From Macrostomum lignano (taxonomy: Eukaryota): a stretch of DNA of 64,000 nt. The DNA is taken from the NCBI GenBank assembly GCA_002269645.1, contig NIVC01003038.1, positions 1 to 64,000 of the forward strand, written 5' to 3'. Both the position numbers and the translations under genes were made by a program. Under the pieces are notes generated by a model, which was not told the origin of the DNA, searched no databases, and worked only from the letters and a program-made list of their open reading frames with translations. Below, piece after piece: positions 1 through 64,000 of this stretch (the first letter of the stretch is position 1; every line of letters starts with the position of its first letter).

Positions 1-1042
1 AAACAATAATCCCAATTGGGATTCTAGAGATCAAAATACTGATCCCAGTGGAGATTTTTAGGGATCAAAACAACTGCACAGTGATGACGGAAATCTGCCT
101 ATAAAGCATATTCGACAGGCACCATATCCGAGCTAAAACCCTGTTGCTAAGGAGGGCTTCCTCGTTAGTTCCCAAGTTTTTAACCTATCTATATGAGCGA
201 ATGCTTAGCTTAATAATGAAAGAAATTATTGATGTACATACTTTATCAAAGACAAAAACCGATTGCTGCTTTTACACTTACCTTGCTGTTACCTCATTTG
301 TTATACATGTAGGCTGTAGGTAATAGTAGTACATATAGTGCAATAATTAATGTCATTACATCTTGTTTTCTTTGTCAATTTAGACTGGTTTACCGCTTCA
401 ATAAAATACCTGCTTGAAGTCTTGTGCGTCTGACTTTCAGTTGTAAAAAAACCTATATAATTATTAGTTGTTTTACCACCTTATCAGGTGATAATTGACC
501 TCAGATAAGCCGCAGCTTATTGTTAGCATTATTTGTCGGCCATAAAAACTTTCGTCAGTGCGTAAAACCTAAGTTTTACGAGGCCGCAATTTGAGTTCTA
601 AAACAGATTGCGGCCAGATAAACTGATATCCATCGTGAATTGCTCACTATAAAGGACACGTTCAAGCCAAAATAACAGTGCACGTGTGGCCTTCACATGC
701 TCATAGGTACTAAGACGCTTACTTAGCTTTTAAGGGTTATAAAATGCAGAGGTAGATAATGAAAAGCAAAACCTGCCAATCAACATCCAGCAGATAAGCC
801 GAGCTCAACACTGCAATAAAACATTACGCATATCGAACACAAATAGGGCACGGACGGACTATGTAGCTCGTAGTCATTAAGTACCTTCAATGACAAGGTG
901 TCGATTTGAAATCTGCATTTTTATGAAATGGAGATCGGGATCTACCTGCAATAATAAGTATGTACGAGTATATCCCGCTTGCGATCTTGGGATCGAGGCC
1001 TAGAAGTGTTTTGACTTCAATCTGCAACTATAGAATTAGAAC

Positions 1043-2045
1043 TTCAGGCAGCTTTGGGATCGGGACTTCATACAGCTTTGGATCGGGACTTCAATACAGC
1101 TTTGGGATCGGGACTTCATACAGCTTTGGGATCGGGACTTCATACAGCTTTGGGATAGGACTTCAGGCAGCTTTGGGATCGGGACTTCATACAGCTTTGG
1201 GATCGGGACTTCATACAGCTTTGGGATCGGGGACTTCAGGCAGCTTTGGGATCGGGACTTCAGGCAACTTTGGGATCAGGGCTTCATACAGCTTTGGGAT
1301 TGGACTTCAGGAAGCTTTGGGATCGGGACTTCAGGCAACTTTGGGATCAGGGCTTCATACAGCTTTGGGATTGGGACTTCAGGCAGCTTTGGGATCGGGA
1401 CTTCAGGCAACTTTGGGATCAGGGCTTCATACAGCTTTGGGATTGGGACTTCAGGAAGCTTTGGGATTGGAACTTCAGGAGCTTTGGAATTGGGATTCAG
1501 GAAGCTTTGGAATAGGGACTTCAGGCAGGCTTTGGATCGGGGCTTCAGGCAGCTTGGGATCGGGACTTCAGGCAGCTTTGGATCGGGACTTCATACAGCT
1601 TTGGGATCGGGACTTCATACAGCTTTGGGATCGGGACTTCATACAGCTTTGGGATCGGGACTTCAGGCAGCTTTGGGATCGGGACTTCAGGCAACTTTGG
1701 GATCAGGGCTTCATACAGCTTTGGGATTGGGACTTCAGGAAGCTTTGGGATTGGAACTTCAGGAAGCTTTGGAATTGGGATTCAGGAAGCTTTGGAATCG
1801 GGACTTCAGGCAGCTTTGGGATCGGGGCTTCATACAGCTTTTGGGATTGGGACTTCAGGAAGCTTTGGGATCGGGACTTCAGGCAGCTTTGGGATCGGGA
1901 TTCAGGAAGCTTTGGGATCGGGACTTCAGGCAGCTTTGGGATCGGGACTTCATACAGCTTGGGGATCGGGACTTCAGGCAGATTTGGGATCGGGACTTCA
2001 GACAGCTTTGGGATCGGGACTTAGACAGCTTTGGGATCAGGACTT
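1043..2045. repeat. 24-bp minisatellite (GGGATCGGGACTTCAKRCAGCTTT)
   Basis: About 40 tandem copies; explains ORFs 960-2109. Confidence 0.95.
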
Positions 2046-2829
2046 CATGCAGCAAGGTCTAAAAAATATGAAAGGCAAAGTCGCACGCAAGCAAATTTTA
2101 ACACGGTGATAACTAATCTTTAACTGTGTGTGCCAGCAAGCCAAGAAACAGGAGACAACAAATTCTCGGATATATAATTGAACCAATGTCACAGAAACTC
2201 AGGCGGCAGTTAATTAAACAAAAAGATATAAAACAGCTTTGACAGACACTTTGTAGCTTTCTTCGAATTTGGAGCCTGTGAGCGCGGCGTCACTTTGAAG
2301 ACGACGCAAAGTTAGCAGAATAAATAAATAAATATAATATCCAATCGGTAAACATAGATTTGAAAATATTTATGAAAAAACAGTATAATTATAGTTATAT
2401 ACGAAGGCCATCTCGGACAAAATTGTCCATTTAGGATTAAAACATACGTCAAGATGTCCCGCTTAACAAATTTATGCATAGAAGAGATGGGGAAGCGGGC
2501 CAAATAGAACTCTGTATTAAACAATTTATACTATACTAAATAAGCCTATAGCAGTAGTAGTAGAGATCGTATATGAGGAGTGACTACTTTTATTTTTATT
2601 TTGGGAAATATGAGAACACAAAAAACTGAATAATGACAAAGTCGATTTTCTTTATCTGTCCAACAGATACTGCAATAACCAGGGCATGGGCCACTAAGTA
2701 GATTTGCGTGCAAGCTACTTGTAGTTCAGTAGAAAGTAGCAAATATACGTATTTTAATTTATTTAAAAAAACAGAGTATCATTGGTTCTATTAACCCGGA
2801 ATGGCATTGGGAGAGCCATTCAAAGAGGT

Positions 2830-3105
2830 AAGGGGTCAGCTGACCTCACTATTGAAACCAGATTTACTGGGGGGTCAAAGGGTCAGCTGTCCCCTCCCTA
2901 GTGAAACAGATTTACTGGGGGGCCAAGGGGTCAGCTGTTCCCCTAGTGAAAACAGATTTACTGGGGGTCAAGGGGTCAGCTGCCCCCTAGTGAAACAGAT
3001 TTACTGGGGGTCAAGGGGTCAGCTGTCCCCTTAGTGAAACAGATTTACTAGGGGGTCAAGGGGTCCCTGTCGCCCCTAGTGAAACAGATTTACCAACAAG
3101 CCAAT
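2830..3105. repeat. ~45-bp tandem repeat (GAAACAGATTTACTGGGGGTCAAGGGGTCAGCTGTCCCCTAGT)
   Basis: About 6 copies at the UBR 3' end. Confidence 0.9.
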
Positions 3106-3429
3106 GCTAAAGAGGCCCATACAGTTAGTGGAGTACCCGTGATTTGTCCTCCGGGACGATTGCCCTCCTTCTGTCCTCTATTAAACTTCAAAGAATTTCC
3201 CGAGTGCGGATCGCGACCAGCTCTGGCGGCCAGCGAGTGGCGCAGCCAGTCCTCCTGCAGGCGGCTGTACATGGCGGAGCTCAGCTGCAGCGGCTGGCCC
3301 CGGCGAAGATATTCGTCGGTCTCGCCGTACCGATCAACGTAGGGAGCGCTGGAGATGCAGCCCAGGCGGTTGGGGCCGACACCAGCAGCAGGGTGCAGTC
3401 TAGCACGCGAAGGAACACGCCGGTGCCGC
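3090..3429 (-). CDS. UBR1/UBR2: UBR exon 13 (terminal; frameshift near 3376; 3' end uncertain)
   Basis: GGTGVFLRVLDCTLLLV in one frame, then PNRLGCISSAPYVDRYGETDEYLRRGQPLQLS in another. Confidence 0.8.
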
Positions 3430-6400
3430 CTGCGGGAGAGTCCAGATGGGCTTTTATTGATGAAGGCAGCTTAGCTTCGCGTTCGGGATCAAGAATATCG
3501 ATCTTTAAAGTAGGGAACAGATTCTCAATACGGGATTTTGAACTAATCTGCAACACCCTATTTGAAGGACTGCGTAAGTGAGGATTCTCAAACTCAGTCA
3601 CACACCAATCCCTAGGATGCAGGGTGAATGCTAGATAAAGAGTCCAGCTCATGACTGCGGGCCAGATGAGAGAGGAAAGGAAAAAGATGAGAGATGACAT
3701 GAGAAAAAGAAGACTCAAATCTATATGAGATTTATGTAGAGCTTAAACAAGGGCCGCATGTGAACTCAGGGAGATGTGCAATGGTCATTGCCTTCTTCCA
3801 GAGACATATTTCACTACACCGTGGTTGCTCTCCCATCTGCCCCTTTTGCGATCTAGAAGAGGGCGGGCGCATCACGGCCTCGCGGCCTATTCGCGGCGCT
3901 CTGCTCCCCCGTCAGTAGTAAGTAAACAAGTAGTATGTGGCCCCGTGGACCTTATGGAAGCAAATGGGTTTCAGGAGACAAGCTCAAAATTTGGGATTTT
4001 TTAGGAAGCACACTCCGATCCCCAAAAGCTAGGATTCTAGGAATCAGCGAATTATAACAGCTAGCCTTAGTCAGCTCACCTGTGCACATAACGGCGTGCA
4101 GATTGGCTCCGCCGATAGCGCGATCGCCGTTGAACACAGGCATCTGGCAGCAGTTGGAGTTGCTGCACACCAGCTTGCCGCAGGCCAGGCACTTGGCCGG
4201 CTGGAGACTTCGGCCGGCCGGGCCCGGGCCAGCGCCGGACGGGCACTGGAAGTCGCTGCACTCCAGCAGCAGGTCGGTATAGTCGGTAGGCAAGCTGACC
4301 AGCCGGGCCGCCTGCCTGGGATACCTGACAGCCGGGCTGGCAGCTCTGGCCTGCAGCCTGGCAGAGTCTTGGCACCACAGGGACACCAGCTGCTCTGTGG
4401 GCAGGTCGCACGGCCGGCGGGGCAGCTGCAGCAGGCCGGCCAGCCAGGCGAACTCCGCCTCGGCCGAGGACGCAGGCTCCGGCTCCGACGGCGCCGGGGC
4501 GTCGGTCAGGGCGCGATAGAAAATGGCGGCGCAACGGAGCAGCGCAGGCAGGCGGCGGCGACTTGATCGCCAGGCCGGGGCCGGACAAGGCGGCTGGCGG
4601 CAGGCCGACGGCGCTGCGGCACTGGCGGACCAGCCGGTCGAGTTTCCGACAGTCGCTGTCGTCTCCAGAGGCGTCGGCATCGGAGTCGGCGTTAGTGGAA
4701 GCGTCGGGATCGCTCGGCAAGGTGAGGCAGATCTGCCGGGGTTGGTTGGGACGGCGGATATGAGGGAGTTCTGCTATAAGAAATCGAAGTTTACCCTATC
4801 TAGGAATCAGGATTCCCTTACTTGAGACGGGGATTCCCCTACAAGAAATCGGGATTTCGCCTATAAGAAATGGGATTTCCCTACTAGAAATAGGTATCCC
4901 CTACTATAAATGGGGATTTCCCTACTAGAATTCGGGATTCCCCGACTAGAAATCGGATTTTCCCCTACTAGAAATAGGGTCTCCCTACTAGAAATCGAGA
5001 TTTCCCTACAAGAAATCGGGATTTCCCTACAAGAAATCGGGATATCCCCTATTAGAAATCGGGATTCCCCTACTAGAAATAGGGATTTTCCTTCTATGAA
5101 ACGGGATTCCCCTACTAAGAATCGGGATTTTCCTTCTATAAAACGGGATTCCCCTACTAAGAATCGGGATTTTCTTCTATGAATCGGGATTCCCCTACTA
5201 AGAATCGGGATTTTACTTTTATGAATCGGGATTCCCCTACTAAGAATCGGGATTTTACTTTTATGAATCGGGATTCCCCTACTAAGAATCGGGATTTTAC
5301 TTTTATGAAACGGGATTCCCCTACTAAGAATCGGGATTTTCTTCTATGAATCGGGATTCCCCTACTAAGAATCGGGATTTTACTTTTATGAATCGGGATT
5401 CCCCAACTAGGAATCGGGATTTTCCTTCTTTGAATCGGGATTCCCCAACTAGGAATCGGGATTTTCCTTCTTTGAATCGGGATTCCCCAACTAGGAATCG
5501 GGATCTTCCTTCTTTGAATCGGGATTCCCCAACTAGGAATCGGGATTCATGGTTTCTCCTATCGGATATTGAGGAATTTCAATCAAATACAAACCTGAAA
5601 AACGTGCGCCCCGGCAACCAGGCGAATCAGGCGACACAGATCGGCATCCGAGCAGTCGGGCGGCTGCCCGGCCATGCGGTACAGGCAGTAGGTGAGCTGC
5701 ACCAGACAGGTGGACATGTCCGCCTCTAGCAGACAGGGCAGAGGCAGATTGGGACGCTGGAGATGCAGCAGCAGGCTCAGGTTATTAATAGCCAGCTGAT
5801 GCAACCGGTCGAAATCCGAGTCCGAAGCGACCGGCCGCTGAGCCACTGCGCGGACGAGGGCGGCCAGGCCGACCGCGCATCGCTCCGGCAGGGCGGAGAA
5901 CAGCGGCCGCTCCGTGGCCCGGCCGGCAGTCTCGGCCGCCTGCAGGCTAAATGCCACCGTCAGGAGCAGCGGGTCGGCTTTTTCTGGCAGCTTCCAGCCT
6001 GTCGGCATCAGCTCAGGCGGCAGGTCGGCGCCCAGACCGCGAACCTCGCACACCTGGGTATAACAAATTAATATTTGCAGAAGGCTTCTGAAGCCAGCGC
6101 TGAGGCGAGTCTGCCTGACCCCGATGAATACGGTAACAGCAGAGTCGTTGCAGGTAACACACAGGTAAAAATAGGAAAGAAGTGACTCTAGACGACTTGA
6201 AACCAACGATATATGACGGTAATAATATAATAATTTTTTAAACCTGCCTTAATAGGGCCAGATGAGCAACCGACAGCTCAGCCGCAGCTATTGCGCGGCG
6301 CATCTGAAGGCTGCGTACGGCTGTTCAGTCCAAGGACTGGGGGGTCGCCACACACCCTCAATTACCCCAGCTAATGCTGGCACCCATTTTACAGCTGGGT

Positions 6401-9400
6401 GAACTGAAGCAATGCAGAGTTAAGTGTCTTGCTCAAGGACACAAATTGTTCCAGTGGGAACGAGAATCGAACCCCGGACCTTTCAGTCGTGAGTCCGATG
6501 CTCTGACCACTAGGCTACAACCCCATAATCACGGTATAAGTCGCCAAAGAGTCGCCTAACAGTCAATTTGAAAGGTATTATTGTCCGCGACTTCAAAACG
6601 ACTCTGAGGCCGTAGAGCCGTACCTGAGGCGTGCTGGGTCGCTGCAGAATCACCGACTTGCGTCTAAAGCGCATCTGCGTCACTTGATGAATTAGAATCG
6701 CATTCATTTCGCATCTAAAACAATTCTATTTAGATAGAAAGTCAATCGCTCTTAGACTCTTCCGACGACTTTTAAGCGACTCTTTTACGATTCTGCAACT
6801 CACGTGAGCCGCTCGTGACTCTTGATTGCATTTTCAACGCTTGAGTCGCCAGGCATGTACACTCCCTGTGCCTTGGGTGGGGGCTGTCCCTCTTTCATAT
6901 GAGTGTGAATCGCAAGCCCCACATAAATGTGGCCTCACAAATCATATCGAACCCAACTCGCGCATACCTTGGCCAAATTGTTCAGCGCCTGCGCAGCTTC
7001 GGCGCCGGGCCAGGAGTTGTCGTCGTGATTTTTTCTAAAAGCGACAACTCTAGACTCGGCGGCGGCTTGCGGCGGCCATTTTGGCAGGCCGGCTGCGACC
7101 CCGTCCCGGATGCTTGACAGCCAGCTGTCGAAGCGGCCGCTGTCAGCGTTGGCATCGAACTGGTGCTGCTGCTGCTGCTCAGCTGAACACGGCAGGCTGG
7201 GGGCAACAGGCAGGGCGCAGTTGCACAGCTGCTGGCACAGAGGGCACAGGTAGCGGCTGCGGCCGAGCTCGCCGCCCCGGTTCACGTGCACATTAGACGG
7301 CGAGTCCATGAAGTCCGAATAGCAGGACCGGTGCATGGCGTGGCCGCACGACGAGAAATGCGAGCCTTCCAATAGTTCGGCCTCGACAAAGCAGCCGGAC
7401 CAGTCGGTGTCGCGGGACCGGCCTCGGTCCTGGCTGAGCACGGTGGAGCGCTGCACCAGTCCGGCTAGAAGCATGGGGTCCCTGGAGTCGGGCCGGTTGG
7501 CCTCCTGGCACAGCAGGCAGGTCAGGCCCGGCTGCGGCTCGTGCGCCACCGTGCGATTGGGGCCTGCGAAGATTGGGGTGGGGGAGGATGGTTTTGATTA
7601 ATTTGCTATCTGCGCTACTATAAGTAGGCGATGGCCTAGCAATTTTTAATTTAGGTAATTTCGACTAGTAAATGTGAAATACCAGTTGAGGAATGTGAAC
7701 TGCCGGAAAAGGAGTGTGAAATGTTGATAAAGGAATGTGAAATGTCGCTAAAGGAGTGTGAAATGTTGATAAAGGAGTGTGAAATGTTGATAAACGAGTG
7801 TGAAATGTTGATAAAGGAGTGTGAAATGTTGATAAAGGAGTGTGAAATGTTGATAAAGGAGTGTGAAATGTTGATAAAGGAATGTGAAATGTCGCTAAAG
7901 GAGTGTGAAATGTTGATAAACGAGTGTGAAATGTTGATAAAGGAGTGTGAAATGTTGATAAAGGAGTGTGAAATGTTGATAAAGGAGTGTGAAATGTTGA
8001 TAAACGAGTGTGAAATGTTGATAAAGGAGTGTGAAATGTTGATAAAGGAGTGTGAAATGTTGATAAAGGAATGTGAAATGTTGATAAAGGAGTGTGAAAT
8101 GTTGATAAAGGAATGTGAAATGTCGCTAAAGGAGTGTGAAATGTTGATAAAGGAGTGTGAAATGTTGATAAAGGAGTGTGAAATGTTGATAAAGGAGTGT
8201 GAAATGTTGATAAACGAGTGTGAAATGTTGATAAAGGAGTGTGAAATGTTGATAAAGGAGTGTGAAATGTTGATAAAGGAATGTGAAATGTTGATAAAGG
8301 AGTGTGAAATGTTGATAAAGGAATGTGAAATGTCGCTAAAGGAGTGTGAAATGTTGATAAAGGAGTGTGAAATGTTGATAAAGGAGTGTGAAATGTTGAT
8401 AAAGGAATGTGAAATGTCGCTAAAGGAGTGTGAAATGTTGATAAAGGAGTGTGAAATGTCGCTAAAGGAGTGTAAAATGTCGATAAAGGAGTGTGAAATG
8501 TTGATAAAGGAGTGTGAAATGTTGATAAAGGAATGTGAAATGTCGCTAAAGGAGTGTGAAATGTTGATAAAGGAGTGTGAAATGTTGATAAACGAGTGTG
8601 AAATGTTGATAAAGGAGTGTGAAATGTTGATAAAGGAGTGTGAAATGTTGATAAAGGAGTGTGAAATGTTGATAAAGGAGTGTGAAATGTTGATAAAGGA
8701 GTGTGAAATGTTGATAAAGGAGTGTGAAATGTTGATAAAGGAGTGTGAAATGTTGATAAAGGAGTGTGAAATGTTGATAAACGAGTGTGAAATGTTGATA
8801 AAGGAGTGTGAAATGTTGATAAAGGAGTGTGAAATGTTGATAAAGGAATGTGAAATGTAGGTTAATAAATGTGAGAGGTTGGTGAGAAATGTGAAATGCC
8901 AGTACAGGTGAAGTGTCATAAAGTAGAAACCGAAGCCCCCAGGCCTCACCAATAAGCGGTCCGTCGGACCGTCGACCAGCAGAAGTCGACTCTGTCGAAT
9001 TCTCCGACGCTGTCGCTCCGCCGCTTTTATCGTCGGCCTGTTCAACCAAGTCGCCGTACTCGGCCAGGAAGTTCTTCTGCATTCGCATCATCTTGGCCAT
9101 CAGGCGGTCCCGCCGATCCTGAGCCAGCTTCTGCTGCTGACGCCGACGAACCTCGGCCTCGGCGGCGTCCCTGGCCGCGTCCAGGCCGCCCGAGCCGCCA
9201 CCGCCGACTTCTCCAGCCTCGTTGCCGCCACTTTCGCCGCCTTCGCCCTGACCGGTGCACAGTCGGCGAAGCCTCGCCAAAGTATAGCCGTGCAGCTGCC
9301 TGACTGAGTCCATCGCCAGGCGCGATTTCGGCACCGACTCCATCGCCGACATCAAGCTGGCCTCGCCGATGCCAGACAGCACGCAGTCGAGAAATCGTCG

Positions 9401-12400
9401 ATCGCCCCGACGTTGGTCTTCGTCAAGGCCTACTAGCATCAGGTAGAGGACTCGTTCCAGCTGCACCTCCGACCAATGCCGCTTCGAGCTGGCGCCGGCG
9501 TCCTTGGTTGCCTGGACAACGGCACGCATCAGGCCGAGCATGACGTCGCAGTGCAGCAATTCAACAATCGGCTGGTAGGCTGCGGCAAAGGCCGGCAGCT
9601 GCGGCGGCCGAACAATTGGCAGGTCGGCGGCTGGCGTAGCTGCCCGCCGTTTGGTCATGCTGTGCAGCGCCTTGGAGGTGGCCGACTTGGCCAGGCGCGG
9701 GTAGAACGGATTGAACCGGCTGTAGTGCTGCTCGCGCAGGTGGAACTCGCCTTTGTTTTGGCCCTGACAGTGCAGGTTAGAAATAATGTACATTCATTTT
9801 GTGTGTTAACTAGCAGGCCATCACTGCCCAAATCTTCGGTACTTCAGCGGGTACCCCTCAGGTATTTCAGCGGGTACCCGTCAGGTATTTCAGCGGGTAC
9901 CCCTCAGGTATTTCAGCGGGTACCCCTCAGGTATTTAAGCGTGTACCTTCAGTTACTTCAGCGGGTACCCTCAGATACTTCAGCCGGTACCCTCAGATAC
10001 TTCAGCGGGTACCCCTCAGGTATTTCAGCGGGTACCCCTCAGGTGTTTAAGCGGTTACCCCTCTGGTATTTACTGTAAGCCGGTGCCCTCAGATACTTCA
10101 GCCGGTACCCTCAGATACTTCAGCCGGTACCCTCAGATACTTCAGCCGGTACCCTCAAGCACTTCAGCCGGTGCCCTCAGACACTGATTACGAAAAAGCC
10201 CACACTTTTAGCGAGTCAAAGGTTGACACTCAGTTACCTTAACTCGCTACTGACAGTAGCAACTACGGAAAGCATAAAACCCAGACGCACCTGGACCCCC
10301 GGAACTCGGCCAGCTTGTCAATAACTCCGTCCAATTTAGCAAAGCACTCCAGCTGCCTATCAGCCGCTGGCAATTTCCGCACTAAATCGTTAGCCAATCG
10401 CAGCAGTTTAGAATGCGACTGCGGCTCCGCAACCAGATGCTGCAACAAATCTTCTTCAACCATTTCCATAAAGGCTACAGACTGGCCAACGCCCGGCACT
10501 CTACGTTCGCACACCACATTGATGAGGCAGCGCAGCATCTCTTCAACAATAGACCGTTCGGCCTCATTGTCGTAGCGCTCGGCGGCAGATTCACTAGAAC
10601 TCGCAGCTCCCAGAGTCCAGCGTTGCAATTCGAAAGCGTCCAGCAGGCGCAGTATGAACTGGTCTGGCGGCACCGTGGCAGCGGCCAGTTGCACCAGGTG
10701 CAGGTCTCTGAGGGACATGCCGACAGCGGCTGACTGGTGGCTGCTGTACTGCAGGTTCACATTCATCAGGGCCAAGCCGTTGCGTTTCCACAGGCCGGCG
10801 GCGATCTGGGCTGACCAAGCCAGCTGCCTGGCGGATGTCAGCCAGGCGATCTCGAAGCCCGGCCGGTTGGCCAGCAGCTCCAGCTGACGGCGGCACTGCG
10901 GCGAAGCCTCGTGATTGGCCATGGTGCAGGCCAGCAGTGAGTCCAGGAATCTGAGTAGGGGTGATGGAGAAACTTGTGGCAGTGAGATTCTGAGATGGGA
11001 GATTTCCAACAGTTTTTGAGCAGTGAGATTCTGAGATGGGAGATTTCTAACAGTTTTTGAGCAGTGAGATTCTGAGATGGGAGATTTCCAACAGTTTTTG
11101 AGCAGTGAGATTCTGAGATGGGAGATTTCCAACAGTTTTTGAGCAGTGAGATTCTGAGATGGGAGATTTCTAACAGTTTTTGAGCAGTGAGATTCTGAGA
11201 TGGGAGATTTCTAACAGTTTTTGAGCAGTGAGATTCTGAGATGGGAGATTTCCAACAGTTTTTGAGCAGTGAGATTCTGAGATGGGAGATTTCTAACAGT
11301 TTTTGAGCAGTGAGATTCTGAGATGGGAGATTTCTAACAGTTTTTGAGCAGTGAGATTCTGAGATGGGAGATTTCCAACAGTTTTTGAGCAGTGAGATTC
11401 TGAGATGGGAGATTTCCAACAGTTTTTGAGCAGTGAGATTCTGAGATGGGACACTTCAAACAGTGAGATTTTAAAGTTTGAGACTTTGATTAAATAGAGA
11501 TAAAGAATATCGAAAGTGATATTTCAAACAAAGACTACAAAGAGTCTCACCTGACCAGCGGTTGAAAGTGCGAAATGAACACCCGGCCGGACATGAGAGG
11601 AGCCAGCGCTCTCCCGGACAGCACGTGTCCGGCCAGACGGACTCTCTGTCCGGAATCGGCCAAGAAATTGGCACTGAGAGGCGGTTTCTGTTCAATAGCG
11701 TCGAGCACCTTGCCCAGTATAGTTGAGAACACGCTCTCATCTCTAGACAGGAACTCAGCCAGCAGGTGGTTCTGGTACATTGAGGACAGGAAGAAGATAA
11801 ACGGCATCTCCCATTCGAAGTCGAAGCCGATGTGGCCAACAATGTAGCGCCTGGCGCAGCAGGTGTCCTGGAACAGGCTGTACACCTGCAGGAAGCTTGG
11901 CAGAGCCTCGTTAATTGCCGCGAAAAAGTTCGGCTCCAGTTGTTCGAAGTCGTTATGCAGCAGGTATTCGATATCGCGCACCAGGTGCAAGCTGCGATTC
12001 CAGCGCGAGAACGGCATTCGGTCATCTTCGCTGAACTTCAGTAACTGCCGGCCAGACTCTTGATGCTGCTGGACCGAGCGTTGCAGCACCGACTTGATGA
12101 GAATGTCCACCAGAATCTTCAGGGCCTTCTGCTCCGTGATCAGGTACATCGCCTGCGGTAATCATGTTCAGTAATTAACGGTAAAATTAAAACATGGAAT
12201 AGAGACTGACTGACTAACTAACTGACTGACTGACTAACTGACTAACTAACTGACTGACTGACTAACTAATTAACTGACTGACTGACTGACTAACAAACAA
12301 ACTAACTGACTAACTAACTGACTGACTAACTAACTGACTGACTAACTAACTGACTAACTGACTGACTGACTGACTAACTAACTGACTGACTGACTAACTA

Positions 12401-15400
12401 ATTAACTGACTGACTAATTAACTGACTGACTGACTGACTAACTAACTGACTGACTAACCAACTGACTGACTAACTAATTAACTGGCTGACTGACTGACTA
12501 ACAAACAAACTAACTGACTAACTAACTGACTGACTAACCAACTGACTGACTAACTAACTGACTAACTGACTGACTAACTGACTAACTGACTGACTAACTG
12601 ACTGACTGACTGACTGACTAACTGACTGACTAACTGACTAACTAACTGACTAACTGACTAACTGACTGACTAACTGGTTACCCCAATCGGGACAATAAAA
12701 TGGGGGCAGAGAAGCTACAGGGCCGCAGAGTTTGCTCTGGTAGATAGGTAGATAGATATAAAAGGACCAGTAGGCATTCGGGAGGGAGGATTATCAGGCG
12801 ATCCAGAACAGCATCCCATGCACTCTACTAACAGTAAGTGTGCATAACAACCAGAAATGCGTTACCAAGGATGGCGAAGTGAAGAGCTGCACAGACAGCT
12901 GAGCAATAGAGTCCTCCTGATGATGCATGTCCACGCAGAATCTCTCAAATATTTGCTCCTGATTCACAGCGTACAGAGCGGCAATCTGGCGCTTGTAGCT
13001 GGCCTTCATCAGCAGCGACTTGATCAGCATCTCGATAAAGGATTTGCGAGCTGCTTTCCACAGGTGATCGGTGTGCACCAGCAGGTAGTACACCAGAGGC
13101 TGCCCTGGTGCCCATTCGGTGCCGGGCAAGTTATCAACGGGGGCCAGAAGGCTTTTGCAGAACAGCTCGTGCAGACCGTCTGGAAAATGTGCAGGCCTTG
13201 CGTGAAATACCATTATGTACAATCCACTGACCAGAATCATGTACAATGCACTGACCAGAATCATGTACAATCCACTGACCAGAATCATGTACAATCCACT
13301 GACCAGAATCATGTACAATGCACTGACCAGAATCATGTACAATGCACTGACCAGAATCATGTACAATCCACTGACCAGAATCATGTACAATCCACTGACC
13401 AGAATCATGTACAATCCACTGACCAGAATCATGTACAATCCACTGACCAGAATCATGTACAATCCACTGACCAGAATCATGTACAATGCACTGACCAGAA
13501 TCATGTACAATCCACTGACTAGAATCATGTTCAATGCACTGACCAGAATCATGTACAATGCACTGACCAGAATCATGTACAATGCACTGACCAGAATCAT
13601 GTACAATGCACTGACCAGAATCATGTACAATCCACTGACTAGAATAATGTACAATGCACTGACCAAAATCATGTACAATGCACTGATCCCAAATCATGTA
13701 CAAACTCACCAGACTGCTTAATAAGCTGGCCCAGCCAGCTCAGCAGGTACAAGCACATTGATTGATAGGCGAACGACACTGAGCGGACAGGGTAGCAACC
13801 GAGCTCGAAGCCGCTGGACTCCCTGATGGTGCCGCGAATCTCTGAGCACAACTTCTTGGCTGAGGCCCAGTCGGACAAGCTTACAACGCTTCGACCGTCG
13901 TTATCAACCACAGTGGCAAAGTGATTGGCATCGTGCTCATCGACGCCCAGACACTGGGTCAGCGTGTTGATTACCTGGTTGCGATGCAAGTTTTATTTAT
14001 AGATAGCTATGGATAGCATAAGGCCTGAGTTGTCTTGTCTGTTGTTACATAGACATGTAAATTTCTGATGCCATTTGTCACATTGACCTATAAGTTTCTG
14101 ATGCCATTTGTCAAATTGACCTATAAGTTTCTGATGCCATTTGTCACATTGACCCTCAAGTTTCTGATGCCGTTGTCACATTGACCATCAAGTTTCTGAT
14201 GCCGTTGTCACATTGACCCTCAAGTTTCTGATGCCGTTGTCACATTGACCCTCAAGTTTCTGATGCCGTTGTCACATTGACCCTCAAGTTTCTGATGCCA
14301 TTTGTCACATTGACCCTCAAGTTTCTGATGCCGTTGTCACATTGACCCTCAAGTTTCTGATGCCGTTTGTCACATTGACCCTTATGTTTCTGATGCCATT
14401 TGTCACATTGACCCTTAAGTTTCTGATGCCATTTGTCACATTGACCCTTAAGTTTCTGATGCCATTTGTCACATTGACCCTTAAGTTTCTGATGCCATTT
14501 GTCACATTGACCCTTATGTTTCTGATGCCATTTGTCACATTGACCCTTAAGTTTCTGATGCCCTTTGTCACATTGACCCTTAAGTTTCTGATGCCCTTTG
14601 TCACATTGACCCTTATGTTTCTGATGATATTTCGCCTGAATCGAACTCTCTCTTACCTGCGGATAGCTGTGAACTTCATCATTGTACAGCACAGAGGCGT
14701 ATTGCCCGCCAGCCTCAGCGTCAGACTCGGAGGTATCCGTGCGCTCGCCGTGTGGCAGCCAGCGGCGCAGCAGATTAAGATCCACCTCATCCAAGCGGTC
14801 TACGTTGCTTGGCAACCGGATACGATACTCCAGCAGGGTCAGGTGCAGGGCTAGCTGCAGTACCTGCAATATTCAATGCGTAAGATTACATTGATTAGTA
14901 GAAGTACTGCTAATCATCATTAAGGAGTTATCAATTCCTAGATTCACGATTCAGATCCTAACAAAAGAAGCACTTAATTATATTCTCAATACTCTTAGAT
15001 CAAATCGTTTTTACAACTAAACTCCCATTTTTTTAAATCCCAAACTAAATTAGAAAAATTACAAACTATATGAGCGTACTATCTTCCACTTCGGATCACC
15101 AATCCCATCCTTTAGGATCTTTAATCCTATCCTTTAGGATCCCCAATCCCATCCTTTAGGATCTTTAATCCCATCCTTTAGGATCCCCAATCCAATCCTT
15201 TAGGATCCCCAATCCAATCCTTTAGGATCCCCAATCCAATCCTTTAGGATCCCCAATCCAATCCTTTAGGATCCCCAATCCCATTCTTTAGGATCCCCAA
15301 TCCAATCCTTTAGGATCCCCAATCCAATCCTTTAGGATCCCCAATCCCATCCTTTAGGATCTTCAATCCTATCCTTTAGGATCCCCAATCCCATCCTTTA

Positions 15401-17410
15401 GGATCTTTAATCCCATCCTTTAGGATCCCCAATCCCATCCTTTAGGATCCCCAATCCAATCCTTTAGGATCCCCAATCCAATCCTTTAGGATCCCCAATC
15501 CCATTCTTTAGGATCCCCAATCCAATCCTTTGGGATCCCCAATCCAATCCTTTAGGATCCCCAATCCAATCCTTTAGGATCCCCAATCCCATTCTTTAGG
15601 ATCCCCAATCCAATCCTTTAGGATCCCCAATCCAATCCTTTAGGATCCCCAATCCAATCCTTTAGGATCCCCAATCCAATCCTTTAGGATCCCCAATCCC
15701 ATTCTTTAGGATCCCCAATCCAATCCTTTAGGATCCCCAATCCAATCCTTTAGGATCCCCAATCCCATTCTTTAGGATCCCCAATCCAATCCTTTAGGAT
15801 CCCCAATTCGATTATTAGGATCCTTAATCCAATCCTTTAGAATCTCCAATCCCATCTTTAAGAACCTTCAATCCCATCCTTTAGGATCCCCATTCCGATC
15901 ATAAGATCCCCAATCCCACCACAAAATCCCCATTTCCATCATAAAATCTCCAATCCCACAACAAAATGCCCAATCCCACAACAAAATCCCCATTTCCATC
16001 ATAAAATCCCCAATCCCACAACAAAATCCCCAATCCCATCAAGTGTCAGCGAGCGGACAGACCTGATTGCAGATTGCGCGAAAGCGATCTGCCATGCCAG
16101 CCGGCAGTTTTTCGACGGGGGACACGGGGGCGCCCGACTGACTGCCGGCTTGCCGCTCGTGCAGGGAGCACCGGTGATAGCGCTTGAACGCTTCGGGATC
16201 GCCGCAATCGCAGTAGCCGCCGTTGCCCGAGGACAGGTGCATCTGCGGTTTGTTTAATGAGAGGTATTGAGGTGTTAAATTTAAGCCTAGTGACGTGGGC
16301 CTGCCATGGCAACCATATTGTATACCATGGCACCCATATTTTAGAGCATGGCACCCATATTGTATACAATCGTTCCCATATTTATAACATGTGACAATCA
16401 CATACCCTGGTATTTTACAGTTTGGCAACCATACGTCTTGTATAGCATGGCAATTATCTCGTGTCACATAGCAGCCAATATTGCACGCTATGGCAAGACA
16501 AGCTTATTGAAGGAAGCTAGGTATAGTTTCAAAATTAACAGGCGGATTCTGTACAATAAATATCACCCCAAAATACAGTATGGTTGCCAAGGTACACAAT
16601 ATGGTTTCCAAGGTACACAATATGGTTGCCAAGGTACACAATATGGTTGCCATGGGACACAATATGGTTGTTAAGGGACACAATATTGTTGTCATGGGAC
16701 ACAATATGGTTGCCATGGGACACAATACGGTTGTCAAGGGACACAATATTGTTGCCATAAGACACAATATGGTTGTTAAGGGACACAATATTGTTGCCAT
16801 GGGACACAATATGGTTGCCAAGGTACACAATATGGTTGCCATGGCACACAATATGGTTGTTAAGGGACACAATATGGTTGCCATGGCACACAATATGGTT
16901 GTTAAGGGACACACATCGGCAGTGAAAATTTCTAAACAACTTTCTGAATTTGCGGCAACTCACCTTATAATTATGGTTCTTGTGCTCCGAGTGCACAAAG
17001 CAATTGTTGCACATGACAGATGTTGGATCGGCCGTGCAATCACTGTAATGATTTATGCATAAACAAACTGTAGTCAAACATTAGCACGAAACGAAGCACA
17101 CTGGTTTTAAAACTCACTGGCAAGTGAAAACTGGCTCGTTATTCTTTAAAATGTAGCCACAGATCCCAGGATTTTTATCCTGCGTCAGCTTCTCAAATTC
17201 CACGTCAGGCGTGGCGCTGGCGGTAATGAACTGCTCCAACGGAGAGAGGATCTGATTTCGAGCCAATACATCGAGAAATAGCAAATCTGGTCGTACTTTC
17301 GGCGCAAACACTTTTGGCCCGCTGTTAAAGAACAGTTGCTTAAGGCCTTCGCCTAGCTGGCCCGCTTGATAGTATGATTGTAGATTGCGATCCTGAAAGT
17401 TGCTGGACAT
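3090..17410 (-). CDS. UBR1/UBR2: E3 ubiquitin-protein ligase UBR1/UBR2 family (N-recognin), 13 coding exons, three frame lesions in this sequence
   Basis: Spliced translation gives a UBR box (CGYILKNNEPVFTCHDCTADPTSVMCNNCFVHSEHKNHNYKMHLSSGNGGYCDCGDPEAF), a ClpS-like domain (VLYNDEVHSYPQVINTL), the conserved WKRNG motif, a RING-H2 (CLLCQ..CGHAMHRSC..LCPLC) and the C-terminal domain (PYVDRYGETD..LRRGQPL). Exons read with GT/AG ends: 17118-17410, 16964-17042, 16063-16242, 14657-14863, 13710-13974, 12866-13179, 11551-12152, 10291-10950, 8950-9763, 6968-7563, 5595-6053, 4080-4732, about 3090-3429. Phases match at every junction except exon 8/9. Confidence 0.95.
4080..4732 (-). CDS. UBR1/UBR2: UBR exon 12 (frameshift near 4560-4570; alternative acceptor gives start 4770)
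   Basis: ICLTLPSD..(frame switch)..LLRCAAIFY..LVSLPTDYTDLL..CLACGKLVCSNSNCCQ..HAVMCTG. Confidence 0.82.
4805..5548. repeat. 20/21-bp minisatellite with 42-bp dimers (GGGATTCCCCTACTAGAAAT), UBR intron 11
   Basis: Tandem copies, graded in sequence along the array. Confidence 0.93.
5595..6053 (-). CDS. UBR1/UBR2: UBR exon 11
   Basis: VCEVRGLG..LVAGAHVFQ; 459 nt, phase 0/0. Confidence 0.88.
6243..6520 (-). mobile_element. tRNA-derived SINE with CORE-like body, in UBR intron 10
   Basis: The minus strand reads A box TAGCCTAGTGGT and B box GGTTCGATTC. The plus strand CCCATTTTACAGCTGGGTGAACTGAAGC..AAGTGTCTTGCTCAAGGACAC resembles the MIR/CORE domain. The 3' boundary is approximate. Confidence 0.75.
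6968..7563 (-). CDS. UBR1/UBR2: UBR exon 10 (RING-H2)
   Basis: TCLLCQE..SSCGHAMHRSCY..YLCPLCQQLCNCALP; donor AAG|GTATGC. Confidence 0.92.
7672..8857. repeat. 21-bp minisatellite (GTGAAATGTTGATAAAGGAGT), UBR intron 9
   Basis: About 55 copies; explains the MLIKECE / ISHSFIN ORFs. Confidence 0.97.
8950..9763 (-). CDS. UBR1/UBR2: UBR exon 9
   Basis: GEFHLREQHYSRFNPFY..RDRLMAKMMRMQKNF; CTAAC branch point and TGTCAG acceptor, phase 0. Confidence 0.9.
9841..10181. repeat. 22/23-bp minisatellite (TTTCAGCGGGTACCCCTCAGGTA), UBR intron 8
   Basis: About 15 copies with a GGGTACCC palindromic core. Confidence 0.93.
10291..10950 (-). CDS. UBR1/UBR2: UBR exon 8
   Basis: AQIAAGLWKRNG..DLHLVQ..VCERRVPGVG..PQSHSKL; donor AG|GTGCGT ends in phase 2, which conflicts with exon 9. 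Confidence 0.9.
10980..11470. repeat. 41-bp minisatellite (CAGTGAGATTCTGAGATGGGAGATTTCYAACAGTTTTTGAG), UBR intron 7
   Basis: About 11-12 copies. Confidence 0.96.
11551..12152 (-). CDS. UBR1/UBR2: UBR exon 7
   Basis: AMYLITEQ..GHIGFDFEWEMPF..ISHFQPLVR; donor AG|GTGAGA, phase 2. Confidence 0.9.
12203..12676. repeat. (CTAA/CTGA)n tetranucleotide repeat, UBR intron 6
   Basis: Direct reading. Confidence 0.96.
12866..13179 (-). CDS. UBR1/UBR2: UBR exon 6
   Basis: DGLHELFCKSLL..HLWKAARK..QLSVQLFTSPSL; acceptor TTTTCCAG. Confidence 0.9.
13214..13700. repeat. 24-bp minisatellite (ATGTACAATSCACTGACCAGAATC), UBR intron 5
   Basis: About 20 copies. Confidence 0.96.
13710..13974 (-). CDS. UBR1/UBR2: UBR exon 5 (ClpS-like domain)
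   Basis: VINTLTQCLGVDEHDANHFATVVDNDGRSVV; donor G|GTGAGT, phase 1. Confidence 0.9.
14060..14626. repeat. 32/33-bp minisatellite (TTTCTGATGCCATTTGTCACATTGACCCTYAAG), UBR intron 4
   Basis: About 17 copies. Confidence 0.96.
14657..14863 (-). CDS. UBR1/UBR2: UBR exon 4 (start of ClpS-like domain)
   Basis: VLQLALHL...VLYNDEVHSYPQ; donor CAG|GTAAGA. Confidence 0.9.
15098..16038. repeat. 22-bp minisatellite (CCCCAATCCAATCCTTTAGGAT) grading into a ~20/40-bp variant, UBR intron 3
   Basis: Direct reading. Confidence 0.95.
16063..16242 (-). CDS. UBR1/UBR2: UBR exon 3 (end of UBR box)
   Basis: MHLSSGNGGYCDCGDPEAFKRYHRCSLHE; 180 nt, phase 0/0. Confidence 0.9.
16578..16913. repeat. 21-bp minisatellite (GGKACACAATATGGTTGYYAW), UBR intron 2
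   Basis: About 16 copies, plus a few degenerate copies near 16300-16350. Confidence 0.94.
16964..17042 (-). CDS. UBR1/UBR2: UBR exon 2 (UBR box)
   Basis: DCTADPTSVMCNNCFVHSEHKNHNYK; acceptor TTACAG, donor AAG|GTGAGT. Confidence 0.9.
17118..17410 (-). CDS. UBR1/UBR2: UBR exon 1 (ATG; start of UBR box)
   Basis: MSSNFQDRN...CGYILKNNEPVFTC; donor CA|GTGAGT. An upstream UTR exon is not excluded. Confidence 0.85.
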
Positions 17411-17446
17411 AGTCAATCCTTGATAGCAGGGACCCCAGTGAGTGTC

Positions 17447-17739
17447 GGATCCCAGTGATGGACCAGACTGAGGGTGCTGAATGGATCCCAGTGATGGACC
17501 AGACTGAGGGTGCTGAATGGATCCCAGTGATGGACCAGACTGAGGGTGCTGAATGGATCCCAGTGATGGACCAGACTGAGGGTGCTGAATGGATCCCAGT
17601 GATGGACCAGACTGAGGGTGCTGAATGGATCCCAGTGATGGACCAGACTGAGGGTGCTGAATGGATCCCAGTGATGGACCAGACTGAAGGTGCTGAATGG
17701 ATCCCAGTGATGGACCAGACTAAGCATTGGATCCCAGTG
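17447..17739. repeat. 36-bp tandem repeat (GGATCCCAGTGATGGACCAGACTGAGGGTGCTGAAT) just upstream of the UBR ATG
   Basis: About 8 near-identical head-to-tail copies, no spacers. Confidence 0.96.
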
Positions 17740-18639
17740 AAATAATACATAGTTTAATGACTTTCAATTAAAGTGAACATAATAACAGTTGTAGAGAATT
17801 CTATTAATATATCATTCTTAGAAATGCATTAAATTGATAACAAAATATATTTATTATTAATATTTCTAATAAATAAATTTAAAAGACTAATGAGTACTTA
17901 GATTGACAATCTAGTAAATTGCCATGCTGTAGGACTATTGACTAACTACATAATAGCTTGCAGAAAATTGGGGTATTCAATGACTCAATCTACAAGATCT
18001 TGACTAAAGACTTTAACCTATAAGGTCCATACAAAGTAGGTTGCAATTTTTCTTACTAATGACTAATAGAATTTCTAGGTTGCCATGTGTACCTCCAACT
18101 TGTAGCAATATTAGTAGGAAGTTAAACTAAAGTGGCAAAATTATATATGGAGATAGTTTGGTTCTATTTGATCCTAGAAGGTTATCAGATCTATTGAGCA
18201 ACCAAAAATCATGTATATGATATATTTTAACCACCATAGCCTACTATTTAACTAGCCAGTGCAAGCAAAACAGTCAATGGTAATATTTTGTTTATATCTA
18301 TTGATACTAAAAAAGTCTTAACAATTAAGCTTTGAAAATATCTGGGGGATGCTTGCTATCTGTAGGATGCTTGCTATTTAGGTGATGCTTCAATAATATT
18401 TGGGGGATACTTGCTATTTGCAGATATATACTATCTGGGGTTATGCTTAGTATCTAGGTGGATGCTTACTACAAGCATTAGGAGGTGCTTGCTATATGTG
18501 GTTGCTTACTTTTGGAAGGGGTACTTGCTATCTGGGGGGATGCTTGCTGTCTTGGAAATATTTTCTAGTTAGGTGAAATGTCAGCTATCTTTGTGAAAGC
18601 TGTATTTTGTTGTCTGTTTGTTAATTTTAGAAAAAAAAT

Positions 18640-18960
18640 AGATCATTTACATGTATTGCTTTCATTTATATGATTGTAAACTGAAGCTGAGAGGGGGGTA
18701 GCATGCAGGGAATAGAGTGTCAATGTGACTACATATCTTTGACACCCCCTCAACTTCAATATATATCATTTAAATGAAAGCAATATATGTAAATGATTGT
18801 GAACCAAAGCTAGGCCCTAGCATATATATTTATTAAGATAGTGATCAATTTCAGATAATGCTTGTAGAATACCAAAACCCCTGTTATATACACACTAGCT
18901 TTCGTTCACAATCATTTGCATGTATTGCTTCTATTTAAATGATTGCGAACCAAAGAAGAT
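18640..18960. repeat. Alternating inverted repeats (hairpin cluster)
   Basis: TCATTTACATGTATTGCTTTCATTTATATGAT (about 18643) pairs with about 18766-18797; about 18780-18813 pairs with about 18895-18928. Confidence 0.7.
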
Positions 18961-19114
18961 ATATAAGCTCAGTTTAACAATTTTATGTTTATTTCAAGCA
19001 TACAATGATCACTTAAAAAATACATGGATTGTAAACCAAAATGTGGGTGGAAAAATGATTGTAAACCAAAGGAATGCCAAAATGTTTGCCATTTAGAGAC
19101 TAATATTAATAATA

Positions 19115-19676
19115 GGACCTATATGTTTCAAATAAAAAAGATAGACCTACCAAAGAATAGGCTTAAAATTTACAAAGTTTTATATTTTTTATTTCTATCA
19201 TCTAAGGTTATTAGAAAATATTTAGGCCTAATACTTTTCATATAACCCTTGTAATTATATATTTTATCATTTTAAGATAAGGTAAGCCAAGGATATTTAT
19301 TAGAAAATATAAAACTTTTCATTAAGGGTTTAAAGATACCCTAGAATCATCATTTGGTTTTTAGATAAAATCATTAATAACTTTTTTCTACTTGTGCAAT
19401 AAACTAAAGCGAACATTAATTGGAAAGAAAAAATGTTTTGAACAACTTTGGGGCAGTTTTATTTTATTACATTACATATAAAACTTTTTTTGCTTTCTAT
19501 GCGAGAATGTCAAAAAATGACACTTTCATATTTGGTTGATGATATCTTACCCTAACTTTAATAATTATAAGTGATTATAAAAGACCATAATGATAAGGCC
19601 ATTAAGGGTTATATGAAAAGTTAATATTTTTCTAATAACCTTAAAAATGATAAAATAGAGCAAAAAATATAGGGCC
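19115..19676. mobile_element. Degenerate TA-flanked MITE-like element
   Basis: Ends GGACCTATAT / ATATAGGGCC, both flanked by TA. Internal arms pair: CTTTTCATATAACCCTT (about 19233) with AAGGGTTATATGAAAAG (about 19604). Confidence 0.5.
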
Positions 19677-21071
19677 TAAGCCAAGCCAACCAGAGCCAGA
19701 GTTTAATACAATTAAACTAGACTGGAGTTACAGGATTTAAAGAATTTGTAAAATAATACAAACAAAATTGAATTCTATAAAATATAGCTTTGTATTTGTA
19801 AAGATAATGTAAATAACTCGTTTGCACCCGTCACCAGACAGACAGACCTACAATCAAATAAAACACAATAAACTTCTTTATTTAGGCACATAGCAATATG
19901 CGTCATGATTGCGACTTCAGTCAATGATATTAAGACTTAAGAGCTACAAATAAAGTTTCAGAATAAACGAGTCGAATGAACTCAAGGGTCCATCATTGTG
20001 TCCGAAATGTAACATTTGAGAATATTCATTTTTGTGGGTAAAAGAAGAACAACTGATGGCAGCAATGTTGAGCACACTGCCTTAAGTAAAAGTTAAAAAC
20101 ATTTTGAAATCCTTGTAAAAGCATGATTAAAAGAGCCGTAAAACGAGTAAATTTGTTTTTTCTGATATATTCTTTGTTTTGACTTAACATAAACGTTAAA
20201 TCTGAGAGTTCTAATTCAATTTCTAAGTTTTTCTACGAAACACAAACATAACATGAAAATAATTGCTTTTTCATTCCATTCATTCCATTCCATTCCATTC
20301 AGTTCCATTTCATTCCATTCAGTGTGTGTGTGTATATGTTTCTTTTGAGCAAGAGTCAACTTAAAATAATTTTACTTTAAGTTACAAGCTACAAACCTTA
20401 ATTGTAATTTTTTTTCAATCTCGACAGCTTGTAGTGTCTTTGATCCTCAATTACAGATTAACACTTTAATTGTAGCTCGGTACCTACCATAAACGAAGCT
20501 TGATAGTTTTTAAACGTCTCTTGGCACAGAACATTTGTACTTATATTTTTTTAAATTTTATACGTCGCTCGTAGCTTAGCTTAGATTAATATGCAGTTCT
20601 CTCCTAATTATTTCTTACTCTATTTTAAAAAATCAGTTTTTTAATGAAAGAAAAACCTAACGATCCATTTGTAGCATTTTATTCGCCAGTAAAAAAATCT
20701 AGTACGTATGAAAATTTTAATTTTTGAAAAGTAAGGTCTCAAAGCACCTAAAAAATTAACTGGTCACATAAGTAAGTCAAAATAGTTCTAATTTACTATA
20801 GCTGACTTTTTAAGTTTCTAAAAGAGTTAAATTTTATTTTTTTTTAATGTTAGTGATTTTAACATAAGGTGCGTCCTTATATTTTTTTAAAAAAGGTGCT
20901 TTAAAAATTTGTTTAATTTATTACTTTTATAACACAAATTACAAGAGGTTTTTGAGGCAAAAAATATAGGAATCATTACTTCACAAAGCTACATATTTCA
21001 ATGTGTAAAAGTGTTCATAAGAACCGTAAATAAAAAATCAATCAAAGCCATTCCAGCAAACTGTGAACAAA

Positions 21072-21851
21072 ATGTCGTCAGAAGAAGCCAATGTCGGAGG
21101 CGCAGCCGAAAGCGCCGAAGCCGAACAGAGCGGCTACGAGTCGGTGCTCTGCGTGAAGCCCGATGTGAAAGTTTTCCGCCTACCGCCTCGCCAGTCGAAT
21201 CGGGCCGTACGCGCGGCCGACTGGCAGCTGGAGTCGCCCGATTGGTCCGGCCGGCTGCGCGTGGTGGCCAACGGCAGCCAGCTGTGGGTGCGGCTGGAGG
21301 ACAAGACTAGCGGAGTCCTGTTCGCCCGCTGTCCGGTGGACGCGCATCCCGGCCTGGCCATCGAGCCCGTGGCCGACTCCAGTCGCTATTTCGTTCTGCG
21401 CATCCGCGATGACTCCGGCCGAAGCGCCTTCGTTGGCATCGGATTCGACGATCGGAGCGACGCCTTCGACTTCAACGTGGCCGTGCAGGATCACTTCAAG
21501 TGGCTGCGGCAGGAGGAGGAGGCGCGCCAGGCCGCCAAGGAGATGGAGGCCGGGCCGAAGCTGGACCTCGGCTTCAAGGAGGGCCAGACCATCAAGATCA
21601 ACATCAACACTCGCCGGACTGCCGACTCGTCGACGGCCAGCGGTGGCGCCAGTGAAGCTTTGACCAAGTCGCCGAGGCGGGAAAGACAGGTGGGGGTGGC
21701 TGGTGGGGCTGGCGGCCTCGGACTGCTGCCTCCGCCGCCCAGCAGCGGGCGGAACACCCATTCCAGGGGCGGAAGCGGGGGCGGAAGCGGGGGCGGAAGC
21801 GAAGGCGGCGCTGGGAGCAACCTGCCCGATTTACTGGACAGCCTGGGCTGA
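21072..21851 (+). CDS. NECAP: Adaptin ear-binding coat-associated protein (NECAP), intronless, 259 aa
   Basis: PHear domain signature [60 protein letters not shown], followed by [15 protein letters not shown]. The first ATG is at 21072. Confidence 0.96.
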
Positions 21852-22039
21852 TCAGCCGTGCATCGCAAACTTCTTGCCACTTGCAATTTTTCATGAAATT
21901 CCCAACTATTTCTTGTAGAATGCAGGTAAGCCCTGCAGAAGTGTATGCCATAGATATTCACTTGTGGATTTCAGCTGAATTTAAGCCTTTTTCCGCTCAT
22001 CAGCCTCTCTCTCAGTGTTTGTCTAAGTGTTTGTATTTT

Positions 22040-22060
22040 GTGTCTGTCTGTCTGTCTGCC

Positions 22061-22091
<31 letters not shown>

Positions 22092-22130
22092 ATGTCTGTC
22101 TTTCTGTCTGTGTGTGTGTGTGTGTGTGTG

Positions 22131-22167
<37 letters not shown>

Positions 22168-22178
22168 GCCTGCCTGCC

Positions 22179-22243
<65 letters not shown>

Positions 22244-22302
22244 GTCTGTCTGTCTGTCTGTCTATCTGTCTGTCTGTCTATCTGTCTGTCTGTGTGTGTC
22301 TA

Positions 22303-22375
<73 letters not shown>

Positions 22376-22432
22376 GTGTGTCTATCTGTCTGTCTGTGTG
22401 TCTGTATGTGTGTGTGTCTGTCTGTCTGTCTG
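22040..22432. repeat. (TCTG)n/(TG)n microsatellite
   Basis: Direct reading. Confidence 0.97.
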
Positions 22433-23262
22433 ATGCTTTTTAGGGCCCCGTTTTGAAATGGTACAAACGGTCCAACAGAAAATCAAATTTTGGCACGTTC
22501 CCTCAAATTTCATTGCAAGATTTGTCTCCTAATTATGCTGTTATGTTTATTGACTTGCAGTTATTCCCATTCTCATAATTAACCAGCTTTAAGAAATGGC
22601 GATTCTACCTCTACTTCCGCACTATGACCATATATCTTCGTTTAAATTCAATTCTAGTCGTTTCTAGTCGCTCGGTCTACACATAAAATTAGCTTTTAGA
22701 ATGTTTTTAACTCTACTTTCAGTAGTTTTAGTGAAAGTAGGCGATTTCTGTTCTATTTTAAATTTGTATTCGATTTACCACATGTATCAAAAGAAACTTT
22801 ATTATCATAGAAAAGTTTTATTTTCGTGAAATATATTTTAGCTACGGGTATGTCAGTCGATATGATTCCACAAGTACATTTCAAAAAAATGTGATTGCAG
22901 TTAGTCTTTAAGTCCGTTTATCTAGTCAAGTCTTTTTGCAATATGCACACGCGTACTTAGCATTAATTTTTGTTGTGCATCTACATTGACGAATCATTTT
23001 TAGCTCGAATTATGTTATCATTCACAAACTTAAAACATTTTTACGCATAATAATTCATAAAATACATCAAGACGGCTGCGTATGCTTTTACCCATCTCGA
23101 AATTGTTTTAATAAAGAAACTCTTTCTCTTGTCAAGACTCTTTTCATTCATTCGAAACTACGGAATCATAAATAAGCAGACTGTCGGAGATTTAATTTAG
23201 ACTGCTGAGAAAAGTAGACTAAATGACGAATAAAGCCTTATATCATAAAGAATCTAAAACAA

Positions 23263-23272
23263 AAAGACAGAC

Positions 23273-23304
<32 letters not shown>

Positions 23305-23309
23305 CAGAA

Positions 23310-23382
<73 letters not shown>

Positions 23383-23383
23383 C

Positions 23384-23429
<46 letters not shown>

Positions 23430-23453
23430 TGAAAGACAGACAGACAGACAGGC

Positions 23454-23498
<45 letters not shown>

Positions 23499-23515
23499 CA
23501 CAGACAGACAGACAC

Positions 23516-23546
<31 letters not shown>

Positions 23547-23549
23547 CAC

Positions 23550-23592
<43 letters not shown>

Positions 23593-23602
23593 GGCGTTCA
23601 AG

Positions 23603-23633
<31 letters not shown>

Positions 23634-23663
23634 ACAGACAGACAGACAGACAGACAGACGCAC

Positions 23664-23718
<55 letters not shown>

Positions 23719-23740
23719 GGCAGGCAGGCAGGCGTTCAAG

Positions 23741-23777
<37 letters not shown>

Positions 23778-24010
23778 AGGCAGACTGGCAGGCAGGCAGG
23801 CAGGCAGACAGACAAGCAGGCAGGCAGACAGGCAGGCAGGCAGGCAGGCAGACAGACAGGCAGGCAGGCAGACAGGCAGGCAGGCAGGCAGGCAGGCAGA
23901 CAGACAAGCAGGCAGGCAGACAGACAAGCAGGCAGGCAGACAGGCAGGCAGGCAGGCAGGCAGACAGACAGGCAGGCAGGCAGACAGACAGGCAGGCAGG
24001 CAGACAGGCA
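23263..24010. repeat. (GACA)n grading into (GGCA)n microsatellite
   Basis: Direct reading. Confidence 0.97.
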
Positions 24011-24674
24011 GAGAGCAAGTGCTTCAACTAAACTATAATAACACACAGTTTTGATTTGGATTCAGGCTACGGATAATAATGAAACGCTATCAAAAACAAC
24101 CCAAGTAAACGCACTTTTCTGGAGTGGAGAATGAGAGCAACTCAACAGCCATGCCACTCAGGCTTGCTTATATCCCCACTACTTAACTCTTCCTAGTAGC
24201 TTTGGATCCCAAACTGTTTAGTAGAGTAAATTCTGTTCTCTCAACTATAGGAGAGGATAGTGAAGCTAAAAAAATAACTGCAACAGAATTTGAGGCTTGC
24301 TTGCCTGAGATGGGGGTAGCATTGCAAGTCACGTGCCTGTAACACAACCTGCACAGGGGAATGAATGAACAGTATGAAGGGAGGAACGGGGAGAGATGCA
24401 ATTGCAAATTTTTAATTTATCTATCAGTTGGGCACCTGGAGAGTGACTTATCCGCTGCTATGATAAAAAAATTAATTGCTGTGTTGACAGCCCCCCTTCC
24501 TGATGCAGTGTCATTGTATCAAACTAAGCAATAGGGATAAAAAAGGATAAGAACTTTAAAAAAATATTTTACGTTATTATGTTACGATAATGAGTCAATC
24601 GCATTCTGTATTTCTCTGCGGCACGTATGCGGGTATGCACGTATTGCCTTAGTTAAAGCCAAGACATTTAGATT

Positions 24675-25187
24675 AGGGTCGTTTCACAAACCCTAATTTT
24701 CACAACGTCTAAAATAAGCAATGCAGCAGATTTCACAAGACCTAAATTTCACAAACCCTAAATATCACAACGTCGAAAATTAAATTTGCTTCTATTTTCA
24801 GAAGCTCTAAATTTCACAAGCTCTAAATTTCACAACGCCTAAAAACACTATGGAGATACAATCTTTCACAAGACCTAAATTTCACAACGCCTAAAAACAC
24901 TATGGAGATACAATCTTTCACAAGACCAAAATTTCACAACGCCTAAAAACACGTTTGAAAGACTGTATCTGATAGTGTTTTTAGGCGTTGTGAAATTTTG
25001 GTCTTGTGAAAGATTGTATCTCCATAGTGTTTTTCGACGTTGTGAAATTTAGAGCTTATGAAATACTGTGCACAACTTTTTGACGATGTGAAAATTAGGG
25101 TTTATGAAATTTAGAGCTTATGAAAGTTTGTGTCTTGCGACGTTGTGAAATTTAGGGCTTGTGAAAGCGACCCGTGAAAGCGACCCT
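24675..25187. mobile_element. Foldback/MITE element, almost wholly palindromic, 8-bp TSD
   Basis: Ends (A)GGGTCGTTTCAC / GTGAAAGCGACCC(C); direct flanks TTTAGATT (24667-24674, 25188-25195); a perfect 56-bp inverted repeat at about 24896-24951 / 24975-25030. Confidence 0.8.
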
Positions 25188-26336
25188 TTAGATTTTGGTA
25201 AAAGTGACTTCAATTAGGCAGCCCATAGAGAAATAAGCTTCTGCCGGCAAGGCAACATGTCTATGGTAAACTCAAGGACCACTAGAAGTTGCCGTTTTGC
25301 CTGAAAGCAAACTTGAATACAAATGAAGTTGTGATACTGTACATGTTTTTATTTGACTCCAACTGTTCATTTTTTCATTAATTACTTTGATTGTTGGAGT
25401 CCATGACGGGCTGGTGTGCCATGATTTCGGAAATATTGCCTTTATGATTCTGAGCTTCTGAGCTATATCTAGTTATATTATTCATCCATGGCTACAGAGG
25501 ACTAAATTGGATGTCCGCAAGGTTGAATAGGCTGCAAAATGCTCTAGTCAATTTATTCATAAACCTATAGCGCTCACAACATGAGCTATTGCTTGAATAA
25601 TTTTACGCTCACATATGCCTGTGTTAGGATCTAGAAAAAACTAATCAACTAAAAGTTTTTTACCATGCCAAATTTGGGATTAGTTGTCTTTAGGGCGTGG
25701 GGCTTGGGAGAGAGAGAGAATATTCTCATCCGTGCTTGTCCAGCGTTACCTCACCTGGCCGTATTGCAGGAGTTTGACGTCATTGAATTTTATAGGAAAA
25801 AAATTACAATGGCAAGTTAGATGCGCTGCTGCTGCATCGTCAAGTTTGGATGTTCATCTAGTGCTTATTTATATCTTTTATTTCGTTTAGCATGATTTTG
25901 GCAAAAAAAACCCCGACAACGGGGCTTAGGCGTTTATGCATCATAATTGTTATCAGTTTTACTGGAGAAAATATATATCGGATAACATGAGGGCAATGGT
26001 AAATACGACAGTTGAGTAAAGTTTGTGTCTCAAGTACCATGGATCAGGTAAGCCGATTTATCGGGAAATTATTAACTATTTTTAACAGTCCATAGTAGTG
26101 TTGTGCCACTTGCTCAAGATATCAAAGTAACAAATATTTAACTAAGAAAATTAAAAGACAGCAACTGTTTACCACTGTTAGTACACATATTTATAAATAA
26201 AAGGAAACTTGAGTGAACTTTGAGTCAGCTTCAGATAGAATAGTGTTCTTTTATCAATGTTCATCAGTCGGACATTGTTGGCGTCAGATGTATCGTCATC
26301 AGTAGCTTCATCATGACGCTGACGCTGCTCAGCAAT

Positions 26337-26566
26337 TCAGCCACGAGAATAATAGTCTCCAGTCGTGCTGTTTAGGCTGGTCGATGGATAGGCAAACCTG
26401 AGCAGGAGGCACTGCTGCTCATTGTGAATCACAGCCTGGCAATCAACATTGATCTCGCACTCGGCCAAGCAAAGAATGTCGTTTCTAGCAGTGACGGTCC
26501 AGTAAGTCGTATTGGCGGTGACTACTGTCTTAGCCGGTCTGTCGATCTTCGTGAACGTTTTGTTAT
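26337..26566 (-). CDS. Secreted WSC + PAN/Apple-like protein, exon 2
   Basis: Acceptor TTTGCAG; the phase-1 join reads YNKTFTKIDRPAKTVVTANTTYWTVTARNDILCLAECEINVDCQAVIHNEQQCLLLRFAYPSTSLNSTTGDYYSRG*. The C-x3-C-x5-C-x8-C spacing is PAN-like. Not in the supplied ORF track. Confidence 0.75.
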
Positions 26567-26905
26567 CTGCAAATTTGGCATTCTAGCATTTAGTGATTTA
26601 TTCAGCTGTCAACAGTAGGAATGCCAAGCCATTTTCCGCCCGTCGAACTACCAATTGGGGGGGGGGAATTCCCACCCCCCTGACATTTTTTGAATTTCGT
26701 GTACCTGCATGCGTTGCTCCGTTCCGGCGTCAGGAGGGAGGAGAATCTCCCCTCTTGCTAGCTCTACTGTTAATGAATTAGCATTTGATCTAGTTTGGCA
26801 TTGTCGGCACAGGTGCGCTCAATGCGTTCAAAATTTACTGCAAATCTTGGTTGCTAAGGGCAATATGAATAGCTACCAGCTCGTATTACTGAAACTACTG
26901 CTCAC

Positions 26906-27302
26906 AAGGATACTCGATAGCGTAGATGGAGTTCCTGTAGGGGCCTCCGCACTTCTGGGCCGAGTTGCCCGAGCACACACTGTTGCAGTCCGAGTCAGCG
27001 CTCGCTCCATTACGTCCGTAAGAGTTGTCGCAGAAACAATAAGTGCTTAGACCGACGCCAAAGTAGCGATAACCGCCGATTGAGCAGATGCCGCTACAGA
27101 GCTCGTGCGTCATATCGGTGTTGCTGACTACTCCAGAATCGGTAGTGCTGTAATCGCCAATGCTGGTTATTGTTGATAGGCCCCTTAAGTCTCTGCTAGC
27201 ACCTGCGTAGTCAATGTAACAGCCTACGTAGCTGAGTCGAACAATTCTGCCAGTCGCGCAGGCGAGTAGAGCGCTCAAGATCACGCTGCAGAATGGCGTC
27301 AT
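26906..27302 (-). CDS. Secreted WSC + PAN/Apple-like protein, exon 1 (signal peptide + WSC domain)
   Basis: MTPFCSVILSALLACATG signal peptide; WSC pattern YVGCY..MTHELCSGIC..YFGV..YCFCDN..CNSVCSGN..CGG..SIY; donor T|GTGAGC, phase 1. Confidence 0.88.
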
Positions 27303-27545
27303 TTTTGCCTTGGCCAAAGACGGAACTGAGTGCTGAAAGCTGCCGCTTTGCTGCTTTGCTTCAACCCGCGCTTATTTTATTTTGTTATGACAACTGAGGA
27401 ACTGCTGTAAACTACCCCGCATTTTTTGTCTCATTGGATGGCTATAGATTATCGGACGGTAGTTGATATTACGCGCCCGCGCAATGGAAATAGAGAAATT
27501 TCTATGGCTGTTTACTTTCTACTGACAAGTAGCAAAGGGAGAGCA

Positions 27546-28000
27546 TGAATGGCAGAGCTCATTGTGATTGCTGTGAGTCTTATCAATATTAGCAGACAGA
27601 CTATGCTAGCTGGTTACTATAAGAGACAGAGCAGCTCTGATTCAGGGCAAGGCCACATTCATTAGGAAACGGGGTAAGGGCCAACTCCCAAGGCTCAGAG
27701 AGTGTACATGCTTGATGAATAGAAAGTCAGGGCCGCTGTACACCCTGTGTGAGCGTGTGCCTGCGTACAGTATTGGCACGCTTGCATTTGCTCAGGAGTC
27801 AGCGGGATGGGCTGAACTGCCTCAGCGCTGGTTGCCCGACGATTTCGCTGAATTGGAGAAGACGACGACTCAGTTGCTAAGGACGCCAGTCTCGTTGCTA
27901 ACGAAGCAGCAACTGAAGTGGATTGTGAAAAATGGCTGTCAAGGAGCAGCAGCGGTTGCTAAGTGGCTGTCAAACAGGGTTGAACTGGGCGATGCTTGAT
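27546..28000 (+). mobile_element. Possible 5'-truncated, decayed non-LTR retrotransposon 3' end
   Basis: Coding-like 95-codon frame with a frameshifted Cys/His cluster, followed directly by a (GATT)n tract. Weak support. Confidence 0.3.
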
Positions 28001-28024
28001 CGACAGCTTTCTTGATTAATTATC

Positions 28025-28025
28025 A

Positions 28026-28061
<36 letters not shown>

Positions 28062-28062
28062 G

Positions 28063-28122
<60 letters not shown>

Positions 28123-28206
28123 TTGATTGATTGGTTGATTGTTTGTTTGTTTGTTAGTTTCATTGATTGATTGATTGATTGATTAATTGATTGTCTGATT
28201 GATTGG

Positions 28207-28267
<61 letters not shown>

Positions 28268-28332
28268 AAATTGATTGGTTGATTGATTGGTTGATTGTTT
28301 GTTTGTTAGTTTCATTGATTGATTGATTGATT
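28025..28332. repeat. (GATT)n microsatellite
   Basis: Direct reading. Confidence 0.96.
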
Positions 28333-28419
28333 GGCAGTAGAGACAGCTGATTAGTGAATGGTGTCCTTTTGTTTTATGCGCACGTATTTAAATGAATGAG
28401 CTGACTGGATTGCCAATTA

Positions 28420-29148
<729 letters not shown>

Positions 29149-29149
29149 T

Positions 29150-29915
29150 TGGTGCGTGTGAATCGGGTGCGAGTGAATCGGGTGAGAACGAATCAGGTGA
29201 GAGTGAATAGGCTGAGAGTGAATAGGCTGAGAGTGAATAGGCTGAGAGTGAATAGGCTGAGAGTGAATAGGCTGAGAGTGAATAGGCTGAGAGTGAATAG
29301 GCTGAGAGTGAATAGGCTGAGAGTGAATAGGCTGAGAGTGAATAGGCTGAGAGTGAATAGGCTGAGAGTGAATAGGCTGAGAGTGAATAGGCTGAGAGTG
29401 AATAGGCTGAGAGTGAATAGGCTGAGAGTGAATAGGCTGAGAGTGAATAGGCTGAGAGTGAATAGGCTGAGAGTGAATAGGCTGAGAGTGAATAGGCTGA
29501 GAGTGAATAGGCTGAGAGTGAATAGGCTGAGAGTGAATAGGCTGAGAGTGAATAGGCTGAGAGTGAATAGGCTGAGAGTGAATAGGCTGAGAGTGAATAG
29601 GCTGAGAGTGAATAGGCTGAGAGTGAATAGGCTGAGAGCGAATAGGCTGAGAGTGAATAGGCTGAGAGTGAATAGGCTGAGAGTGAATAGGCTGAGAGTG
29701 AATAGGCTGAGAGTGAATAGGCTGAGAGTGAATAGGCTGAGAGCGAATAGGCTGAGAGTGAATAGGCTGAGAGTGAATAGGCTGAGAGTGAATAGGCTGA
29801 GAGTGAATAGGCTGAGAGTGAATAGGCTGAGAGTGAATAGGCTGAGATTGAATCGGGTGAGAGTGAATCTGTGAGAGTGAATCGGGTGCGAGTGAATCGG
29901 GTGAGAGTGAATCGG
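29150..29915. repeat. 15-bp minisatellite (AATAGGCTGAGAGTG)
   Basis: About 43 near-perfect copies with degenerate edges, abutting the GACA tract. Confidence 0.97.
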
Positions 29916-30617
29916 AATAGAGTACAAATAAGTGTGAACTGTGTGGATGGTGGGTGTTTCTAATCATATAGTTATTAGTAAATATAAAGAGGTGCCTACT
30001 TCAAAGCAGCCAATCCGTTCCCAAAATACTCGTCAAAGTTTCTCGTCCCCAGGAGTAAACAAAAATATGAAGTGCACGCATTTGATTGATGCAGCATCAA
30101 AGAGGTCAAATAACTACAGAAGCCGGTGAGCAATCCAGCCAAAGAAGACCAATCAAAGAGCTCTCGGAGACTGAGAGAAATCAGTTTGTAGAGATGCAAT
30201 CGATGCTAGGAGCTCGAGTTGGAGCAACCAGCGGGAAAATCAATTCACTCACTTGTCCCGTACAAGCAGGGCTGCTGGTGAACTGCATGCTAAAGCAGAT
30301 GATAGGTGAAATTGCACTGTAATGGATCCCGCTAGGGTCTGTCTTTTTTGCTTTCATCCGCCAGCTACTAGAAGAGGCGCTTTCCCAATGCCGCTCTCAC
30401 GCCTCGCTGATCCCTTTGCCCTACCCCAGTTTCCTTTCCCCCCTTTTTTCGATTCTCCATCGACTCACCTTTATCTGCCGCCTCCTGCCCGTCCTCTCTG
30501 CTGCTCCTGCTCCGCCTCACTTCCTGCTTTGATTTGAGTTCGCAGCTTTCCTGCCTGCTTTCTGTGTCTAATTCTTGAATTCTAAAACTGCTACCCCATG
30601 ATGCTCTGCTCGAGTTC

Positions 30618-31340
30618 ATCTCAACTCCCTGCATCTCAACTCCCTGCATCTCAACTCCCTGCATCTCAACTCCCTGCATCTCAACTCCCTGCATCTCAAC
30701 TCCCTGCATCTCAACTCCCTGCATCTCAACTCCCTGCATCTCAACTCCCTGCATCTCAACTCCCTGCATCTCAACTCCCTGCATCTCAACTCCCTGCATC
30801 TCAACTCCCTGCATCTCAACTCCCTGCATCTCAACTCCCTGCATCTCAACTCCCTGCATCTCAACTCCCTGCATCTCAACTCCCTGCATCTCAACTCCCT
30901 GCATCTCAACTCCCTGCATCTCAACTCCCTGCATCTCAACTCCCTGCATCTCAACTCCCTGCATCTCAACTCCCTGCATCTCAACTCCCTGCATCTCAAC
31001 TCCCTGCATCTCAACTCCCTGCATCTCAACTCCCTGCATCTCAACTCCCTGCATCTCAACTCCCTGCATCTCAACTCCCTGCATCTCAACTCCCTGCATC
31101 TCAACTCCCTGCATCTCAACTCCCTGCATCTCAACTCCCTGCATCTCAACTCCCTGCATCTCAACTCCCTGCATCTCAACTCCCTGCATCTCAACTCCCT
31201 GCATCTCAACTCCCTGCATCTCAACTCCCTGCATCTCAACTCCCTGCATCTCAACTCCCTGCATCTCAACTCCCTGCATCTCAACTCCCTGCATCTCAAC
31301 TCCCTGCATCTCAACTCCCTGCATCTCAACTCCCTGCATC
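30618..31340. repeat. 15-bp minisatellite (TCAACTCCCTGCATC)
   Basis: About 48 copies; I saw no variant unit. Confidence 0.97.
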
Positions 31341-31734
31341 TATGATCCCTTCCCTTTCTACCCAGCCTATCAAACACCTCAAATCCCCCTCACTCTCTGC
31401 CACTCCAAAATATTCTCCCCAAAATTTTTCCAACTCTCGTGTGATTTCCGGAACGGAAATCCCATCTTTCTGCGTTAGCCGTCCCTGGGCCGTCCCTATT
31501 TTTCATTAATTTCCTTTTACCCACTCCCCTCAGCCCTTAGCCCTTGCTTGGCAATCAGGACTGCCTTTGACTCCCACAGCACATACTATTAGCGTTGCGC
31601 TCTGGCAGCGCCGGATTACATCATCAGCCATCAGCCTCTCCCCATCGGCCGAGGTGCCGCGAAATGCAATATTCACCAACCCCATGCATCTCTTCTCTTT
31701 CTTCCACTTCGCAGTTCTATAGCCAATGCCCGAT

Positions 31735-32020
31735 ACAGAAGGGCCAAAGGGGTCAGCTGACCTTCCCTGAGAAAACCATGGGGGTCATAAGCAGAACTAC
31801 CCAATGCCGGATACAGGAGGGTCAAAGGGGTCAGCTGACTTTCCCTGAGAAAACCATGGGGGTCATAAGCAGAACTACCCAATGCCGGATACAGGAGGGT
31901 CAAAGGGGTCAGCTGACTTTCCCTGAGAAAACCATGGGGGTCATAAGCAGAACTACCCAATGCCGGATACAGGAGGGTCAAAGGGGTCAGCTGACTTTCC
32001 CCTAAGAAAATCATGGGGAC
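31735..32020. repeat. 78-bp tandem repeat
   Basis: About 3.5 copies of GGGTCAAAGGGGTCAGCTGAC..CCAATGCCGGATACAGGA. Confidence 0.93.
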
Positions 32021-32667
32021 CAATGGGGGAATGAAGGACCAATCCTGAGCATTTATATTTAGTCAATACTCAGGGGAGAATATTCCCTTCACAGCTAGTA
32101 GGACTCAATGAGTCATTTTTAGGACCTCAGAGGCTGGGTAGGGGGTTGATGAAGCAGAAGTGATGGCAGGCTTGGGGGTGGGCAGAGCAGAGCTTGTTGC
32201 TCCCCAGGGACTCAAAATCTGGGTTGTCGATTTGGCGCCGCGGCTGTCCATCTTCTTTTACGAGCCCAGTAGCTGTCGGTGGTGCCTCAGTCAAGAGCTG
32301 CCATAGTTACTTGCAGTCTGAGAGCTCATTGGCTCAAAGGTTTAGGGGGACCCTCTCTGAGTCAACTCCCAGAGCTAACTAGGTAGAGCATTTCCTGACT
32401 AATCAGACATCTTATTGATTTTAGAAAACGAATTGTAGAAACATTACTGATAAAAAATCAAATCATTTTTGTGTGCAGGACACTAGTTTTATTAATCAGA
32501 CTGTCCGTCTAAGTTATCGATTTTACTGTGATATTTGATCAATGTTTTTCATAGGTTGAGTTGATTGACCAAAAACAGTGCAAGTTTAATATGCTGAGTT
32601 TCTGGGGGGGAGGTTGCCTGAAGAAATAGACAAGTCTGATGATGCTGGGAAGCTGCGGCATACCAGG

Positions 32668-32803
32668 GGGCGCCAAGGTTCGGGTTGTGGCGCCAGGTTC
32701 GGGTTGTGGCGCAAGGTTCGGGTTGTGGCGCCAAGGTTCGGGTTGTGGCGCCAAGGTTCGGGTTGTGGCGCCAAGGTTCGGGTTGTGGCGCCAAGGTTCG
32801 GGA
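32668..32803. repeat. 20-bp tandem repeat (CCAAGGTTCGGGTTGTGGCG)
   Basis: About 6-7 copies. Confidence 0.92.
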
Positions 32804-33013
32804 CGCCGGGTCGCCGGAGTTTAGGAGTTTAGGGGGGTTTGGGTCGTGGGGGATTGGAGGCGCCGGGGTTTGGGGCGCCGGAGATTGGGGCGCTGGGGTT
32901 CTCAATGCCACAGAGTTAAAAAAAAGCACAAATTAAAATTTCACAAACAACCCCGCTAATCAGACAGATAAAATCCGTTAAAAAGGCATAACAAGTGACG
33001 CAGCCCCGTCATC

Positions 33014-34183
33014 TCAGATGATCTCCGTCTGCTCCCAGTCGTCGGGTACAATCGGTTGGAGCTGCTCTCGCTGTCTCCGCGCCGGCGCCTGTCGAAGAAT
33101 CGACCGAGTCAGGAAGCGCCGGAATCCGGCGTCGGACAGGCAGAGGGCGCAGAAGTTGACGGTGGCGGCGCTGAGCGGCACCAGCGCGTACTCGGTGGCG
33201 TACTGAGCCACCGTGAGCCGGCCGATGCGGGCCCAGTGCGAGCGAAACGCCGGATCGGCTTCGTCGTACAGACCGTTGGCCAGGCGGACCTTCAGCCTGT
33301 CGGCGTGGGCGGTCATGAACAGGGTGTACACCACGGGAGCTGGCGCGGTCAGCACCAGGTAGGCGAAGGCGAGGCCCAACTGGCCGAAAGCCCGGCTCAG
33401 CTGACTGCCGGCCAATGACATCGAGTCGGTCGTGTCGGAATCGGCCTCCTGATGCTGCTGAGGATGGCGCAGCTGCTGCTGCTGGAGCTCCTCGGCCTGG
33501 CACTGGTGCAGGCTCTGGTAGGCGCCTTTCTTGAACAGCAGCCAGCAGGTGGCGAGGCTCAGCAGGCAGACCAGGCTGTAGGGCAGCAAACTTCTTACCA
33601 GGGCGTTGAGCAACGGCTTCACCTGAGTGACGTAGGCCAGGTTGGCAGCGAAGTTGTGCAGCCGTACGTAGTGCACGCACTGCCTGCCGACTGTTGACTT
33701 GGCGGGGGCCGCCGCCTCGTCACCGATGATGAGCATGCAGTTGAAGATGCAGGCAAAGCAGAACGCGCACAGGGCCATGATTGACAGCTTGCGTCTGGGC
33801 AGCTCTTTGTGTGCCTGCTGCCCCTGCGCCTGCTGCTGTGGGTCCGGGTGTCGGCGGAACAACGAGTACACGGCCAGGAAGCGCTCGACGCTAAGGATCA
33901 CTACGATGAAAGCTGACGACTCCACGGCTAGGTTGAGCAGGTAGGCTTGGAATTTGCACCACAGATCGGACCCGGGTCCCGGCTTCAAGTCCTGGTCGTG
34001 CTCCATGTAGCGATCGGTGAACAGCACCAGACAGGAGGTCGCCAGGATCAGACTGTCGAAGCACGCTAGCAGGCCGATGAGCAGGTTGCGGCCCACCTGG
34101 CGGGCCGGGCGGCTGCGTGCGAAATGAGCGATGATCAGGCCGTTGAGGGCCAGCCCAAGCACGACAACTGCCGGCAGCGCGAC
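33014..34183 (-). CDS. Rhodopsin-family (class A) GPCR, 7TM exon; peptide-receptor-like orphan
   Basis: Seven hydrophobic segments: TM1 VALPAVVVLGLALN, TM2 LLACFD (LAxxD), Cys at the top of TM3, ERF at the DRY position, TM7 VNFCALCLSDAGFR. ORF 33014-34216 is open throughout. Confidence 0.92.
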   Translation of the reverse strand, partial: VALPAVVVLGLALNGLIIAHFARSRPARQVGRNLLIGLLACFDSLILATSCLVLFTDRYMEHDQDLKPGPGSDLWCKFQAYLLNLAVESSAFIVVILSVERFLAVYSLFRRHPDPQQQAQGQQAHKELPRRKLSIMALCAFCFACIFNCMLIIGDEAAAPAKSTVGRQCVHYVRLHNFAANLAYVTQVKPLLNALVRSLLPYSLVCLLSLATCWLLFKKGAYQSLHQCQAEELQQQQLRHPQQHQEADSDTTDSMSLAGSQLSRAFGQLGLAFAYLVLTAPAPVVYTLFMTAHADRLKVRLANGLYDEADPAFRSHWARIGRLTVAQYATEYALVPLSAATVNFCALCLSDAGFRRFLTRSILRQAPARRQREQLQPIVPDDWEQTEII

Positions 34184-34213
34184 CTTCGGGTTCGGGCAGG
34201 TGGGGATTGGCGA

Positions 34214-36352
34214 CATGGTCTATCCGTCATTTCATGGTCTATCCGTCTCATCTCATGGTCTATCCGTCTCATCTCATGGTCTATCCGTCTCATCTCATGG
34301 TCTATCCGTCATCTCATGGTCTATCCGTCTCATCTCATGGTCTATCCGTCTCATCTCATGGTCTATCCGTCATCTCATGGTCCATCCGTCTCATCTCATG
34401 GTCTATCCGTCTCATCTCATGGTCTATCCGTCTCATCTCATGGTCTATCCGTCTCATCTCATGGTCTATCCGTCTCATCTCATGGTCTATCCGTCATCTC
34501 ATGGTCCATCCGTCATCTCATGGTCTATCCGTCATCTCATGGTCTATCCGTCATCTCATGGTCTATCCGTCTCATCTCATGGTCTATCCGTCTCATCTCA
34601 TGGTCTATCCGTCTCATCTCATGGTCTATCCGTCTCATCTCATGGTCTATCCGTCATCTCATGGTCTATCCGTCTCATCTCATGGTCTATCCGTCTCATC
34701 TCATGGTCTATCCGTCTCATCTCATGGTCTATCCGTCTCATCTCATGGTCTATCCGTCATCTCATGGTCTATCCGTCTCATCTCATGGTCTATCCGTCAT
34801 CTCATGGTCTATCCGTCATCTCATGGTCTATCCGTCTCATCTCATGGTCTATCCGTCTCATCTCATGGTCTATCCGTCTCATCTCATGGTCTATCCGTCA
34901 TCTCATGGTCTATCTCATGGTCCATCCGTCATATCATGGTCTATCCGTCTCATCTCATGGTCTATCCGTCATCTCATGGTCTATCCGTCATCTCATGGTC
35001 TATCCGTCATCTCATGGTCTATCCGTCATCTCATGGTCTATCCGTCATCTCATGGTCTATCTCATGGTCCATCCGTCATCTCATGGTCTATCCGTCATCT
35101 CATGGTCTATCCGTCATCTCATGGTCTATCCGTCATCTCATGGTCTATCCGTCATCTCATGGTCTATCTGTCATCTCATGGTCTATCCGTCATCTCATGG
35201 TCTATCTGTCATCTCATGGTCTATCTGTCATCTCATGGTCTATCTGTCATCTCATGGTCTATCTGTCATCTCATGGTCTATCCGTCATCTCATGGTCTAT
35301 TCGTCATCTCATGGTCTATCTGTCATCTCATGGTCTATCTGTCATCTCATGGTCTATCCGTCATCTCATAGTCTATTCGTCATCTCATGGTCTATCTGTC
35401 ATCTCATGGTCTATTCGTCATCTCATGGTCTATCTGTCATCTCATGGTCTATCTGTCATCTCATGGTCTATCTGTCATCTCATGGTCTATCCGTCATCTC
35501 ATGGTCTATCCGTCATCTCATGGTCTTTCCGTCATCTCATGGTCTATCCGTCTCATCTCATGGTCTATCCGTCATCTCATGGTCTATCTGTCATCTCATG
35601 GTCTATCTGTCATCTCATGGTCTATCCGTCATCTCATGGTCTATTCGTCATCTCATGGTCTATCTGTCATCTCATGGTCTATTCGTCATCTCATGGTCTA
35701 TCCGTCATCTCATAGTCTATTCGTCATCTCATGGTCTATCTGTCATCTCATGGTCTATTCGTCATCTCATGGTCTATCTGTCATCTCATGGTCTATCTGT
35801 CATCTCATGGTCTATCTGTCATCTCATGGTCTATCCGTCATCTCATGGTCTATCCGTCATCTCATGGTCTTTCCGTCATCTCATGGTCTATCCGTCTCAT
35901 CTCATGGTCTATCCGTCATCTCATGGTCTATCCGTCATCTCATGGTCTATCCGTCATCTCATGGTCTATCCGTCATCTCATGGTCTATCCGTCATCTCAT
36001 GGTCTATCCGTCTCATCTCATGGTCTATCCGTCTCATCTCATGGTCTATCCGTCATCTCATGGTCTATCCGTCATCTCATGGTCTATCCGTCTCATCTCA
36101 TGGTCTATCCGTCATATCATGGTCTATCCGTCATCTCATGGTCATCCGTCATCTTGTGGTCTATCCGTCATCTCATGGTCTATCCGTCATCTCATGGTCT
36201 ATCCGTCATCTCATGGTCATCCGTCATCTTGTGGTCTATCCGTCATCTTGTGGTCTATCCGTCATCTCATGGTCTATCCGTCATCTCATGGTCTATCCGT
36301 CATCTCATGGTCTATCCGTCATCTCATGGTCTATCCGTCATCTCATGGTCTA
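34214..36352. repeat. 19/21-bp minisatellite (GTCTATCCGT[CT]CATCTCATG), in the putative GPCR intron 2
   Basis: About 2.1 kb; explains ORFs 34124-36471. Confidence 0.97.
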
Positions 36353-36408
36353 TCAGCCGTCTTATAGTCAGGGTTATAAATGAGCGCACCTACAGGAGAT
36401 TGGCAAAC

Positions 36409-36875
36409 CTTAGAAACGGCCTTGGCTCTCAGAATGGCAGGTACCCTATTCGAATACTGCTGAAACGCTGAGTACTCCCTCCAGATTTCCAGCCTCAAGC
36501 TGCGCCACAGAGTGTCGAGCTCCGAGAAGGCGGTGGCTCTCTTTGAGCGAACCGTTTTGCACGCGTCCAGCAGCTGCTGCAGCTCTGCCATCTCCCGTGG
36601 TTCGAGGTGCAACTCCACGCTCTTGTCGACATCCTCGCGAATCACTCGACAGTAGAAGTCGTTCAGTGCGGCCGTCTGGAACTCCGTCAGGTGAGCAAAT
36701 CTGGCGTCCGCCTGTTTCTGCAGACTGCGCAGGTACAGCAGCACGTGACCCAGCACCTGCCTACTGACCCAGGCCGCTGCTTCCGTCACGTTTGATTGGG
36801 AAAAATTCCCAACTGGAATTGGGGGGAGGCGAAGCTCTGGCGTGTCATTCAGAATGCATTCGGGTATTTCATTAT
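36409..36875 (-). CDS. Putative GPCR ectodomain exon 2 (helical, N-glycosylation sequons, RSKR site)
   Basis: Acceptor TTTTAG (phase 1), donor AAG|GTTTGC (phase 0); open frame DNEIPECILNDT..LRAKAVSK with GC-rich coding-like composition. Confidence 0.65.
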
Positions 36876-37158
36876 CTAAAACTTTAAGCAAAGATCTATT
36901 TATACATCATTACAGATCTATAGATACACCATGCAGATCTATAGATACACCATTACAGATCTATAGATATGCCTATATAGATCTATATTGATGCCATTGC
37001 TGATCTATTGAGATTCTATTACAGAACTATAGGCATGCCATTGCTGATCTATAGATATGCAATTACAGATTAGTTCACAAGCCATAAAAAATCTACTGGT
37101 TCGGCCGATGATCCACTGGTATTAAAAAACAGAAGCTCTCAAACTCCAGCGCGCTCAC

Positions 37159-37956
37159 CGGAAGTTCGGCATTCCAACGGCGTGCCAGTTCCGGTCTTGG
37201 CCGCCATTCTGGGCATCCGATCCCAAGCCAACTTAGAAAGTTCCGTATAGTTGGTTACTATGGCAACCAAACTGTCCGGATTTGGCCGGCTCGGCCAGGC
37301 GTGCAGAATGGCGTCAGTTTGGCCCACGGTGGCCGCCACAATCCGCCTTGCGGAGTCCAGCAGCCTCCGAGCTGCATCGGCCAACTCGCGCCAAGTTCCG
37401 CTGCTGCACCCGGCGCCAGCCAATCCGGTTAGCAACCGGTATCTACCACCGGTAGTTGACAGGTAACCTGGATATCCGGTAGCCTGCTGGCCGGCAGAAT
37501 CTCGCTTGGCCATGAATTCAAGAAACTCGTCCACCACCGGTTGAAGCTGAGGATGGCGGTGCAGCAGCTCGGCCCGGAGCCGCGGTCGGACGGTCAGGTG
37601 TCGATAGACCCGGTGGTAGAGCTCCAGGTCCTCCAGGTAGGCCACCAGGTTGTCCAGGGCCTCCTCCCAGTTCCAGCGGCTGTAGTAGGACGAACCGTCG
37701 TACTGGAAGGTGCCACCGAACCTGGCCACGAGGCGCCAGTTGTTGGCGAAGAACTGCAGAAATCCGCTGTACTTCACCGAGGCGAAGGCCCACTCGTGGC
37801 GTCGGTATTGAAAATTCAGCGCGACAACTTGGTAGGCTTCTAGGAGAATGCTCTGGTTGCTGCTTGGCGTTGCTGACGGCGGGGCAGCAGTGCCGTTGCC
37901 CGGCTGACCAGAGCTCCCGGCAGCATCAGCAGGGCTAATAACAGCGGTCCAGGCAT
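37159..37956 (-). CDS. Putative GPCR exon 1 (signal peptide + ectodomain; needs one extra base in the run at 37881-37884)
   Basis: MPGPLLLALLMLPGALVSRA signal peptide one frame away from a long open frame (..SNQSILLEAYQVVALNF..WNWEEALDNL..LECRTS); donor G|GTGAGC, phase 1. Confidence 0.62.
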
Positions 37957-38781
37957 GCTGAGCAGTCAGCTGTCAAAGTCCGCTAAGTAAGATGGCGGAG
38001 GCTGAGCCCAGCACTCAGCTCCGTTTGCTTTTATCTTGTCCTCTTTTCTGAGGAAGGCCAACTCACCTCCCAGCCGCTCAGCGAATCCTCACAATCCCCA
38101 TCCCATCCTGCATGGCAGTTCGTCCCTCAGCCGCCATGGATTACTAACCCCAGGTGTCCGGAGAGGAAGTTTCCTCATTTTGCTAGAAGCGAAATAAATA
38201 ATTCAGAAAGTTGAAAGTCAATAAACTGAGCACCCGAGAGTCCAGATATTTCACCTTTCCTGTTGAACTAAGTCGCCAATAGTCTGCCCGATCCACCTTC
38301 AAAACTATTGCGGAGTGTTCACTTTTTTTGGATCCGTTTTCAACCTCTCCAGACTTCTCCAGCACTCCATGGCTCGCGGGTCGCTTCCTCATCTTCCCCC
38401 AATCGTCCCCTCTCAGATGGCCCCTAATGTGAGCAGTTCCTCCGACCGTCTCCGCAGCTTCTTTTCAGGCTGCTGCTTTTGCTTTTGCTCTTCCCTTCAG
38501 TTTCTTTTTCTGTTTGCAGCCGCCCAGCCAGCCCAGGAGGCGCCGCCCTCCAGCCTCTGAGACTGCATCACAAGAGGAGAAGCCAAAGTCAGGGCTGGGT
38601 GTGGAATCTTCAGCTTGGTTGCCTGATGATGGGGGGATGCTGGGGCGTCCTTTAATTGCCGTTCTTATTTATTTGCCTGTCCGCTTTCTTCAGACCGGCT
38701 TTCTGGCCGGATTTGGGCGTTGTTTGGAAATTTCTGACTGCTGAATACTGGAGTAAGGCCGGCTGGGACAGAAATATATAA

Positions 38782-40552
38782 AGACAGACACTGAGACAGG
38801 CACTAGGACAGACACTAAGACAGGCACTAGGACAGACACTAAGACAGGCACTAGGACAGACACTAAGACAGGCACTAGGACAGACACTAGGACAGACACT
38901 AAGACAGACACTAAGACAGACACTAGGACAGACACTAAGACAGGCACTAGGACAGACACTAAGACAGACACTAAGACAGGCACCAAGACAGGCACTAAGA
39001 CAGGCACTAGGACAGGCACTAGGACAGACACTAGGACAGGTACTAAGACAGACACTAATACAGGCACTAAGACAGACACTAAGACAGACACTAGGACAGA
39101 CACCAGGACAGACACTAGGACAGACACTAAGACAGGCACTAAGACAGGCACTAAGACACACACTAAGACAGGCACTAAGACAGACACTAGGACAGACACT
39201 AGGACAGGCACTAGGACAGGTACTAAGACAGGTACTAAGACAGACACTAATACAGGCACTAGGACAGACACTAAGACAGGCACTAGGACAGACACTAAGA
39301 CAGGCACTAAGACAGACACTAGGACAGACACTAAGACAGACACTAAGACAGGCACCAAGACAGGCACTAAGACAGGCACTAGGACAGACACTAAGACAGA
39401 CACTAAGACAGGCACCAAGACAGGCACTAGGACAGACACTAGGACAGGTACTAAGACAGACACTAATACAGGCACTAAGACAGACTCTAAGACAGACACT
39501 AGGACAGACACCAGGACAGACACTAGGACAGACACTAAGACAGGCACTAAGACAGGCACTAAGACACACTAAGACAGGCACTAAGACAGACACTAGGACA
39601 GACACCAGGACAGGCACTAGGGCAGACACTAAGACAGGCACTAGGACAGGCACTAAGACAGACACTAGGACACACACTAGGACAGGCACTAGGACACACA
39701 CTAGGACAGACACTAAGACAGACACTAAGACAGGCATTAGGACCGACACTAGGACAGACACTAAGACAGGCACTAAGACAGACACTAAGACAGACACTAA
39801 GACAGGCACTAAGACAGACACTAAGACAGACACTAGGACAGACACCAGGACAGACACTAGGACAGACACTAAGACAGGCACTAAGACAGGCACTAAGACA
39901 CACACTAAGACAGGCACTAGGACAGACACTAGGACAGGCACTAGGACACACACTAGGACAGGCACTAAGACAGGCACTAAGACAGGCACTAGGACACACA
40001 CTAAGACAGGCACTAAGACAGGCACTAAGACAGGCACTAAGACAGGCACTAGGACACACACTAAGACAGGCACTAAGACAGGCACCAAGACAGGCACTAA
40101 GACACACACTAGGACAGGCACTAAGACAGGCACTAAGACAGGCACTAGGACACACACTAGGACAGGCACTAAGACAGGCACTAAGACAGGCACTAGGACA
40201 CACACTAAGACAGACACTAGGACAGGCACTAAGACAGACACTAAGACAGACACTAGGACAGGCACTAGGACAGGCACTAAGACAGACACTAAGACAGGCA
40301 CTAAGACAGACACTAGGACAGGCACTAGGACAGGCACTAAGACAGGCACTAAGACAGACACTAGGACAGGCACTAGGACAGGCACTAAGACAGGCACTAA
40401 GGCAGGCACTAAGACAGACACTAAGACAGGCACTAAGACAGACACTAGGACAGGCACTAGGACAGGCACTAAGACAGGCACTAAGACAGACACTAGGACA
40501 CACACTAGGACACACACTAAGACAGACACTAGGACAGGCACTAAGACAGACA
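38782..40552. repeat. 12-bp minisatellite (GACAGRCACTAR)
   Basis: About 1.8 kb of interspersed variants. Confidence 0.97.
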
Positions 40553-41259
40553 CATTGGAGACAACTGGAATGCAACAAAGATCACACCAAGTGCTTGATT
40601 CAGCCATTCAGTCATTAATTCAAGAAGATGTACTTTTCAGAAATCAAAAGTCGCACTGCGCCGCCATCAGGAATGCCAGGCTCAGCGGGAGTGCAAGCCT
40701 CGCCCTCAGCAAAGTCGCCAAGCTGATTAATCCAATGTCCGATTACAAAAAAGGCGGATCAGAACGTAGGAGGGCATTGGGGAATCGGGGAGGGGAGAAT
40801 TATCCCCATTCGCACAAGGGCCACGCCCTGAGCGCGGATTTGCTTTGCTCTGCCCCCGCTCATCCTGCATCCGGAGAGGCGAACGGTTCTCGTCCAGTTG
40901 ACAGCCTGTGCTGCAGTGCTTCCCCGCTAGTGCGGCGGGATCTGCCCCAGGATTCCTTTCTCTGCCGTTTCTTGTCTACTAGTGGAAGCCAGTAAAAGAA
41001 TCTGACCCAGTTTCCAGTGCCAGTTACCAGTAAAGACAGCCAAGATTGAAATTCTCCCAACCATGAATTCGCCGCGTGAAAAATGCAATCCTTCACTGTG
41101 GGGTGCAATTAATCCTTTGCGATCATTCGCCTTCGAACACCTGCCTTCCAGCCGCTGTGCTTCTGCGCTCCGTGCCGCTCTGCCTTTTTGCATCCATACT
41201 TGCCATCTGCAGCCGCTTCTGCTTCATCCAATTACTAATTCTTTAATTAACTTCCCGTT

Positions 41260-41508
41260 TCCCTACTCCCTGTGCCCTACTCCCTTACTCCCCTCCCCCT
41301 ACTCCCCTCTCCCTACTCCCCTCTTCCTAATCCCTACTCCCTACTCCCCTCTCCCTACTCCCCTCTCCCTACTCCCCTCTCCCTACTCCCCTCTTCCTAC
41401 TCCCTACTCCCTACTCCCCACTCCCTACTCCCCACTCCCTACTCCCCTCTCCCTACTCCCCTCCCCCTACTCCCCTCTCCCACTCCTTACTCCCTACTCC
41501 CTATTCCC
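41260..41508. repeat. CT-rich 7-bp-based repeat (CTCCCTA)
   Basis: Direct reading. Confidence 0.9.
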
Positions 41509-41959
41509 AAATATCTATACTGCCTACTTTTGTACAACTTTTACAACTTTTGAAGTTGTTTGAGAGCGGCAGCACAAGCCATCAGTCAGGACTGCGGTAC
41601 CACGCAATATTTTAAGCCCTTTAAAAGCAATTATACAGACAGACGGCAACACAACAGCTTCCATCCACGTCAGTCTTTTAGAAACTCTTGAGTTAAATTC
41701 CTCCACAACTCCGCTTCATTGATTTTTTTAACAATGAGTTTTTTTACCGTAGCCTCAAGCTCACTGCCTTCACACCTCAGCGGACCAATAAACAAATGAG
41801 GTGCAATTGCTGTTGGCTGGCCGTCAGCTGAGTTCTGAGACTGTCGCTGACTCAGTTCTAACTTTTGGGGGGACAAAGAGAGAGGGGAGATGCAATGCAG
41901 GTGACTCCAGCAACCCTTCGAGTGACCTTTCCAGCTCAGAAAACTTAGAGCAATTTAGA

Positions 41960-44188
41960 TTGTCAGGTGTGCCCTTTGTCAGTGTCAGGTGTGCCAGTTG
42001 TCAGTGTCAGGTGTGCCCTTTGTCAGTGTCAGGTGTGCCAGTTGTCAGTGTCAGGTGTGCCCTTTGTCAGTGTCAGGTGTGCCAGTTGTCAGTGTCAGGT
42101 GTGCCAGTTGTCAGTGTCAGGTGTGCCAGTTGTCAGTGTCAGGTGTGCCAGTTGTCAGTGTCAGGTGTGCCAGTTGTCAGTGTCAGGTGTGCCAGTTGTC
42201 AGTGTCAGGTGTGTCATTTGTCAGTGTCAGGTGTGTCATTTGTCAGTGTCAGGTGTGCCAGTTGTCAGTGTCAGGTGTGCCAGTTGTCAGTGTCAGGTGT
42301 GCCCTTTGTCAGTGTCAGGTGTGCCAGTTGTCAGTGCCAGGTGTGTCATTTGTCAGTGTCAGGTGTGTCATTTGTCAGTGTCAGGTGTGCCAGTTGTCAG
42401 TGTTAGGTGTGCCAGTTGTCAGTGTCAGGTGTGCCAGTTGTCAGTGTCAGGTGTGCCCTTTGTCAGTGTCAGGTGTGCCAGTTGTCAGTGTCAGGTGTGC
42501 CAGTTGTCAGTGTCAGGTGTGCCAGTTGTCAGTGTCAGGTGTGCCCTTTGTCAGTGTCAGGTGTGCCAGTTGTCAGTGTCAGGTGTGTCATTTGTCAGTG
42601 TCAGGTGTGCCAGTGGTCAGTGTCAGGTGTGCCAGTTGTCAGTGTCAGGTGTGTCATTTGTCAGTGTCAGGTGTGTCATTTGTCAGTGTCAGGTGTGCCA
42701 GTTGTCAGTGTCAGGTGTGACCTTTGTCAGCGTCAGGTGTGCCCTTTGTCAGTGTCAGGTGTGCCAGTTGTCAGTGTCAGGTGTGTCATTTGTCAGTGTC
42801 AGGTGTGTCATTTGTCAGTGTCAGGTGTGTCATTTGTCAGTGTCAGGTGTGTCATTTGTCAGTGTCAGGTGTGTCATTTGTCAGTGTCAGGTGTGCCAGT
42901 TGTCAGTGTCAGGTGTGCCAGTTGTCAGTGTCAGGTGTGCCAGTTGTCAGTGTCAGGTGTGCCCTTTGTCAGCGTCAGGTGTGCCCTTTGTCAGTGTCAG
43001 GTGTGCCAGTTGTCAGTGTCAGGTGTGCCCTTTGTCAGTGTCAGGTGTGCCAGTTGTCAGTGTCAGGTGTGCCCTTTGTCAGTGTCAGGTGTGCCAGTTG
43101 TCAGTGTCAGGTGTGCCCTTTGTCAGCGTCAGGTGTGCCCTTTGTCAGTGTCAGGTGTGCCAGTTGTCAGTGTCAGGTGTGCCAGTTGTCAGCGTCAGGT
43201 GTGCCCTTTGTCAGTGTCAGGTGTGCCAGTTGTCAGTGTCAGGTGTGTCATTTGTCAGTGTCAGGTGTGTCATTTGTCAGTGTCAGGTGTGCCAGTTGTC
43301 AGTGTCAGGTGTGCCAGTTGTCAGTGTCAGGTGTGCCCTTTGTCAGTGTCAGGTGTGCCAGTTGTCAGTGTCAGGTGTGTCATTTGTCAGTGTCAGGTGT
43401 GTCATTTGTCAGTGTCAGGTGTGCCAGTTGTCAGTGTCAGGTGTGACCTTTGTCAGCGTCAGGTGTGCCCTTTGTCAGTGTCAGGTGTGCCAGTTGTCAG
43501 TGTCAGGTGTGTCATTTGTCAGTGTCAGGTGTGTCATTTGTCAGTGTCAGGTGTGTCATTTGTCAGTGTCAGGTGTGTCATTTGTCAGTGTCAGGTGTGT
43601 CATTTGTCAGTGTCAGGTGTGCCAGTTGTCAGTGTCAGGTGTGCCAGTTGTCAGTGTCAGGTGTGCCAGTTGTCAGTGTCAGGTGTGCCCTTTGTCAGCG
43701 TCAGGTGTGCCCTTTGTCAGTGTCAGGTGTGCCAGTTGTCAGTGTCAGGTGTGCCCTTTGTCAGTGTCAGGTGTGCCAGTTGTCAGTGTCAGGTGTGCCA
43801 GTAGTCAGTGTCAGGTGTGCCAGTTGTCAGTGTCAGGTGTGCCCTTTGTCAGTGTCAGGTGTGCCAGTTGTCAGTGCCAGGTGTGTCATTTGTCAGTGTC
43901 AGGTGTGTCATTTGTCAGTGTCAGGTGTGCCAGTTGTCAGTGTTAGGTGTGCCAGTTGTCAGTGTCAGGTGTGCCAGTTGTCAGTGTCAGGTGTGCCCTT
44001 TGTCAGTGTCAGGTGTGCCAGTTGTCAGTGTCAGGTGTGCCAGTTGTCAGTGTCAGGTGTGCCAGTTGTCAGTGTCAGGTGTGCCCTTTGTCAGTGTCAG
44101 GTGTGCCAGTTGTCAGTGTCAGGTGTGTCATTTGTCAGTGTCAGGTGTGCCAGTGGTCAGTGTCAGGTGTGTCATTAGTCAGTGTCAG
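41960..44188. repeat. 22-bp satellite (GTCAGTGTCAGGTGTG-CCAGTT/CCCTTT/TCATTT) with higher-order structure
   Basis: About 100 monomers of three main variants; rare variants recur at 726-bp and 1540-bp spacing. Confidence 0.97.
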
Positions 44189-44695
44189 ATTGCGCAAACA
44201 TTTTTGGAGTGTCAGGAATGCCACTGCGAGTTGTCAGGTTCGCCCCCTCCCAATTAAAAAGCCAGAGCTGAGTTGTGCTCAAGCCTGAGTGCTCAGAATT
44301 AACCAGCCGGGGAGCTCAGCTGCAACTTAATACCCTCTCAGTTGCAATTCAGCACAGAAGAGGTGTTGGATTTTCTGTTGCTTGCAACCTCAAAGCTTCA
44401 GACAGCACAAAGGAACTGACACTGACTACAAAAGGGGATTGGCGTCCCAATTTTCCTTGTTTGCTTGATGGGGTCACAGCTGGGTGCCAAGCATTGATGC
44501 AGTGAGTCAGTCCGGCTCTCGGCTGGATCGCACCTGCACCTCATCCCGTGTCCCAATTGTTAACAGCTGGGAGATCGTTTTCCTGGGATGAATTTTTAGG
44601 GGATGCAATTTGTGTCAGAAATGTCTACAATTCAGTGTCTCAGGGCTCTAGGAAAATTATTTCTGATTTCCTATTCAAAGCAGCTATACTCGTAG

Positions 44696-45120
44696 AATGA
44701 TTTCCGATTCGAAGCAATTACAGAATGATTCTAGGAAAATGATTTCCGATTCAAAGCAATTACAGAATGATTCTAGGAAAATGATTTCCGATTCACAGCA
44801 ACTACAGAATGATTCTAGGAAAATGATTTCCGATTCACAGCAACTGCAGAATGATTCTGGGAAAATGATTTCCGATTCACAGCAACTGCAGAATGATTCT
44901 GGGAAAATGATTTCCGATTCACAGCAACTGCAGAATGATTCTAGGAAAATGATTTCCGATTCAAACCAACTACAGAATGATTCTAGGAAAATGATTTCCG
45001 ATTCAAAGCAACTGCAGAATGATTCTAGGAAAATGAGTTCCGATTCAAAGCAACTGCAGAATGATTCTAGGAAAATGAGTTCCGATTCAAAGCAACTACA
45101 GAACGATTCTTGGAAAATGA
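44696..45120. repeat. 42-bp minisatellite (ATGATTTCCGATTCAMAGCAACTRCAGAATGATTCTAGGAAA)
   Basis: 10 copies. Confidence 0.95.
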
Positions 45121-45904
45121 CTAACGAGCTACTTCAGCACTACATTAAGATTAATCACTAATGAATAAAGATATGACGTCAGGAAGTTCAGTAACATATG
45201 TAATGCTAATACAGCCATATGCATATTCAGAACACTCAAGCATAGGCTAAATAACAAGGCTGCTTTTTCGGAGGGGGTGGCCGGGTTCTCAAGCATAGAC
45301 TTTATCATCAAAGGCGTTAATCCGCGCCCCGAAGAGCCTCAGGCTCCACGGATAATTGTCCACCCCCGAGTCGGCACCTGCTAGCAGACACGTCAGCCGT
45401 ATTAATTATCCTCAGCCGCTTACTTCCGCTGCAAACGGCGGCTTACCTTATATTTACGCAACTGGCGTTCAGCTAATTACTGGTGTGCAGCCTGGAGCAG
45501 CGGATTATGCTTATCGACACTCGCCCCCCCCCCCTCTCGAAGCACCTCCCGCAGCCGGCTCACAGCTCTAGAATAGGCGTGTCGGCCCCGACGCGGGTGT
45601 CCACTTATAGTTGCGTAAATAATTAAGCAAATTGCATTAGGCCTTGAGCTCAGCGTACTGAGTAGCTCGGGGGGGAGCGTTAAAGTGACCCCGCGGGCGT
45701 CTGCATGTGTTTGCGAAAAAAATTGTCTAAAGAAACGTCTGCCTGCTATTGCCGTTTGCAGGCTCTGGCATGGAGTACTAGAAGTAGCATCTGGACTGGA
45801 AGCTGACCTGAATGAGCCATTGAGTAGTTGTGACGGCTCGAAGTACCTCCTGAGTTCGATTCCGAGCGTGGCCACGCTCAGAAGTAAGCAGAATGGGCAT
45901 GGCT

Positions 45905-46808
<904 letters not shown>

Positions 46809-47299
46809 ATTCTGTAGTCTAGCTGTATAAGTCTCGATCTCCATGACTCCAACAGGCCGATCCCATTTCCCTGCAGCTGGGCTGACAGATTGCAAGAATT
46901 TCTTCCCCTCGAATTACGTAACGCGCCTCAGAAATCAACGGAGTGGAAATTTTTTTCGCCGCCCGAAGTCTGTCGGTAAACTCGGCGGGGGGTCTGTGCG
47001 AAAAAAAAGAAATTGCTCTTGCTTCGAGTTAATTCAAAACTGGACTAGGAGCGCCGGGCGACAGCAAGTGAGTGAGTGACATTTCGTGTATTCACTGAGC
47101 AGCTGCCCCGGAATCATGAAGCGCTGCGGTTTTATCGCTGGCTGAGTGAGAAATGCATCATTTCTCAGCCTGCTTTGTTTCGCTTGAGCTCATTCTGCGT
47201 CACTGAGGCTCTCCATCCTGTCTGCCTCTCTCTTTATCTCCTCATTTACCAACTCCCTCAACTGCCTGCCCACTGACTCTGAGCTCTGCTCGTCTCTTG

Positions 47300-47730
47300 C
47301 GATTCTCGTCCTCCCTCCCTCTCATGCTCATCTCCCCTCTCTTCTCGCTCTACTCTTCCCTCTCTTCCTCTCTCTCCCTCTCTTCCTCTCTCCCTCTCTC
47401 CCTCTCTCTCCCTCTCTCCCTCTCTCCCTCCCTCTCCCTCCCTCTCCCTCTCTCTCCCTCTCTCTCCCTCTCTCTCTCTCCCTCTCCCCCTCTCCCCCTC
47501 TCCCCTCTCCCCTCTCTCCCTCTCTCTCTCCCTCTCTCCCCCTCTCCCTCTCTCTCCCTCTCTCCCTCTCTTCCTCTCTCCCTCCCTCTCCCTCTCTCTC
47601 CCTCTCTCTCCCTCTCTCCCCCTCTCCCTCTCTCTCCCTCTCTTCCTCTCTCTCGCTCTCTCCCTCTTTCCCTCCCCCTCTCTCCCTCTTCCCCTCTCTC
47701 CCTCTCTTCCTCTCTCCCTCTCTCCTTTCC
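47300..47730. repeat. CT-rich low-complexity tract
   Basis: Direct reading. Confidence 0.92.
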
Positions 47731-48944
47731 TCAATCTCACCGTTCTCTTTTCCCTCTTAGCTTCACCAGGTTCCTTGGAACACCTCGAAGGAAAAAGTGC
47801 CTACCGAAACTGTGCATATTTCTTAATCCTGAGTTCAGCCAACTCCTCAAAGCTTCAGACGTTTCAGCCTCTCCTTAGCAAAGTACATTCCGTCATTTCA
47901 AATATTCTTACTTTTTTCTCAATCTATTCTGCGATACGCCTCAATTGTCCGGCCCACAACTGTCAGTCTGTCTGTCTGTCCAGCACATTCTAAATTCAGT
48001 CTTCCAAGAACTGCCCCACGGCTACAAACTGCTTGTCAGAAACTCTTCAGTTCCGCCTTATCTCAGTTTGAAATCCCGGCCCATGAGCTGGCAACACCCA
48101 TGGTTGGCCCACCGTGATTGATCCATCTCATCTCTCTCGCTGTGACTGGGCGTGACCAAGGATGCCTCTAGTTTGAAATCTGGACTGGCAGCGGAACTTT
48201 TCTCGGACTTGGTTTTCAGGGACTACTAAAACTTTTTGGAATGGAAGCTGAACCTTTGATTGTTCAGGGACGCCTAAAACCTCTCTGGATTGGAAGCTGA
48301 GCTACTATTTAATAAGGACTCCCAAAACTTCTCTGGACTGTAAATGAGAATAGAAAATTAGTTTACTTAGAAAAATGCAGAAATCAAGTTTGAGTCTGCA
48401 TCTGCAGTCTATATTGGATCATACCGGTATTTTAATTAAACTTCCAAAAAGTTCTAGAAAGATAGCTTTATTGCCTCCAGCCCAGACATTCTGATCAAGT
48501 CGTCCATGACGCGGAAAATAATGGGTGGGGATTTTTCACACAGTTCCCCGGCATTTATCCATCAGCTCGTGAAGGGGGCGGCGCGGGGCGCGGCAAGCAA
48601 TCGGAATTGATGGATTGCATTGTGGAGTGCCTCGACCGCTTATATTATTAAGCACTCCCTGAACTTCTGCCTCTGCAGCTCCTGTACCCATCCAGAGGTG
48701 ACCCCCAGATCCCACATTCCCCAGCCAAGTTTCAATAATATGGGCTAATGGCATTTTTATTCATAGGCAACCCCATTGAGAGCAATGACTGGCGGATATT
48801 GGCATCACCAGATAGTTATTGACTTTCGCTAAAGTTGCTGGGGTACTTCTCAGTCACTCTTCATCTGGGAGCTGAGTCTGACTAATGCTCTGATCACTTT
48901 TTTATGTCAGCTCAGCTTTCAGTATCTACTGATTATCGGTCATT

Positions 48945-49898
48945 TCAGGGTGCAGTTCAGGGTTCAGTTCAGGGTGCAGTTCAGTGTAGAGTTCAGGGTG
49001 CAGTTCAGGGTGCAGTTCAGTGTAGAGTTCAGGGTGCAGTTCAGGGTGCAGTTCAGGGTGCAGTTCAGGGTGCAGTTCAGGGTGCAGTTCAGGGTGCAGT
49101 TAAGGGTGCAGTTCAGGGTGCAGTTCAGGGTGCAGTTCATGGTGCAGTTCAGGGTGCAGTTCAGGGTGCAGTTCAGGGTGCAGTTCAGGGTGCAGTTCAG
49201 GGTGCAGTTCAGGGTGCAGTTCAGGGTGCAGTTCAGGGTGCAGTTCAGGGTGCAGTTCAGGGTGCAGTTCAGGGTGCAGTTCAGGGTGCAGTTCAGGGTG
49301 CAGTTCAGGGTGCAGTTCAGGGTGCAGTTCAGGGTGCAGTTCAGGGTGCAGTTCAGGGTGCAGTTCAGGGTGCAGTTCAGGGTGCAGTTCAGGGTGCAGT
49401 TCAGGGTGCAGTTCAGGGTGCAGTTCAGGGTGCAGTTCAGGGTGCAGTTAAGGGTGCAGTTCAGGGTGCAGTTCAGGGTGCAGTTCAGGGTGCAGTTCAG
49501 GGTGCAGTTCAGGGTGCAGTTCAGGGTGCAGTTCAGGGTGCAGTTCAGGGTGCAGTTCAGGGTGCAGTTCATGGTGCAGTTCAGGGTGCAGTTAAGGGTG
49601 CAGTTCAGGATGCAGTTCAGGGTGCAGTTAAGGGTGCAGTTCAGGATGCAGTTCAGGGTGCAGTTCAGGGTGCAGTTCAGGGTGCAGTTCAGGGTGCAGT
49701 TCAGGGTGCAGTTCAGGGTGCAGTTCAGGGTGCAGTTCAGGGTGCAGTTCAGGGTGCAGTTCAGGGTGCAGTTCATGGTGCAGTTCAGGGTGCAGTTCAG
49801 GGTGCAGTTCAGGGTGCAGTTCATGGTGCAGTTCAGGGTGCAGTTAAGGGTGCAGTTCAGGATGCAGTTCAGGGTGCAGTTCATGGTGCAGTTCAGGG
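48945..49898. repeat. 12-bp minisatellite (GGTGCAGTTCAG)
   Basis: About 78 copies. Confidence 0.97.
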
Positions 49899-50287
49899 TA
49901 AAGTCAATTAATAAATTCAAAATCAATTAAAGTTAAGTGGTCGGTATATTTCTATTTCGCTTTAAGCCTTTCGGTGAGTTCACATATGATTCACATAACT
50001 TTAAAAGCATAGTGACAGTTTGATCCGAACTAAATCTCAATTTAACAGTTGCGTACTGTCGCCGCCCAGACAGCCCATTCGTGAGCCATTAGTTAATGCC
50101 AATAATACGCTAGTAACATAAATTGTCCAAAGAGAAGCTCCCAGAAGAATGTCCAGTGAATTCAGACAACATGATGAACTAAATAGAGATTAGCGAAAAA
50201 ATTGATACTAAACCACTAAAACTAAAAAGTATCAGGCATTAAAAGCACAAAAATATAACTTTCTTAAAACTAATTTGACCTAAATCC

Positions 50288-50600
50288 CTCCACCCATAAA
50301 ATTTCCACCCAATAAAACCTCCACCCCATGAACCATCCACTCCAAAAAACTCCACCCCATAAAACCTCCACCTCATAAAATTTCCATCCCATAAAACCTT
50401 CACCCCATAAAACTTCCACCCCATGAACCATCCACCCCATAAAAACTCCACCCACGAAACCTCCAACCCATAAACCAACCACCCCATGAACCAACCACCC
50501 CATGAATCATCCATCCCATAAAAACTCCACCCCACGAAACCTCCAACCCATGAACCATCCACCCCATAAAAACGACCCCAAATACCTCCGACCCAAGAAA
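50288..50600. repeat. Degenerate C/A-rich repeat (CCACCCCATAAAA / CCATGAACC)
   Basis: Direct reading. Confidence 0.8.
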
Positions 50601-50645
50601 AACAACGCATAAGTAGCAACACAGAATTTCAACCATCACTTATCA

Positions 50646-51149
50646 TCAAATGTTCTCATAGCTATTTCCTCCCCTTCCGCGCACTAAGCTGCGAACGCCA
50701 TTGAAAGAAAACACGCAGCCGTCCCGAACAAGGAACGGCAGTGCCAGCCAGAACTCTCTATTGGGCACAGAATCAGGATAAACTGGCAGCTTCCGCACCA
50801 GCGCATTGAAAGCCAGGCCGCCAGCCACGTAGACAAACACCAGGCAGAAGAACACAATCAGCAGGATGTCGCCGCCGCTTAGGCCGCCGCCGCCGCCACC
50901 GCCTCCTCCACCGGACTGTTCGCAGCAGTGCTTTGAGGTCAGCCGCATTTTGTACACAATCAACTGCGGCCCAACGCTGCCATCATCCAGAGCCTCGAAT
51001 TTGGGCACGGAGGCCGACTGATCGCAGACCAGCTGCACCTGGGCTGACCGGCGCTTGCCGTCGCCGGAGAGGGCGCTGTATGTCAGTTGGAGCCCCGCCT
51101 GCGGCTCCGTGGAGAACTGGGCTGTCGACTGGGTGCCCAGCAGGTACTC
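50646..51149 (-). CDS. M6PR/ATG27-like protein, exon 2 (C-half of MRH domain, TM helix, cytosolic tail)
   Basis: Acceptor CTGTCAG; EYLLGT..RSAQVQLVCD..YKMRLTSKHCC, Gly linker, TM LSGGDILLIVFFCLVFVYVAGG, PNREFWLALPFLVRDGCVF, terminal YENI. Total 264 aa. Confidence 0.88.
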   Translation of the reverse strand, partial: EYLLGTQSTAQFSTEPQAGLQLTYSALSGDGKRRSAQVQLVCDQSASVPKFEALDDGSVGPQLIVYKMRLTSKHCCEQSGGGGGGGGGGLSGGDILLIVFFCLVFVYVAGGLAFNALVRKLPVYPDSVPNREFWLALPFLVRDGCVFSFNGVRSLVRGRGGNSYENI

Positions 51150-51185
51150 CTGACAGTTGGCGAGCCGTGTTGGAGGGATAGTCAG

Positions 51186-51843
51186 CCCTCTCCCTCTCTC
51201 CCCTTCCCTCTCTCCCCTTCCCTCTTTCCCCTTCCCTGTCTCCCCTTCCTTCTCTCCCTCTCTCCCCTACCATCTCTCTCCTTTCCTCTCTCCCCTTCCC
51301 TTTCTCCCCTTCCCTTTCTCCCCTTCCCTTTCTCCCCTTCCCTCTCTCCACTTCCCTCTCTCCCCTACCATCTCTCTCCTTTCCTTTCTCCCCTTCCCTT
51401 TCTCCCCTTCCCTCTCTCCACTTCCCTCTCTCCCCTGCCATCTCTCTCCTTCCCTCTCTCCCCTACCACCTCTCTTCTTCCCTCTCTCCCTCTCTCCCCT
51501 TCCCTCTCTCCCCTTCCCTTTCTCCCCTTCCCTCTCTCCTTCCCTTTCTCCCCTTCCCTTTCTCCCCTTTCCTATCTCCCCTTCCTTCTCTCCCTCTCTC
51601 CCCTACCATCTCTCTCCTTCCCTCTCTCCCCTTCCCTTTCTCCCCTTCCCTCTCTCCACTTCCCTCTCTCCCCTACCATCTCTCTCCTTCCCTCTCTCCC
51701 TCTCTCCCCTTCCCTCTTTCCCCTACCATCTCTATCCTTCCCTCTCTCCCCTTCCCTCTCTCCCCTTCCCTCTCTCCCCTACCGTCTCCCCTACCCTCTC
51801 TCCCCTACCCTCTCTCCCCTACCCACTCTCCCCTACCCTCTCC
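51186..51843. repeat. CT-rich tract filling the M6PR-like intron
   Basis: (TCTCCCCTTCCCT)-like units. Confidence 0.93.
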
Positions 51844-51873
51844 TAGTCAGCACGCAGCAACTCTAATTCTCAC

Positions 51874-52164
51874 ATAGCGCCTATCTGTAGATCTCTGACA
51901 TGACGCGGCGTCTCCTTGGCTGCTGTCGCAGCGCTGCCCTGTGCAGGGGTTGTACAGGTAGTTATACGGCTGCTGAGGCCCCATGGCGGAAAAGGCAAAG
52001 TCTGCTGCCTTCGCCAGAGGTGACAAGTCGATGGTGCCGCCAGCAGCGGTCTGACAGCTGCAACTGCTCAGCTGACGACTGCATACCGGATACGCGGCTT
52101 CTGCTACTGCTATTGTTGCAGAGATTGCTGCTGCTGTTAGAAGCAGCAAAGCTTTTAGAGTCAT
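51874..52164 (-). CDS. M6PR/ATG27-like type I membrane protein, exon 1 (signal peptide + N-half of MRH domain)
   Basis: MTLKALLLLTAAAISATIAVAEA signal; CSCQT..GTIDLSPLA..YNYLYNPC..AASCQ is typical of MRH domains; donor TAT|GTGAGA, phase 0. Confidence 0.85.
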
Positions 52165-52682
52165 GGAATCAGTTGGAAATGGCATGTTAGCTGCGTTGCA
52201 AACCGAGCGAACGAGCGGTTTTAAGACCACTTGTGCATACGCTGTACAGTGCAAGGCGTCACAGGCGGTGACACAGCTGATAAGACTTGCCATGTAGCGC
52301 AGTCAAGCAACGCAAGCTGTTTCTCTGTTTTTCAGTATTCACGCTAGTATTATTTCACTGTTTTTAGCAAACCAATATAATATTTGGCCAAAATAAATAA
52401 AACACTACAGTCTACTATCAGTAGGCGATCAGAAATAGATAGCACTAGAGATGTCATCGACAGTAACGCATATAAAATAGAGAGATATTTTGCTGCTAAT
52501 TAAATATAAGAAGATTTTGCACGAGTCAAATAGGAATTTATAGCAGAGCTGAATAAGTTGGTTCACTGATTAATTCCCGTCGTCAATGATTTATAGGTAA
52601 AATTGGATATCAATGACTTCAAAATCTATCAGTAACAAAAGAATTATAGAGTGCGGAGGAAGAAATAAAACATTTAAACAAT

Positions 52683-53572
52683 CCGGGCACTTCTCTGGAC
52701 ACCCTGGCACTTCTCTGGACACCCTGGCACTTCTCTGGACACCCTGGCACTTCTCTGAACACCCTTGCACTTCTCTGGACACCCTGGCACTTCTCTGGAC
52801 ACCCTTGCACTTCTCTGGACACCCTTGCACTTCTCTGGACACCCTGGCACTTCTCTGGACACCCTGGCACTTCTCTGGACACCCTTGCACTTCTCTGGAC
52901 ACCCTGGCACTTCACTGGACACCCTGGAACTTCTCTGGACACCCTGGAACTTCTCTGGACACCCTGGCACTTCTCTGGACATCCTGGCACTTCTCTGGAC
53001 ATCCTGGCACTTCTCTGGACACCCTTGCACTTCTCTGGACACCCTTGCACTTCTCTGGACACCCTGGCACTCCTTTAAAGAACGTGGCACTCCTCTGAGT
53101 ATCCTGGCACTCCTCTGAGTACCCTGGCACTCCTCTGAGTATCCTGGCACTTCTCTGGACATCCTGGCACTTCTCTGGACATCCTGGCACTTCTCTGGAC
53201 ACCCTGGCACTTCTCTGGACACCCTTGCACTTCTCTGGACACCCTGGCACTCCTTTAAAGAACGTGGCACTCCTCTGAGTATCCTGGCACTCCTCTGAGT
53301 ACCCTGGCACTCCTCTGAGTATCCTGGCACTCCTCTGAGTACATTGGAACTCCTCTTAGTATCCTGGCACTCCTCTGAGTATCCTGGCACTCCTCTGAGT
53401 AGCTGAGTATCCTGGTACTCCTCTGAGTATCCTGGCACTCCTCTGAGTATCCTGGCACTCCTCTGAGTATCCTGGCACTCCTCTGAGTATCCTGGCACTC
53501 CTCTGAATATCCTGGCACTCCTCTGAGTATCCTGGCACTCCTCTGAGTATCCTGGCACTCCTCTGAATACCC
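52683..53572. repeat. 20-bp minisatellite (ACCCTGGCACTTCTCTGGAC grading to ATCCTGGCACTCCTCTGAGT)
   Basis: About 44 copies, with the variant changing along the array. Confidence 0.96.
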
Positions 53573-53700
53573 CGAGAACCTTTATTAATAAATTATAATT
53601 TAGGGTAAAAACAAAAAAGGTTATCAAAAAGGTTACAAGAAGCTGTAATGAGTCGACTGCCAAATAGGCAGAATTATCTAAAAAGTGCCGACGCCCCGAA

Positions 53701-54279
53701 TTACAGACGGTGGAATCGGCCAACCATTCGGTTGCAGCTCGGACAGATGTGCTCAACGTCTTTGCACGAGTTCACGCAGAACGGGATCAGACAGCAGCCG
53801 AGCGACAGGCCGACGAAGAACAGAATAGCGGCAATCAGCCAGGTGTAGCCGCCGATCTTATAATAGACAGTGGTCTGCACATTGTTGTGACAGTTTGGGC
53901 AGACCATCCACACCGGCGACTGGTTGAATCGCGGAATTGTGGCGTTCACAACCACTGGATGCTGCTGCATCACTACCACATGATGCTGAGCGGGCTGGCC
54001 TTGGTAGCCGCCAGCGGCTGGGTAGGCAGGCGGCGGCGGCGGTTGCTGATGCTGCTGCTGAGCAGGGTAGCTAGTCGGGTACCCAGGCTGAGCTGTTGAG
54101 GCAGCTGGGTAGCTAGGCGGGTATCCAGGCTGAGCTGCTGAGGCAGTCGGGTAGCTTGGCGGGTATCCAGGCTGAGCTGTGGAGGCAGTCGGGTAGCTTG
54201 GCGGGTACCCAGGCTGAGCTGCAGACGGATTGGCGCCGTCCGTCTTGCTGACACCAACCGGGTGCACGGTTCCGCTCAT
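53701..54279 (-). CDS. LITAF: LITAF/SIMPLE-domain protein, copy 1 (192 aa)
   Basis: Pro/Tyr-rich N-terminus with repeated PPSY; CPNC..hydrophobic segment..CCLIPFC..KDVEHICPSC. Confidence 0.93.
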   Translation of the reverse strand: MSGTVHPVGVSKTDGANPSAAQPGYPPSYPTASTAQPGYPPSYPTASAAQPGYPPSYPAASTAQPGYPTSYPAQQQHQQPPPPPAYPAAGGYQGQPAQHHVVVMQQHPVVVNATIPRFNQSPVWMVCPNCHNNVQTTVYYKIGGYTWLIAAILFFVGLSLGCCLIPFCVNSCKDVEHICPSCNRMVGRFHRL

Positions 54280-56283
54280 GTCCTCCTGAACTATGAAGAC
54301 CAATAGTTAATGTCGACTAGAAGCTCCGATGCTGAGTCTCCTCTGATCTGCTTTACAATCTTAGCAGTTCCCTTAAACTGGCAAGGCACAGCTTGTCAGA
54401 GAGAAATAGAGTGGAATAGATCGTCTGCGTGCGCAGCTCAGACTGCCGTTGTCATTGGCAACGGCAAACAATACTCCGCTTCCACTCCGGACTGTACAAT
54501 GTCACTCCAGTTCCTCTCTCCTCAGGTAAGAGTGGCACCTGAAAACTCCTCCGCCCTCTCGAATACAGGGAAAGAGAGTTCACGAGATCAGGCGTACAGC
54601 CTGGACGGAAAGAATGCCATTGCGACGAGACCCTGCTGTGCATTCCATTCTTGATTCTGTCTGTTGGGATTTTTAATTTTCTAGCAACACTGTACTAACG
54701 GACAGCTCAACAGAGGACTGTACGAGTACAGTAAGTCCCTGAATTTAACTTGAATTTTACAGCTGGCAAGAGTTTGCAATTTAGACAACTGTATGGATTT
54801 CCAGATTGATTGCTAACATTACGAGAGGACGCAGGACCCGCACAAAAACGTGCAAATTTTATTAAAGACTGATTATTTAATTTTACGTAAGCCCGGCCAC
54901 AGAAACTCGTCGAAGTGTAATTTTATCCCAGGAAGTGCATGATTTTGTCCCCATTCAGTTAACAGTAGGAACACCAAGCCAAGCCAAAATTCAAGAACAC
55001 GGGCCAACTTTTTGTTGCGCACCTTCTCAAACAAGAATCAAGTCGCCAGCCCTCCGGATCGTCGAGATATTCGACGAGTCTGCCAGAAGGTCGGATGTTT
55101 TTCTCAAAAGCGCCAGTGTATTCAGTACACCCCTGTGCGCCAATCAGCACTGCGCCTCACTGCAGCCTTGCCAAGCCTCCGAATTTCATCGGCAATTCGA
55201 CAACATGTGTCTGCATCAGCTCTGACTTCGTTTGTCACTGGCCTTCGCCCAGGCGGAGCTTCTGGACTTTCAACAGATGGCCATTGTTGAAAGTCCAGAC
55301 TTTTGTTGCCATTATGGACCATGTTGCGAATTTCTTGAGTTTCGCTGATCAAGCTCCGACAGTGGGCAAGCCTCAACTGCTGGACATCCTCAGCTAGTCT
55401 CTCAAGCATTCAGTCGTCATCTGGACGTCGTCGGCACCTGACACCAGGCGACTATGGACTTCCTGTTGCAACTATGTCAGATTTTTCTTATTAATAACAC
55501 TCCTAGTCGCCTGGTACAGCATGCAACAGTAAGACCTTTGGTAGCTCTACTATCAATACAGTGTATGCATAATGCATGGTTTACGATTATATTATATTTT
55601 ATTTTTTCCATGTCTATAGTATACGCCAAGAACTACTTAACCACTTGGAAATTCCAGCCTCTACAAATTATATGGATCGTCCTATATAAACGAAACTTAA
55701 CTAAGTCCTTGAATTCTTGATCTAAGAGTTCCGTCACAAAATTGTTTATCTAAACCACACATTGACCAGAAAGCGATTTGATAAAAAGTCATTGATTGTT
55801 CCAAAATTGGTTATTATCCCAAAACGCTATCATATTTAGATAGGCTTTGCTGTAGCGGTCAATACGCGATGGGATGTGATAAGATCTTTGCGGACGGGAT
55901 CTCGAGACAAGTTGGAAGAAGACACAGTGAACCACAGGTTGCGGAGCAGTTGTTAACAGCTTTTTACCCATTTTTACTTCTGAAAAACTTGGAACTTTCA
56001 ACCCTACCAAAAACTTCAGATGGCTGTAAGCTGCCTGAAAAAGTAAAGTCTTTAATTAAAAACAGACCTCTCACACGAAAACTTTTGCTCCCGACTGGTC
56101 CCGAACAGTCGGGATTGACATCCGGAGTTCTGCTTTGCTGGTTCAGCGATTTCCACAGGTGAAAATCGTGGTCACCCACTTTTCCATGCTGATAATAGCT
56201 GCGTTCTAAGCAAGCTTTAGGCACTTTTTCGCACATTAATCTTAAATTATTTGAACCCAGCAATTTTGACTATCAATTTATAT

Positions 56284-56593
56284 CAGGCGTTGGCAAACTT
56301 TTGTACCTCAATGGGCAGATAAATAATCTAGATCCTTGCTGCGGGCCGAATGAGAGATGAGAGATGCGATAAAAGAGAAGATAAGAGGAGAGGAGAAATG
56401 AGAGGAGAGAGAGAAAAGAGGAGAGGATAGAAAAGAGAGAAGAGGGGAGATAGAGAACTGAGAAGAGAGCTAAAAAAGACACAAACCTTGAGCGGGCCGG
56501 ATTGCAATTGAAAAACTTCAACGGACCAGAGGGCACGATAAAGAGTCTTCGTTGGCAGCATGTGGCCCGCAGGCCGGAGTTTGCCGACCCCTG
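56284..56593. mobile_element. hAT (Charlie-like) non-autonomous element
   Basis: TIRs CAGGCGTTGGCAAAC / GTTTGCCGACCCCTG; subterminal GCGGGCCG / GGCCCGCAGGCC motifs; GA-rich interior; TSD not intact. Confidence 0.7.
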
Positions 56594-56930
56594 ATCTGGA
56601 CATTGGTAGAGAAAGGCTTAAATTCAACCCATACTGCTATTCAACTTTTACCAAAAGCACTTCTGAAAGTTACATAAAGAAAATTACATGCAAACATCCC
56701 TTCGAATATTTGTCCTTCTGCACGTGCGAGACAGCACTACTAAGTGTATTTAGTGGCATTACAGATTTTACACACAGTATGGATGCATTCATTTGTCGCA
56801 GTTTTGCTGACTGCTACAATTAAATTAAACCCGTCGATTTTAAATTATATAATTTGTTTGTGATCGCGAACCCGATGGCTTTAACGATGGGCGAGCTCTG
56901 GACAGACCGATATGGCATCGCCGAACTTGT

Positions 56931-57410
56931 TCAGCAGCGCTTGTACACTCCTATCTGGTTGTTGCAGTTCGGACACGAGTGCTTGACATCCTTGCAGGCG
57001 TTAGTGACGAATGGAATGAAAATGCAGAGCCAAAGACAGGTGATAAACAGCACGGCCGCTATTATCCAGACCGTCACGCCGATGACGTACTGGGTATTAG
57101 TCATGATGTCGGCCCCGCAGAACTGGCAGGTCATGCGGGTTGCCGCCTCTCCCAAGTTCGCTGTGCCCATGCCCATGGCCGGGACTGCAACTGGAACTGC
57201 AACGGGTTGAACAGGCTGATAGGCAGCTTGTTGGTAGCCAGCTTGCTGGTAGCCAGCTTGCTGGTAGCCAGCTTGCTGTGGGTACCCGTAATGCGACTGG
57301 TTTTCAACTGTCGCATTTCCAGTTGTCGACTGTTGGTTTCCAGACGACTGGCTGCCGGCTTGCTTCTCCTTCGCAGCCGACTGGTAGCTGGGCGGTGGAG
57401 TGTCTGACAT
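56931..57410 (-). CDS. LITAF: LITAF/SIMPLE-domain protein, copy 2 (159 aa)
   Basis: PPPSY near the start; CQFC..WIIAAVLFITCLWLCIFIPF..KDVKHSCPNC. Confidence 0.93.
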   Translation of the reverse strand: MSDTPPPSYQSAAKEKQAGSQSSGNQQSTTGNATVENQSHYGYPQQAGYQQAGYQQAGYQQAAYQPVQPVAVPVAVPAMGMGTANLGEAATRMTCQFCGADIMTNTQYVIGVTVWIIAAVLFITCLWLCIFIPFVTNACKDVKHSCPNCNNQIGVYKRC

Positions 57411-57457
57411 GGCTGATGGCTGGGCTGCGACGGCTTGGCTAAACTGAGTGTGCAACC

Positions 57458-57465
57458 TTTTATAG
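57458..57465 (-). promoter_or_regulatory. Candidate TATA box of LITAF copy 2
   Basis: TATAAAAG on the minus strand about 50 nt upstream of the ATG at 57410. Motif match only. Confidence 0.4.
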
Positions 57466-58910
57466 GCAGCTATCTGTCTGACTCCGCACCTGGGCTATGC
57501 GATTGTTTTCGCCTGCACTTCTACGTTTCCATAGTTTTGTCTATGTGCCAAAGTGCTGCTGCGAGTAACTCGTTAAAAGCGCTTGAGTTTAGAAGACAGG
57601 CGTGTAAGGCTGCGTTTTGGCCTTACAGAAGTGCATCGACTTTGCATTGGCCTCGTGTGAGTCATCCGTATAACAGTTTTTATTCCTGCTATCTTCTGCT
57701 CACAAGTCAGAAAGAATTCTAACACACTGGCCTCTAAGGGCCCTGTTATGAGTGTGAGGCTCACATCTCGGAATCTTTCTGTGTCGCAAATTATTCAAGA
57801 CAGTGTATTTTATAGTCAAGCAAACAAACTGGTTTAGTTGACAAAATGAAGAGCAATGCATAGTATGAGCGGGGCAGGGTTATCGCTCGAGCATTTGTCT
57901 CTGTCCCGTTGTTAGGCAACTATATCACCCCCCAAAAGCATTGCTGCGATTCCACTGTGTCACGCGTTCGCAGGCTGCTGGCTTGGCCTTCGAACCTCAG
58001 CTTTGTTATCTGCCCTTTAGTGTAGAGCTGGTCTGGCTGGATAGAACCGGGCGAGACGAGAGGAGGCCGTTGTTTTTTCGCTTCGATGTAAGCACAATTC
58101 CAGTGCTTACAATCCATCACATTATACAATATCAATCAATGATTTTACAGGCAGTTCTCAGAGTCACTCTGAAACGGAGATGCATTTCAACCCCCCCCCC
58201 CCCAGTACTGATATTGCATAATTAACGTAGCTCCTGCTAAATCCTGCTAGTTATAGAACTCACTGACTCATATATAGGAGCAACATAGCAGCACATCCTA
58301 TACATGGCTGTGGATAGTACACTGTAGATATTACATGTATTACATGGATGATGCACATGATGTGGTGCTGCAGATTGTTTCAGCATGATTCCTCGCTGGC
58401 TGCGGTACTCGTATTATTTCTCATGGATGTACAGTGTACGCTTGTAAAAAGGCCTCTAAAACAAAAAATGTATGTTTCGGATTCATTTTGGTTATGTAAT
58501 AGTCTTTGAAGCAGATAATACATTTTGCATCATAAGAGTTCAAATTTGCGTATAGCTTATAAGTTCAGCAGAAGAACGAAAACATTTGCGGGACAGTAGA
58601 AATTTGCGTTGAGCTAAGCAGAAATTTTTATGTCTGGATAAACAAGCAAATATTTTAGTTGTTGTATTAAATATTCTAACATTTTAATTTCATTTTGTTC
58701 TCTTAACAGAAAGTTGAGTTACTTCAACAAGGTTCTCAAAAACTGTAAAAAAATAGTACACACCTCGTATAAACATAGTTGTTAGAAGTGTGTTAAAGAG
58801 CTGTAGCGTTTTGTTTTAAAGCCGTTTAAACACACGCAAGTACAATTTAGAAAACGAAAAGCCTACAAGTTTCAATAATTTTTTTCATCTGCTTGTCTCA
58901 CACAATTAGA

Positions 58911-59387
58911 TCAGTTAGCCTTGCAGACGCCGATGGTTCCACGGCAGTTCGGGCAGGAGTGATGCGCGTCCTTGCAGGAATCCACGCAGAATGGAATCAG
59001 ACAGCACAGGGCAAAGCCGAATATGCACAGAAGAAAACAAATTAACCAGGTGAAGCTGCCAGGACTGTAGGTGACCAGAGTGTTCACATAGCTGCTACAA
59101 TACGGACACGTCAGTGGAACCGGGTAGCGACCTAATTTATAGGCCGTTGCGGTGGGTAAGGATGCAGTTTGAATATTAACTACTGTCTGTTGCTGCTGCT
59201 GATGCTGCGACTGTGGCTGCTGCTGCTGTGGCTGCTGCTGCTGTGGCTGCTGCTGCTGTGGCTGCTGCTGCTGTGGCTGTTGCTGCGGCGGGTAGCTCTG
59301 CGGCGGGTAGGCCTGGTACGGCGGCGGCGGGTATACGGGCTCAGGAGGCTTGCTGCCAGCAGGATCCGGGTGTACGCTGTTATGCAT
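58911..59387 (-). CDS. LITAF: LITAF/SIMPLE-domain protein, copy 3 (158 aa)
   Basis: PPPPY, (QQQQP)n; CPYC..WLICFLLCIFGFALCCLIPFC..KDAHHSCPNC. Confidence 0.93.
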   Translation of the reverse strand: MHNSVHPDPAGSKPPEPVYPPPPYQAYPPQSYPPQQQPQQQQPQQQQPQQQQPQQQQPQSQHQQQQQTVVNIQTASLPTATAYKLGRYPVPLTCPYCSSYVNTLVTYSPGSFTWLICFLLCIFGFALCCLIPFCVDSCKDAHHSCPNCRGTIGVCKAN

Positions 59388-60108
59388 GATTTCTAATGCT
59401 ATTTATTTCTACTTGAGAACTGGCTCTAGTGCTGTATGTAAACTATAGATTCAACTAAAGTCGAGGCGCACGGCCAAGCCGCACCCACAGCTTGCTGAGC
59501 TGGCTTTATTATGCAAATTTTCGCCTGCGTTTTCATCACTGTACAGTCCGGCTGCAATGTGAGTCTGTGTGCAGTGCGCAGCAGTAATTGTGTTTGGAAT
59601 GGCTTTTGCAAGCAACCCCCGTTGTTGGGAGCAACGAGAGAAATACGAGGTAGAATATTAATATTTTTTCAAGCCTTACACAGCTATACATATATTCTTC
59701 TGGTTTGTAAAAAGCAAATATCCAAGCTCGGGTGCAATGAAGAAATAGCAAAATGTAAGTTGTGCTTACCGGCTCTCTCTCGCGCCTCAGAAACAATGTG
59801 AAGGCCCTGTTTGTTTCGTTAGCTAGCTAGCTCGTACGCGTGTATGCAGCCACCACAGCAAGCCAACACAGCAGGGCTTGCCTAATAAAGTGAACGATAC
59901 TGCAGCTAGTATGTGTTTGTTCATGTTGCGCGACCAATGAAAGATGAAGATCAAAAAACAATCTGTCTTTATGCTTACGGAATTTGGACTGTGGACTAGG
60001 ATGCTATGCGGAAACTTTTGTTTTTATAGCAATTACATGTACATGGTTCTGTAGCAAGATTGTTTAATTATAAAATTTATTAGAATAATATCAACGAACT
60101 TTTCACAT

Positions 60109-60444
60109 TGAGCCTCTTCAATGCAATCGGTTCTAGAACCAGAATAAATTCGAGTTCTAGAACCAGAACCAGTGTGAAATGAAGAGCTTCGAATTCATTT
60201 TATGTTTGACAGTCTTTACAATTTAATTTTGTCGTTCTTTGACTTTGTTTCCTCTTGGATATAACAAAAAACGGAATAATTATCTAACAATACAATAATA
60301 AAAAATTGATGGTTTCAAATATATATTACTGTTAAAGTGTAAACATGACAACGGTTCGAAAAAATTTCTCGAACCATATTCCAGAACCAGAACCATGTTC
60401 CGGAACTAATTCTGTTTTTCGAACCGGCGATATGAAGAGGCTCA
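60109..60444. mobile_element. Small MITE with 12-bp perfect TIR
   Basis: TGAGCCTCTTCA / TGAAGAGGCTCA, extending imperfectly to CGGTTC; internal GAACCAGAACC repeats; no clear TSD. Confidence 0.55.
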
Positions 60445-62749
60445 TGGTGAATTTTGGCTGTCGCGTGCGCTCGCGCTAAGACGCAGCTAAACATTGAGCA
60501 ACTTTGTATTGTTAGTTCTGTACCACTCTCTTTTTCTGGTTTTCATGGTCGCTCCAACCTGGTAAACCTAGCTAAAGTCCTACTGTACATGTAAATCATT
60601 TCCTGTAAATACTTTCCGGATAACCCCCGCCTGATCCTTGTAACATATGTATTTAGGCAATCCACTATCCAGTCATGCTATATTATGAAACCTCTCATAA
60701 TATTGAGCCTGTTTAGACTCAAGTCGTCTCAAGACAATGACAGAAACAGCTCTTACCACTCCCTGTGAAAGATTTACAGTTTACATAAATTTACAGTTTG
60801 AAGATTTCCCTTTCCTGTAATTACATGTAAAACAGACAAATTCTTCCTAATTTAGCACTGAATTTGTTTAAATATGCTCGTAAATGCAAGACTTTCAACG
60901 AATTCACAATCAAATTCTTCGCGCAATTTCTAAATTAAGAGAATGTATTGTGAACGTATTCGAATTTACCTAAATGTCTAATCTCTTTGTTTATAACAAT
61001 GATCATTAGGCTATAGCTTAGGAATTTCTCTCCATTCTCTCATCTCGGCTAATTAGTTCTATACTAATTTATGCCATTACTATTAATTTTCTTAGGAACT
61101 CAATGTAATTCGCTTAGGATCCTAATTTTGAATTGTTTTTGCATTTTTGAAGGTCAGACTGTCTGGGTTCGAGACGGATTGACCTCCAACAGTCTAGACA
61201 GGCGACACTGTGAGGCCGCGTGAGAGCTATAAAAGGCGGCAACTCGACCCGCGCTCGAGAGAAAAAGGAGCAACAGCATCCCATCTGAGCGCTTCGGTCT
61301 CTGTGGATTCCTTGGCTACCGGCAGATAGGTCCTCTGATTGGTTTGGTGAGAGGCTTTCTTGACCTGCTTAACTGGGTGCACCCTTTGTCTGACCCCTTC
61401 CTAGGTAGTCTGATATGATTTGCACTTTTACTTACTTGCTTTTGTGTGCCAATCTCAAGGCAGAAGTGTCAGTTAATATTAAAAGTAGCCATTTGCTCTA
61501 CTCAATCTAAAGTGTTTAGGATTGCGGATTAAGTGAGAAAGTTAAATCTGGAAGTTAAAGACTTAGCGTTTTCTTTCTTTTTCGCAATGCCAGCTGAGAT
61601 GAGCGGCTAAATCTAGAGGCAGAGGTCACGGTGGACCGGAAGCGGCACAGTTCCCAGTCAATCAGACAATCTAAGAAATCATTGTGTTAAGCATGCAAAT
61701 TAAGAGCCAGACTGGCGTTTTGGCGCGGTCACAGGCAGTTAAGCGGCTAAAGTAAGTTAAATATTAGTCTAACGATCTCCGAAAGTGACAATGCATCTAC
61801 ATCATCGCCATCTGTCGACGTGTTAACACATTTAGTGCCAAAAGCGTGCAGTTGCGTGTACTTTTACATGTACTTCTGGGAATTTGGTAATGAAATAGTA
61901 CATTTAGTAGTGTATGAAGGCTCGCCAGCGCAAGAACCCCCCTGCAAAAGTCCTCTCTGTCCCTGTATGGCCAATGCGATCTTAGTCCTAGCAGCGTCCC
62001 TTCTATTCGGCTATGACTTCGAGATTTAGACAGCTAAAAGACACTAGATGACAGGTAAGTGCAGTGCCCCTCTAGTCGGAAGTCCGATTTCGATAGCTCC
62101 GGTTTGGTGAGCCGGGGCGCACGGACTGGTGGCAGCGAGTTAGTTAATCCGCGGGTTAGCTAATTTCTACCTTTCAAATTCTCCCTGCTTGTCTCTCGCT
62201 GTCTTCTCCTAGCTATAGGACCTTGCTGCTCGCCCACAATCTAGCTACCATGGGGCTGACCATCTGACAGGAGTGAGAGGCCAGAGCTCGATCTTAGTGA
62301 TTCATTTCTGAGTTCTGCTGAGGCCCGAAGCTACAGGCTTAAAAAGGCCGAACCCATCAAACTTTAAAATGAATAAAATTATTGTGAACTTTATTGCTTG
62401 CGCGTGAGCATCGATCGCTAATTTGATTCACTTCTTTCCCAATATTTCGTATCTTTCTGCTGCGCCTGCATGCTAATGCTACTGAAACAGCCTTCCTATT
62501 CGTATTTTATTATTAACTAATTAACTTTCAAGTTTTAAATAAACGAGTTACTTCTTTTACCGTATGCTTGCTTTTAGTAGTATTATACGCGGAGGTTTTT
62601 AAAATTATTTTCTATTACTTTCTTAGCTTGTAAATCGCTTAGATGAGCTCTGTGATTTCGCTAAAAAGGTGGAAAATCAAAGACAGTGCATTATGGAAGT
62701 CTGTTTTGGAAAAAAGTGCAAGATTTCTGTATTTTCTGTGTTATTTTTA

Positions 62750-62891
62750 ACGGATTAACTCTTATTAACGATTATCAGTTAACTTTCAGTTTACTTAACG
62801 AAATTAATAGTTAATAAGTTAAGATTTTTTTCTTTTAACGCTTTTGCCATTAACGGAAGTTAAGATTTTCATTAACGGTGCCCAACACTGC
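62750..62891. mobile_element. Possible single end of a hAT-like element
   Basis: TTAACG/GTTAA subterminal repeats ending GGTGCCCAACACTG (reverse complement CAGTGTTGGGCACC); I found no partner end. Confidence 0.35.
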
Positions 62892-63314
62892 AATATTCGT
62901 TGTGGTGACAGATGAATGAATGAATGCGTGATGCGTCCTTGGCTTGGTGAAATGCGCCTTAATTTATTCCATATATATATTTGTATAATCTATTTTTGCA
63001 ATAAAAGTAATTAGATATATTATTTAAACTGGATGGACTCGAATTCTGGAACGACTACGCTACCCTAGAACTACCACGGCCGCGCGCCTATAGAAACCAG
63101 CTAACACCAAACACAGCGCATTCGCGTTTCAAACGATACGAATTAACATACAGTAAAACAATAGTAATAAAGTACGTACAGTAAGAATCGCGGAAAAGAA
63201 AACACTACTGAATAAAAAACTGACAAAAATAATTGATAAATAATTTCCAGGAACGCAGGATACATTATAAAAAGTACATACATTCAAATGATGCGTAAAA
63301 CTTTACAAGAATTT

Positions 63315-63693
63315 GGGTCTCCCTAAAACACGCCCCGCACCGCCCTGCAGCGCTACACATTAAAACAAATTGGACTGTAACTGAAGACACTTTAAAATGC
63401 GTTTTCTGTTAAGCTTTAAAGTTTTTATTAAATTTAGTTTTTTACTATGAAATATAAAATTCGGTGAATAATATGTGATATTAATAATAATATTATTAAA
63501 ATAATAATAATATAATTTAATAATGAAAACGAGAATATAAAAAATAATAATAATATTGATGATAATAATTAAAGATATTTATTTCGTTACTCTTACAACA
63601 AATAGTTTTCTTTGCAATCAAATACTGCATTGACAAAAAAAGTTATAATGTGTAGCGGTTCGGGGCGGTGCGGTGCGTGTTTTAGGGAGACCC
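63315..63693. mobile_element. Mutator-like non-autonomous element, ~46-bp TIRs, 9-bp TSD
   Basis: GGGTCTCCCTAAAACACGC..GCTACACATT pairs with AATGTGTAGC..GCGTGTTTTAGGGAGACCC; flanked by CAAGAATTT (63306-63314, 63694-63702); AT-rich interior. Confidence 0.82.
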
Positions 63694-64000
63694 CAAGAAT
63701 TTGTATATCGCTGCACGACAATTAACAACTAACTTGCCAGCAAGCTTGCTTCTTACAAATTTTACGAAAGTCGGTGCGCTTCTTATATCTTAAGAACCAG
63801 GTCCATTCTGTTTCAGTTAAAGTTTAAAATTATTCTTAAAAATTCGAAGGACCTAATCAACCGCTTCTGCTCTTGTGTAGCTGTAGCTACTCATTTTCTA
63901 TTTCATCCCAGCAATAAACACTGACTTACAGTTGCTAAGGCTAAGCTATCGACTTGATTGAAATCTTAAATGTCTCGTGGTTCAAAGACAGTTTATGTTG

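What the first reader, a model, noticed from the sequence alone, without database searches (positions are those of the whole stretch)
33014..37956. Hidden three-exon class A GPCR with a signal peptide and an unrecognised ~420-aa ectodomain
Seen: three minus-strand coding blocks join at GT/AG sites with matching phases: 37956-37159 (phase 1), 36875-36409 (phase 0) and 34183-33014. The last junction reads ..LRAKAVSK|VALPAVVVLGLALN, a natural entry into TM1. The product would be about 811 aa, with signal peptide MPGPLLLALLMLPGALVSRA and five N-glycosylation sequons before TM1 (NQS, NYT, NDT, NFS, NVT). Known: class A receptors mostly have short N-termini, and the large ones (glycoprotein hormone receptors, LGRs) use leucine-rich repeats. 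I see no LRR, LDLa, Ig or GAIN pattern here. Inference: this is an orphan peptide-type GPCR fused to a novel, mostly helical ectodomain. Caveats: the final acceptor is AAG rather than YAG, and exon 1 needs one extra base.
Basis: partly seen in the sequence, partly recalled or inferred. Interest (0 to 1): 0.82.

Follow-up and report, generated by a model that had tools for sequence, protein, structure and literature searches.

The report
Flatworm GPCR exon behind orphan secreted ORF
A divergent rhodopsin-type receptor exon lies 2.2 kb downstream of a flatworm-only gene for a secreted protein, with a satellite array between them; whether they are spliced into one large-ectodomain receptor is about an even bet, and existing RNA-seq could settle it.

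Summary
The window is Macrostomum lignano-like flatworm DNA. Exon 1 matches UniRef A0A1I8FML4 at about 99-100% identity.

All three minus-strand coding blocks exist at the stated coordinates, with the stated GT/AG sites and phases. The last block is a genuine but divergent class A GPCR. It scores 36 bits on Pfam 7tm_1 against a cutoff of 30.5 and has seven hydrophobic segments. N1.50, D2.50, ERF and P5.50 are present; CWxP and NPxxY are absent. The upstream blocks encode an orphan polypeptide with a signal peptide, many N-glycosylation sequons and no TM segment. It has no Pfam, PDB or cross-species homologue.

Corrections:
- The signal peptide is one base out of frame here (GG versus GGG at 37909-37908). 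It is in frame in a second copy.
- Exon 2 probably starts at 36812, not 36875.

The fusion could not be tested directly. For it: codon usage turns non-coding exactly at the proposed donor, no poly(A) hexamer lies between the blocks, and the receptor's only ATG belongs to the satellite. Against it: both splice sites are non-consensus, codon bias differs strongly (GC3 0.68 versus 0.84), and M. lignano's ATG-ending spliced leader would give an in-frame separate receptor.

Fusion probability is about 0.5.

The parts
37909..37956 (-). ATG plus signal-peptide-like segment MPGPLLLALLMLPGAL. It is out of frame with the rest of exon 1 in this window.
   Evidence: frame 0 stops after 38 codons. (P0001 reads the same leader in frame with the body).
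37908..37909 (-). Indel site: GG here, GGG implied by P0001 (CTG GGT CAG versus CTGGTCAG). It is either an assembly error in a homopolymer run or a real frameshift in this copy.
   Evidence: Window sequence compared with the P0001 protein. tblastn gives 98.7-99.2% identity.
37159..37907 (-). Exon 1 body, ending in phase 1 at the consensus donor G|GTGAGC.
   Evidence: Cross-validated codon-usage score is +0.29 per codon.
36813..37158 (-). Intron 1, containing a 22-bp tandem array (36892-37070). Both are phase 1.
36409..36812 (-). Exon 2 core, ending in phase 0 at AAG|GTTTGC.
   Evidence: Codon score is +0.50 per codon.
36355..36408 (-). Unique sequence after the proposed donor. Unspliced, it would add VCQSPVGALIYNPDYKTADRP and stop at the TGA at 36345-36343, inside the first satellite unit. 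A second weak phase-0 donor, CCT|GTAGGT, lies at 36393.
   Evidence: The tail scores -0.57 per codon, equal to the non-coding mean; 2.6% of coding windows score that low.
34214..36354 (-). 19-bp satellite (AGATGACGGATAGACCATG on the minus strand), about 110 units. On the minus strand it is purine-rich, with 0 GT and 258 AG. It would form the bulk of the putative 2.2-kb intron 2, or the spacer between two genes.
34184..34216 (-). The ATG of the 400-aa ORF (34216-34214, part of the last satellite unit) plus a C-rich 30-nt 'lead' encoding SPIPTCPNPK. The lead ends in the AAG acceptor. It is 75% identical to the C-rich minisatellite units at 32834-32888.
   Evidence: (family D2). Codon score is 0.04 per codon, which is ambiguous. 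AF2 leaves residues 1-11 disordered, and helix 1 starts at residue 13.
33014..34183 (-). 7TM exon: a complete class A receptor from TM1 to the stop codon, with no intron.
   Evidence: Pfam 7tm_1 at 36 bits against a 30.5 cutoff. Seven hydrophobic segments. Weak PDB sequence hits to apelin, NPY and bombesin receptors. All top 50 Foldseek hits are class A GPCRs, though weak. P0002 is 33% identical over TM5 to the C-terminus.
33006..33016 (-). TGAGATGACGG: an 11-nt piece of the satellite unit overlapping the receptor's stop codon. It is the only copy outside the array.
   Evidence: A local alignment control gives p of about 0.02.
32488..32590 (-). First poly(A)-signal hexamers downstream of exon 2 on this strand: ATTAAA at 32590, AGTAAA at 32527 and AATAAA at 32493. 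None lies between exon 2 and the receptor's stop codon.

Best explanation
The locus is one minus-strand transcription unit in Macrostomum lignano. Its mature mRNA most likely joins three exons: 37956-37159, about 36812-36409 and 34183-33014. The product would be a rhodopsin-type receptor of about 790-810 aa.

Proposed mechanism: a cleavable signal peptide directs a roughly 400-aa glycosylated, lineage-specific N-terminal domain into the ER lumen. TM1 then acts as a stop-transfer sequence. The 2.2-kb satellite sits in intron 2. Without the array, that intron would be about 95 nt.

Shown: the three coding blocks; the class A identity of the last one; the secretory character of the first two; the positions where codon statistics switch from coding to non-coding; and the absence of poly(A) hexamers between the blocks.

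Inferred: use of the weak donor AAG|GTTTGC and the acceptor CCCGAAG|G; that the one-base frame break after the signal peptide is an assembly or allelic defect; and any ligand-binding role for the ectodomain.
For: 1. Codon usage turns non-coding exactly at the proposed donor. The read-through tail scores -0.57 per codon, equal to the non-coding mean, and only 2.6% of coding windows score that low. The same statistic also picks out a consensus CAG acceptor at the other end of exon 2, so it appears to find real boundaries.
2. No poly(A) hexamer or common variant (only the rare AATAGA, inside some satellite units) lies on the minus strand between exon 2 and the receptor's stop. The first such hexamers are 420-520 nt beyond it.
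3. The upstream product has what a large GPCR N-terminus needs: a signal peptide, 6 sequons against 1.78 expected (P=0.01), and no TM segment.
4. The receptor has no old 5' end of its own. Its only ATG is part of the last satellite unit, and the following 10 codons resemble a neighbouring C-rich minisatellite. AF2 starts helix 1 at residue 13, right at the junction.
5. The array is purine-rich and GT-free on this strand. The AAG acceptor follows the first C-rich tract after the array, with no other AG inside that tract.
6. Intron 1 of the same gene also holds a tandem array. M. lignano introns average 1.1-1.4 kb (PMC5730564).
Against: 1. The donor GTTTGC and the acceptor AAG are both non-consensus. 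In M. lignano, 65% of donors are GT[GA]AG and 60% of acceptors are CAG (PMC8629364). The two other introns checked in the window have consensus donors, and a CAG acceptor is available for each.
2. Synonymous codon usage differs strongly between the parts: GC3 is 0.68 versus 0.84, Mantel-Haenszel z=-5.1, and Ile ATC is used 1/11 versus 13/15 times.
3. No homologue shows this architecture. The ectodomain has no relative outside Macrostomum among 1.84 billion representatives, and the only receptor relative is a fragment.
4. The M. lignano spliced leader ends in ATG, and 39% of its genes are trans-spliced. The same phase-0 acceptor therefore yields an in-frame stand-alone receptor.
5. As assembled here, the signal peptide is out of frame.
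6. Three basic residues (RAKAVSK) would sit on the extracellular side of TM1.
7. A satellite 11-mer at the stop codon hints that the 7TM segment was inserted or rearranged.
Confidence: 0.48

Rival explanations
1. There are two gene products from one transcription unit, operon-like. The upstream gene encodes a stand-alone secreted orphan protein. The 7TM exon is SL trans-spliced at CCCGAAG|GTC, and the leader's own terminal AUG starts a roughly 390-aa receptor (M-VALPAVVV...) with almost no N-terminal tail.
For: The M. lignano SL ends in ATG. 38.8% of its genes are trans-spliced, and about 7% of transcriptional units are polycistronic, with repeat-inflated spacers described. The acceptor is phase 0, so the SL AUG is in frame. 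Different codon bias fits two genes. Charge distribution around TM1 suits insertion with the N-terminus outside and without a signal peptide (sequence). Divergent lineage-specific class A receptors are abundant in free-living flatworms (PMC11886862).
Against: The acceptor does not match the trans-splice motif YTNCAG. No poly(A) hexamer is available for the upstream gene, and the repeat-subtracted spacer is only about 30 nt against the usual 100 nt or so. The upstream ORF's last 21 codons look non-coding. TM1 would have only 14 residues before N1.50.
Confidence: 0.3
2. The receptor is an independent gene. It is transcribed from within or just after the satellite and translated from the ATG at 34216, giving a 400-aa receptor with an 11-residue N-terminus.
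For: An intact 400-codon ORF with a good start context (ACCATGT). Short N-termini are known in class A receptors (general knowledge).
Against: The ATG is part of a satellite unit. Every upstream unit carries ATGAGATGA, so any 5' UTR longer than about 19 nt would be full of mini-ORFs. The lead resembles a nearby minisatellite unit and scores neither clearly coding nor clearly non-coding. No promoter-like unique sequence exists.
Confidence: 0.1
3. The locus is a rearranged or decaying copy. The orphan gene is frameshifted, and the 7TM segment landed in its satellite-rich 3' region. Neither a fusion nor a working receptor is made from this copy.
For: The frameshift after the signal peptide. The satellite 11-mer at the receptor's stop and a C-rich repeat unit at its start. 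Discordant codon usage. The DV1 genome carries large duplicated blocks, so redundant copies exist. The gene is absent from the searchable protein sets except for the chimeric model P0001.
Against: The 400-codon receptor ORF is intact, with uniform high GC3 and conserved family motifs shared with P0002. The single-base loss in a G run could be an assembly error. The 11-mer match is only modestly significant (p about 0.02).
Confidence: 0.1

Closest known systems
Rhodopsin-family (class A) GPCRs, Pfam PF00001. The best weak matches are peptide receptors (apelin, NPY1, bombesin-3, neuromedin U, ghrelin).
   Same: Seven TM segments; the GN motif in TM1; LAxxD in TM2; Cys3.25 paired with an ECL2 Cys; ERF in place of DRY; P5.50. 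The Pfam score exceeds the gathering cutoff.
   Different: No CWxP (LTAPAP instead) and no NPxxY (NFCAL instead). It has a roughly 40-residue TM6-TM7 loop that is conserved in its only relative, P0002. Best PDB E-values are only 1e-3 to 1e-2, so 'peptide-type' is not established.
Flatworm-restricted orphan rhodopsins (PROF1/Srfb, Srfa/c, Rho-L/R, fwRhods) and lineage-specific class A expansions in free-living flatworms.
   Same: A highly divergent rhodopsin-type receptor, taxonomically restricted, with core motifs only partly retained (PMC6114109, PMC11886862).
   Different: No member of those groups was retrieved at E<1e-3 in the exhaustive search. The published fwRhod pipeline found none in Macrostomum. 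Those families are not described as carrying large ectodomains.
Class A receptors with large ectodomains (glycoprotein-hormone receptors, LGR4-8/RXFP1-2).
   Same: If the fusion is real: a signal peptide, a glycosylated ectodomain of several hundred residues, then a rhodopsin-type 7TM.
   Different: No LRR, LDLa or hinge region. The ectodomain has no homologue at all. The 7TM is not LGR-like.
SL trans-spliced operons of M. lignano and C. elegans.
   Same: Two same-strand ORFs with no separate promoter evident for the second, an acceptor directly before the downstream ORF, and a repeat-inflated spacer as described for M. lignano.
   Different: No poly(A) signal for the upstream cistron, no YTNCAG motif, and a repeat-subtracted spacer of about 30 nt rather than about 100 nt.

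Membership tests
Class A (rhodopsin-family) GPCR, PF00001 | Match to the 7tm_1 profile above the curated cutoff | tested here: met
   36.0 bits against a cutoff of 30.5, E=7e-9, residues 25-235.
Class A (rhodopsin-family) GPCR, PF00001 | Seven membrane-spanning hydrophobic segments | tested here: met
   Seven Kyte-Doolittle peaks. AF2 gives long helices covering them, at low confidence.
Class A (rhodopsin-family) GPCR, PF00001 | Conserved TM1-TM5 motifs: N1.50, D2.50, Cys3.25/ECL2 Cys, E/DRY, P5.50 | tested here: met
   ALNGL, LLACFD, WCKF with RQCVHY, SVERF (ERF variant) and LLPYSL, seen in the sequence and alignment.
Class A (rhodopsin-family) GPCR, PF00001 | CWxP in TM6 and NPxxY in TM7 | tested here: not met
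   TM6 reads LTAPAP and TM7 reads VNFCALCL. P0002 also lacks both.
Large-ectodomain class A receptors (LGR / glycoprotein-hormone type) | Leucine-rich-repeat (with or without LDLa) ectodomain | tested here: not met
   No Pfam family at E<=1 for exon 1, and only a spurious RecD_N hit at 16.5 bits for exon 2. No PDB sequence hit below E=0.18.
Large-ectodomain class A receptors (LGR / glycoprotein-hormone type) | Ectodomain and 7TM encoded on one mRNA | not testable with these tools
   No transcript data. Exact-protein look-ups found no contigs. No homologue covers the junction.
Adhesion GPCRs (class B2) | GAIN/GPS domain and a 7tm_2 core | tested here: not met
   No GAIN, GPS or 7tm_2 hit.
Flatworm-specific orphan rhodopsins (PROF1/Srf/fwRhod) | Phylogenetic clustering with described members | tested here: inconclusive
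   The exhaustive profile-free search returned only P0002 (an unnamed metagenome fragment) and four generic GPCRs. No phylogeny was possible.
SL trans-spliced operon pair | YTNCAG-type acceptor before the downstream gene, and a poly(A) signal for the upstream gene about 100 nt before it | tested here: not met
   The acceptor is CCCGAAG. No poly(A) hexamer or common variant lies between 36409 and 34184.
SL trans-spliced operon pair | Reads carrying the spliced leader at the acceptor | not testable with these tools
   Requires the RNA-seq data (SRX2866466-94 and earlier sets).

The most novel reading that the evidence does not exclude
The fusion is real and young. A rhodopsin-type 7TM exon with its own, much stronger codon bias was captured downstream of a Macrostomum-specific secreted gene, inside a satellite-filled intron. 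This would create a class A receptor whose roughly 400-aa ectodomain belongs to no known fold family. It would be a snapshot of domain accretion in a repeat-rich genome, and a new ectodomain type for class A receptors.
Probability: 0.2. Interest if true: 0.6.

Novelty: new variant of a known kind. Interest (0 to 1): 0.35.

Why it matters
If the three exons are one mRNA, this is a class A receptor with a large non-LRR ectodomain that has no known homologue. That architecture is very rare outside the LGR/glycoprotein-hormone group. It would also be an example of how lineage-specific secreted genes can become receptor ectodomains.

If they are not one mRNA, the locus is an ordinary pair: an orphan secreted gene and one of the several hundred divergent class A receptors of a free-living flatworm.

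Either way the case is a caution for annotation in this genome. Satellites supply start and stop codons, the only public protein model here (A0A1I8FML4) is a chimera with the Atg27 gene 13 kb away, and the ATG-ending spliced leader makes 'phase-compatible' junctions ambiguous.

Tried and rejected
- Word-indexed homology searches. The ectodomain query returned only P0001. The receptor ORF returned nothing. P0002 returned only itself.
- Exhaustive phmmer of the joined 811-aa protein against 1.84 billion representatives: six hits, none spanning both parts. P0003's alignment runs 42 residues into the ectodomain, but I judge that to be alignment overextension onto its own N-terminal tail.
- Exact-protein contig look-ups for four window ORFs/P0001: none on record. 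P0002's contig is only 1044 bp.
- Metagenome scan with a receptor/P0002 profile: nothing.
- AlphaFold of the ectodomain from a single sequence: pLDDT 39.6, unusable, so no fold search was run.
- AlphaFold of the receptor with a 6-sequence alignment: pLDDT 54. All Foldseek hits are class A GPCRs, but with TM-scores of about 0.2.
- PDB sequence search with the ectodomain: noise only.
- Idea that the read-through tail is a copy of the receptor's 3' end, implying a tandem duplication: rejected, since there is no similarity beyond the 11-mer.
- Idea that selection keeps GT out of the array: not significant, because only about 11 independent variant types exist.
- A 56-nt mini-intron to repair the exon 1 frame: rejected, because P0001 reads straight through with one extra G.
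- Codon scoring to choose between frames in the signal-peptide region: uninformative.
- Rfam, tRNA and SL-RNA gene scans of the window: nothing.

Full report
**Source and context.** The ectodomain query has one database relative, UniRef A0A1I8FML4 from Macrostomum lignano. It is 100% identical over the region it covers and 98.7-99.2% identical by tblastn to the window. So the window is M. lignano or a very close relative. This genome is dense with tandem repeats and has spliced-leader (SL) trans-splicing. The window shows this: at least nine arrays lie between 30 and 42 kb. Other genes in the window are a UBR1-like E3 ligase (minus strand, about 3.9-13 kb), NECAP/DUF1681 (plus strand, 21063-21851) and Atg27 (minus strand, 51984-50712).

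**Checking the observation.** The junction would read ...RAKAVSK|VALPAVVV. There are three corrections.
- The ATG at 37956 opens MPGPLLLALLMLPGAL, but that frame stops after 38 codons, and the long ORF is in another frame. P0001 reads ...LPGAL-GQPGNGTAAPPSATPSSNQS, which needs GGG where the window has GG at 37909-37908. This copy carries either an assembly error in a homopolymer run or a genuine frameshift.
They end in a pyrimidine tract plus CAG (CCCCCCAATTCCAG|TT, 36813/36812) in the same phase. Exon 2 probably starts at 36812, which removes the NDT sequon.
- P0001 is a chimeric gene model. Its first 183 residues are Atg27, encoded 13 kb upstream, and in the window that gene runs to its own stop codon.

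**What the parts are.** The 34216-33014 ORF is a rhodopsin-family receptor.
- It scores 36 bits on Pfam 7tm_1 against a cutoff of 30.5 and has seven hydrophobic segments.
- It has N1.50, D2.50, Cys3.25 with an ECL2 Cys, ERF and P5.50. It lacks CWxP and NPxxY.
- Its best PDB sequence hits are apelin, NPY1 and bombesin-3 receptors at E of 1e-3 to 5e-2.
- A low-confidence AlphaFold model (pLDDT 54) hits only class A GPCRs, and weakly.
- Its one true relative is P0002, an unnamed 220-aa fragment on a 1-kb ENA metagenome contig. It is 33% identical from TM5 to the tail and shares an unusually long TM6-TM7 loop (DPxFRxHW...YATEY). That relative has an intron before TM5, whereas this gene does not.

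The upstream product has a signal peptide, 6 N-glycosylation sequons against 1.78 expected (P=0.01), no internal hydrophobic segment and five cysteines. It has no Pfam, PDB or cross-species homologue. Its predicted structure is unusable (pLDDT 39.6).

**One gene or two?** No transcript or orthologue evidence was reachable, so only sequence-internal evidence bears on this.

*For cis-splicing:*
- Codon usage drops to the non-coding mean exactly after AAG|GT at 36409. The tail scores -0.57 per codon, and 2.6% of coding windows are that low. The same statistic locates a consensus acceptor at the other end of exon 2.
- No poly(A) hexamer or common variant lies between exon 2 and the receptor's stop on this strand. 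The first (ATTAAA, AGTAAA, AATAAA) are at 32590-32488.
- The receptor's only ATG is the ATG of the last satellite unit. Every upstream unit carries ATGAGATGA. The next 10 codons are 75% identical to a C-rich minisatellite 1.3 kb away. The receptor therefore has no old, autonomous 5' end.
- On this strand the array is purine-rich, with 0 GT and 258 AG. The AAG acceptor follows the first C-rich tract after the array, with no other AG inside that tract.
- Without the array, the intron would be about 95 nt. Intron 1 also carries an array. M. lignano introns average 1.1-1.4 kb.

*Against cis-splicing:*
- GTTTGC and AAG are both non-consensus. In M. lignano, 65% of donors are GT[GA]AG and 60% of acceptors are CAG. 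The two other introns I could check in the window have consensus donors, and a CAG acceptor is available for each.
- Synonymous codon usage differs sharply: GC3 is 0.68 versus 0.84, stratified z is -5.1, and Ile ATC is used 1/11 versus 13/15 times.
- The M. lignano SL ends in ATG, and 39% of its genes are trans-spliced. The same phase-0 acceptor would therefore give an in-frame stand-alone receptor starting M-VALPAVVV.
- Phase compatibility is a 1-in-3 event, so it cannot discriminate between the readings.

*The operon reading has its own problems:* there is no YTNCAG motif, no poly(A) signal for the upstream gene, and only about 30 nt of non-repeat spacer.

*Weighing:* short N-termini are common in divergent lineage-specific receptors. 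Against that stands the coincidence of a same-strand, signal-peptide-bearing, TM-free neighbour whose coding signal ends on a phase-matched GT. I put the fusion at about 0.5, a separate receptor (trans-spliced or using its own ATG) at about 0.4, and a decaying or rearranged copy at about 0.1.

**An unexplained detail.** The receptor's stop codon sits in TGAGATGACGG. This is an 11-nt piece of the satellite unit found nowhere else in the window outside the array. The ORF's ATG and TGA together therefore look like one unit's ATGA split by 1.2 kb. A local-alignment control gives p of about 0.02, and no similarity extends beyond the 11-mer. Together with the C-rich repeat unit at the 5' edge and the discordant codon bias, this hints that the 7TM segment arrived by rearrangement into a repeat field. 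It is not strong enough to build on.

**Comparison with known systems and novelty.** The receptor alone is a new, divergent member of class A. Free-living flatworms carry 259-704 class A genes with many lineage-specific expansions, and orphan flatworm rhodopsins are well described. If fused, it would be a new variant: a large, non-LRR, homologue-free ectodomain on a class A core. It fails the LGR and adhesion-GPCR membership tests.

**Verdict.** The question can be settled in minutes with existing M. lignano RNA-seq, SL-read and poly(A)-site tracks. Interest is moderate (0.35).

Noticed in passing
33006-33016 (-): TGAGATGACGG, an 11-nt piece of the 19-bp satellite unit, overlaps the receptor's stop codon. 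It is the only copy outside the array. Both the ATG and the TGA of the 400-aa ORF are therefore satellite-like sequence. This could reflect insertion or rearrangement, or chance (p about 0.02).
   Followed up: partly
They end in a strong pyrimidine tract plus CAG acceptor (36813/36812) in the same phase. This is the likely true or alternative 3' splice site, and using it removes 21 residues, including the NDT sequon and one cysteine.
   Followed up: partly
37957-37972 (-): Two CAG| sites lie just upstream of the ATG (gacag|CTG and gctcag|C). If SL trans-spliced, either would put the leader's terminal ATG in frame with the exon 1 body as assembled here. The resulting N-terminus would lack a signal peptide (M(LTAQ)HAWTAVISPADAAG...). 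This offers an alternative to the 'missing base' explanation for this copy.
   Followed up: partly
50712-51984 (-) and 37469-37956 (-): UniRef A0A1I8FML4 ('Autophagy-related protein 27') is a chimeric gene model. It joins Atg27 exons to the first half of exon 1, 13 kb downstream. In the window the Atg27 ORF continues to its own stop (...GRGGNSYENI*).
   Followed up: yes
33014-34183 versus 36409-37907 (-): Synonymous codon usage differs strongly between the receptor (GC3 0.84, uniform) and the upstream ORF (GC3 0.68, patchy). The stratified z is -5.1. Other genes in the window fall between these values (0.60-0.80).
   Followed up: yes
34187-34210 and 32834-32888; also 36395-36404: The motif CCAATC[TC]CC recurs in three places: the 30-nt lead before TM1, the C-rich 31-bp minisatellite downstream of the receptor, and directly after the exon 2 donor. 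The unique-looking flanks of the satellite may themselves be repeat-derived.
   Followed up: partly
34214-36354 (-): The 2.1-kb array has no GT dinucleotide on the transcribed strand but 258 AG. With only about 11 independent variant types, this is not statistically significant.
   Followed up: yes
38652-40607, 34131-36383, 30368-31339 and others: Many of the longest 'ORFs' in the window (up to 750 aa) are simply translations of tandem arrays (12-, 19- and 15-bp units). They could be mistaken for genes.
   Followed up: partly
L001:1-1044 (ENA ERZ21788738 contig): The only relative of the receptor (P0002, 33% identity) comes from a metagenome assembly. It shares the long, conserved TM6-TM7 loop and has an intron acceptor (tttttgtgcgcag|) before TM5, where the window gene has none.
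   Followed up: partly
3952-13700 (-); 21063-21851 (+): A UBR1-like N-recognin E3 ligase gene (PRT6_C and UBR1-like winged-helix hits) and a NECAP/DUF1681 gene flank the region.
   Followed up: no
38668-38673 (-): An AATAAA lies about 710 nt upstream of the signal-peptide ATG, just after the 12-bp satellite. It may mark the 3' end of an upstream gene. That would leave about 700 nt of unique sequence as the promoter or 5' region of the orphan gene.
   Followed up: no
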